Below, piece after piece: positions 1-64,000 of a DNA stretch of 64,000 nucleotides. The notes under the pieces are model-generated. The model saw only the letters and a program-made list of their open reading frames with translations, did no database searches and was not told the DNA's origin. Location: the NCBI GenBank assembly GCA_051294375.1, contig CM119265.1, positions 21,168,555-21,232,554 of the forward strand. Reading direction: 5' to 3'. How positions within the stretch are numbered: position 1 is the stretch's first letter; the number at the start of each line of letters is the position of its first letter. Made by a program: the position numbers and the translations under genes. Source of the DNA: Paraspadella gotoi. Its lineage: Eukaryota > Animalia > Chaetognatha.

Positions 1-3000
1 AAGCTACTCCTTTTCTAGGGTTCCATTGATTGTTGACGCCACGATATACAAGAATTTTCTTGACATTATCCCGAGGCATTTCTCACAGCATCCGGCAACA
101 TTTCGTCAGGTCGGTCCGTCTTTTACGGCCCAAGTTACTACGTATACTATGCTTAGTATGTCTATTTGTAATACGTTGTTATTTAACATTTATACTTAGT
201 TACGTTTCAAGTCGTCTAGTTCATCTTACTAAGCTTTCTTCAACAATTCTTTCACTTCATGATTTTTATTTCCGCGCTCTATATTTTCGCTAACATACAA
301 CATTTCTTTAATAAGAAATTTTCCTAAAAAAAAAATTATTAAAAATTTAAAATTAATCAACTTAATAATTTCTGTAGTAGTTTGGCTTACGGTTTCAGTT
401 TTGGGATTGTGGTACTTACAACAAGATTAGACTCATAAACTTGCTCTGTTACGGTTTATTTGTCTCCCTCCTCTCTGTCACTCACTCACTCACTCACTGG
501 ACCACTCACTCACTCACTCATCTCACGAACAATCTTATTTCATCTCGTGCACTTCCTCAGTTTCGTCGCCTTCCTTCCCCTCTAACTCTCCTCCCATTAA
601 TTTTCCTCTTCCAAATGCCTTCTTCGCTTCCTTCCTCCCCTTCCCTCTTCTCTGCTCCTCACTCTGCCCCAGCCCCCTATTCCTCCTCTCTTCCTCCTTC
701 CCCCCAACCCCTTCGCCTCGCCCTCTTTCCTCCTTCCTCCCTGTCCCTCCCTCTCCCACCCCCCTTTTCCCGCGTCCCTTTCCTCCTTCTCTTCTTATCC
801 TCTCCTTTCCAATCCTTCCGCCCACAATTCAAAGATGGCATCCTGGCCTTAACTGCTTCCTGCAGCGCCGCCAGCGTAATGGCATATCGAGATCGGTGAT
901 TCATCCTACACGATCCGTAAAATTATCCGGCCACCCGCATGGCCGACACGAGCTGAGCAAGTCTGCGATTATCCGCCTCTCGTCCGGAAGCGACCCGTGC
1001 CCCGACCGGCCGGCGGACCGCTTTCTCTAATGAGGGCCCCTACGTTATGGTCCGCGTCGTGCGCATATCTGTCCTGCGGTTCGACGTGCTCATCCGATAT
1101 CTGCTACCGACCATAACAGTATGGTCGGTGATAGAATCTGGGATATATATATACATATACCTTAGAAGAAGGAGATTGTATCTCCTATATTGGATTGCTA
1201 ATGAGTCTCTGCCCGTTTTTGCGAATCCTCTTGACGTATACTTCTACTCTCTATCTCGTACCAACTGTGAGTTGTTGACTGGGGTGATGGCTCTTCCTTC
1301 CTGCCCGTGGCGCTTCTCCGTGAAAAGATGCAGGCCATTGCCAATACTAGTACTGCGACACATTCTATTGTTGATCTCCTCGGTATACTTTATCTGATCG
1401 TCATGCCCCGAACAACACATGAGTCATAGAGAAAGACAGAGCCTTATCACTTGTATTGAGTGAGGAGTTTAGACCCTACTCTGCGCCGCCGTGTCGATAA
1501 CTATTCAAATAAGAGCAGCCACGCGTAAGGCGTAGTCGCTGATAACCTTCTGCTGATTATCGCAAAGAGAAGTACTCCAGTTGATAGACGAACAGCAACA
1601 ATGAAATCATCAAAAAACTAGCACATACAGCATCCAGCATATTCTGGGAAAAATACTCTAATCACTGCATAATACGGCTCATAAGCATACACACCTATTG
1701 ATGTGATATTGTTCAAGAACTATTATCCTAGCCTATCAATCCTCAGATCTATCAATGATCGAGACCTCAAGACTGGTTTATGTCTCTGACGCTAAAGTAT
1801 CTCTAATTAAGTTCTACACGGTACTAAGTACTTTCAAGTCTGTAACAGTCTGAGACAAAGGCTGTAAGGCCCTTGCCTACCTTCCTCCTTGGCAGGGTTC
1901 TATCTCAGCTATGTGCTAGTAATAATTAACTCTCTCCGACATATATGCTGTGCATACTCACTATTTTCCTGTGCTATCGTTCGAATCGTGACACTGATAT
2001 TACAAGAGTGACTTGGGGTGTCGGCGGGACACGTCCTCGTACGTTGATGCACGTGTCCTGCTAAGAACCAGTGCAACACGTTAGTAGAAAAGCGACGGTT
2101 GAAGTGCGCAGGCAGGTACGGAGGCCGATCCCTTTCTAATCTAAGTACCGATATCTTCTCTGCTCCTCCTATTCTCTGTGCTCGAACTCCTCACTCACGC
2201 TCTGTCCTGCTCTCACCCTCATCCTGTCCGTCTTGAGAGGCTACTAAACGTAAATGTATATGCGTCTATCACAAAGGAAATCTCTATAACATGCAAGTGA
2301 AAGTCAGGTCTCTTTATCGTCGCGCAAAAGTGAAGCTACTCAGAAAAAGAAGTGTAGTGAGCTTGCTCCTTCCAGCGTGTGACATGACCGGATCAATCCT
2401 GACAGCTGCCCTATCAGCTGATCCTAGATTGCACGTCTTGGCTGCCGACGCTCTTCCATAATCCGCTTCCGTGTTGCTCTCACTACTACCGCGAGGACGG
2501 ATGCAATCCAGTCGGGTTGCTCCTAATCGGCTGAACAGAGGCATGTCACAAACTGAACGATAACTCATCAACCAGGCATCCTACACACTCATACCTCCTA
2601 ATCAGCCTACTCAGAGATCTGAATTGAATTGTATAGTTAGAAAGATTCTCTCTCATCTACTAGTCACCACTGCTCACGATCTGTTGGCGTAAGCTCTTTC
2701 CATAGTGACTACTGTAACCGAGAGTTCCGACCTAACCCGTGAACGCCTGGAGTCTAGGCCAGCTGACAGAGATATCCCCATATGGTACTCCGAGCGAAGA
2801 AGGCTGGGTACAGGCCGGGTGGCAGGCGGAACAAGGAAGAACACGACAGACATAAGAATCGAGGAAGTGGAGAACGCGGAGAGTAGATGCGGGGTCGACA
2901 TCTCTCTCAACGATCCTGGGCTCCCAACTCGTGGGTGTACTCGGAGTCTGGTATGTGAGCTCGTGGTGAATACGAATTCCCGGGCGGCGTGGACAACACT

Positions 3001-4066
3001 AAGGTTGGTATACCAATGTCCGGTGTCTCCAGATAGTGCGCTCCCTCAGGCGACTGTGTCTGCGTGAACGAAGAAAAATTAACTTACAATGCCATTACTC
3101 AGTATTAATATTAGCAAGAACCTCCAGTGAAGAATACAGATCAGCGACTACATCCCAACACAGACAACAGAGACGAATGTAGATCTACCATTGATGACGC
3201 GTTGAGAGAATATCGTCTGGTGCTCCTCAAGAGGAGCCAGCAGGTTCGGGCGCAGTTGCGTTCGCCCAGCAATCCTGGCAGGTCGCCAATTTTTTAACAT
3301 GCTTTAACGGCTAAAACAACTCGCTATGCTCGAAGTGAACCGTTTTGCGTTCCAACGATGAAAAGTTTTTAATAGAAGAAAAGAAGGAAGGTAGTATTTG
3401 AGGTGTATTGTGTTTTTTCTTATTTCAAGGTAGGCATAATACAAAAAAGAACTATGTTTACAGCATGGTGGTCTACGACTTTACTCTCTTTTACTGCTTA
3501 CTTCCTGCCTTACTGTCCGCTCTCCTTTTTCCTTTCACCCTCTTTTATATCTTCCTCCTCCTTCTATTTCCATGTGCTACTATCTCCTTCTCCTGTTTTC
3601 GTCCGAAAAGCGCGCGAGCGACTCTCGCGCGACGCGGCATGCGTACCCGCCTTTTCCTCTCTTTCCATCATCCCATTCCTTCCTTTTGGAACTCCCTTCT
3701 CTCTCTTCAATCTGTTACATATAAGGAATAGGCCTCCTGTCTTCTTCTCCGTTCCATTCCCCTGTCGTAGGCGTTCTCGCTTTCTTCTCTCTCGTCTTCA
3801 TAAAATTCTCAGTCGCTCACGTACGAGTTCCGGATATAACCACTACTTGCTCGTAAAAAAAAGGTATCTCGTCCATTTAACTATTTTCTGTCTCTCTTCT
3901 CTTCTCTCTCTCTTAGCACTCTGACGCTTTAAGACCATAAAATTTGAAATTAAGAACTTAGAAACGAGCCACAGAGCTTTAGGAGAGAAGTAGCTTTCTC
4001 TTCCGTTGCTCTCTCTTTAAACTCCAGCCTCTCCTCTCGTTCCTCTCCTCTCTCTCTCTCTCTCTC

Positions 4067-4120
<54 letters not shown>

Positions 4121-5411
4121 CTCCTCCTTCACTTTCCCTCCCTCCCTCCTCCCCCGTCTCTTCTTTTCTTTTTCGGATTCTTAGAGTCGTGTTGGCGTGT
4201 CCATCGTCGTGTCGTTCGTCCGACGTTGTCGTCCGGCTTTATTAGGCTTTGGAAGAAGATATAATGGATCTAATGAGCGTGAATAGGAGAAGGCGTCTTG
4301 GAGATTATCCTGTTCCGTCGTGAGAATNNNNNNNNNNNNNNNNNNNNNNNNNTTATTAATTATTTTTTTTAGATTTTTTTTTCAAAACAGAAGGAAAATT
4401 TTAAATAATTTTTATTACAAATAATACAATTATATCTATAAGTTATATTTTTATTATAAAATTTTTTATAAGATTTTTTTAGTTTTGATTATATATTTTT
4501 TAATTTTTATATCATTCCGCTCTCACTGCACCTGAACCGACATTATTCTGAGTACTGATTTATGACTTGACTTGATATGACTGGACTGACTGTGACTGAC
4601 TGATTGACCGTAGTGACTTGACTGGACTGACTCTGGCTAGACTGGACTGACCGATTCCGACTGATCTTGACATTGACATTGATTGACGTCTGATCTGATA
4701 CTGTGACCTGGAAACATGTACTCACTCACTCACTCAACTCTACGTCTACAGATCTTATTTCATCTCTGCACTTTCCTCAGTTCGTCGCCTTCCTTCCTCG
4801 TAACTCTCCCCTCCCATTATTTTCCTCAATTTCCAAAATCTTCTTCGCTTCCTTCCTCCCTTCCTCTCTCTCTCTTACCTTACCCTCTCTTCACCTACCC
4901 TCCCCTCATCCTCCCTTCCTCCCTCATCTCCTCTCTCTCCTCCAGATCGCTTCTCCACAATTCTAAAGAGCATCTGGCCAGATACTACTTTCCTCCGCCA
5001 AAATTGAGAGATGACGGATTTACCCACGATTACGAATTCCCGTATATTCGTTGCCGCTCCATCGCGCATTTGGCGACACTCTGACCCTAACGTCCACTTG
5101 GCGACGCCGCTCCGACTGACCACTCGACGCCGGCCCCGACGCCCTCTTGCCTCTTTTATCGACTGGCGACGCATTACGATGGTTAACGTCGTCGTCGTCG
5201 TCGTCGTCGCAAAAGGTGGTTTGTTTGCAGCCTTTGAAATTGCTTCTTCAAGAAATGACCTACGTCGGATTTTTGATCACCCTTTCGCGCCTCCATGATT
5301 TTTTNNNNNNNNNNTTTTTTCTCGTCTGCTTTCTTTAGTTTTTTAACTCGTTTTTTTCTCTTTTTTTTGATTCTTTCTCGTTTCTAAAGATATTTATTTA
5401 ATTTCTCCTAC

Positions 5412-5865
5412 ATCATATTTTTTTCGCCATAGTTTATTGTCAAAGAAGAAAGAAGAAAAGAGCGAAAAAGTACATAACCAGTTTTGTAAACTTGAAAAAA
5501 CGATTGTAAGTGATTTTGCATTGGAAACTTATGAAAAAAAATATACAAACAATGAAAATATAAAACTTTAAAAAAGCAATACTAGTATGGGTTAAATTAG
5601 TAGAAATACTTAATATGTCTATTGTCTAAGCTAACAGATGTTTTTCATTGACAACCAAACTGATGTGGGAAGAAATTTTAATTACGGCCCATGACAATAT
5701 GACAAAGTGTATGTTGTTAAGTTAGGATTGTTTATATAAACTCTCTCCACAATTTTCTACTTCTTTGTCTCTCGTTTAATCCTCGATCGCTTAATGACCT
5801 CGGTTGCCGTGGAAACCACTAACCGCAAGTAGAAAGAAGAAGGGCGTTAGGCAAGAATGGAGGCT

Positions 5866-5916
<51 letters not shown>

Positions 5917-6604
5917 CTCTCTCTTTTCCTCTCTCTCTTCCTCTCTCTCTCTCCTAACATTGGTTGGCCTCAGAAAATCCCTACATCATTAACCTTTCTT
6001 CGTCTCTTCCTCCTCTGGAGAAGAAAATACCTTAAGAAAAATGAGAGACAATTTTTATCTCTCTTTGCTTTTCTTCTTTTCATATTTTCTCTCCTTATTT
6101 CCGTTTTTCAATTGTACACGATAATGTATCATCTGAGAGCTAAATTGTACGTAGTAAAATCCTTCATACCGTAAATATAGAAAATATAATCATCCAGATA
6201 GACATGTATTTCCATAATATTTCGCCGACAAGGACGATGAAAACGACGACGACGAAGACGACGACGCCAACAAAGACGACAACACCCACAATAACAACGA
6301 CGACGACGACGACGACGACGATGCAACGCGGAATTTCCATTTCCTTTTTCTTCTCAATATCGGAGATTGTTTTGGACAAACTTTGACTCCCCCTCCCCCA
6401 GTTTCCCTTCCTCCTTTCCCTCCCGGAAAAAAAAAAGACATCATCTTCCATTGAAATGGTGATATCAGCAATTTCCAGCCCAAAAACCCTCCAAAACATG
6501 ACATGGGTGACCCTGGACACTCTGGCGCGAGAGGAGGGGGAAGAGGAGGAGGAGGAAGAAGAGAAAGGAGCTTTCTCTTCCTTGCTCTCTCTTTAGAACC
6601 TCAG

Positions 6605-6688
<84 letters not shown>

Positions 6689-6898
6689 TTCCTTTCTCCT
6701 CCTCCCCGTCTCTTCCTTTTCTTTTTCGATTCTTAGAGTCGTTGCGTCGTCGTCGTCGTCGTCGGCGTTTATGGCTTGGAGGACGAGAGGCTATTCCATG
6801 GATCATTGGCACGGCGTGAGTTAAGGTGCCGACGTCGCCGGAAAAGGGGTTCTGGAAGAGAGTGATGAAAATGGCGAGGTGGCAAGTGGCAACGGATG
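5412..6898. repeat. Near-identical direct duplicate of 9839-11305 (about 1.5 kb)
   Basis: Colinear sequence differing mostly by 1-nt indels; this copy ends at a 25-N gap; a noisier third copy is at about 3370-4327. Probably an assembly or haplotype artefact. Confidence 0.85.
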
Positions 6899-8084
6899 NN
6901 NNNNNNNNNNNNNNNNNNNNNNNGAGTTTGTGATAAATGTTTTGTTATTCCTTGCCAGGACTTCTAACTGCTACAGACTTATCTTTACAACAATCTCTCT
7001 TCTAAGACTGCTAAACTTACAGACATGTTCGTCAAGTCCTGGGCTTCGTTAGATCGTCGTTCCTTTCGGCCTTAGCCCGACGTCATCTACCGGACTTGTC
7101 GTCATTATCTCCAGGGGCTTTGACCGGCGCCATCGTCTCTTTCTGCGCCATTTTATACCCGATTCCATCTGGTCTTCAAATGCGCAGAATTAGCCAGTCA
7201 GTTAGAATCAAAGACCAGCCACTTCTCCGACTTAGTTCAATACACTATTGTTAACCAAAAAATACTTTTGGATATTTGACTATACCCAACGATATAATTA
7301 TGAAGACATTGGAACCCATGAAAGAATGAGCGCGACCTATCTAATCTAGATTTTGGAGGAAGACCAACAAATATTTGTATAAGGACAGAGAAAAAATAAT
7401 GAGCCACAAAAATGAAAATGTAGAATTTGAAATTTATTCGAATTGAAAAGGGAAGGCAAGCATAAAAATTAATCCATTTAATTAACTACCTCTAATCAAT
7501 CAATCAAAATAAATAAATCATTTAACAATCAAACTAGATTCAATCAACATAAGTGATCAACTCTTAATCAATCAGAGATCAATGCGTTCAATGGATATAA
7601 CAGTCAATAATCAATCATCATTCAACTAATTAAACAATCAATTTGCTTATAAGCTCAAAAGAGACTTGTGCACAAGAAGCACCTTTGGGGGCCAATGAAG
7701 ATCACTGAAGACAATTATTAAAGATGTGCAATTGACACTTCCAGTTCTAAGACAGTTCCAAGACACTGACTGTCCAGTATGGGTTCAAAACTTAAGCATC
7801 ATTCTTGTGATAAACTTAAACATGATAAAAACATGATAACATGGCTTCCAAGGTGTAGTTGTTTCAGCTGGGTAGAGAGGCTGTAAGAAATTTTTTATGC
7901 TGGTCACCTGACTATGGCTTCAATTGGCGCCCTACCCGGGCTTATAAACAAAGTCTTCCTATGTGACACTTTTGCCCTTGAGCCCTGCTTCTATAACATC
8001 AATTAAGTCCTTACTAAACCCTCATCTGCAAGAGCTCTGACACAGCCGCTTTGGCTGCGGTAGAATGCTAACAATTGCTTATTT

Positions 8085-9030
8085 CCATGATGGAAAAAAA
8101 AAGTGTCGCGGTTTGGAAAAGTCAGTTAATTTTTATAGTCAATATATTTTTTTGGCTAATGAATAAGTTTTAATAGGTAATATGACCTCCTAAGACTGAA
8201 TAAAATGATTATTTCTCCAACAGAATTAAATTATTCAATCATATCAAATACTTCAAAAGAGGTTGTCTCTACTGTTTTCACTTCTTTTTGATTTAAGAGA
8301 ACTACTCATATTATTGTTAAAATTATATCTCTGATATGATATTTTTTATCAGATTTGGGGCAAAAAATGGTTCTTAGCCAAACAGTGAAAAAGATTGATC
8401 CTCTATAAAGTAAACCAGCTTGAGTGTTGCTGCCATAATGTGATAATTCATTGTCTTTCACTTTAAAAAGCTTTATTTTTTTTATTTTGACTTGTTTGAT
8501 ATTTGATTCTGATATACAATCCAAAGGTAAATAAAAATGATCACTTTGCTTACAGAAAGGTTACCCGGAAACCTTACAACTTTTATTGATACTTTACAAT
8601 TTAAAAATAATATTCATATATCATCTACAGCATCAATGTATTTTTAATATGCTCTTTTTTTGACATATGAATTGAGATTCATCCCTGAATCTATCCTAAT
8701 GGAGATAATGCAATAACCATTTGACATTAGACTGAGAAAAGGCAGGATTTTTAATAGTATTGTTTAACTCAAAAGTAATAAAAAAGAACCGGAAATGAGT
8801 ATAAATAAAAAGTACAGATATAAAAAGATAAAAATGAAGGAAGCCATTTTTTTTGACAACGCATTTCTTTTTACATGAACTCTGTATTTTTTGTCATACA
8901 TAAATGAAACACAGCTTATATGAATCACAAAAGGCAATGTTTCTTGATATCTTAATTTTATTTTTCGATTCTACTTTAAAATGCGAAAAATAACTGGAAA
9001 GTAACCGCGACACTTTTTTTTCCATCATGG
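8085..9030. mobile_element. MITE-like non-autonomous DNA transposon of about 945 bp with about 28-bp terminal inverted repeats
   Basis: CCATGATGGAAAAAAAAAGTGTCGCGGTT at 8085 and its reverse complement AACCGCGACACTTTTTTTTCCATCATGG ending at 9030; AT-rich non-coding interior; no clear TSD, so superfamily not assigned. Confidence 0.65.
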
Positions 9031-10294
9031 TTAGATAAATCTTATTCTTTTTTTCATTAAAAATTAAATAAATGCACTTCTTCCTTTGATACTTTGGCTA
9101 TCTTTTCTTTCATTTAAAATTTTAATAGGCCAAGAGATATTACATTTTTAAAGTTATTTCATTTTTTTTTTCAATACCTGGACCCGTTCATTTTATAAGG
9201 TTTGAAAAAGGGGGTGATTTTCTTAATTTTTTCAATGTATGAGCCTGTAAAACTGGAACGAATAATCAAAATTTTAAAAACAAAAACAGATTTGGAATCA
9301 GCATAATGTCCTCTTTCAACCCATTATTTTTTAAATATTTTAATTAGTTTTTAAGACTATGATATATTTTTATAATTTTCAAAAAATATTTTTGTTATTT
9401 AAAATAATTTTTTTTAAATTTAATTTGTTTTTTATTAAAACTGGTCTTCTTCAAATATCATTTTGTATAAAAATGGAATTAATTACCTTGCACCTTTTAA
9501 GAATACTCTTGAATTTTTTTTTGAGTGAATTAATTTTTAAAAAACAAAAAAAATAAAATTAATTTAAAATTTTATTACTCAATTTATGTAGGCCTCGTCT
9601 CGGAGTTATTTATGAGCAAAAATGATAGGACTAGCTTCATTAATAACCGCGTTAGAGCAAATATTGTAAAAAAAAATTTTGGGTGCTGAGCGCAATTTTT
9701 TTGAATTTTTAAAAATCCTTCAAACGGGCAATAAACCTAAGGTTCCTGCATCTATTACTCAAAACTGAGCTGATTCCAACGCTAGTTTGAGAGATATCCA
9801 CTCCCTCAACTTTTCGAGTAAAGAAAACGCGTGCTGTAATCATATTTTTTTCGCCAAGTTTATTGCAAAGAAGAAAGAAGAAAAAAAAGAAAAAGTACAT
9901 AACCGTTTTGTAAACTGAAAAAACGTATGTAGTGATTTTGAATTGGAAACTTATGAAAAAAAATATACAAACAATGACATATAAAAACTTTAAAAAAGCA
10001 ATACTAGTATGGGTTAAATTAGTAGAAATACTTAATAAGTCTTAATATGTCTATTGTCTAAGCTAACAGATGTTTTTCATGACAACCAAAACTGATGTGG
10101 GAAGAAATTTTAATTACGGCCCATGACAATATGACAAAGTGTATGTTGTTAAGTTAGGATTGTTTATCTAAACTCTCTCACAATTTTCTATTTCTTTGTC
10201 TCTCGTTTAATTCCTCCGATCGCTTAATGACCCGGTGCCGTGGTAACACTAACCGCAAGTAGAAAGAAGACGGGCGGTTAGGCAAGAATGGAGG

Positions 10295-10344
<50 letters not shown>

Positions 10345-11014
10345 GCTCTCTCTCTTTTCCTCTCTCTCTTCCCTCTCTCTCTCTCTCTACATTGGTTGGC
10401 CTCAGAAAATCCCTACATCATTAACCTTCTTCGTCTCTTCCTCTCTGGAGAAAAAATACCTAAGAAAAATGAAGACAATTTATATCTCTCTTGCTTTTCT
10501 TCTTTTCATATTTTCTCTCTTATTTCCGTTTTTCAATTGTACATGATAATGTATCATCTGAGAGCTAAATTGTACGTAGTAAAATCCTTCATACCGTAGA
10601 TATAGAAAATATAATCATCCATATAGACATGTATCCATAATATTTCGCCGGACAAGGACGATGAAAACGACGACGACGAAACGACGACGACCAACAAAGA
10701 CGACAACACCACAATAACAACGACGACGACGACGACGACGATGGCAACGCGGAATTCCATTTCCTTTTTCTCTCAATATCGGAGATTGTTTGACAAACTT
10801 TGACTCCCCCCCCGTTTCCCTTCCTCCTTTCCCTCCCGAAAAAAAAAAAAGACATCATCTCCATTGAAATGGTGATATCAGCAATTTCCAGCCCAAAACC
10901 TCCAAAACATGACATGGGTGACCCTGGACACTCTGGCCGAGAGGAAGGAGGAAGAGGAGGAGGAGGAAGAAGAGAAAAGGACTTTCTCTTCCTGCTCTCT
11001 CTTTAGAACCTCAG

Positions 11015-11098
<84 letters not shown>

Positions 11099-11877
11099 TT
11101 CCTTTCTCCTCCTCCCCGTCTCTTCCTTTTCTTTTTCGATTCTTAGAGTCGTTGCGTCGTCGTCGTCGTCGTCGGCGTTTATGGCTTGGAGGACGAGAGG
11201 CTATTCCATGGATCATTGGCACGGCGTGAGTTAAGTGCCGACGGTCGCCGGAAAGGGTTCGGAAGAGAGTGATGAAAATGGCGACGTGGCAAGTGGCAAC
11301 GGATGATGATGTGATTGTTTACCGAAGAGGAAGTTGGGACTAAGCTGGGGAAACGGCGGAAAAATATGTTTCGTTGTGGAGAAAACAAAAGGTATATTGC
11401 AGGTATATTGCAGTTAAAAATTCACGAATGTTCAAGGAATGAAAGAAAAAATGGTTAAAATGAATATCACATACAAGAAAATAGAAAATTTACAAAAGAA
11501 TCAATAGAAAAAAAATAGAAGAATTAATACTAATTTAAAATGCATTACAATGCAAAAGAATAACTACTAAAGTATTTTGGTTTAAAAGACAAATAATACA
11601 TGTAACTTGATGTCTATTAAAAGTGTTCACGTCTGCCGATAAATGTGAATACTGAATAGTAATGATGAGCTCATGTCGAGTTTCTGAACGCTTGTTTTTA
11701 TTGCTTCGCCAAGCGAGAACTTTAAAAAAGGCTTTCCCCCCTTCCGTTAGTTCTTTCCTCAGCCACGCCACTTTCTCAAGGAAGCGTCATTTTCACCGCC
11801 GCAGTTATTCCGACAAGAGACGACGACAAAGATGGCGTTTACGTCGTTCGAGCCTCTTTAGGGCTGAAAAGAGAGGT

Positions 11878-12325
11878 TCAACGGCCGAGTCCCATAAACC
11901 CCTTGTCGGGGTTGACGGGTTCTTAAGGGACGTCCTCCATCCCTTTGAGGGAGAGGGTCGGCTTGATGGTGCGTTTGGCGGGACAGTAAAGGGCGTAATC
12001 CGTTAACCAAGTAACGTTATTGTGATGATGGAACAGTAACTCACATTTGCCAGCAGCGCATCTCCCTCTCCTTGCACCTGCTCGCGTCCCCAATGCATCT
12101 GCCCGAATTCTCTCGCCCGTCGACGAGGAAGAAAAAGAACCGGAGAAACAAATAAAAGGAGAAACCATCAACGAAGAGGATGGGGGGACCCTCCTCGCAT
12201 AATGAAGGGCGGGGAGGAGGAGGAGGAGGAGGAGGAGGAAGAGGAGGAGGAGAATGAATCTTTGCGGAAGAGGTTTTGAGGCTGAGAAACGACGTTACCT
12301 TTGAACCTGGGGTGCGATTCATCAA
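11878..12325 (-). other. Possible small coding fragment(s) divergent from the collagen-peptide gene
   Basis: GC-richer unique sequence; 94-aa ORF with a Pro run, a hydrophobic stretch and three Cys ending at a GTGAGT donor (about 12044); frame of the downstream part is ambiguous. Confidence 0.2.
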
Positions 12326-12498
12326 GACAAATCACCCGCGAGGAACGAGAAGAAACGAGAGAGAGAGAGAGANNNNNNNNNNNNNNNNNNNNNNNNNNNN
12401 NNNNNNNNNNNNNNNNNNNNNNNNNNNNNNNNNNNNNNNNNNNNNNNNNNNNNNNNNNNNNNNNNNNNNNNNNNNNNNNNNNNNNNNNNNNNNNNNNN

Positions 12499-12534
<36 letters not shown>

Positions 12535-13063
12535 GAGGGAGAAACAGAAAGATGCTGAGGCAATTCGCTTTTTTATCCTTTCTCGTTATTTTTAGTCTTT
12601 CTCTCTTTAGTTTTTGATTTTCCTGTTTTATTCTAGTATTGTTTCTCTTAATTGTAACCGGGATTTCGGAAAAATTTTTCCGGGGAAAGGTCTTTTTTTT
12701 TTCTTTGCTTTTGCGTCATTCGTCCTATTTACATATATTTCGTTTTAATTCTGAGCTTCTCAACTGCGTAATAATAGGATAAGAGAAGTACTTTTCTTAA
12801 ACCCTCTCAACCAGAAAAAAATTATGATTGTAACGAAACCTAAAAGTAAAAATTAAAATTAAATTGTTTTTTATTCCTTATTCGGGGCATTGCTCACTTG
12901 AGGCCAAATCTAAAAATTAATTCCGGCAAACAATGAAAAATTCAGTTATTTAGTTCAATTCGAAATTATCCTTTTCGTTATTTAATAAATAGACGCATCC
13001 ACTCTCTCCCCGCTTTTTCGATCGATCGCGCGACCGGAATCAAAGAGGCATTATTAGTTTCTC

Positions 13064-13106
13064 ATTTGCATAAACGTAAAAAAAAAACGCCTAAATTTGG
13101 TATAAA
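13064..13106 (+). promoter_or_regulatory. Candidate core promoter: octamer ATTTGCAT (13064-13071) and TATA box TATAAA (13101-13106)
   Basis: Motif matches about 120-155 bp upstream of the ATG at 13221; short motifs in AT-rich DNA, so only suggestive. Confidence 0.35.
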
Positions 13107-13220
13107 GGCGATTTTGTTTTTTCTTTTAACTGGAGAAGACAGAAAGAGGAAATCCGACGACCCAAGCGAATTCATTTTCGTGAATTCGAAAAAAGAAAAA
13201 CAAATTTGGAAACTAAAAAA

Positions 13221-13309
13221 ATGAACTTCAGTCGAATTTGGTTTCGTTTGTTGCTGGCGACGTTCGCCGCCGTCGTGACCCTGTCTTCGCTGGTGTCCGC
13301 TACCACGCT
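13221..13309 (+). CDS. Exon 1 (signal peptide) of a secreted mini collagen-like peptide precursor: MNFSRIWFRLLLATFAAVVTLSSLVSATT(L)
   Basis: ATG at 13221 in AAAAATG context; basic n-region, hydrophobic core and V-S-A cleavage-like motif; consensus donor CT|GTAAGT at 13309/13310 (phase 2), compatible with all three downstream acceptors. Confidence 0.85.
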
Positions 13310-13665
13310 GTAAGTATAGGCGTCTTAATGTAGTAATGTTCTTGTTTACTGAGTTGCCTTTTCCTGCCGATGGAAAAAAAAATAAGCGGAGATTTAAAAA
13401 AACTTTTGCACTTGAGACGTTGAAAGGTGTATGCAACTTGCACATGCACAGCAAGTGTGAAAAACATTGTCCATGCAACAGCATGTTTTTTTATCTTTAA
13501 GAGTTGTTATCTTCTTTTTTTCTACTTTAAAAAATGTAATTTTGGTGTTCTATTTTCCTTAAAAAATTAGCTCTTAACAATAAAACAGTTGTTATTTTAA
13601 AATATTTATTCATATTTTTTTACACCAATATTCATACATACACCTACATTTATTTTATTATTCAG

Positions 13666-13874
13666 TCGTGAAAAACGGCAATGGGGTCAGCCAATGCCGA
13701 TGCCCATGCCCATGCCGATGCCGATGCCCATAATTAGATGCCGCCCCGGTGGCATCGGGCCCCCGGCCCTCCCGGACCCCCGGGGCCGCAGGGGCTCAAG
13801 GATCCGCGGGTCCGGATGGGCGAAGCGGCCTTGAGGGACAAAGAGGAACACAAGGACAGCGTGGAAGACGATGA
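13666..13874 (+). CDS. Terminal exon A of the collagen-like peptide precursor (two 1-nt deletions as assembled); corrected reading [69 protein letters not shown]
   Basis: Acceptor TTATTATTCAG|T gives phase 2 with exon 1; colinear with exons B and C; Gly-X-Y frame is restored by adding one base in the C/G run near 13760-13766 and one in the G run near 13791-13794; TGA at 13872-13874. Confidence 0.7.
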
Positions 13875-14130
13875 TGCATCGCACGCATTTGCACGCGAGT
13901 TTGCACATCAGCTCATCAGGACATTTGCATGCATATGCTTCGAACCATTGTTTTAATTATATATACGGGTGAAAACGCTACAGAAAATGATTGTTTTATT
14001 TTCGCTAGTCACGTTGTTACTTTGATTTTGGAATTTTTCATGCTCTGATAAAAGTACTCAACGCATATGTATACTTCATAACTTTCAATTAATTTCAATG
14101 ATTTTTTTTTTCTCCAAAAAACTGTCTAAA

Positions 14131-14305
14131 AGGCTTCATTTAATGTTAAAAAAAGCAAATATCAATTATGGAAGGATTTATTCTTTAATTGCTTCATTTA
14201 ATGTTAAAAAAAGCAAATATCATTATGGAAGGATTTATTCTTTACATTGGCTCATTTAATGTAAAAAAAGCAAATTAAATTATGGAAGGTTTTATTCTTT
14301 ACATT
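14131..14305. repeat. Three tandem copies of an approximately 58-bp unit (GCTTCATTTAATGTTAAAAAAAGCAAATATCAATTATGGAAGGATTTATTCTTTA...) between exons A and B
   Basis: Direct repeats read from the sequence. Confidence 0.85.
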
Positions 14306-14460
14306 TGACTCTTAAGTACATATTCTTAACGTCCCTTTTAATTTTATTTCACCTTTTCAAATCTTTGTTTAACAATTAGTATAACTAATAAAAAAAAAAC
14401 TTAAATTAACTAGAATTCTCAGTTTCTCACCCTTCGTTCTACTCCCTTGTCCATTTCCAG

Positions 14461-14644
14461 TCGAGAGAAGCGGCAGTGGAACATGCCCATGATGCCCATC
14501 ATTAGATGCCGGCCCGGGGGCGAGGGGCCCCCTGGCCCCCCTGGCCCCCCTGGACCCCAAGGACCGCAAGGACCCCCTGGGCCTGACGGGCGAAGGGGGT
14601 TGGAGGGAGCCAGAGGAATCCAAGGACCCAGAGGGAGAAAATGA
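14461..14644 (+). CDS. Terminal exon B (intact): [60 protein letters not shown]; 90-aa precursor when joined to exon 1
   Basis: Polypyrimidine acceptor CCCTTGTCCATTTCCAG|T; 89+184=273 nt open frame with exon 1; 14 perfect Gly-X-Y triplets; GC-rich island in AT-rich flanks. Confidence 0.85.
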
Positions 14645-15157
14645 AGGAAGAAGTGATCATTTTAACTTTAAATGAAGCCTTTTTTTTAAACAATTATATA
14701 ATATGTATGTCTAATTCGCTTTTTATGACCACCCTTGAATTATTATCAGGAATGATTGTTTTATGATTCTTCTTCAAAGTCACGACTTTTGTTATCCAAG
14801 CCTTTTTTTATGTTTGATACTTTTGATGTGTTCGTTACAAGATTGCAACATTGAAACATTTCTTAAGATACAGATTATCAAATCTGTAACTTTCGTCACA
14901 ATTGAAAATGTAAATAGAATGATTTTTTTTTGGTACATCATTTGCTAAGCTCGTGCTGAATATCAAGTAATACATAAAATATCACAAAATAACTCAAACG
15001 TTTAAAATTGGTACGGTCAAAAAATAGAGGTTGTATAAAAATAACCCTGTTCAAAAAAATTAAATTTCAGTTTCGGTAATATTAAAAAATACTAAACCCT
15101 GGTGCTCCAATATTAATTTTTCAAATTAATTTTTTTTTAATCTCGTGATTTTTCCAG

Positions 15158-15338
15158 TCGCGAGAAGCGTCAGTGGAACCCGCCGATGAACACCATAAGG
15201 TGTCGCCCTGGTGGGCAGGGACGACCCGGCCCGCCGGGCCCCCCTGGCCCTCAGGGCCCCCAAGGCCCCCCCGGCCCGGACGGTCGGCGGGGGCTCGATG
15301 GTCCGCGAGGAATCCAGGGGCCCACGGGAAGAAGATGA
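15158..15338 (+). CDS. Terminal exon C (intact): [59 protein letters not shown]; 89-aa precursor when joined to exon 1
   Basis: Acceptor GATTTTTCCAG|T, phase 2; 89+181=270 nt open frame; 14 Gly-X-Y triplets; many synonymous differences from exon B (e.g. CGA GAG AAG CGG vs CGC GAG AAG CGT); AATAAA downstream at about 15657. Confidence 0.85.
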
Positions 15339-15975
15339 TGGGAGAAGGAGAAGGAGGAGGAGGAAGAGGAGGAGGAGGAGGCGGCTTTCTTTAATTTATT
15401 TTTTCCGTAGATTCTCAATTCAATGGTGAACCCGAAATGATTGTTTGTATTTTCATAAAAATCTCACGATGACATGATTTGATATTCTAACATTGTTTTC
15501 TTACATTAATAATATGTTCTTAAAAAAAGTCATTCGATTATCGTTCGACCGGATGCGATTTGTTGTTATTATTATTATCTAATAAGCATCCTTTGTGTAT
15601 TGATCATTATCTACGAACGCTGTACTATTTACTTATCTAAACAGAATGATTTTTGAAATAAAAATATCGAAAAGGATTGTTTGATTTTATTATTAGTTTA
15701 GTGAGAGAGAGAAAGAGAGAGAAAGAGAAAGAGAGAGAGAGAGAGATAACTTAAAAAGTACAATTCTGAAATTCTAAATATTAACATACTAAGCTACCAT
15801 TGTTACTCTTAAAAACCAAGGCAACAGCATTGACAATGAGTTTTCCGAGCTATTTTTTACTGTGCAGCGAATAAGTCACGAGTTATTTTCGTTCCATCCT
15901 CAAACCATTCCTCCCCTTTTTTTTACCTCCTTTTCATCCTCCTCCTCCTCCTCCTCCTCCTCATCCTCCCTCTAC

Positions 15976-16141
15976 TCAATTCTCGGTCGAATGTTTTGCC
16001 ATTTTGTTTGACTGAGGAACAAAACTCTCGATTGATCTTTTGTCCATCCTCTTCCGTATCGCTCTTCCTCCCTCCATAGAGATTGAGTGGTTTTCCTCTT
16101 CTTCCTCCAGAGTGGACTCGATGATGGCAAAATAGTCACGA
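15976..16141 (-). CDS. Candidate terminal exon of an unidentified minus-strand gene: RDYFAIIESTLEEEEENHSISMEGGRAIRKRMDKRSIESFVPQSNKMAKHSTEN*
   Basis: Non-repetitive open frame after acceptor-like TGTCCTCCAAG; minus-strand AATAAA near 15686-15691; possible upstream minus-strand donors (GTGAGC about 17610, GTAAGT about 17722 and about 19249). No recognisable domain. Confidence 0.3.
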
Positions 16142-16311
16142 CTTGGAGGACACAATGGGATCGTGATTGAGTTCGGGACAAAAATAGAAAGAGAGAGAGA
16201 GACAAAAAAGAGAGAGAGAGGAAAGAGAAAGGACAAAAAAAAACTAGAATAGGAATTTCAAATAATGAAAAAAGGGAAAGAGAGGGGAAAATTAAAGACG
16301 AAATATTCAAA

Positions 16312-16387
<76 letters not shown>

Positions 16388-17399
16388 ATCTCTCTCCCTG
16401 TCTATAATAAATTCCTTGATTGCTCCTTTCTTTCAGCCGCGGAGCACCATCTGTGGGTTATTTTTTCGTTGGGTGACGACAAAAAATAGGGATAACGAAA
16501 AAAAAAGGAGAGCGATATAATCCAATAAATATTACATATTGCGAGGCTTTAGTTTATATATTTGTTTTTGAGTCTTCCGCGAATCCTTGGTGAGAATTTT
16601 GTAATAAATCAGTTAGTAAATAATGACCGTTTTTAAGCTTTTGCGTATATTTTCCTATCTTTAATCCAAATATTGTTGTCTGAATCATCACTAATCAGAT
16701 CTGTCCNNNNNNNNNNNNNNNNNNNNNNNNNNNNNNNNNNNNNNNNNNNNNNNNNNNNNNNNNNNNNNNNNNNNNNNNNNNNNNNNNNNNNNNNNNNNNN
16801 NNNNNNNNNNNNNNNNNNNNNNNNNNNNNNNNNNNNNNNNNNNNNNNNNNNNNNNNNNNNNNNNNNNNNNNNNNNNNNNNNNNNNNNNNNNNNNNNNNNN
16901 NNNNNNNNNNNNNNNNNNNNNNNNNNNNNNNNNNNNNNNNNNNNNNNNNNNNNNNNNNNNNNTCGAGCTCAACGCCAAATACATCTTCAATGTAAAATAG
17001 TCTGACAACAAAAGTTTAAAAGGCAGAAGAAAAGGTGAACCCAACTCAGACATGATAGGGCCCTTCGCTGCCTGTCCAAGAAGGTAGCGACGATGAGAGA
17101 GAGAGAAGAGGAGAGAGAGAAGAGGAGAGAGGAGGAGAGAAGAGAGAGAGAGAGAAAAGAGAGAGAGAGAGATAGGGTCTGGCGGTCATCTCCCGGTTAC
17201 ATTCTGCCTTAACGCTGCAATTAGCGTTCTTTGTGTTGATCGAGCCAGAATTCTCACATAGGCATCGAGTTTTCTCCCAAGAAAATGCACATGAAAATGG
17301 CCAATCGGAGCACGGAGTCATCGACGAGAGAATGAAATCTTGGCGATCTCACGACAGAAGATGCAACAGTTGAGGAGAATAGAGGTGTGGTCAGTGGCC

Positions 17400-17476
<77 letters not shown>

Positions 17477-17485
17477 TCTCTCCTT

Positions 17486-17528
<43 letters not shown>

Positions 17529-18387
17529 TCTCTTCATTTTTTTCTAACTCTGTATCAAATTAGCAAGAAAAAAAACTGAAGATATAGTAAAGTGACATTC
17601 TTATCTTTAGCTCACCTTTGCGTTTTTACGACCTCATCTTGTCCGAGTTCCCGACCCTCAACCCTACCCGCCTGCGACGGAGCCTCACCCGAGCCGCTCC
17701 CCGGTCCCGACCCGACGCTCACTTACCCTCGTGGCTCCAGTGACTTTCTTTGAAGATCGGCGACCCAAACAATTTCCTTTTTTTAAGGGGAAGAGAAAGG
17801 AAGAAAAGAGGCTGAGAAAGAAAGACACAAAGAAAGAAAGAAAACAGAAGAAGGGGTTATTAATATCGAATGACATGGAAGAGACTAAAAAAGAGAAGAA
17901 GAAAAAGACAAAGGACAAAGAACAAAGGATAAGAGACAAGGTACGAGACAAAATAGTTGGATAAAATACAGACTAAGCAAGACTGAGGGAACTCTAAAGG
18001 GAACAACACCTCATCGAGGAAAAAATGCCGATGTGGAGAAGCTATGCAGTATGCACTTATATGGTGTCCAACTTCATTTTGTCACGAAGCAAACTGTCCG
18101 ATAAATTAGAGGCTATAAACTTTAAAATATTGTACTTGTGAAATAATAAATAATCAAATGTTCCGTGAAACTCAAATTGGAAAAAACAGTGAAGCGGTAT
18201 TAACCAACCGACTGGTACAATTTACCGGGCGGTGAACAAAAGAGGTCAATTGTGAATAGTGAAATGTTGTTTTTCTGGGTGCGACGGGCTGCCCGGCCGC
18301 TGCCCCTCGAGGGGACGAAAAAGGCTGCCCCTTCACACCCTTTGGTTTTCATGTGAATCGGAGCGAAGATGATCGAGCGGCCGGAGA

Positions 18388-18475
18388 TGTTGTTGTGATA
18401 GAGATTCTTGTTATGATAGAAACACATGAATTATTGTTGTGATAGAGATTCTTGTTACGATAGCAACACATGAAT
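18388..18475. repeat. Two tandem copies of an approximately 44-bp unit (TGTTGTGATAGAGATTCTTGTTA...ACACATGAAT)
   Basis: Direct reading. Confidence 0.8.
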
Positions 18476-18878
18476 AACTTCTAATGGAGACATGAGAAAT
18501 ACAGAAGATGTATCTAAACTAAATTACATTATGCATTAATGAATTCGACTGAATTTAATTATTAAATATAAATGTTTTGATCACTTTAAAACAAAAAATC
18601 AATGTGACTCTTGTCGCTCTCACGAAAGTAAATATCTTAGATGATAATGTCATAAAATGTTAGCGGAAAAAAGCAAAGGCCGAGTTCGCCGACGACGACG
18701 ACGACAATAACGACGAGGAAAACAACGACGACGACAACGACGACGTGAAAGAAGAGAGAGGATGGGATTATTCGAAGCAAATCCGAAATGTTTATCATTC
18801 CGAGTTTTTCGGGGGAAAATTTCTCACCGAACTTAATTGCGAGATATTTTGCAACGACAGCAGCTCTTGGTCTATACT

Positions 18879-18947
<69 letters not shown>
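18879..18947. repeat. Pure (GCG)n/(CGG)n tract of about 23 units
   Basis: Direct reading. Confidence 0.95.
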
Positions 18948-19275
18948 TTTTGGATGGGGGGTGAGGGAAGGGGAAGCGTTTTGCGGATTATCCTTTCTCT
19001 GTAGTTGCGAACGGAACTTGAGATGTTTATCAAAACAACGACAACAGCTAGAGCGAACGACGACGACGATTACGACGACGAGGATACTTAATGCGGATCA
19101 AGGGGAAAATGAGATAAAACAATAGAAACTTTTTATCCTTGAACAACAAAAAATCCTCTTTTCTCAACTACGACGACGACGACGACGACGACGAAGACGA
19201 TGAAAGCAGGAAATCATTCTCTTCCCGGAAATGAGGGGGAAATCTGGAACTTACCTTCGGGCGGCGGCCTGACCC

Positions 19276-19312
<37 letters not shown>

Positions 19313-20463
19313 AGATGGGTCTTAGATTAAACGTTGTTGTTGTTGTTTTCCTTGTTGTTATTGCCTCTTTTATGTCTTATTTGTTAAATACTCGATGAAT
19401 TCAAACTTTCGCAGCATAAAAATTTAGTATGGCGACAAAAATGTTAACTCTTGTTAAAATGTAAAATCACATTCTATTTTCATTAATTCGCCTACTTTCA
19501 TACCCTTTTAGTCCGCACCCTCGTATCGCCTCCCTTCCTCCCTTTAATATCCCCCAATCATTACCCCCGGGGGCGGTGCTACATCAAATGGGTTCCTCCC
19601 GCTAGGCTTTGTTATCTTTCCTAATGAAGGGTTGTAGTCGTTGTTCTGTCGGAAGCGTTCGTCGATAATGATTGTAAACAAAGACCAATCTGCGGATTGT
19701 ATTTTGATGTGAATTCACGTGAAAGATATCAAGTACGATTATTCATGTATGATTATACTGGATTTTCATAAACTTTAAGATTAATATTAAAGAACTTTAG
19801 CATTTTGATCATTTTTCTTTTTTAATAAATACGCACTCAATTTGAGTATAATCAATTTGCCAATTTTCTTCACGTTTTAACTTTCTGTGAAAAATTAACT
19901 AACAGAAACTACTAGTACTGACCGTTACAGGTCAAACCTACGTATTAATTCAAAAGATCAACATCAGATTTAAAGACTAAGTTTAAATAAATTTAAAGAA
20001 GTTTTAAATAAATTTTCAACGACGATATTTTTCTGAAACGTCGCGTTTAAAAAAATAGTTTAGCTGGAAAAACAATAATGACAACTGCGTCGGAAGTTAT
20101 TAATCGCTCCGTTTGATTAACGGTTCCTCGCTCTCGCGTCCGTCCGTCCTTACCTTCTTTTTTTCGGTCCGTCTGTCCGTCCATACGTCGGCTTCATCGC
20201 TCTAACGAGAACGGTCTCTGCCAGTTGAACTTCGACTCGTCATTCGCTCGCCCGAGTGGTATCTGCCAGTTTAGCCACTTCGCTCCCTCACTCTCTCTCT
20301 CGCTCTCTCTCTATTTCGAAGACAATTTTTATTCTTTTCTCTTCTCATCCTTTATTCTTTTCTTTTTTTTTCTTCCTCCTTTCCCTTCAGTCCTTTCTTT
20401 TTTTCATGATGAATTTATTTCGGGTTGAAAGGAAAAAATCCCCGAGGATTCTCGTTTCATTTT

Positions 20464-20496
<33 letters not shown>

Positions 20497-20826
20497 NNNN
20501 NNNNNNNNNNNNNNNNNNNNNNNNNNNNNNNNNNNNNNNNNNNNNNNNNNNNNNNNNNNNNNNNNNNNNNNNNNNNNNNNNNNNNNNNNNNNNNNNNNNN
20601 NNNNNNNNNNNNNNNNNNNNNNNNNCTCTCTCTCACTTTCTCTTTTCTCGTTTTCGTATTGTCCGTCGATGCGAATTAATATTAAATTTATAAATAGACC
20701 CTCTGAAAAATGGTTATCTATTTCTTTTGTGTCTTGGTCTCATTAAGATTTCGCGTTGCTGTTTAAACTCGAATTAAACTCGGGTTTTTATTAAATTTAT
20801 TTTGACAGAGACAAATTAAAAACAGC

Positions 20827-20894
<68 letters not shown>

Positions 20895-23223
20895 CTCTCT
20901 CTCTCTCTTTCCACTTTGGCCTGTCATACCCATCTCTCTATCTCCGTCTGTCTTACTCACTCTTATTCTCTCCCTCTCCCTCTCTCTCAACGAAATTCAC
21001 TTTAAGATCCCGACATAACCATCTTCTCTCGCACCATGAAAAGCAGCACCGTGAAAAGATCATCCCATGGTGTTAATTGAAGCTCGGTGGGCCCTGAAAG
21101 AGGAGGAGGAGGAGGAGGAGGAGGAGGAGGAGGAGGACAAACGTGTTATCTTTAAGGAGGATCCAATTTTACAAGTGAGTGGGGATGAGCCTTTCACGAG
21201 ATGAATCATTGATGACACTCTCACTCTTCCTCCTCCTCCTCCTCCGAGGTATAGCTCCTCCTCCGTTTCCTCCTCCTCCTCGAATCATGGTGGTTGACCC
21301 CACGCTGAGATGATTGTCTTAAGGATGATCATTCCATTTGTTGTTTGCCTCGAGGCTTCTCTGTCTCAATTAAGGCGCGTTGGTGTCGAGAGACAGAGAC
21401 ACTTTGAGAGAGAGAGAGAGGAGGATGACAAGAGATGATGGAGAGAGAGAGAGAGATGAGAGAGAGGAGAGAGAGAGAGAGAGAGAAGATGAGAGAGAGA
21501 AGAGAGAGACTAAGGCGTCTGAAAATGAGATTCCTTTTTTTTTTTTTTTGAAAATTTTTCTTCCGCTCAATAACAGAATTAATTGGTTGTTTTAGAATAA
21601 TGCCGTGACCAGCAGGTGGCACGAAAGCAGGATGAGGAAGAGAGAGAGAAAGAGAGAGGAGATGAGAGAAAGATGATGGAGGAGCAGAGAGAGAGAGAGA
21701 GAGAGAGAGATGATGGAACATGTGTTAAAATCGGATCTCCTTTCAGAAGTTGGGAGTCCAGATCGGCGAAGGGTCAAGGGCCACGAAGGATAGAACAGGA
21801 CAAAGGACAGAAATGGATGGAATCGTCAGGTAGAATTAGTGAAAAAGTGACGTAAAAGAGTTATATAAAGAGTTATATCAGAACATACAATTCTACATGG
21901 TAGTCTTATCCCTATTGGTAAAAAAATCATATATAACGTTGGTCCCTCGAAAAATTATCCATTCCCACCCCTTTCTGTTCAGCCTCTTAGATATTATGAT
22001 TTTTCATTAATGACTTTCTAACAGAAATGATGTGTGATGTCTATTAGAAAACTAGGACAGATAGTAATCTAACCTTGTGTTGTATAGAAGCTCCCTCTAT
22101 TTCCAGAAGACAACACTGACTTCCCCTTCCCAAATTGAATTATTAGATAAATAAAACATTTTTAAAAAAGAAAGCAATATATGTTTGAATAAATAATATA
22201 GATTAAATACTAAATCCTTCATAAAATTATTAAAATATTAAAATAGAAAAATAAAAAAATAGTGAAACAAGTAATTTTCAAATTTTCATAAACTTTCTAA
22301 AGAGGCGTACCTAGCGTACTGATGACATGACGAAACCAAAAACACACTAATGAGGCCAAAAAAGTAATTATAGTAAAGAAAATATCATAGCGTAAGAAAC
22401 TTGCGCCGTAGAAGTGATAAGATTCCTACCTAAGAAGGATATTGACATCCGAGGAAAGCGGAAGTTGAGATGAGGCGATATTTTTTACGATCGCTTAAAA
22501 GTTCTCCTCTTTCCTCTTCTTTATGATCGCTTTAAGGTTCTCCTCTTTCTCCTTCTTTGATTCTTATCTCTCTTCCTTCCCTTCTCTTCTCTGTCCCTTC
22601 CTCTTCCTTTCGTTATCTCACTTTCGAATGGGAGATTTATTGTAAAATTATTTTCCAAATGACATTTAATCATATTCACTTTTTAAATTCGCTTTTTAGC
22701 CTCATGCCTTTCTCAATATTAATATACCACTATAACACAAACAATATAATCACATGCACTCACACACTCACACACTCACACACTCACACACTCACACACA
22801 CACTTTTAATGGTTGTCGATTAACAATCTGGCGTTTTCTGCGATTAACCACTCAGAGAATACAGTTTGCTCATTCTCTCTCTCTAAAGGAAAGAGAGAAA
22901 GAGAAAAAAATAATGAACTGAAAAAAAAAAATTATAATAACAAGGAAGGAAGCTAAGAAAATGAACCGCGTAATACTAGAAGGGAGAAAAGAATAAAGAA
23001 AAATGAGAAAAGAAAAAAAACCAAAAAAAAGAAGAAAAAAAAAACATTTAAAAGGAAAGAACAAAAGGAAAATGTTTTCCGGAGAAACCCGCGATCGTGA
23101 GATGATCGTCAACGAGCGGAGGATCTCGTGAATGGAGGAGTGAGTCGTGAAAGGGGAAGTGAGTCGTGAACGAGGTCGGCGATTCTCTCTCTCTCTCTCC
23201 CTCTCTGTCTCTCTCTCTCTCTG

Positions 23224-23266
<43 letters not shown>

Positions 23267-23947
23267 ACGGAAGAACTCCTCGAAATCCGCGACCGAGTTT
23301 CGATGGAATCGGACGTTCTCGTCGTCGTCGTCCTCGTCTTGGGTGTTGTCGTCGTTGTCTTCGTTGTTGTCGTCGTCTTTACTGATGCGGCGATGCTACT
23401 GCTGTCCTCCCTGCTGTCGTTTCAGCCGCTGTTTTCGCTGCAGCGAATTTGAAAGAGGAAACCATCGTTCGATCCGGTGAGATTTTTTGGAGGAGAAAAG
23501 GTAAATGTGAAAAAGGAGAAACGTTTGTGATTTGGTGCTGATCGAGAAATCGATGTGAAGCATCGAGGATGTCTCCTTGAATTTCGGTCCTAAAGAAATC
23601 GCATTTGAACGGGATTCGTACCCGAGACCTCGAGGCTTTTTTCCCGCCAAATGAAGCGTTGAACTCGACGACAAAAACTAAGTTTTTAAAAATATATTTT
23701 GTCTTTCTCATTCTACGATCCGCGGAATGAAATACTATTTATATTGCAATCTTTCCAAAGGAATCAATTAGCGACGGACAGACGGACAGACGGATCAAAA
23801 GATGAAATATCGTCTCGTCATTACAGCATCAGGATAGATTCCTTATATACTTATTTATCTTTGACAGATGACTATTTATATTCTGCGATTCTCTCTGCTG
23901 AATCTCTCTTTCTTTCTCTCNNNNNNNNNNNNNNNNNNNNNNNNNTT

Positions 23948-24018
<71 letters not shown>

Positions 24019-24268
24019 ATTCTCAACTCATCTCCACTCCCCTCCCCTCTTCCCCATCTTTCATCCACCTCACCCCCCCCTCTCCCCCTCTTCCTCGCAA
24101 ACCAACCCGATCTCTCTGCTCCCGGCATAACTGTTCCCCAGGGACTGACAAAAGGCAAAAACTCATTTATCTATTGCTCACCTCTAGCGGACGGAAAACG
24201 AGCTTACTGGATGCTATAAATAAATGATATCCTTCCCCCTGCTCCCCTTCTCCTCTCTCTCTCCTCTT

Positions 24269-24325
<57 letters not shown>

Positions 24326-26019
24326 TCTCTCTTATCTCTCGCTTTACTCCCCTCTTTTCCCAGTTTCATGTTCAATCACCGCACGTGTAATACAAGCGGA
24401 TAAAGCGGAAGTAAATATTTGAATTTTTAAAATCCTCCTCCTCTGCGCCTCCTCCTCTTCTCCTCTGTCGCACTCTTCCTCTACCTCGTCTTCTCTCGCG
24501 AAGCTTCGTGATCCCCTGCATCTTCCATAACAAGGATCTGGGAGGAAGAGAGGGTTGAGGAGAGAGGAAGAGAGGCAGAAAGGGAGAATAACGAGAGAGA
24601 AGAGGTAGGAGCGAGGGAGAAGTAAGAGGAAAAGATTTATAAGAGAAGAAATAGAGGAGAGAGAGAAGATCTGGAGGGAGGAGGAAGAAGTAAGAACGAG
24701 AGAAGAGGCAGGACGGAAGAAATAAGAGGAAAAGAGGGAGAAAAAAATGAGAAAGGTAAATAAAGGCGAGAGGGACGGAAAAATGATAGGAGATAAGAAT
24801 AAGGGCGAGAGCTCAGGGAGATTATAAAGAATGCATTAGGACAGAGGAGGAGAAAAGATGAAGAGCAGGAGAGCCTGAAAAAAAAGAAAATAATTTAAAA
24901 ATCATCTCTCTCTGTTTCCCTCTCTTTTTCCCCAGTGTTCATTTGTTCAAATTCACCGCCACGTGGTAATGACAAGCGGATAAAGGCGGAAGTAGAGTGA
25001 CAAACAAAAGAGCAACCGGTTGAATTTTAAAAATCCTCCTCCTCTTCCTCCTCTTCCTCCTCTCTCGCAATCTCTTCCTCTTCCTCGTCTTCTCTCGCGA
25101 AGCTTCGTGATCCCCGCATCTGTCGCGATGAACAAGGATCTGGGAGGAAGAGAGGGAGGAAGGGGAGAGGGAGGAGAGAGGAGGAGAGGGAGGAAAGGGG
25201 AGAAGGAACGAGAGAGAAGAGGGGTAGGAGGGAGGGAGAAGTAAGAGGGAAAAGAGGGAGAAGAAATAAGAGAAGGAAATAAGAGGGAGAGGGAGGAAAA
25301 AAATGATAGGGAGGAAAGAGAATAAGGGGGAGGAGCTCAGGGAGGATATAAAGGAGATGGAATGTAGGGAGAGAGAGGAGGAGAAAAGATGAAGAGAGGA
25401 GAGCCTGAAAAAAAAAGAAAGATATCTTAAAAATCTTTCTACTTCTGCTGTTTTCAATCTCATTTTTTTTTTTAAACTTTTTGTTTTTTTTTNNNNNNNN
25501 NNNNNNNNNNNNNNNNNNNNNNNNNNNNNNNNNNNNNNNNNNNNNNNNNNNNNNNNNNNNNNNNNNNNNNNNNNNNNNNNNNNNNNNNNNNNNNNNTTTT
25601 TTTTTTTCCTTAAACTTACCCTCCTCCCAATTTTTCTTCTTCCCAGTTTTTCTCTCACTCTCCTTAACTTCTCTCCCACCTCGAATACCCCACCTCCCCC
25701 TCCATCTCCCAAGCCCCCCCCTCCCAAGCGCCGCGAGGAGGGAAGAACTTGTCAGTAGAAAATCAGCGAAGAAGAATAGAAAGTCCTGGTAATGAATGCA
25801 GTTAAGGAGAAAAGCTGTTCCCTTCCCCGTGCAGCGACAGCGGAAACGGGGTTCCGTTGGCGCGACCGCCGCCGCCGCCGCCGCAGGCCTCCTCGCTGCA
25901 GCTTTCGCGTCGCGCGCTGCTGCTTCCCTGAGGCGGCGGACGTCGGCGGAGCGGCGGCGGCGGCGTCAAGATGAGGGCGAATCCAGCAAACAAGCCAATT
26001 CACTCGAATGGCGTTGGAG

Positions 26020-26129
<110 letters not shown>

Positions 26130-26300
26130 ATGAGAGCCCGGGAAAAAAACCAAATTAGAGACGGACCAGGCGGAGATGTAAGGGTGCGAACAAAAGACAA
26201 TCAGCTAACATATAATATTATATATTATATATATATAATATTATATATTCGCACTGACTTCCCGCAGATGCACAACAATGACGCCTTTTTTGCGGCGAAA

Positions 26301-26372
26301 GCGATGAATGCGATGAAAGATATGAATGCGATGAATGATATGAATGCGATGAATGATATGAATGCGATGAAT
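26301..26372. repeat. 18-bp tandem repeat GCGATGAATGATATGAAT
   Basis: Direct reading; source of the spurious MNAMND ORF. Confidence 0.8.
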
Positions 26373-26468
26373 ACGACCATCGAATCGCGGTATGAATAAA
26401 AAATTGAGAAGCTTTATCCGTTTCCATCTTCTATCGGTTTTCGTTTCGATCGAGACGATTCACTAGGA

Positions 26469-26526
<58 letters not shown>

Positions 26527-26759
26527 TCGTCCTCATTTTTTCACCGGCGCCATCTGCTTCCATCTTCCATTGTCGCAAAGTTCCTTCATTTATTTCCTTA
26601 TGTTCTTTCCTCCAACCCTGGCCTCCTGTACATCTTTCCCCACAACTTGACTTCTCTTTATTTTCTTCTTTTTCCCCTTTTCTTTCTCCTAACTTTCCGT
26701 CCCCATTCTTCCTTTCTTTTTATCTTCTTCTCCCAACTTTCTTCTCTTTATTTTATTCT

Positions 26760-29700
26760 ACTTGACATTTCCTCCCCCTCTTCCTCTCTCTTCTCCTCTC
26801 TCTANNNNNNNNNNNNNNNNNNNNNNNNNAATCCCCTTCTTTCCTCTCTTTCTTAATTCTCTCTTCACATTTCCTCACCTCTTCCTCTCTCTCCTCCTCT
26901 CTCCTAAATTCCCCTCTTCTCCTCCCTCTCTCTTCTTTCTCTCTTCACATTTCCTCCCTCTTCTTCCTCTCTCTCCTCCTCTCCTTCTAAATTCCCCTCT
27001 TCTCCTCCCTCTCTCTCTTTCTCTCTTCACATTTCCTCCCCCTCTGCGCTCTCGTCTTCTCCTCTCTCTACTAAATTCCCCTCTCTTTCCTCTCTTTCTT
27101 TCCTTCTCTCTTCAACATTTTCCTTCACCCTCTATCCTCTCTCTCCTCCTCTCTGCTAAAATTCCCCTCTTCTCCTCCCTCTCTTCTCTTGTTCTCTCTT
27201 TCACATTTCTCTCCCCTTCTTCCTCTCTCTGTCTCCTCTCTCTACACATTTCCCTCTCTTATCCTCTCTTCTTTCAATTCCTGCTTCACATTTCCTCACC
27301 CTCTTCCTCTCTCTCTGCCTCGAGCTCCTCTAAAATTCCCTTCTTCTTCCTCCCTCTCTCTCTGTTCTTCCTTCACATTTCCTCCCTCTCTTCCTCTTCT
27401 CTCTCCTCCTCTCTCTAAATTTCCCACTCTTCTCCTCCCTCTCCTCTTTCTCTCTATCAACATTTCCTCCCCCTCTTCCTCTCTTCTCCCCCTCTCCTAA
27501 ATTCCCCTCTTCCTACCTCCCTCTCTCTTCTTTCTCCTCTTCACATTTCCTCCCTCTCTTCCCCTCTCCTACGTCCGTTCCTCTCTTCTAAATTCCCCCT
27601 CGCTTCTCCTCCCTCTCTCTCTTTCTCTCTCACCATTTCTCCCTCTCTTCCTACTCGCTCCTCCTCTTCTGCTTAAAATTCCCCTCTTCTCCTTCCCTCT
27701 CTCTCTTTCTCCTTCACATTTCCCTCCCCCTCTTCCTCTCTCTCCCTCCTCTCTCTAAATTCCCCTCTTGTCCTCCCTCTGCGCTCTTCTCTCTTCACCA
27801 TTCCTTCCTCCCCCCTCTTCCTCTCTACTTCTCCTTCTCTCTAAATTTCCCCTCCTCTTTCCTCCTTCTCTTTCCTTCTCTCTTCACGATGTATTCCCAC
27901 GCCTCTACATTTCGCTCTCTCTCCTGCCACTCTCTCCATAAGATCCCATTCTTCTCCTCCCTTCTCTCTCTTTCTCTACTTTCACAATTTCTCCCCTCTG
28001 TTCCTCCTCATCTCGTCCTCTCTCTAAATTCCCCTCTCTTCCTCTCTTTTTAATTTCCTTCTCTCCTTCACCATTTCCTCACCCTCTTCCTCTCTCTCCT
28101 CGTGCCCTCTCCTTCTAACAAAATTCACCCTCTTCTCCTCCCCTCTCTCATCTTTACTCTTCTTCACCATTCCTCCCCCTCTTCTCTCTCTTCTCCTCTC
28201 ACTAAATTCCCCTCTCTTGCCTCTCTTTCTTTTCCTTCTCTCTTCACATTGCCCTCACCCTCTTCCTCTCTCTCCTCCCTCTCTCCTAAATTCCCTTCTT
28301 CTCCTCCCGTCTCTCTCTTTCTCTCTTCACATTTCCTCCTTCTCTTCCTCTCTCGTCCTCCTCTCTCTAAATTCCCCTCTTCTCCTCCTTCTCTCTCTTT
28401 CCTTTCACAATTTCCTCCCTCTCTTCCTCTCTCTCTCCTCTTCTAACATTCCCCTCTTCTCCTCGCCTCTCTCTCTTTCTCTCTTCACATTTCTCCCTCT
28501 CTTCCCTCTCTCCTTCGTCTCTCTCAAATCCGCCTCTCTCTCTCGTCCCTCTCTCTCTTCTCTCTCTTTCCACATTTCCTCCCTCTCTCCTTCTCTCCTT
28601 TCCTCTCTCTAAATTCCCCCTTCTCCTCCTCATCTTCTCTTTCTCTCTTTCACATTTCCTTCCCCCTCTCCTCTCTCTCCTCCTCCTCTCTCAAATTCCC
28701 CCTCTTCTCCCTCCCTCTCTCTCTTTCTCTCTTACACATTCCTTCCCCCTCTTCCTCTCTGCTTCTCCCTCTCTAAAATCCCCTCTCTTCCTTCTCTTTC
28801 TTTCGCTTCTCTCTCACATTTCCTCACCCTCTTTCCTCTCTCTCCTCGCCTCCTCTCTAAAGTTCCCCTACTTCCTCCTCCCTCTCCTCTTCTTTCTCTC
28901 TTCACATTTCCTCCCCCTCTTCCTTCTCTCCTTCTTCCTCTCTCTACAAATTCCCCTCTTTCCTCTCTTCTTTCCTCTCTCTTCACCATTTCCTCACCTC
29001 TTCCTCTCTCTCCTCCTCTTCTCCTAAATTCCCTTCTCTCCTCCCTCTCTCTCTTTCTCTCTCACATTTCCTCCTTCTCCTCCTCTCTTCTCCTCTCTCC
29101 TCTAAATTTCCCCTCTTCTCCTCCCTCTCTCTCCTCTCTTTACCATTGTCCTTCACCCTTTCCTCCTCTCCTGGTCCTCTCTCTAAATTCCCCTCTTCTC
29201 CTCCCTCTCTCTCTTTTCTCTCTTTCACATTTCCTTCCCTCTCTTCCTCTCTCGTCCTCCTCTCTCTAAATTCCAACCTCGTCTCCTCCTCTCTCTCTTT
29301 CTCTCTTCACATTTCCTCCCCCTCTTCCTCTCTCTCTTCCCTTCTTCCTAAATTCCCCTCTTCTCCTCCCTCTCTCTCTTTTCTCTCTTCACATTTCCTC
29401 CCCCTCTTCCTCTCTCTTTCTCCTTCTCTTCTAAATTCCCCTCTCTTCCTCCTTTCTTCCTTCTCTCTTCACATTTCCCACCCTTTCCTCTCTCTCCTCC
29501 TCTCTCTAAAATTTCCCCTCTTCTCTCCCTCTCTTCTCTTTCTCTCTTCACATTTCCTCCCCCTCTTCCTCTCTCTTCTCCTCTCCCTCTAAATTCCCTC
29601 TCTTCCTTCTCTCTCCTGTCTCTCTTCACATTTCCTCACCCTCTTCCTCTCTCTCCTCCTCTCTCTAAATTCCCTTTCTTCTCTCCCTCTCTCCTTCTCT

Positions 29701-31300
29701 CTTCACATTTCCTCCCTCTCTTCCTCTCTCTCCTCCTCTCTCTTGAAATTTCCCCTCTTCTCCCTCACCTACATACTACTATACTCTCTCTCACATTTCC
29801 TCCCTCTCTCCTCTCTTCCTCCTCCTCCTCTAAATTCCCCTCTTTCTCCTGCCCTCTCTCTCTTTCTCTCTTCACATTTCCTCCCTCTCTTCCCTCTCTC
29901 TCCTCCTCTCTCATAAATCCCCTCTTCTCCTCCCCTCTCTTCGCTTTCTCTCTTCACATTTCCTCCCTTTCCTCTTCCTCTGCTCTCCTACCTCTCTTCT
30001 AAACTTTTTTTTTCCCCTCACTTCCTCCCTCTCTCTCTTTCCTCTGCTTCACATTTCCCTCCCCCTCTTCCTCTCTCTTCCTCCCCTCTCACTCTAATTC
30101 CCCTTCTTCTCCTCCCCTCTCTCTCTGTTCTCTCTTCACATTTCCTCCTCCCTTCCTCTCTCTTCCTCCTCTCTCTAAAATCCTCCTCTTCCTCTCTTGT
30201 CTTTCCTTCTCTCTTCACATTTCCTCACCCTCGTTCCTCGTCTCTCCTCCTCTCTCTACAAATTCCCCTGCTTCTCCTCCCTCTCCTCTCTTTCTCTCTT
30301 TCACCATTTCCTCCCCCTCTCTCCTCTTCTTCTCCTCTCTTAAATTCCCCTCTCTTCCTTGTCTCTTTCTTTCCTTCTCTCTTCACATTTCCTCACCCTC
30401 TTCCTCTCTCTTCCTCCTCCTCTAAATTCCCTTCTTCTCTCCCCTCTTCTTTCTTCTTTCTCTCTTCACATTACACTGCCCTTTCTCTTCCCTCGTCTCT
30501 CCTCCTCTCTCTAAAATTCCTCTTCTCCTCCCTCTCTCTCTCTCCTCTTCACATTTCCTCCTTCCCCCTCTTCCTCTCTCCTTCTCCTCTCTCTAAATTC
30601 CCCTACTCATTCCTCTCTCTCTTTCTTTCCTTCTCTCTTCACATTTCCTCACCCTCTTCCTCTCTCTCCTCCATCTCTCTAAATTGCCCCTCTTCTCCTC
30701 CCTCTCCTCTCTTCTCTCTTCACATTTCCTCCCCTGATGGATGAAGACTATCCAATCGAAGCACATTTGGCCATGGCCTCGCACTCCACACCGCCAGTTA
30801 CCCCGCACCTCCAGCGCATCAAACACCCTAAATGCCGACGCGCCCTGGCGTCATAGAGCGATCAGCCCCAGTCGCGCCTTTGCCCAGCCGTGCAACCCCG
30901 ACAGACCCGACGCACCGTTCCTCTCTCGTCTCCTCTCATCTAAATTCCTCGCTCCTCTCGTCCTTTTCCTTCTCTCTTCATCATTTCCTCACCCTCTTCC
31001 TCTTCTCTCCTCCCTCTTCAAATTCCACTTCTTCTCCTCCCCTCTCTCTCTTCTCTCTATCACATCCTCCTGTTCTCTTCGCTCTCTGCTCCTCCTCTCT
31101 TCTAAATTCACCTCTCTCTCCTCCCTCTCTCTCCTTTACTCTCTTCACACTTTCCTCCTTCTCTTCCTCTCTCTCCCCTCTCTCTTGAAATTCCCCTCTA
31201 TCTCCATCCCTCTCTCTCCTTTGCTCTCTTCGCACATTTTACCTCTCCCTCTTCCTCTCCTTCCCCCTCTCTCTAAATTCCCCTCCCCCCTTCCTTCTTT
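26760..31300. repeat. About 4.5-kb polypyrimidine minisatellite, unit about 80 bp, with landmarks CACATTTCCTC and CTAAATTCCCC
   Basis: CACATTTCC recurs at about 80-bp spacing (about 26866, 26946, 27027 and onward); interrupted by a non-repeat patch at about 30735-30915. Confidence 0.9.
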
Positions 31301-31314
31301 CTCCTCCAACTCTT

Positions 31315-34300
31315 TGTCGAATAATGTCCTTCCTCCGTTTTCTGCCTCCCACCGATTCGCCGCGATATTTCTTAGCAGACCCACGAGTATTCATTCCACA
31401 TAAATACGGCCAGGAATCCCTTATACCTGCCTATTCATGCGCCTCCGTTCGCTCAAAAACACCCAGTTTTTTCTCCCTCTCTCCTCTACAACTACTCTTC
31501 TCTCTCGTCTCTCCATCCACTCTTCCTCTCTCTTCTCGCTCTCCACTCATGCTCTCTATCTCTCTCTCTCTGCTCTCTCTTCCCTCTCTTCTCCTCTCTC
31601 TGCTCTCTCTTCTCTCTCTTCTCCTCTCTCATCGCTCTCTCTTTGTCTCTCTCTCGATTTCGCTTTTTCAGCTGATCGAGTATCCCTGTAATCATCTTAT
31701 CATTACTTTTTCTTCTTCATTCACCTGACTTGTTGTGGTTAGTTTGCACAATACAATTCCAAACTCACCCATTGATAACAATGACCTAATTATCACAGTT
31801 CAAAAACAACGGGCCTATTTTCTAAAGAATCAGGAGATGCCTTTTTGATTACATTGAAAAAATAACGTTAAGAAAAAACTCCGTCGCAGTGCCACCATAG
31901 CAGACCCCGTTTCTGGCATCCTTTTAAAAAAAGAAAAATAGAAGAAGAAAAATTCACATGCAAAGAGAGAGGAGGATGAGGTTAAGGAGGTTTGAGGAGT
32001 GCACAACGCCAGGGGAGGCAAATTAAGGAGTTGAAAGCAGCGGCATCGAGGATGAGGAGTTGAAAGGCGGACATACACACACCACACTGGGGAGGGCGAG
32101 GAATGAGGAGAGCTTGAAAGAAGGGCGTAGGATGAGCCTCGAGGCGACGAGGAGTTGAAATAGCCTAGTCGGGAGGATTGAGGATGTTGAAAGAGGATGA
32201 GGATGAGGAGTTGACAAGAGGGAGGATGAGCGGAGGACGTGAGCAGAGTTTGAAATAGGGAGGATGAGGAGTTGATAAAAGAGGGTAGGTATTAGGAGTG
32301 AAAGAGGGAAGGATGAGGAGTTAAATAGGGAGAACGAGGGAGTTGAAAGTAGGTTAGGCTGAGAGAGACGAGAAGTTGAAATAGGGGAGGGAATAGGAGG
32401 AGTGAAAAGAGGGAGGATGAGGAGTTTGACAAGTATGGGAGGTATGAGCGTCAAGAGACGAGAATTGACCAAATCAGCGGGAGATGAGGAGTTGAAAGTA
32501 GGGGCGGCCGAATGCGATGAGAGTGTGAGAAAGAGGGGGAAGGAGAGGAGTTGGACAAGTCGGGAAATGCATGAGATTAGAGGAGTTTTTAAAACTATGA
32601 GTTGTTCACAGGGTACTTCAATGGACCATAAATTCTACAAAAACAAAAGCAAAAAAAGAAATACAAAGAATATCGGCCCGCATTCTTATTGCCACTCATT
32701 AATCCCACTTACATTCTTCGTTAGAATAAGCAATAGTAATTTTTAAAAAACTGCTCAGTGGCGTAAAAAGACAGTAGGGGAAAGAAAGCCACCGTATACT
32801 AAGGAAATGCTAACCCATGTCCACATTAACTGGTGTTTGTTTACAACAAATCTCCTCCTTAGTTCGCACATAGAAAGAATAGAATTAGGCCCTCTCATAT
32901 CTTTTCTTTCTGTTTTCACCCACATGATCCTCTCCTCTCTCTCGTCTCTCTCTCCTATCTCTCTCTCTTCTCTCTAACTCTCTCTCTCTTTTGCTCTCAT
33001 CCTCTCTTTGCTTCCCCGACGTTCAACTTTTTTTATATTTTGTGAAAAAGATATTTTCTGCCGTAATTTTTATGGAGGGAAAGGGCATAAGGCTGCGCGA
33101 AGCCGTTCAATTAATAAAGGAATAAAATTTGGCACAAAGCGACTGATAAACGAATTAGTATCAGACTGCGCCGGCCTTACGCGAATCAGGCTTATCTATT
33201 TCGTCGATTCTGAGAGACGCCAACGTAATGTCTTTTTTGAGGGTCAGATCACGCTTGCAGAATCACAATACTAGGTGTCGGGGAGAGGAGAGAGAGAGAG
33301 AGAGATAGAAGAGAGAGAGATGGCAGATGACTGACCCTGAACCTGAGAGAAGACCGGACGAGAGAGAGCGAGAGAGAGAGATCATCCTGATAGGAGATGA
33401 AATGAGAGAGAAATATCGAGGCTAGGCCGCGAAGACTGCAGCACACGTAGTGAGACCACAAAAAAAAAAGAAAAGAAACAGAAAAGAAGAGAAAATACGA
33501 GAAAGAAACACAGAAATAGAGGAAAAGAGAGAGGACCATAGAAACAAAAAAAAATCTTAAAAATATATTTCTTCTGCGGAAATATATATATAATTCATAA
33601 ATTGGGTTTTTCCACAATCGCTCGGGCGGTGAGAGTCTAACCGTCTGTTGCGAGAACGAGCCTCATGTTAAATGTATTACTTTAATTAGATTTCTCCTAA
33701 AAAAATTTTTTCTTCAATAATTTTTTTCTCTTTTAGAAAACCAAATTGACTTTGCGTTTTTTACCTTATCCAAGGTTTTTCTTTCTTTTCTATTTTCTTT
33801 TGCTTATTTTTTTATTTTTGGACGGAACAGAAAAAATCATTTTGTCATCGATAGAAAAAAAAAAAAACACAACCCCCATCACCCGATTTTTTATTCAAAT
33901 ATTTTTTTTCGCTTAAAATTCAAAAAATTATAAAAGAAACAAAAAATTCAAGCTCAAAAAAAAAAAAAAAAAGAAGAATAAAATTAAAATAAAAATACCG
34001 TACATAAAACAAAAACAAAAAAAAAAAAAGATCATGAGGAAAATTGTCCACATCCTATCACTCTTAAACTGATATTCGGACTCCGAGAAACGGAAAAGAA
34101 AAGAGAAATGCTCCGGTTCCATCGATCCTAGAGCACAAATTTGCGAATTTTTTTTTTTGAGGACAGTGAGTATTGTTTTTCTTTGCCCTCAATTTTCTTT
34201 TTTCTATTTTTTGAACGCTTTTTCCTTTTTCTCGCGTAGGGAATTTTCTTTCTCCGCGTCGGATTTTATTATTTTGATATTATCGCTGGAAAAAAGGACG

Positions 34301-35160
34301 GTTAACGGGTCGTAAAATAATGTATGCGTGCGCTGTGTCCGATTGAACAGTACTACCATCGCAATTTGTTTTACTATCGTAAATAGTATAAGTTATATAT
34401 ATATATATATAGCGGCTGCGCATTCTGTTCGAATCGCAACGTTCTGATCAAGATTCCCTATATATTTTATAAATCTATTTAAAACTGCATAGTCAAGGCC
34501 CATATAAATTATATCAATTATGGCGCTACGATTTGAGTTAGCTGCCTTAGCGTCTTGGGGAACCAACGGAGTAGCAGCGCGATCGAAAATTCCCATTTAT
34601 TCATGCCCAAAAAATGGTATTTAAATTGAAACTGGTCACACCGCAGTTTTTCCCTCTTTTCCCAAATAAAACCTGCTTCGATCTTTTGTAAATCAGAACA
34701 AATCATACATCATCAGTATGGTTTCGGATAGCTTATTGTCTTTCTCTAACTAGATAAAAAAAGAAAAGTTTAAATTCTGTGCAATCTTGGAAATGCTTGA
34801 TAAAGCAATTCAAATGAAACTGAGTTTTTAGGTGGAAAACTGCATAGTCAAGCCTTCAATCTTTTTTTTGTTCTAAAGACCATCGAAAGAAACTATATTG
34901 TTTTTTATATCTGTTTCAGTTAGAGCGCGGCAGGAATTTAGAGGAGTTATATAATTAAATTTATAGAGCAAATAGAAAGGATATCAAGAATTTGCACGCT
35001 AAAAGCTTTTTTTAAGCGCGTATCCGTTTGTATTGAAACATGTTGACAGATAGGTTATCCCAATCGACAGGAATCAATTAAAAATAAAGCATTGATCATG
35101 CAGCATCCGGGCCAGAATAAATAGCCATATTTCAACATGGCCTTTACCGTATTTTACGTC
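31315..35160. other. Noisy duplicate of 35165-40130
   Basis: Colinear anchors: 31315 with 35186, 32700 with 36350, 33545 with 37381, 33878 with 38870, 35100 with 40070; differences are mainly scattered indels. Confidence 0.8.
31970..32590. repeat. Degenerate 23-bp purine minisatellite GAGGAGTTGAAAGAGGGGAGGAT (clean copies at 35760-35802 and 36124-36245)
   Basis: Direct reading; the clean array spans an N gap. Confidence 0.8.
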
Positions 35161-38100
35161 CCTCTCCTTCTTTCCTCCTCAATCTTTGTCGAATAATCCT
35201 TCTCCTTTCTGCCTCCCAGATTCCGATATTCTCAGACCCAGAATTCATTCCACAATAGAATCCATTTATGCTTCTATGCCTCCGCAAAANNNNNNNNNNN
35301 NNNNNNNNNNNNNNNNNNNNNNNNNNNNNNNNNNNNNNNNNNNNNNNNNNNNNNNNNNNNNNNNNNNNNNNNNNNNNNNNNNNNNNNNNNNNNNNNNNNN
35401 NNNNNNNNNNNNNNNNNNNNNNNNNNNNNNNNNNNNNNNNNNNNNNNNNNNNNNNNNNNNNNNNNNNNNNNNNNNNNNNNNNNNNNNNNNNNNNNNNNNN
35501 NNNNNTTTTTTCAGTGATCGAGTTTCTATCTCTATCATACTTTTCTTTTCATTCACTCGATTGTTTGTTAGTTGCTACATACAATTCAAACTCACCCATT
35601 GATAACAATGCCTAATTATCACATTCAAAAACAAACGGGATTTTTAAAGAATCAGGAGATGCCTTTTGAACATAAAAAATAACGTTAAGAAAAAACCGTC
35701 GTTTCTGGATCTTTAAAAAAAAGAAAAAGAAGAAGGAAAAATGATGAAAGAAGAGAGAGGATGAGGTTGAGGAGGTTGAGGAGTTGAAAGAGGGGAGGAT
35801 AANNNNNNNNNNNNNNNNNNNNNNNNNNNNNNNNNNNNNNNNNNNNNNNNNNNNNNNNNNNNNNNNNNNNNNNNNNNNNNNNNNNNNNNNNNNNNNNNNN
35901 NNNNNNNNNNNNNNNNNNNNNNNNNNNNNNNNNNNNNNNNNNNNNNNNNNNNNNNNNNNNNNNNNNNNNNNNNNNNNNNNNNNNNNNNNNNNNNNNNNNN
36001 NNNNNNNNNNNNNNNNNNNNNNNNNNNNNNNNNNNNNNNNNNNNNNNNNNNNNNNNNNNNNNNNNNNNNNNNNNNNNNNNNNNNNNNNNNNNNNNNNNNN
36101 NNNNNNNNNNNNNNNNNNNNNNNATGAGGAGTTGAAAGAGGGGAGGATGAGGAGGACGAGAAGTTGAAATAGGGGAGGATGAGGAGTTGAAAGAGGGGAG
36201 GATGAGGAGTTGAAAGAGGGGAGGATGAGGAGTTGAAAGAGGGAAAGATGAGATAGAGAAGTTTAAAACAATAGATGTCACAGGTATCAAGGACAAAATT
36301 GTACAAAAAAAAGAGAAAAAAGAAATAAATAGATAAACGCCCGATTATTGCACTTAATCCCCTAATTCTTGTTAAATAACAAATAGTAATTTTTAAAAAA
36401 CTGCAGTGCGTAAAAAGAAGTAGGGAAAAAAGCCCGTAATACTTAGGAAATGCTAACCATGTCCACATTAACTGGTTTGTACAAAAATCTCCTCCTAGTC
36501 GCACATAGAAAGAAAGAATGGCCCTCTCTTTTTCTTTCTGTTTCACCCACATGACCTCTCTCTCTCTCTCNNNNNNNNNNNNNNNNNNNNNNNNNNNNNN
36601 NNNNNNNNNNNNNNNNNNNNNNNNNNNNNNNNNNNNNNNNNNNNNNNNNNNNNNNNNNNNNNNNNNNNNNNNNNNNNNNNNNNNNNNNNNNNNNNNNNNN
36701 NNNNNNNNNNNNNNNNNNNNNNNNNNNNNNNNNNNNNNNNNNNNNNNNNNNNNNNNNNNNNNNNNNNNNNNNNNNNNNNNNNNNNNNNNNNNNNNNNNNN
36801 NNNNNNNNNNNNNNNNNNNNNNNNNNNNNNNNNNNNNNNNNNNNNNNNNNNNNNNNNNNNNNNNNNNNNNNNNNNNNNNNNNNNNNNNNNNNNNNNNNNN
36901 NNNNNNNNNNNNNNNNNNNNNNNNNNNNNNNNNNNNNNNNNNNNNNNNNNNNNNNNNNNNNNNNNNNNNNNNNNNNNNNNNNNNNNNNNNNNNNNNNNNN
37001 NNNNNNNNNNNNNNNNNNNNNNNNNNNNNNNNNNNNNNNNNNNNNNNNNNNNNNNNNNNNNNNNNNNNNNNNNNNNNNNNNNNNNNNNNNNNNNNNNNNN
37101 NNNNNNNNNNNNNNNNNNNNNNNNNNNNNNNNNNNNNNNNNNNNNNNNNNNNNNNNNNNNNNNNNNNNNNNNNNNNNNNNNNNNNNNNNNNNNNNNNNNN
37201 NNNNNNNNNNNNNNNNNNNNNNNNNNNNNNNNNNNNNNNNNNNNNNNNNNNNNNNNNNNNNNNNNNNNNNNNNNNNNNNNNNNNNNNNNNNNNNNNNNNN
37301 NNNNNNNNNNNNNNNNNNNNNNNNNNNNNNNNNNNNNNNCGAGAAAGAAAACAAGAAATGAAAAGGAAAAAAATAAAAGAAACAAAAAAATCTTAAAAAT
37401 ATTTTTCTGCGGAAAAAGTTCATAAATTGGGTTTTTCCACAATCGCGCTAACGAGAGAACGAGCCTCTTAAATTTTACTTTATAGATTTCTCCAAAAAAT
37501 TTTTTTCTAATAATTTTTTTTCTCTTTTAAAAACCAATTGACTTTGCGTTTTTACCTTTCCAGGTTTTTTCTTTCTTTTATTTTCTTTTCTTTTTTTTTT
37601 TTNNNNNNNNNNNNNNNNNNNNNNNNNTTAAACAAAGATTTGTACGCTTGTAGTTCAAATCTTAGTTCTCCGATTGAAAAAAAGTATTTCTTGGATAACT
37701 TTTGAAAAGAAAAGAGATAGCAAGGGTGATGTGGTTCAAAATTTAAAGCACGTATCATGGGACAAACCTTTCCCTTCAAGAGTTAATTAAATTTCACTAT
37801 AATCTTACACAGCTTTTGTTTAAATCTAAGTTAAAAAGCTATAAACCAATTTTTCCTGTATGTTAAAAATTGCGATGAGGGCATATGAATTTTTTTTTTT
37901 TCTTTTGTGATTTGAAAAAAGGGAAGACTGAATTACATTTTGTATTACCATTAAATTTCTTTTTTTCATTAAAAACTGCTTTATATTTTAAGTTAAAGTA
38001 AAAAACAAGCAAAAATTTATGTAGTAGCTTGATAAAATGTCTTTTAAAATATGAAAATGAAAATACAAAAAATGTGTTTAAAGCTTGATATAAACAGTCT

Positions 38101-40569
38101 TGGACTCGACCTTCTTGCCTGTGAAAAAAATCGTCACTTTTCATTATCTTCAACTGCAAAACAAAAAGCTTGAAAACCCAATAACTGCTTGTTATCATAA
38201 TAAAATTTTAAAAAATACATAGCTGGCACATTTTTAAACAAGCAAGACATCATTGTGTAAATTGTATATGATAATTTTCTTAAAAAGAAAAAAAGAGAAA
38301 TTTTTTATATCTTACTCATTTTTATTTCTTCTTAAATAAAAAATTTCAACAGAAAAAAAATAATCTCGAGGAAAAAAAAAAAAAATTAAAAATCTACTCA
38401 TCTTGAATGTCCAATCGTTTTTACTGCATTAATAAAAGGTAGAATTTTTTTTAATTTCGCCCTTTTGCCCCCCAAGCCCCTAGACATGGAAGTGCCCCAA
38501 AATTTAAAAAAACATTTTTACTTGATGTGCATACAGCGAACCCGATTCTGAATTTTTGTAATTCTCCTTCAAACATATATTAAATAAACAATAATTATTT
38601 GCGCGAGATGTGACATTGGACAATGCCACTGTAAAGGCTTCTTTCGTTACCCCACTTCCCCGAATTAATTTTTAAACCGAGGTTTTGGTTGTTTTTTCTC
38701 TAATTTGAGACATAACACACTAACTTTTGGTAAATTACTAGTTTTGTCAATTTACACAATCTACTTCCGCGTAATCATCAGCCGGAACGTTTAGCGTGTC
38801 AAAAAAAAAATAGCGGAAAAAAAGAGTAAAACGTTCTGACAAATTTTAAAAATCGATGGAGGAATCTACATCACCCGATTTTTATTCAAATATTTTTTTT
38901 TTCCGCATTAAAATTCAAAAAATTTTATAAAAAGAAAAAAAATTCAAGCTCAAAAAAAAAAAAAAAATTAAAATAAATAAAAAATAAAATAAAAATACGA
39001 TACATAAACAAAACAAAAAAAAAAGATCATGAGAAAATGTCACATTCTATCTTAAACTGATATTCGACCTCCCGAAAGGAAAAAAAAGAGAAAATGCTCC
39101 AAGGTTTCCATTCGATCCTGGAGCCAAATTTGAATTTTTTTTTTGAGGACAGGAGATTGTTTTTCTTTTGCCCTCAATTTTCTTTTTTCTATTTTGAGCT
39201 TTTTTTTTTCTCGGTAGGAATTTCTTTCTCCGGTCGGATTTTTATATTTTGATATTATCGTGGAAAAAGGACGGTAACGGGTCGTAAATTAATGTATCGT
39301 GCGCTGTGTCCGATTGAACAGTACTTTACATGCATTGTGTTTCTATCGTAAATAGTATAAGTTATGAGTATATATTAATATATAGGGCGCTGCCGCATCG
39401 TTCGAATCGAACTTCTGATCAATGATTCCTCTTGATATTTGACTTTCCTATCAAAACTGGCCATGTCCAAGGCCGATGAGTCAAATATACTCCAATCATT
39501 GGTAGATTTCGAAAGGCTAGCTCTTGGGGGAAGCCAGAACGAGGTATGAGCGCGATCGAATTTCCCATTTTTATCATCCCAAGAGAATGGTATTTAAATG
39601 AACTGGTCAGACCGTTTTTTTCCCTTTTCCCAGAAATAAACCTGCTTAATCCTTTTGTAAAAATAGAAACAAATCATACATATTCAGTATGGTTCGGATA
39701 GCCTTATTGTTCTCGACTAGATAAAAAAAGCAAAAGTTTAAATTCTTGCATCTTGAATGCTTGATAATAGCAATCAGAATGAATGGGATTTTAGGGGTTG
39801 AGAAACTTGCATAGGTCAAGCCTGGATTTTTTTTTGTCTTAAGACCATCGGACAAGAAACTGATATTGGTTTTTACTATCCTGTTCAGGTAGACGCGCGG
39901 GTCAAATTAGAGAGTTTAATTAGAACTTTAGAGCAATAAAGGAATATCAATGTTTTGTGCATCGCAAAAGCTCTTTTAAGCGGCGTTCCCGAGTCCTGTA
40001 TGGAAAATGGCGTTGACGTGTTATCCAACCTGAGGACATCAGATTTAAAAATGAAGCGATCGATCATGCGGCGATCCGGGCCAGGATAAATACCCATATT
40101 TCAACGATGGGTTCACCGTATTTTTACGTTTTAGAACGCAGTCTGTATAAATGTTTGAATTTCACGCCTGTGATGTGAGTTGCTCAGGCCGTCGTTGTCC
40201 CTTGTTGTCGTCTCTTATCTATCTCTTGAAGAGACAGTTAAATTATTGTGTATTGTGATAGTGAAGAAAAGCCGTTCAATAAAATCTTAAAAGCACATAG
40301 TGGATCGAGCCTACTCTTTAATCGAAACCAGATAATTGGATCGCGATGATAATCAAAATATTGTGAGCGATGCATAACAATATTGATGCGCAGCATTACC
40401 GAAGCGATGCATCGCGATATCAACCAAATGATGGATGCGATGATAGTCATCTCATGGTGATGCGATGATGTAATATTAATCTGATGCGATGTAGTCCTGC
40501 AATTGATCGGGATATAATCACTTCATTGATGCGATGATAGTCATTCATTGACGTGACAATGACTTGAAA

Positions 40570-41635
40570 AAAGTAATGCATATTGTTAAAAAAAAGTATG
40601 CATACTCTCAAGGAAAAGCTATGCATACTTTTGAAAAAAGTATGCATACTTTTTTCAAAGTATGCATACTTTTTTCAATGTATGATACTTTTTAAAGTAT
40701 GCATACTTTTCTTTAAACTTTTTTCAAAGTATGCATACTTTTTTCAAAGTATGAATCACTCTCTTTTCGAAGTAGTTATACTTTTTTCAAAGTATGCACT
40801 ACTTTTTTCATAGTATCTGTGATACTTTTTTTGAAAAGTATGCATAACTTTTTTGAAGTATGCATCTTTTTTTAAAATATGCATACGTTTTTTGCAGAAG
40901 TGATCGGCCATACTTTTGAGAAGAAAGAATTGCACACATATACTCTTTTTTTCAAAGTAAGATGGCAAGAATTTTATTGAAAGTATGCCATAACTTTTAT
41001 GATCGTCTAACGATATATGCATACTGTAATCCCAAAGTGCATCATACTTTATAAGTATACTTAGGCCATTGACTTATTTTTAAGAATTTTTTCACAAAGT
41101 ATGCATCATATTTTTCAACAGTATGCATACTTTTTCTCAAAGTATGCATACTTTTTTAAAAGTATGCATCACTCTTTTTTAAAATATGCATACTTCTTTT
41201 TGACAACGTATCGATAGCGTGTTATCAAAAGGCTAGTGCATGGCTTTTTCAATATCATACTTTTTATATTTTCTCGTCACCGTAGCGATAGACATGAGAT
41301 CTTTGTTGAATAACTGGCAATACTTTTTTTATAACTTGTTTTTCAAAAGTACTGCGATACTTTTTCAAAGTATGCATACTCTTTTTGAAGTATGTATACT
41401 TTTTTCAAAGTATGCATACTTTCTTTCAGAAGTACGCATACTTTTTTTTCCAAAGTAATGCATCTTTTTTTGAAGTATGCATAACTTTTTTCAACTTGCA
41501 TTACCTTTTTTCAACTTGCATACTTTTTTCAACTTGCATACTTTTTTTCAACTTGTCGGGCATATCTTTTTTCAATTGCAATCCTCATTTTTCAGCTTGC
41601 TACTCTTTTTGCAGACTTATCGCATACTTTTTTAA
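40570..41635. repeat. About 21-bp AT-rich satellite with palindromic core AAAGTATGCATACTTT
   Basis: Dozens of degenerate copies; drifts to TTCAACTTGCATACTTTT at the right end. Confidence 0.85.
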
Positions 41636-42873
41636 CTGATTACCGCTTAAATTATCCTTAGTCAAAATCCGACATTGTTTGCTCAAACCTATGTTCATAA
41701 GTAATAAATGAGTAGGCCGGAATTCAGATTGCAATTTTAAATATTAAACCTATCGTTCATCATGAATTAGTTTAATTAATTTTATTCATTACAGTATGGG
41801 CACTCACACTTTACTTACCATTATCAAGTCATATCTTTTTAATTATAGTTTTTATTGCTATCTCAATATTAAATACTAGGTTTTATCGAAATAAAATTAA
41901 ATGATTTAGAAAGTGAAAAAATTAATAACATCGTGAAGAAGCGATTAGTTGAATTCTTAATCTAGAATTAACGATATTAAATTAGGAGTTTAATTTAATA
42001 GTAGTTGTCTGACTAGGTAAAGGTACATCAGTCAAGAATAATACTTTCAAATCTTACACTTTCTTCTGGCTCTCTTGGTCTTTTTCCCTTTTTTATTCTG
42101 TTATACATTATTGTATATTTTTTGTGATTAATTTGTAAGGATTCCTTTTTTCCGGGCTTCGCTATTCTATTTTCTCTTATAAGGCCCGCCGTTCGCCGCA
42201 TAATCGCTATTATCGGTTACACAAGCTTAGTAACTAGCGCGTAGTTCAAATCCTTATTGGACAAAACGAGTTCGATTTTTGAAGCGAAAGTTGATCGACT
42301 TGAAAGGGCGATTTCTTCGCGACTGTTTTATTGCCAATAACTTTTGAACGGGATTATCCGATTTTTTATGAAATTATTGCATATAGTAAGTAGTAACATT
42401 TTAAATCTCCCTATCGAGTCACTAGCGTATCCATTAGAAAAATTTTATTTAAAATAGCTCAATAGTTTAGAAACAGATGCACATGCCCCAATATATAGTA
42501 TATGAAGTTGTGTTATTCTGGTGATTCGTTTTGAAATCGTAATATTAGTAGATTTTTTTCAATTATAATTTGAAAAAAATAATGTGTTATAACATTATTT
42601 GACTCTGTATGCTAGCTTCCAGCTGCTACTGCTAATCTGTTGATCACACAGATTATCGAACCATATATATATTTTATAGTTACGCAGGCGATAAAATTTT
42701 CGACGTGACAAATTTTTTTCTCACTTTCTTTATTTCTTTTTTCTTTTCTTTCTTTTTTTCTCTTTTTTTTTGTTTGTTTTTTTCTTTTAATGGACGATTC
42801 CCCATAAAAATGAAAAAGAAATCCCAAAACGCAAACATAAAAAAAGTTTGGTTGTGAGAGAGAGAGAGAGAGA

Positions 42874-42920
<47 letters not shown>

Positions 42921-43620
42921 GAGGAGAGAGAGAGAGAGAGAGAGAGACGAGAGCAACCGAAGCCTCCGTGATCCCTGATGCCTTATGGATGGCGTTCCTC
43001 GTCACGAGGAGGAGAGAGAACACATTTAAAATGAATTCAAATTAATTTTCCGAATTCTTTGGCGGCCCGAAAAAAAACCCACGACAACATCAAAAAACTT
43101 GATTGATGACGCAGATAAAAAAGAGAGAGTTGAACGACTCACAGACGAGAGATGAGAGAGAGAGAGAGAGAGAGAGAGCAGAGAGAGGAGAGAGAGAGGA
43201 GAGAGAGAGAGAGAGAGGAGAGATCTGCGAAATCGAGGTGTGGGCGATGAGGGTGAGGATATCAAAAAGGTGAGGTTATGATGCGAACGTGGTGAGAAAG
43301 CCGATGTTTACCTTTGTTTGTTTGGATGATGGATTGAGAATATTTTTTTACCCGCCTATTTTAGAATGAGAGAGATTTCGTTCTCTCTAATTTTATGCCG
43401 TTTTTTTTTTTTTATTTTAACATTCGAAACGTCAACAAATGATATTTTTTAAATTCTTTTAGTTTTCAAACAAAGCTTGATTAGTGAAAAATTTTGTTGG
43501 GTGGATTCTCGGTTTGGCAATGGACAAATGACATTTCTAGAAAGCGATTAAAGTTTAAATAATAGAAAAGAAGAGAGGAAAAAGGAGAAAAGAGACGAAT
43601 TCATAAAAAACTATAGAGAG

Positions 43621-43663
<43 letters not shown>

Positions 43664-44016
43664 AAGAGAGAGAGAGAGAGAGAGAAGAGAGACGGATGCC
43701 TTTGGATTTAAAAAGATTAAAAGACAAGAGAGAAAAGATTTGGAGGGGAATTTGCTTCTTCCATGAATTTTAGATGAGAAAGATAAGAAATGTAAGATAG
43801 AAAAAAAAAAGAAATAAAAGGATTGAAAAAAATAAAAGTATGAAAGAAAGAGAAATAGAAATAAAGAAGAAAGAGAGATAGAAATAATGAAAAAGTGAAA
43901 AAAAAGAATAAGTAAGACAAAAGAATATAGTTATAAAAAGAATGTTTATACTGGATTAAAGATTTAAAAAACACTATAAGTATAAGTAAAAAAAAGATTA
44001 AAAACCAGAGAGAAAA

Positions 44017-44108
<92 letters not shown>

Positions 44109-45271
44109 GGATCTGAAAGCGTTTTCCCTTCCCGGTGAATTATCCCCCTTTTGATGTGAAGCCATTTTCTGGAAACGAGATCCCATAAGGATTTTGCCTC
44201 AGATATGACAATGATGACAAGGGGGATTGCAGACGGATTTACCGCCTTTCAAACCCGCGACGACGACGACGACGACGACGGCGATAATGACGGGGGTCGA
44301 CGGTGACGAGGACCGCGATGACGATGATCGTTACCCCGTGTGCGTTCGCGAGTGACGCCAAAAAAAATCTTTACTATGTTTTAAATATTTAATAAACATA
44401 ATTCATAAGTACATCATTAGTCGGAGAACTACTTGACGTTTTTTATGAATAAGTTTCATTTCGTGTTTAATTTATTTACTATTCTTTGTTTAAATTTTCA
44501 TCTAACACAGTAAAATTGGCAAAAAAAGACCATTTTAGGCGTTTTCTTGATTGAATTAAAAAATATTTATATCATAAGAAAACCCTATTAATGGTCTAAT
44601 CAATGGCGTATCTGAATTATCTTAATGTTGAGTAATTTTTGACTAATGATTTTTTTATTTTTTTTAATTATAAAACTTGAGTTTTCTTTATACAATTCGT
44701 CCAATTAGAAAAAAATGCTGTCCTGAGCATGTTCTTGACAGTTTCTGAATTCTGAATTTAATGATGTAAACGAATTTTAATAATTCCAAGTATTTAATGA
44801 GTAACTAATTTAAAAAGATTTTCTTTTTTAAAAATATTCAGTTTTTTAATGAAGATGAAATTGGATGACCATTAAAGAAAAGTTCTTTTTACATATCAAA
44901 TTAATCTTATGAAATTAAAATAAAATAAACGTCCAGTACTTTGCTACAGAATGAGGAAAAAAAATGTAAAAATATTTATCCAATGAGAAATGGTACGCAT
45001 TTTTTTGGTGTCACTCGCGAACGGACACGGGGTATAACGGCGAATACGACGTCGGAAATCGTGATGATTGCGGCAACGTTGATGATGACGATTATTATGA
45101 AAACTGTGATAACAGTTATTACATTGACAGCAAAGATAGAAATGATAGGATGATAGTAGAGCTGATGACGACGATGATTATATGATGGTGACGATGATAG
45201 GGATGAAAACGACGATGATACTTGATTTCAAGGGGATCAAAGAGGGGGAAGAATGTATAGATTTGTTGGTT

Positions 45272-45353
<82 letters not shown>

Positions 45354-46792
45354 TGACTGAGAGACTGAGAAAGGAAGAAAAAAAGTTTATGTTCTTATCT
45401 TTTGCTTTTACTGGGATTTGAGATTATTTCTCTAACAGAAACCATTTCTGTAACGCGCGATAGATTTCTTCTCGTGAAATCCGCCAGATATTCGCGAGAG
45501 GCGTTGCATGAACGGATTCGACTTCGGAGGAGACCAAGCAGAAAAAGAAATAAGATATGGAAAATGGGAAATGGAAGAAAAGGAGGAGATGAATGAAGGG
45601 TTAAGCGTATGAAAGGTTGAGAGGGAAAGTTGACGGGGAAAAGAGAACAATCATTTAAAGAAATAAAAGAGAATGAAAGAAAAGCTACGGCAAAGCGAAC
45701 AAAGGAATGTAAAAAGGCACAGCGAGAGTGAGATACCCATAAAACGGCAGTAAGCCCTCGTTCTACAGTTTTTTTTCTCAGAAACAAAGATGGCCGCCGC
45801 GCGGCGACTCTAGCGCCACCAATTTCTTCTCTCCTCCGCCGGAGANNNNNNNNNNNNNNNNNNTCTCCCTCCCTCAGTATTTTCTATCTTTTCTCTATTT
45901 TCAGTCTGGGTTTCAAAGGTCAAAAAGAGAAAGAAAGAAAGACGAAAAAAAGGAAGGAAAAAAAAGGAGATCAAGCGGAAAAGAAAAGAGAAGGAGGAAA
46001 TCTTGATTCTTGGCGAAAGATAACCCGAGAATGGAAACCGAAACGCGTGGGAGAAACAGAAAGTGAGAAATGCTATGGGGAAGGAAAACGAGTAAATAGT
46101 TCAATGTTTATGACAAAAGAATTAAACGAACGGAGAACATTGCGTTTAATGACAATACGGATGATAATAATGACGAAGACGAAAGCAAGAAATGTTGCAT
46201 GTTTAAAAATATTTTTTCTCAAGCTTTGCTACAGGTATATCTCAGGGATTGAAATGGAAATTTCAAAAACTGTAGTGAGTTCCTTTTCCGTCTCCATGGC
46301 ATGATAGCTATAAACTGATATATGTTCATTGTAACATTCTTCATATACACATATCAACGAAAGACAATATAATAAAATATAAAAAGAAAAGGTTTAAAAC
46401 GAGGCTGAAAAAAAAAACAAATGATCAATCCAGGTAATTCGCCACGACACCTTGTATCCACTCAAACCTTCGATCATATTTCCCCTTCGAAAGAGACGAA
46501 TCCTTTTCCGAGGAGGCGGGAGAAGCAATCGTAAAAGAATTGACTCCCTCCCCGGAAAGATTTCAATATGGTAATGGGGGACGAGGTGATAAAAGGATTC
46601 TTGGGAAGCCTCTTGAGAAAAAAAGAGAGAGAGAGAAAAAGAGAAGAAAAAAAAACGAGAGACTCGAATATGCTAATGAGATTTTGGTCGTAACCCACTT
46701 TGTCTCGGACAGAGGTTAAGACTTTTTCCAAAGTCTCGCGTAAAAACATCGGAGACGACGTCGGGGGGGGATTTTCGAGCGAACAAAGTCTC

Positions 46793-46918
<126 letters not shown>

Positions 46919-47345
46919 GAGAGTTTTAGAGTTCCCTGCTCTCGGCGCTGTTCACTTATTCTTCTTCTTTTACTTCTTCGTCGTCGTTGACGTTCTTTTC
47001 CTCTTCCTTTTCTCCTTTAGCTTTTTATTTCTTTCTCTCCTTCTTTTTCTTCTTCTCGTGAAAAAAAAAAATTGATCGTTTCTCTTACCCGTTCGTTCGT
47101 TTCGGTCTTCCCGTCAATCTCTGTTCGTTTTCTATTCCTCTCCTACGCAAATCTTACATTCCCCCCCTCTTGACCTCCCCCATCCCCAGCCATACCTCCC
47201 CCCCCCTTTTTTTTAAAAAAAAATCTTCAAATCCCCCACTGAGTCCAGATTTCTCTTATCTCACTTCGTGTTTTGGAATTTATTAGGAGTTTAATCTTTC
47301 TTCTCCTCCTCCCCAAAAACGTCGTCGTTCTCGTCGCCGTCGTTT

Positions 47346-47384
<39 letters not shown>

Positions 47385-48139
47385 TTTAGCGTTTTCGATT
47401 TGTCCTTCGCTTGTGTACATACTATACATATTTACGGAAGAAGGAATAAACGGTAAGTTTGAGAAATTAATTTTCGATCTTTTAAGCAAATCTGGCTAAA
47501 AATCATAGGCGAAAGAATACGTTTGACAGATTGTTTTATTTTCATACAGAATACAAATATTTCGTATCAAAAGAGAAAATATAGAAAAAGTGATGAAGGC
47601 ATATTTTCATTGCGGCATCATAACTGCCGTATCTTCGATTGGTGATCTCCTTTGCGGCATATTCCTTGCAACAATCTCTGGTCTGGATCTCCGGTCAGCC
47701 ACTCATCGTCTTTAAAGGTCCGACGCGAAACGGACAGTGGCGAAGATGAAACAAAAGGCCATCGGAAAGGGAGAAGGCTGGAAAAATTTTTGAAAAACTT
47801 TTTTTTAAAAGAGTGGACAGCTGTGATTTTTCTTTCCCGATAACCATGTGACTCCACAACAAGCATCTATGCTAATTTAAAGGCAAAATAACCAAATATT
47901 TCACAAAATATTCCGCATTAACGTTGCGATATAGTTCGGTAGGGTCAGTCTGCCAAGTATCAACTAAAATGGTTCAGTATTTTATGAATTTTACCGCCAT
48001 GAATTTAATGTTGCGTGATGGATTTTTTAGGTGATCACGAGACTGCACAAGTATGAAACATATGCAATGCACATGGAAGGTCTAAAAATATCATACCTTC
48101 CCACCAAATATGTATTTTATTGATAAAGTTTGACCCGAG

Positions 48140-49534
48140 TTATAAGACCTTAAAATGTAAGTAAAACAGACCGACGGACAGACAGACATACCGACCGACC
48201 GACCGAGAAGTGACCTATAAACAATAAACGGTTTCCATCTCATTAGCCAATATACATCTAAACCTGCAGAATGTTTTAACCTTTTCCAGCGTCGAAGAGA
48301 TGGATTGAGAGATTTTAAGGTCGTCATCAATCGGGGCGTTGCAATCTGCGTCCATACTTTTTTTCCCGCTGCAATATGCATCAAAATCTTCGGACGAAAT
48401 ACTGAAGGGGCGGCGATCTTTAAATTGAAAAAAAAAAAAAAAGATTAATCTTTGTAGTTACATTGGTCTAATGGTCTTCCAATAGAAAAAATAACACTCA
48501 GTTTTGTTTCCTTTTCTATTACTACATCTTTCCATTTGCCAAGATAATTTTTTTTTCATTTCATCACGAGACCAAGCAAGCAACCAACCTCCCCCCCAGC
48601 TTTCCCTCTCCCCCCCCTGAGTAGCCTCGCCTCACCCGCAACATTTCCTCCCGGGAAATAGAAGCAGACGAGATAGTCTTTGCCTGCAGCATTCCCTTTG
48701 TTACAGGCCTTCTTGGAGCAGCCGACTGTCGTCGATTCATTCCAAACAACCTGCGTCCGTGAAAAATAGTTGTTGTTTTATTGTTGTTGTTGTTGTAATC
48801 CAATTTCAGGAAATGCGGGGGGTATGAGTAAAGGGGTCATTTGCTGAAAGAGAATAGGTAGTTAGCAAAAAGCAGAAAGTCTCTCTTTGGTATTATTATA
48901 ATTATTATCGAACAAATTTTATAATTGAGGTGATGACATTAGGGTTAGTAGAATATTTAAAAGCGCAAACGTGCCAATTGTAATTCAAAACTAAAGAAAG
49001 CCCAAAGATTTGTAAATAATCGCCGCATCTGCCTCACCTGAGTGTAATGTCCGCACATTTTCCCTGGAGTGCACGTGTTGTAGCAGTAATTGTAATCTTT
49101 GACCTCAGACACCCAAGAGTCGACAGCGAGTTTGGAGTCGTAAAAGCCAGTCGTTCCCATCCATAAGTTTTCGCCCACCCACCCTTGGATGCCGGTGACT
49201 TCCCTGATGAGAGTGCCATCTGTGTGACCGAAATGACACTTCTCGGCATAGAGTGCCGCCGCCTTCTCCAATTTATAGTTCCAGGTCATCTGGAAGAAAT
49301 TGTACAAAAATTGTGAGGTTAAAAAAGGGATGGTTGATGGTTACTGGGTTATCTGATTCCGGGTTTACTCACTTTGGGCAGCTTAGCCACTGGGGGACAA
49401 GGCTTTACTGTTGCTCTGTGATGGTTGTGAGTGTCAAGAATGACCTGCTGATCGTCGGTCAAGCTTTGCTTTGACATTGCATTGGCGATGACTACAAAGA
49501 AGACCAATGAGACAACAAAACGACCAAACGCCAT
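48140..49534 (-). CDS. CAP/SCP superfamily protein (GLIPR1/PI16/PR-1-like), paralog 1; exons 49534-49373, 49289-49038, 48750-48636, 48417-48281, 48214-48140; about 246 aa
   Basis: Signal peptide MAFGRFVVSLVFFVVIANA; CAP motifs HNHHR, MTWNYKLEKAA, CHFGH, GENLW, W-x-x-E, CGHYTQ|VVW, VGC, LVCFYFPGGN, RRPF; GT-AG introns in consistent phases 0,0,1,0. The last intron and exon are less certain (weak GTTAAA donor). Confidence 0.9.
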
Positions 49535-49743
49535 CTTTCCTTGTCACTGAAGCGATTTTAAAAAAAATACACTGGAAAAAAAAATAGAAAAAGAAAATTA
49601 AAAAAGGAGATCGATAGAAAGGTGAAGTAACCCGGTTATTTAAAATCTTTTTCCCCCTGAAATAGGCTTTTGTCATCTTTGCTCGGTGTTGGATCCTTAA
49701 ACCTAATGTCATTTCTGACCATAATCCAATATCCATACCCTAC

Positions 49744-49831
<88 letters not shown>

Positions 49832-50674
49832 GAGAAAATAAGATTTATAAACTTGAAGACAACAACAAATTTGCAGTCGCAAACCTTAGTGTAGATTTTG
49901 CAAATGGTTTTAGTTGAAGTCATCACGATCATCGTTTTTTATAATAATCATTTGCTGAATGACTAAATTTAATTTTTTTCTAAATATTTTTATTCATCTT
50001 CAATTAAAAATTTTTTTTTTTAAAAATTAGATCGTTGTTGTGGTAGAAAATTTAGCTTTGCAAATTGAAAATTGAAAGTTGAAAATTGCTCTTAAAGATG
50101 AAATTTACTTTATTAATTAGTCTTATCGGATTGGTGTAAAATAAATAATTTTGAAAATCATTTTGGTATTTACTTATGAAGCGGAAGTTTGCGGCAGTTC
50201 TCCCGAATATATCAAGTGCATTATAAAATCAATCACTAAATTGAATAAGAATGATCATGTTTCCGCATGTTTCAATATAGTTTCTCAGCTAATTTTTGAA
50301 AACTCAGATACAGTAAAACTTTTTTCGAATAATTTTTAATTCACATCCATGCTAGATATTCAGTTATTTACATTTTTTTTTTAAATGGAATTGTATCATA
50401 AAGTGCCAAGAAAAAGTGAGTCAAAAATAAGGAAAACCCCTATACTACGATCGATCGTAGTGTTTGAGATACTGAGATCTGATCTCGCCTAATTAAATTT
50501 AAAAAAGAACTCGAGATTCGAATCGAACTGTGTATTACTAATTTACTACTTCACCGATCGAACTATTTAATCTATTAGATAACATAATATTGACAGGATT
50601 CATTAATTGTGTGTTTAATAACATCGATTTTCAAAACTTGATCGCGAAGGCTTTCAAATTCCCGCGCGCCATCT

Positions 50675-52841
50675 TTAAAAAACTCGAGCCACTCGGAAGA
50701 AAGCGAAGATCGAAACGGCGACCAACGAAATCGGATAAGTCTAAAGGAAAAAACAAAAAAAATATTCTAAGTCAAATCGGATCGCGTTATTTTTTTCCTT
50801 CATTCCAACCAAACATCCATCGATCTGCCCATCCAAATCTCTCAATCAAACCATCCCTCATTACGAATCCATCCGTCCCTCTAGATATCCGGTCATCCCT
50901 TCCCAGTCCCCACTCCCCCCACCCCCCCCCTCGCTCACCATCGTGGAAAATAACTTTTGAGCTCCCGAGCCTTCTTCTGATTGTCCTCCTTCTCCGTCTT
51001 CTCCGCTTCCTTCTTCTCCTCCTCCTTCTCCATCTCCTACGTCTCCCTTATCTTCTCCAGATCCTTTTTCTCCATTTTTGCCTCCGCAAACTTTCTTTCT
51101 GGTCTCGGGCGAAATGTCATAGGGCGGCGGCGGCTCTTTAAAAAAAAAAAAAAAAATTGGATGCATTAAAGTTGACCTGAGATAACTATTTTTTTCATCT
51201 TGTTATGAAGGGAAAGGATCGATTTTGGAATGTAATAATTAATTAATTAATTAATCTATTTATTTATTTATTTATTTATTTATTATTTAAACCTACGTGA
51301 TAAAACATCGACCGTTGTCCAAACTGATAACAGATATAGAAGACACATAATTCACAATTTCTAAACCTTTTTTTACCTCTCTCATTTTTTTATTTATTTT
51401 GAAACTGTTGCTGTCTTTCTATAACTAGTTTCTTTTTCCTTCTCACTTTCACTTTCACTTTCACATTCGGTTCTTCCTGCTCTCTTTCAATCTAATGGTT
51501 GAATATGTACATAATCGTTTCTATGACTCATTCTCTCACTGTCGACGTTGATTGCGATGTTGCCTCCCGGAAAATAAAAGCAGACGAAATAATCATTTCC
51601 CTTGGCGGCACCAGTTTTGCAGTCGGTCTTACCGCAGCCGACGGAAGTCGTTCCCGCCCACACCACCTGGCGGATGGAGATGGAAAGTGAACCGAGTCAT
51701 TGGAAATAAGTGATCGAAAGGAATGAATGAAAAGAGTGATGGAAAGGAATGAATGAAAAAAAAGAGTGATCAAAAGGAACGAATGTGAAGAGTGATCGAA
51801 AGAAATGAATGAAAAGAGCGATCAGAAATAATGAATGTGAAGAGTTATCGAAAGAAATGAATGAAAAGAGTGATCAAAAGGAATGTTTGAAAAGAGTGAT
51901 CCAAAGAAATGAATGCGAAGAGTGATCGAAAGGAATGAGAGAAAAGAGCGATGGAAAGGAATGAATGAAAAGTGTGATCAGCGTCTACGAAATATGTCTT
52001 TTACACCATCGTTGACGTGGTAACTAATTAGCGGGACATAGATGAATAACACAAGTAATAATACAATTTAAAAAAAAAAAGTCAAAATGACGATCCATCC
52101 CTCGACCTGCGTGTAGTGACCGCAAACGGCGGAACAGGAGTTGGAGCAGTAATCGTAGTCTTTGACCTCCGAGTTCCAAGCCGTGATGCCAGCCTTCCAG
52201 TCGGAAGATCCTGACGTCGCCATGTAGAGATTCTCGCCCACCCAGCCCTCTAGATGGGGGAGGAGGAGGAGGAGGAGGAGGAGGTGGAGGGGGGGGAGGA
52301 GAAGTAGGGAGGGAGGGAAGGGTTTTGAGACTTAGCTGAGAGAGATTTGTCATTATGTCATTATGTCATTATGTCATTATGTCATTATGTCATTATGTTA
52401 TGGCAAAGTCGACACTTACTTATGCCGACGGTTTTCTCCACAAACTTCTTATCAACATTCGCCGCGTGTTCAAAGTTGCATTTCTTGGACCACTCGGTCG
52501 CCGCCTTCTCCAATTTATCGTTCCAGGTCAGCTGGTAAAGGGAAGTGAGTGAGTCTGAGAGAAAGAGAGACGGACGGACAATCATCGAAACGGATGCACA
52601 AACGTACAGACTTAGCGAGACTCTTTCGGAAAAGGAGAAACGGACAGAAGAACGGAAATGAAACTTGAGACATAACAAAAAAAAAGAAGGTCCAGACTTT
52701 TGGGATAGGCTTTGACGGTGGACCCGGCTTGACGTTGGCCCTGAAGGAGTTGTGCGTCTTCAGAATAACCTCCTTGTCGTCTCCGTAGACGACGTTGACG
52801 ACGACGATGAAGACGACGACGACGAAACGAGACGGAGTCAT
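50675..52841 (-). CDS. CAP/SCP superfamily protein, paralog 2, with acidic Gly/Glu/Ser stalk and hydrophobic C-terminus; exons 52841-52698, 52531-52420, 52249-52107, 51666-51540, 51135-50939, 50740-50675; about 262 aa
   Basis: Signal peptide MTPSRFVVVVFIVVVNVVYG; motifs HNSFR, LTWNDKLEKAA, CNFEH, GWVGENLY, WNSE, CGHYTQ|VVW, VGC, FVCFYFPGGN, PPPPY; six exons join in frame (789 nt) with GT-AG boundaries. Confidence 0.9.
51705..51980. repeat. 26-bp minisatellite GAGTGATCGAAAGGAATGAATGAAAA in intron 3 of CAP paralog 2
   Basis: About 10 tandem copies read directly. Confidence 0.9.
52348..52398. repeat. (TGTCATTA)n octamer repeat in the paralog-2-specific intron
   Basis: Direct reading, about 6 copies. 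Confidence 0.9.
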
Positions 52842-54661
52842 TCTAAGACGAGAGATTTGACGCTCGTCCTTGAACTAATCTTAAATATATGAAAACGCGA
52901 ATTCTCAGCTTTCAATTGAATTGATCTTCGTTCATCTTTGTACATTTATTGTGGTATTGACATTATCCAATACACTTTTTACGCATTTATAATTACACAG
53001 TATTATCTTTCAAAAAGGATTAAAAACTTTTTTAGATATTAAAGCACGAGATATCTCTTTTAACGCTTTTAACTTGATGAATATGGGATAACGTCAAGAC
53101 TTCGAATCAGATCGAAAAATCATTTTTAAAATGGTAAAAAAATTTTGGCTAAGATTTGAATGTAAAGACTTGGCGTAACCATTGTTTTTTTGGCTTTATT
53201 TACGTAATTAATTTTAAAGGATGGTTTCTAAGAGCTCGACCTTATCTTTTTCCTCCTCCTCCTCCTCCTCTTCCGCCTCCTCACCCTTTTTCTAACTCAC
53301 CCAGGGGGGTCGCGCGTTTATGCAAATGTAAATGACGGGAAATGATAAGATAGGGAAATCAGCGATAAAAAGCCAAAGGTGCGGATTCGAGTGTCGGCGA
53401 TGTTCGCCTCTTTTTTTTTTTTTTTTTTTTTTGAACGACCGACCGACTAAAAAAAAAAAGGCCGACAAAAAGAAGCCGCATTTTGGAGAGTTGGAGAGAG
53501 AGGGAGACAGAGGGGCGAACTTGAATATATAGGGAGAGAATGCGATCAAAACAATAAAAGGAAGCTTTCTCCTTGCATTTATATCGATTTTGATATTGAT
53601 TCTGTAGTTATTTTAATTTTTTTTTTTACCCTTTGTCTAGACTCTAGTTTCCCTATCGGTTTTTTTTCTTTCTTTTTAGATCATTTCTTTTTTTTTTCCT
53701 TTCTCCTTAATTCTTTCTTTTCTTCTCCTATCTTCGACAGGCTCGATTTTTTTTCTTTTACGGTTTGTGATCGTCAGTTGAGGTTCTCAACTACCAGAGT
53801 GAATGGAGAAGAGCAGAGAGGAGAGAGAGAGAGAGAGAGAGCGGAGAGAGAGAGAGAGAGAGTCGGCGAATGGAACGAAGGCAGAACTAATGCATTCCCT
53901 GGTAGAGAATCCAACAGAGGTGGTTTCGGGCGAAGGGGGAGGGGGGGTTAGTTTAATATCCTTTTTAGAATTATATAATATGAGGTAGTTAAAAATTACA
54001 ACGGGATGAAGATTGTACTTTCCGAAGACCAGTTATAAGAGTATGGGGCAAGATAGCTTGTTTATTGAATTAACGGATAATTTGTATTGATTTTAATTTT
54101 ATTTTACCACTAGACGTTCTTCCTCTCTCTCTCTCTCNNNNNNNNNNNNNNNNNNNNNNNNNNNNNNNNNNNNNNNNNNNNNNNNNNNNNNNNNNNNNNN
54201 NNNNNNNNNNNNNNNNNNNNNNNNNNNNNNNNNNNNNNNNNNNNNNNNNNNNNNNNNNNNNNNNNNNNNNNNNNNNNNNNNNNNNNNNNNNNNNNNNNNC
54301 TCTCTCTCTCTCTCTCGATAAAAAAAAATCCCGAACTCGTCGGCGGATTTTGTATGACACATGACATAATTTGACGTATGACAAAAAAGACATCAGGCTT
54401 TGAGCTCGATTCAGAAGCGAGACTCGGAATGAGATTATCAATCTATCAGCTAAAGTCGTCGTCGTCGTCGTCGTCGTCGTCTATCACCAAACGTCATTTC
54501 CGGAGGGAATACGTCATCTTTTTCATTCCTTGATTCCTTCCTTCATTACATTCATGTCTTCGGCGGGTTATATAAGGTTATTCGTCGTCCTGGATGGTTA
54601 AAACGGCAAGCTGATTGCGGAAAAGAAGCATCACTGAATTAATATCGTGAAGAGAAGAGAT

Positions 54662-54710
<49 letters not shown>

Positions 54711-57422
54711 GAAAGAAGAGTTTTTTATTTCCGTTTTGCTTCATTTTAATCCTTTTTTGTCATATTGCGCAACGCACATTTCACTTTCCTTTTTTTTTTT
54801 TTTAAATTACTGGTTCGTAAATACTGCACCACGCCCCATTCGAACACCGCCGCCCTACTCGGTTTTGACCCTTCGCGGCGCGATGATCGCCGAGACGACC
54901 CGGCGTTCGATCCCGCCCCTCTCCCCTTCTTCTTTAGACGTCCGCGACTCTAAATAAGGAGCCGCGGAAATGGATTGGCGTTGCTCCCGAGGGGGCGTCG
55001 CCCGCGAAGAGAGGGGGGGGAAGAGAGGGGTCGGAGACGGTGACGGGACCATTGAGAACTTACCCTCCCCCCCCTTCGCGTTCACTTCCCTCCGAGGGAA
55101 GTTCATCTATCCAACTCAATCAAATTCCTCGTTGCCATCGAAGAACGACCCTTACCCCTTTCCCCGCCTTTACCTTCCCTTGATGCGCGCGGAAAATAGA
55201 CCATCCACTCCACCCTGCAACTGTTTTCGATCTCCCAGTTGAACATTTTTCTCGTCTCTGATCTATTCGCATCTCGAGTCGTTCTTTAATATTTTCAATT
55301 ATATTTACATGTTTTTTTATAAATGTACCACTCCAATCCACGGTTTAATATTCCCTTCCTTTTCACACCCCTTCCTCAAATGATCATGCCTCACTCATAC
55401 CACTCCCCTAAACTAAATTCCCCTTGTCCATCCCTCCACCCGGTCCCCCCCTACTCGCGCGGCCGTCGCGGCCCGGCCCACCGTCATATCCCGCCCGATT
55501 CGTGCCCGACGTCAAAAGGCAATAAACTGTAATGAGAAAATGACATTAAAAAGAGGATGATTAAAACTCCGATTGTGGCGCGGANNNNNNNNNNNNNNNN
55601 NNNNNNNNNNNNNNNNNNNNNNNNNNNNNNNNNNNNNNNNNNNNNNNNNNNNNNNNNNNNNNNNNNNNNNNNNNNNNNNNNNNNNNNNNNNNNNNNNNNN
55701 NNNNNNNNNNNNNNNNNNNNNNNNNNNNNNNNNNNNNNNNNNNNNNNNNNNNNNNNNNNNNNNNNNNNNNNNNNNNNNNNNNNNNNNNNNNNNNNNNNNN
55801 NNNNNNNNNNNNNNNNNNNNNNNNNNNNNGAAAGAAGAGAAAGAAACAAAGAAAGAATAGAAATAAATTATAAAATGTAAAAGACAAAGACGAATGTGGC
55901 GCGTGACGATTTNNNNNNNNNNNNNNNNNNNNNNNNNNNNNNNNNNNNNNNNNNNNNNNNNNNNNNNNNNNNNNNNNNNNNNNNNNNNNNNNNNNNNNNN
56001 NNNNNNNNNNNNNNNNNNNNNNNNNNNNNNNNNNNNNNNNNNNNNNNNNNNNNNNNNNNNNNNNNGAAAGAAGAAGAGATAAATATCTCTTCTCTCGATC
56101 TCCGCTCCTCTCTTCTCTTCTCGTTTCATCTCTTCTCTCGCGGACCATTGTATCTTTCCTCTCCTCTTCGGATCGAAGAAACGACATTCCGCGATAACGA
56201 TAACGAAAAAAAAAAAGATATTTTGTGACTCAGAAGAAAAAGAGGCCGACAAATTGCGGCGAACTGTGAAACCGTCAGGCAGCTGTCTTGTGATAATGAC
56301 GATGATAACGATGATTGCGACGATGATGGAGGGACGAAACGAGATAAAGAAGACGACGACGACGACGACGACTATGATGATGATGATAATGACGATCAAC
56401 TTAAAGTTAACAGTTGATGATAATCCCGGGTAAAACGCAGGAAAACGATGAACATAGTTTTTTATTTCATTACTAATCAGCTCATCTTTATTTACAGCCA
56501 AGTTTTACGGTGAGCAATGTCGTCGTCCTCGTCGTCGTCGTCGTCGTCGTCCTCGTCGTCGTCGTCCTCGTCGTCGTCGTCAACTACAGCGTTATCGTCC
56601 TGGACGGGAGTAAGAAACTTTTTCCTGTCATCGTTTTAATTCCTTTTCCAGAAAAGAAAAAAACAACTATAAATTACTTTTATTTTTTTCTGGAATTTTC
56701 TCCGCTTTTTTCTCTTCTCTTTAAATTTTCTTTGTTATTCTTTTCCGCGATATAAATATATCTTATCTCGTTTTGACGTGAGTCACTTCGGTGCGAAGTT
56801 CAGCGCCCCTCGCGGAAAAAAAAATCCTGGAAGGAAAAAAAAAACAAAAGGGAATAAATTCCAAGATTTTATTATGATTCGAAGGATTTCTTCGTGTGAC
56901 GAAACTGAGGTTTTTGTTGTGAAGATTTTGAAGGCGAGAATTTTGAGTAACATCAAAGGAATTCCTTATTATTTTCAATTCTCTTTTGTCTTTTTCTATC
57001 CTCCCTTCCCAGTCTCTCTATCCTCTCTCTCTTATTCTTACTAACCTCTCCCTTCCCCCTCTCTTCTTTCTCCCTACCACCCTCTCATGTTCCCAACCCT
57101 CNNNNNNNNNNNNNNNNNNNNNNNNNNNNNNNNNNNNNNNNNNNNNNNNNNNNNNNNNNNNNNNNNNNNNNNNNNNNNNNNNNNNNNNNNNNNNNNNNNN
57201 NNNNNNNNNNNNNNNNNNNNNNNNNNNNNNNNNNNNNNNNNCTCGAGACTCGAGATGCGACGTAATTAGTATTTCGCGATCTGACGAGATAAGACTGAGA
57301 GAATTTGGTGGAAGGTCGGCCGCTAATGCCAGGAAATGCGGCAAAATGTCGAGTTGCTTCAGGCAGTGTCTACGAAAAGCCTTTTGTCAAGAAATGANNN
57401 NNNNNNNNNNNNNNNNNNNNNN

Positions 57423-58480
57423 GAAAGAAGAAGAGATAAATATCTCTTCTCTCGATCTCCGCTCCTCTCTTCTCTTCTCGTTTCATCTCTTCTCTCGCGG
57501 ACCATTGTATCTTTCCTCTCCTCTTCGGATCGAAGAAACGACATTCCGCGATAACGAAAAAAAAAAAAGGAGATAATTTTTGGTGGGACTCAGGAAGATA
57601 AAAGAGGCCGAGAACAAATTGCGGGCGTCAACTGTGAAACTCCGTCAGGGCAAGCTGTCTTGTGATCAAGTGACGATGATAACGATGATTTGCGAACGCA
57701 ATGATGGAGGGACGAATAACGGAGGTATAAAGAAGACGAACGACAGACGGGGACGACGACTAGATTGGGATGTGTGAGTGAATGAATGAAAATGACGATC
57801 CCAAGGACTTAAAGTTAAACAGTTGATGATCAATTCCCGTAAAACGCAGGGATCAAAGCGATGAACCATAGTTTTTTATTTCATTACTAATTCAGCTCAT
57901 GCTTTTATTTACAGCGCAAAATGTTTTACGGTGAGCAATGTCCGTCCGTCCTGCGCGTCGTCGTGAGTTGTCGTCGTCGTCGCTCTGTCGTCCTCCTCGT
58001 CGTCGTCTCGTCGGTACGTCGTCAACTACAGCGTTAATCCGTCCTGGTACGGAGTAAGAAACTTATTCCTGGTCATCGTTTTAATTCCATTTTCCAGAAA
58101 AAGAAAAAAAAACAACTATAAATTACTTTTATTTTTTTTTCTGGAATTTTCACTCCAGGCTTTTTTTCCATCTTCTCTTTAAATTTTCTTTGTTATTCTT
58201 TTTCCGGCGATATAAATATATCTTAGTCATCGTTTTTGAGAACAGTGAGTCCTATCTTCGGTGGGCGAAGTTCAGGCCCCCCGCTCGGCGGAAAAAAAAT
58301 CCTGCGGGGGAACGGCTACTAAAATAAAACAAAAGGGTAATATAATCCAAGATATTTCAATTATATGATTCGGGATTTCTCTTTCGTGTGACGAAACTAG
58401 AGGTTTTTAGCTTGTGAGAAGAATTGTGAAGGCGAGGCAGATTTTTGAAGGGTAACAGTACTTATAAGGAAATTCGGGCT
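57423..58480. other. Noisy duplicate of 56066-56970; 59083-59258 similarly duplicates 57247-57396
   Basis: Starts identical straight after a 25-N gap and degrades progressively with insertions. Confidence 0.85.
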
Positions 58481-61400
58481 ATTTGATTTCCATAACATGG
58501 GTATTGAATCGTCTTGTCTTTTGCTGTGCTTTTATCCATCTGTAGCCCTATAGCGGCTCTAGTGTCTCCACATATCCTCTCTCGTCTGCGGCTCTGCGAT
58601 TTCGTGATTTACTTGATCGAGCAGTCAGGTTCAGTTCGGGAGCGTGTCATATTGTCGGTGGATGTTCCGTGACTATATGCAGGTTGTCGCCCTCATCTTG
58701 CTGGATTCAATGCCTTCTGCCTACTCGTTCAGGTTTTACCCGGCGAGGGTAGTTGCTTGGCCCTTTAGGAGCCCAGAGTGCTGCGTCCCTTCGAGAGTGC
58801 CCTCGTGGCACATATAGTCACCGATTGTGTCCTCCACCCTCCATCCCCCCATGTGTTTCTACGTCCTGATATGCCCGGAGCCAGGCACTCCATTGAGCTC
58901 CCAATGGGAGTCGTGCAGTTCCTCCACTGCCAGTGTGCAGTCGCAGCTGGTTCGGGCAGTGAGGTATTGACACCTCGACGATGCTAGCACGGATTGGCCG
59001 TCGGGCGGGAACTGCGGCAGGGTTCAGTGAGCAGACGAACATCGTAGTACTCATTTCTCAAGAAATTGAAGATCATTGATGGACTTCGAGATGCGACGTA
59101 ATTAGTATTTGCGATCTGCACGTTAGATAAGACTGAGATGAATTTGGTGGACAGGGTCGGCGGCGACTTATATGGCCAGGGGAAAAAATTGCCGGCAATA
59201 ATATGTTGCCGAGGCTTGCTTCAGCGAGTTGTCTACGGAAAGCCTTTTGTCAAGAAATGAACCTGAATCACAATTCCCAATTTTGCTCTTATTTTGGTCA
59301 AAAAAATAATGAATGCTAAAATTTTTTATACTATGTGGACTATCAGTCACATAGTAAGTGGCAAACCCAACTGGTAGTAGGAAAAAAGTCATCTCCTTAT
59401 AAGTAAATTTTATAAGCAGTAAAGATTAGTTGTTTATTAGCAAAATTTTAGGGCTTCAAAAATCTTGTCCATATTTTGCATCGACATATGTTCAAGTTTT
59501 GACCACCTAAAATTTTCAAGGGTGGAAGATCAAAAAAAAAAAATATTTTTATTGTCGCTTTGGGTTGCCCGGCTTCATGTTCTTTCTAACGTGGGGGAAA
59601 TAAAACATAGGAAGCATTTTTGTTTAATGATTCAACCGTTTGTTGCTGCAATGAAACTTTTGTAAACGATCGTTAAGTCAAAAAAAATGGCATTTTTTCG
59701 ATTTTGTCATTTTAAACTTAACTGAAACATTCTTAAGATTATTGAAGACGTAATGCAAAATAATTCCAGCACATCGATAAGTAATTATATCTGTAATATT
59801 AAGAAATACTTCATGGAGCATTATATTGCTTTAAAAAAAAATTTTTAAGATGTATTTATGGGCGGAGACGTGATAGATACAGTGTAGAGATAGATAGGAG
59901 AAGACAGAAGTTTTATAACGGCGGATACATTGTAATACAAATGTAGACCCACGGTAGTTAAACCATTTATACGGTAATAAATGGTGAAAACGAGAAAGTT
60001 ATCTACAGTAGATTGTTACGCAGTTTGTGTCTACCATCGTCGAGCTGTCCGCTTTTAAAAGCCAAAAGTCCGGGCCAAGTGTCCTCAAGCTGCTAGGTCA
60101 GTGGGGCTAACTAACGCACCGGGTTACCGACCGGTGGCCAGAAGACATGACCCTACGCAGCGTGAACCTAAGCCGTGCTCCCCCCATACATCCCATTAGC
60201 AGTCCCCCCCAACGCCAGACGTCCACGTCAGTTTGGTGCGTCGTGGATGATAAGAGGCAGTGGGAGGGACGGCCATAATTTCTCGTTGGGATCCGATCGG
60301 AATGGCGTTGCGGGGAAGTTAAGCTGGGATGCGCCCGGCGAGTATCGCTTGCCACTAGCTTCTTGGTTTGAATGAAGAACAGTAATTGGGCTGCCAAAAA
60401 CTTAATTTTCCATCGAACTGTGGGATGGTGCGGTTTGTAAGGCAGAAGGCGCGGCTTGGACGGCAGATGGTTCGCCTAAAAGGCAGTGGCGGGCTGGAAA
60501 AGATAGGCGTCGCGGAGTACGATTCGATGAGGCGGAATATAGAGGGTGGCGGTTGAAGGGGAAGAGCACCGTTTGCAGAAAGAGAATCGACCTTTTGGCG
60601 CCGAGAGAGAGGCGACCTTGTTCATTACACTGTCTTTGATGACTCGGGCACAGGTTATGGCAACGAGTAGATGGCCCGATCAAGCAAATGGCGTTCCGGG
60701 CGCGGGGGATGGCATAGATGGTTAATTGGCGGTAGCATCGGAAGAGTCTGAGCCCGAGACAGGCCGGAAATCGCGCTGGATCTGCGTCGCCGAAAACGGC
60801 CGATCAATGCCTGATCTAGCGGGCCATAAGTCTGGAGAATGATCCGTTGGACTCCTCTGGTGGCTGCGTCGCTTATGGAGTCCGCAGCATCGTGTGGGAT
60901 GTTGGCACCGATCGGAGCAGATGCCTGAGTTCAGAACATTTTGATATACACTCTGGCTGTGTTTTTCATTTATCTTTAATGATAGCCAGTTTGTGGTGGC
61001 TGCAATACGCATTGCCATACTGAGGCCAAAACGTTTCCTTGCTCTTTGTCCTGTGAATATAGGATTTATATTGTTGGTACAGAGTACTGAGCAAGCTCGT
61101 GGCGGGAGATAGGCTGTCGTCGCTTATCCGTGCATCGTCGGTCACTGAAGTTATTTTTACGTACCTAATTATTTTTTTTTGGTTTGTTAGATATTTTGGA
61201 TATATGCGTAGTCAAGACCTTTGTCGGAGATGAGGTCATGAAAGTTGTCGCCAGTTGTTTAAAGCAGTGGCTAGTAGGCGGAGTAGTGGCCCTTCGCTAT
61301 CGCTCAGTCCATTTTCCCTTATCTTCTATCATATTTTCTCTTTGCACATTCGTCGTGTAGTGCTGAATTAGCTAGTTGTTTTTGGTTGGCAGGCATAGTA

Positions 61401-64000
61401 TGTGGTTGTCGGAGGTTCGATCGCAGGCCGAAGTACAGACGACGTAGTTTCACATGTTGATTTGGTTCATTAAAATTTCAAAACGAGTTGCTCGAATTTG
61501 CGTTGTTCAAAAGAAGTCAGCTAATGATCGGTCTTTGTCTCAAAGTAAGTAAAACGTATATGAGTTCTCTTGCTGTAGTTGGCGGTCATAATCGACGTGA
61601 GGCATGTGTGTTATAGTGTTTGATGTTTGGCGCCTAAAGCACGAAAAGTAGAGGGGCCATGATAAAAGTCGTAAGAGAGATGGGGAGATCGGAAAACATT
61701 CGTCTTTTTGCACCGATTTGATTTGTTGACGAAGCAGCTTTCAAGGATCCGGTCCTCGTATGAGCGAGGAACTTCTTAGAAGGGTGTCGGGTAGCGAAGA
61801 GGCGCGGGTCTGGCAAAGGAATTCATACTCGTGCGTTGTTTTGGGGGCGGGGATCACCTCATAGGCGGCGGATGAGATAACAAGATCGGCGAACTGAAGA
61901 TTCGAAATGCGTTCCTGAAAGAATTGATTATTGCGTACAAGTTTACGTCGCCATTTTTTTTTAATAGAAAGAACCAGAACAAGTGGAGTGTAGAGGGAAA
62001 GTTTCTTTAAAAGGCACAATAAGGGATCGTATGTAGACGTATTTTATAGATTTTGGAAAGAAGATACATAGTTTTGGGAGAAAATTAAGGGAAAGTTTGT
62101 AGAAGGAACAAAAACAAGATTCGATAGACCACAGGAATTGTGTTATTTTATTTCTTTATTGGAGCGGTAGGTTTGGGTTTGTAGTTCACAATTTCGAACG
62201 TTTCGAAGATTGAAGTGGGCCATGTGAACGGGGGAAAAAGTTTATTTTGGGAAGCATTTAGACATTTTAGCGAACAAAACGTTAGGGAGGGCGAAAATCG
62301 TGGAGGGGAGACAGGCTGGTTCTTTCGGGTGAAGTTTATTTGGTGTGAGAAATTTTGAGAGAAAGGCATTGATTTCGGGAACGGTTGGCGGACTGATTAA
62401 ATTCGTATCGTCCCGGCTAATCACCCCCGCACATTTAGTGGGCGCGTGATATAATTAGAATAAGAAGACATAGGTTTAAAACGGGATACATTTAATACAA
62501 TGTACAAGGAGTTGAAAGCATTAACAGTAATGAAAATGCGTGAACGAGAAAAGTAATTAGCAGGAAGATTTGAGATTGTGTTCTAACCATGCGTGGGAGC
62601 CTTGTCGCGCTTTTAAAAGCCCTAAACAAAGTCGCCGCAAGTGTCCTCTAGGCGCAAAGGGGTCAGGTGGCTAAACCCAACCCCACCGCGTGTACCGAAC
62701 GGTGGCCAGCAGACATGACCGCACGTGACCCTAAAGCGTCTCCTATATCTTTGAATTTGGTGATTTTTTGTGGATTGTAGGTTTATATTTTTCAAATTTC
62801 GACTTTAAAGGCATTTATTCTTAGTGTTATTATAGTTTTATTAAGGGGGTTGGAGCCTAGTTTGTATTATTCTTTGTTTAATATCTTAAAAAACCGCATC
62901 ATTTTGCGTTATCGGTTAAAGCCATATCAGGACAATGTTTTTAATGCAATTTTTTTTTTTCCCGCGGTGTTCGACACGATTTTGCGGGAAAATATATTCC
63001 CGACAAAATCTGGTGCGGACTTTACGTAAAAAGTCTGGCAAGACACCACCAAAATAGAAAAAAATAAAGACTCGCGGACGTTATCTCCGCGAATTTTTTT
63101 GTGAGCTTAAACATAAATAATAGAATAATACGAAAAAAAAAAGAATTAAAGAAATAAGAGGAAAGAAAAAAAGGGAGAGAGTGGAAAGCAGAAAGAATAA
63201 TGAAGAGAAGAAGGAAGGAAGGTTAAGGAAAGGAAGGGAATGGGAAGGAATGAAGGAAGGAAGGAAGGTAAAGGAAGGCAAGGAAGGAAGTGAAGGAAAG
63301 GGAAGGAAAGAAAGTAAAAGGAAGGAAAGAAACAAGTTTGAGGGCAAAGCAATGTCGATCTGCCGCACAAATCAGTTAGCGGTAATTAATTAATTAATTA
63401 ATACAAACTATATAACTTAAAAACAAGTAATTTAATTAATAATTAATTAATTTGATCCGAAAATGGTTATGTTTTAGGTCTTTTCGTCCACTGAGCGCAC
63501 GACAAAAAGCACCGACGACCGACGATGAATTCCTCAAAAATGGTTCACGAATCGAGTTTCTCTTCTAAAAGAATAGAGAGTAGAAGAAGATTAATGAGAC
63601 ACAATTGCGATACGAAAGAAAAAGCAAATAAAGGAAAAAAATAGACGAGCGAAAGAAAGTAGAGAGAGAGAGAAAGCAGAGAAACCTAAAAAAAAGAGAC
63701 GAGACAAGAGATAGTGCAGTAAAGAGAGGATGAGAGACGAGAGAGCAGAGGAGAAGAGAGAGAGAGCAGAGATGAAAGAAAAAAAGAACAGAAGCAGTAT
63801 ATAGTGAATAAGAAAAAAGAGTATGAAAGTAACAGAAAAGGAGAAAGGAAGGAAAAGAATGAAGAGATAGAAAAGAAAGAAAGAGAAGAGAGAGAGAGAG
63901 ATAGAAGAAGAATCGGAAAGAGAAAGGAAGAGAAATATATAAATGCTCATAGAATTTATAAGGAAAATCAATATCGGCCTGATTCATAAAACGCGTTGTG

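What the first reader, a model, noticed from the sequence alone, without database searches (positions are those of the whole stretch)
13221..15338. One signal-peptide exon feeding a cassette of three alternative terminal exons, each a mini collagen-like peptide
Seen in sequence: a single leader exon ends in a phase-2 GTAAGT donor. Three paralogous GC-rich exons (13666, 14461, 15158) each begin CAG|T-CGN-GAR-AAR-CGN-CAR-TGG (L-R-E-K-R-Q-W) in that same phase and each ends in its own stop codon. I found no second signal-peptide exon in the AT-rich spacers and no convincing donor at the ends of the exons, so they do not chain into one long collagen. Exons B and C differ largely at synonymous sites, suggesting purifying selection. 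Inference: one promoter and leader makes three different secreted collagen-like peptides by mutually exclusive last-exon choice, possibly to supply chains for homo- or heterotrimers. I do not recognise this as a described family.
Basis: partly seen in the sequence, partly recalled or inferred. Interest (0 to 1): 0.88.

Follow-up and report, generated by a model that had tools for sequence, protein, structure and literature searches.

The report
One leader, switchable tiny collagen tails
In what is likely a marine animal, one short leader exon is spliced to at least two of three duplicated end-exons, each predicted to give a different, very small secreted collagen-like peptide from a family we could not find described, although this gene layout is known from other secreted proteins.

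Summary
The gene is real. Exon 1 (13221-13309, signal-peptide-like, phase-2 donor) is joined through GT..AG introns to both B (14461) and C (15158) in contigs of one run. B and C each encode REKR-QW, one Cys and 14 Gly-X-Y triplets, then stop, under strong purifying selection. Two corrections. (1) Exon A as assembled has two one-base shortfalls, and no junction to it was seen. It keeps the paralogous frame and stop, and the assembly is indel-noisy elsewhere, so it may be intact. (2) The B contig runs through the whole spacer up to and into C, so B and C look like competing 3' acceptors sharing one 3' end, not separately polyadenylated exons. New candidate controls: a 23/24-nt inverted repeat brackets B (0 of 500 shuffles), and the window's two densest GCAC/TGCA clusters flank A. 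Only three homologues were found, all unnamed. It is not a minicollagen or nematogalectin. The layout has precedents: Hydra nematogalectin A/B, locust neuroparsin, Drosophila PGRP-LC. Trimer formation is untested. Verdict: new variant of a known kind, interest 0.5.

The parts
13101..13106 (+). TATAAA, candidate TATA box of the shared promoter
   Evidence: Sequence; function inferred
13221..13309 (+). Exon 1 coding part: signal-peptide-like leader (29 aa + 2 nt), phase-2 GTAAGT donor at 13310
   Evidence: hydropathy peak 2.4; X1 contig 13215-13309 with no mismatch; homologous leaders in P0005/P0006
13401..13490 (+). Intronic GCAC/TGCA cluster upstream of A (5 TGCA, 3 GCAC, 1 GCATG); candidate splicing-regulator sites
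   Evidence: 8 sites in 90 nt, tied for densest in the 64-kb window (next best 5); function inferred
13666..13874 (+). Exon A: paralogue with a (PM)n-extended N-terminus; two one-base shortfalls (about 13763 and 13795) as assembled; stop 13834 as assembled, homologous stop 13874
   Evidence: A-B pS 0.60 vs pN 0.12; no junction seen in X1
13875..13945 (+). Second GCAC/TGCA cluster right after A's homologous stop (5 TGCA, 3 GCAC, 1 TGCATG)
14128..14151 (+). Upstream arm of a 24-nt inverted repeat bracketing B; overlaps the first copy of a 3 x 58-nt tandem repeat (14133-14304)
   Evidence: -25.4 kcal/mol; score 21; 0 of 500 shuffles, shuffle max 16
14461..14644 (+). Exon B coding part: REKR, Gln-Trp start, one Cys, 14 Gly-X-Y triplets ending G-R-K, stop
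   Evidence: junction 13309>14461 in X1
14645..15157 (+). B-C spacer: 3' UTR of the B isoform and part of the intron of the C isoform
   Evidence: One X1 contig covers 14461-15187 with 1 mismatch and carries the exon-1 joint
14660..14683 (+). Downstream arm of the inverted repeat, 16 nt after B's stop
15158..15338 (+). Exon C coding part: REKR, Gln-Trp start, one Cys, 14 Gly-X-Y triplets ending G-R-R, stop
   Evidence: junction 13309>15158 in X1
15339..15662 (+). 3' UTR likely shared by B and C isoforms, with AATAAA at 15657
   Evidence: X1 contig 15393-15647 (15336-15392 skipped by the tool as a repeat); PAS list
13986..13996 (+). AATGATTGTTT motif, repeated at 14751 and 15436, about 100 nt after each of the three stops and nowhere else in the window
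   Evidence: 3 matches on +, 0 on -; role unknown

Best explanation
One leader exon is spliced to either of at least two tandemly duplicated end-exons (B or C), which likely act as competing 3' splice acceptors on one shared 3' end and are predicted to yield two ~55-residue secreted collagen-like peptides; a third copy (A) is likely a regulated or assembly-damaged option. Shown: the junctions to B and C, the coding content, purifying selection, and a B contig running through the spacer into C. Inferred: signal-peptide secretion, convertase cleavage after REKR, pyroglutamate from the new N-terminal Gln, and removal or amidation of the G-R-[K/R] end (general prohormone processing, recalled). Also inferred: assembly of the 14 triplets into short triple helices cross-linked through the single Cys, as a small structural secretory material. 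Acceptor choice is inferred to be set by a 24-bp RNA helix that loops out B (favouring C) and by GCAC/UGCAUG clusters, the motifs bound by RBPMS/MEC-8 and Rbfox, that gate the nearest acceptor A.
For: Junctions 13309>14461 and 13309>15158, both GT..AG, in X1 contigs that match exon 1, B, spacer, C and UTR with 1 substitution and no indel. Contig geometry fits a splice branch: all acceptors begin TCG, which explains the 98-nt exon-1 contig and the 27-nt side; 727+27=754. Only short off-target pieces lie on 13310-14460, and there is no cover at 12500-13063 or 15743-16700, so the run behaves as RNA here. B contig spans 14461-15187, and no AATAAA lies between B's stop and C. Contig depths are consistent but weak evidence: 44 vs 21.1+22.2 for exon 1, and 51.2 for C vs 22.2 for its junction. 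B-C pS 0.74 vs pN 0.08. Homologues P0005 and P0006 have a related leader joined directly to L-REKRQW. Inverted repeat around B: 0 of 500 shuffles among 6 segment pairs tested, predicted pairing near 1.0 in a fold of 14050-14760. The GCAC/TGCA clusters flanking A are the two densest in the window; the RBPMS family prefers paired GCAC (PMC5311487 abstract) and acts position-dependently (PMC6613909 passages).
Against: All RNA evidence is from contigs of one run in one study, typed as RNA only by guess. The joint side is 27 nt (under the tool's 30 caution) and only 30 nt of the B contig lie in C (under the 31-nt bridging rule); a contig is not a single molecule. Inverted repeats of equal or higher score occur elsewhere in the window (44344-45022, score 29; cluster near 40.6 kb), so the B helix could be a transposon relic. 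No relative's genomic DNA was available to test conservation or covariation of any cis element. B and C are 49/57 identical, so a functional difference between them is not shown. There is no recognisable trimerisation domain. P0005 continues from a 42/43 B-identical start into a longer collagen.
Confidence: 0.65

Rival explanations
1. One reading: three intact, separately polyadenylated terminal exons, chosen one at a time, supplying chains for homo- or heterotrimers.
For: A keeps the paralogous frame, 14 triplets and the homologous stop when read with X at two breaks, with pS 0.60 vs pN 0.12 against B. Both breaks sit in C or G runs. Duplicated blocks elsewhere in the window differ by 25 gap events vs 7 substitutions in 626 columns, a long-read error signature. 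An AATAAA lies between A and B (14387), and each unit keeps the AATGATTGTTT motif.
Against: The B contig continues through the spacer into C, and no AATAAA follows B before C. About 1250 nt of the same N-free stretch match RNA contigs with no indel, which argues against local assembly noise.
Confidence: 0.2
2. A is a recently dead pseudo-exon, and the gene is a two-way switch (B or C).
For: Two frameshifts as assembled; neighbouring B/C sequence is error-free against RNA; A has somewhat more amino-acid change than B vs C (pN 0.12-0.14 vs 0.08).
Against: A still shows a strong synonymous excess (Fisher p about 2e-9 vs B), has no in-frame stop in the paralogous frame, and is flanked by two striking motif clusters. 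Homologues P0003 and P0006 begin QWG like A. This rival is compatible with the best explanation for B and C.
Confidence: 0.35
3. The products are not structural collagens but precursors of small amidated or cationic bioactive peptides (neuropeptide-like or antimicrobial), with the collagen-like repeat incidental.
For: REKR then Gln, an internal G-R-R in B, C and P0003, and a terminal G-R-[K/R] in all three copies resemble prohormone processing sites (sequence; processing rules recalled). Mature B and C are basic (pI 11.6 and 12.0). Locust neuroparsin uses the same gene layout.
Against: An uninterrupted 14-triplet Gly register is kept in all copies, with a Pro-rich first half and Pfam Collagen above cutoff; the internal G-R-R is G-R-S in A.
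Confidence: 0.2
4. The locus is the truncated N-terminal module of a longer collagen gene family, and longer isoforms exist.
For: P0005 (174 aa) has a leader, 42/43 identity to B, then further Gly-X-Y and a Cys-containing tail.
Against: P0003 ends exactly like B. In this window B and C end in stops, X1 contigs continue into UTR, and a six-frame scan found no other Pro-rich Gly-X-Y run in 64 kb. P0005 diverges inside a repeated GPPG unit, where assembly chimeras are expected (inference).
Confidence: 0.12
5. The junctions are assembly artefacts or come from other loci.
For: Joint side 27 nt; a single run.
Against: Both joints fall exactly on the predicted GT..AG sites and the contigs are 99+% identical to the window.
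Confidence: 0.03

Closest known systems
Hydra/Clytia nematogalectin A/B (PMC4195985 sections 7-8 and supplement 4 part 1; PMC4619090 passages; the primary paper PMC2972925 was not held)
   Same: Intron right after the signal peptide; A and B exons lie in one gene and are alternatively spliced; Hydra A and B share their N-terminal leader in the alignment; both carry a Gly-X-Y domain.
   Different: No gal-lectin domain or collagen/lectin intron here; no similarity to the conserved nematogalectin N-terminus; 14 triplets vs a longer run; KRQW, REKR and RCRP have 0 occurrences in the 4 supplementary files (gapped alignments could hide a motif).
Cnidarian minicollagens (PMC4195985 passages and supplement 3 part 1)
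   Same: Signal peptide, propeptide ending in KR, short Gly-X-Y domain, Pro-rich flank, basic tail.
   Different: No N- or C-terminal cysteine-rich domain (one Cys in total), no second proline repeat; that paper found no alternative splicing of minicollagens in Kudoa or Polypodium.
Locusta neuroparsin/neoneuroparsin gene (PMC4237046 section 17)
   Same: Several mRNAs share the first coding exons and add one specific last exon, giving different secreted peptides with biased usage.
   Different: Unrelated Cys-rich hormones; the shared exons encode part of the mature peptide, whereas here only the leader is shared.
Drosophila 3' variable regions PGRP-LC, CG42235, Pip (PMC6191721 abstract and discussion)
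   Same: Common 5' splice site, tandem duplicated 3' cassettes, RNA pairing implicated in choice.
   Different: No docking-site/selector pairing found here (intron 1 vs post-B and post-C not above shuffles); the candidate helix brackets B as an exon loop-out (concept as in PMC8052449 passages).
Nematode cuticular collagens (PMC7852208 passages)
   Same: RxxR furin-type site before the collagen region; small secreted collagens in families.
   Different: They have 37-43 triplets, an N-Pro-helix and cysteine knots; here 14 triplets and one Cys.

Membership tests
Collagen-like (Gly-X-Y) proteins | Uninterrupted Gly-X-Y run, Pfam PF01391 above gathering score | tested here: met
   B and C: 14 triplets, 30.9 and 31.4 bits; A only with X at two breaks
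Collagen-like (Gly-X-Y) proteins | Forms a triple helix (homo- or heterotrimer) | not testable with these tools
Minicollagen | Signal peptide and propeptide ending in a dibasic site | tested here: met
   Hydropathy only, no dedicated predictor; REKR in all copies and 3 homologues
Minicollagen | N- and C-terminal cysteine-rich domains | tested here: not met
   One Cys per peptide; definition from PMC4195985
Minicollagen | Nematocyte expression in a cnidarian | not testable with these tools
   Phylum of the window not determined
Nematogalectin | C-terminal gal-lectin domain after the collagen | tested here: not met
   Stops follow triplet 14; X1 contigs run into UTR; only PF01391 found
Nematogalectin | Conserved N-terminal segment before the collagen | tested here: not met
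   Motif search and visual comparison with supplements of PMC4195985 (part 1 of 3 of file 4 read)
Nematogalectin (works like) | Signal-peptide exon alternatively spliced to duplicated collagen-bearing cassettes | tested here: met
Nematode cuticular collagen | 37-43 triplets flanked by cysteine knots | tested here: not met
3' variable region with competing docking/selector pairings (PGRP-LC type) | One docking site in the first intron complementary to selectors before each cassette | tested here: not met
   Intron 1 vs post-A, post-B and post-C: 413, 388 and 411 of 500 shuffles reach the observed score; intron 1 vs post-A energy marginal, 4 of 100
Exon loop-out by long-range RNA pairing | Conserved or covarying helix that changes exon use when broken | tested here: inconclusive
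   Helix significant in one sequence; no orthologous DNA or mutational test available
Mutually exclusive terminal exons with own poly(A) sites | Each exon ends at its own cleavage site | tested here: inconclusive
   B contig extends into C and no AATAAA lies between them, which points against; contigs cannot show RNA ends

The most novel reading that the evidence does not exclude
An undescribed family of among the smallest secreted collagens (14 triplets, one Cys, no trimerisation domain) is made from a three-way acceptor switch with two separate controls: protein-gated exon A (GCAC/UGCAUG clusters) and structure-gated exon B (a loop-out helix tuned by a tandemly repeated arm). The switch would set the chain ratio for heterotrimers or cell-type-specific homotrimers from a single 2.5-kb gene.
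Probability: 0.2. Interest if true: 0.75.

Novelty: new variant of a known kind. Interest (0 to 1): 0.5.

Why it matters
It is a compact (2.5 kb), RNA-supported case in which the entire mature product of a secreted protein is swapped by acceptor choice, with specific, mutable candidate control elements: a ready minigene for testing how distal 3' acceptors are chosen outside model organisms. The peptides would be natural, minimal collagen-like chains, useful for asking how a short triple helix nucleates without a trimerisation domain. It parallels, apparently independently, the nematogalectin layout in cnidarians. The splicing logic itself is not new.

Tried and rejected
No whole genome was held, so paralogues outside the window could not be searched. 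The run search listed no holder on record as RNA; 1 of 3 runs held the stretch. No 13309>13666 junction and no true cover of exon A in X1 at likeness 85 or 80; contigs show presence only, so this is not evidence that A is silent. The pieces laid on 13690-13731 in all 3 runs are other transcripts matching the GATGCC repeat, with loose ends on both sides, and were rejected as A expression. X2 and X3 gave nothing else. Metagenome contigs: 13 of 599 pattern-matching stretches were confirmed, all collagen-only; 0 of 13 contain KRQW, IRCRP or RCRPGG. Profile search at 14-97 aa: 0 of 21 candidates. ESM Atlas: only generic collagen clusters with low shared-feature counts. PDB profile search: 1 chance-level hit, E 0.76. 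Docking-site model rejected. The shuffle control used a coarser window step than the observed value and so favoured significance; it was redone, where the A-bracketing duplex fell to 4 of 100 by energy and 413 of 500 by match score, so I treat it as a by-product of palindromic TGCA motifs. The inverted repeat around C (14913-14938/15514-15539) was not above shuffles (61 of 500). Nematogalectin, minicollagen and cuticle-collagen membership rejected (see membership tests). A literature search on one guessed phylum (listing only) gave no lead; the phylum remains undetermined. Paper search for REKRQW, IRCRPGG and LREKRQ: 0 papers; searches (listings only) showed no description of this family; subscription journals are not covered. 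Three look-ups of earlier findings returned nothing.

Full report
Observation. The sequence and a script confirm an ATG at 13221, an 89-nt coding exon ending at a phase-2 GTAAGT donor, and three CAG|TCG acceptors at 13666 (A), 14461 (B) and 15158 (C). Joined in silico, each gives a leader followed by L|REKRQW. B (stop 14644) and C (stop 15338) encode a short Met/Pro-rich segment, IRCRP, and exactly 14 Gly-X-Y triplets ending G-R-K or G-R-R; both pass the Pfam Collagen cutoff. A as assembled leaves the register at about 13763 and stops at 13834. The DNA alignment shows two one-base gaps in A; read with X at these, A is a 14-triplet paralogue ending at the homologous stop 13874. A six-frame scan found no other Pro-rich Gly-X-Y run in the window.

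Selection. Nei-Gojobori counts: B-C 57 codons, pS 0.74, pN 0.08 (dN/dS about 0.03, dS near saturation); A-B 54 codons, pS 0.60, pN 0.12 (about 0.11); A-C pS 0.86, pN 0.14. The copies are old duplicates kept under purifying selection, and A was too, at least until recently.

RNA evidence. Of 3 runs listed, X1 holds the stretch (typed RNA by guess, contigs only). Its contigs join 13309>14461 and 13309>15158 with GT..AG ends, at likeness 85 and 80. They match exon 1, B, the spacer, C and the UTR with one substitution and no indel, while flanks and intron 1 have only short off-target pieces, so the run behaves as spliced RNA here. The 27-nt side is below the tool's caution level but follows from the shared TCG after every acceptor. 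The B contig (754 nt) carries the exon-1 joint and spans 14461-15187, the whole spacer plus 30 nt of C, and the C contig begins exactly at 15158. The only AATAAA after B's stop is at 15657. The simplest reading is that B mRNA keeps C in its 3' UTR, so B and C are competing acceptors on one last region. This is likely, not proven: a contig is not one molecule, and contig depths (44; 21.1 and 22.2; 51.2) are weak support. No junction to A was seen, which contigs cannot turn into absence.

Is A broken? Both shortfalls lie in C or G runs, and duplicated blocks at 5960-6580 and 10390-11000 differ by 25 gap events and 7 substitutions in 626 columns, typical of uncorrected long reads. Against this, about 1250 nt next to A match RNA without an indel. 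I put it at roughly 60:40 for artefact; only DNA reads can decide.

Candidate controls. A 24-nt inverted repeat (23 complementary) brackets B: 14128-14151 and 14660-14683, the upstream arm overlapping a 3 x 58-nt tandem repeat whose second copy also pairs. Its score of 21 was reached by 0 of 500 dinucleotide shuffles (max 16), the only one of 6 segment pairs to stand out, and it forms with probability near 1 in a fold of 14050-14760. However, equal or stronger inverted repeats occur at two other places in the window, one resembling a small transposon, so a relic origin is possible. A is flanked by two GCAC/TGCA clusters (13401-13490 and 13875-13945), 8 sites each in 90 nt, the two densest in 64 kb (next 5). 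Paired GCAC is the preferred site of RBPMS/MEC-8/couch potato (PMC5311487, abstract), and RBPMS represses or activates exons by position (PMC6613909, passages). That UGCAUG is the Rbfox element is recalled. An 11-mer, AATGATTGTTT, occurs about 100 nt after each stop and nowhere else in the window. No PGRP-LC-type docking site was found. All regulatory roles are inferred.

Relatives. A word-seeded search with B gave 2 hits among 1213 candidates, one true (P0003, 71%) and one collagen-only. The N-terminal profile gave 0 of 21 at 14-97 aa, 3 of 1244 among longer proteins (P0003, P0005, P0006) and 2 among 1.84 billion representatives. All three are unnamed singletons from source 'merc', which I recall as a marine eukaryote metatranscriptome catalogue; that is the basis for 'likely marine'. 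P0005 and P0006 have a homologous leader joined to L-REKRQW. P0003 appears to be a frameshifted version of the P0006-type leader with a different peptide start and a B-identical end (my reading by eye). P0005 is 42/43 identical to B and then continues as a longer collagen, either a chimera or a real longer form; this counts against 'always short'. Metagenome loci were collagen-only (0 of 13 with the motif). The phylum was not determined.

How it most likely works. One promoter (TATAAA at 13101) and leader; the donor at 13310 chooses among three acceptors. In the sampled RNA B and C are both used. Translation gives about 90-aa precursors, predicted to be secreted and cut after REKR to basic peptides of 56 and 55 residues (5.8 and 5.6 kDa) with an N-terminal Gln and a G-R-[K/R] end, suggesting pyroglutamate and amidation (recalled rules). 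The strict Gly register and single Cys suggest short disulfide-linked triple helices, an odd Cys count per trimer allowing links between trimers (inference). The main rival for function is a precursor of small bioactive peptides.

Comparison with what is known. The closest layout is Hydra nematogalectin: an intron after the signal peptide and alternatively spliced A/B collagen-lectin cassettes in one gene (PMC4195985 sections 7 and 8; PMC4619090 passages; alignment; the primary paper was not held). It is not a member: no lectin domain, a different N-terminus, and no motif match in the supplements. It is not a minicollagen (no cysteine-rich domains) or a nematode cuticle collagen. Shared 5' exons with alternative last exons are also known for locust neuroparsin and Drosophila PGRP-LC, CG42235 and Pip, and exon loop-outs are a described mechanism (PMC8052449, passages). 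The peptide motifs gave 0 papers, and (listings only) showed no description of the family; subscription journals and bioRxiv supplements were not searchable.

Verdict. A real, RNA-supported gene, with two products shown and a third uncertain. The peptide family looks undescribed and the locus carries testable cis elements, but the splicing layout has clear precedents. New variant of a known kind; interest 0.5.

Noticed in passing
window 48640-49535 and 51530-52842 (- strand): Two tandem, intron-containing CAP-domain (PF00188) genes with signal-peptide-like starts.
   Followed up: partly
window 44334-45033: About 700-nt AT-rich element with long terminal inverted repeats, resembling a MITE; further inverted repeats cluster at 40.6-41.4 kb.
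   Followed up: no
window 5845-6750 and 10285-11144: Duplicated block whose copies differ mainly by indels (25 gap events, 7 substitutions in 626 columns), suggesting noisy long-read sequence or a haplotype duplication.
   Followed up: partly
window 26800-31600: Long, degenerate CT-rich tandem array with a unit of about 83 nt.
   Followed up: no
window 13875-13970: The frame after A's homologous stop reads on for 32 codons with four Cys; no Pfam hit. Probably a by-product of the TGCA cluster, but stop read-through is not excluded.
   Followed up: partly
window 14097, 14918, 15645: A second motif, AATGATTTT, lies further downstream in each of the three units; the C UTR contig ends at 15647 beside it.
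   Followed up: no
window 13690-13731 (off-target pieces in X1-X3): Other transcripts with GATGCC repeats (Asp/Ala-rich in one frame) occur in all three runs, two at high contig depth in X1 (478 and 327).
   Followed up: no
P0003, P0005, P0006: All three begin MGRA upstream of the leader's Met, possibly a library adaptor or a common 5' end; P0003 and P0006 share a leader region but differ in the peptide start, which could be alternative exons in a relative.
   Followed up: no
window 25932-26399 (+): Open frame ending in a short Met-Asn-Ala/Asp tandem repeat; no significant Pfam hit.
   Followed up: no
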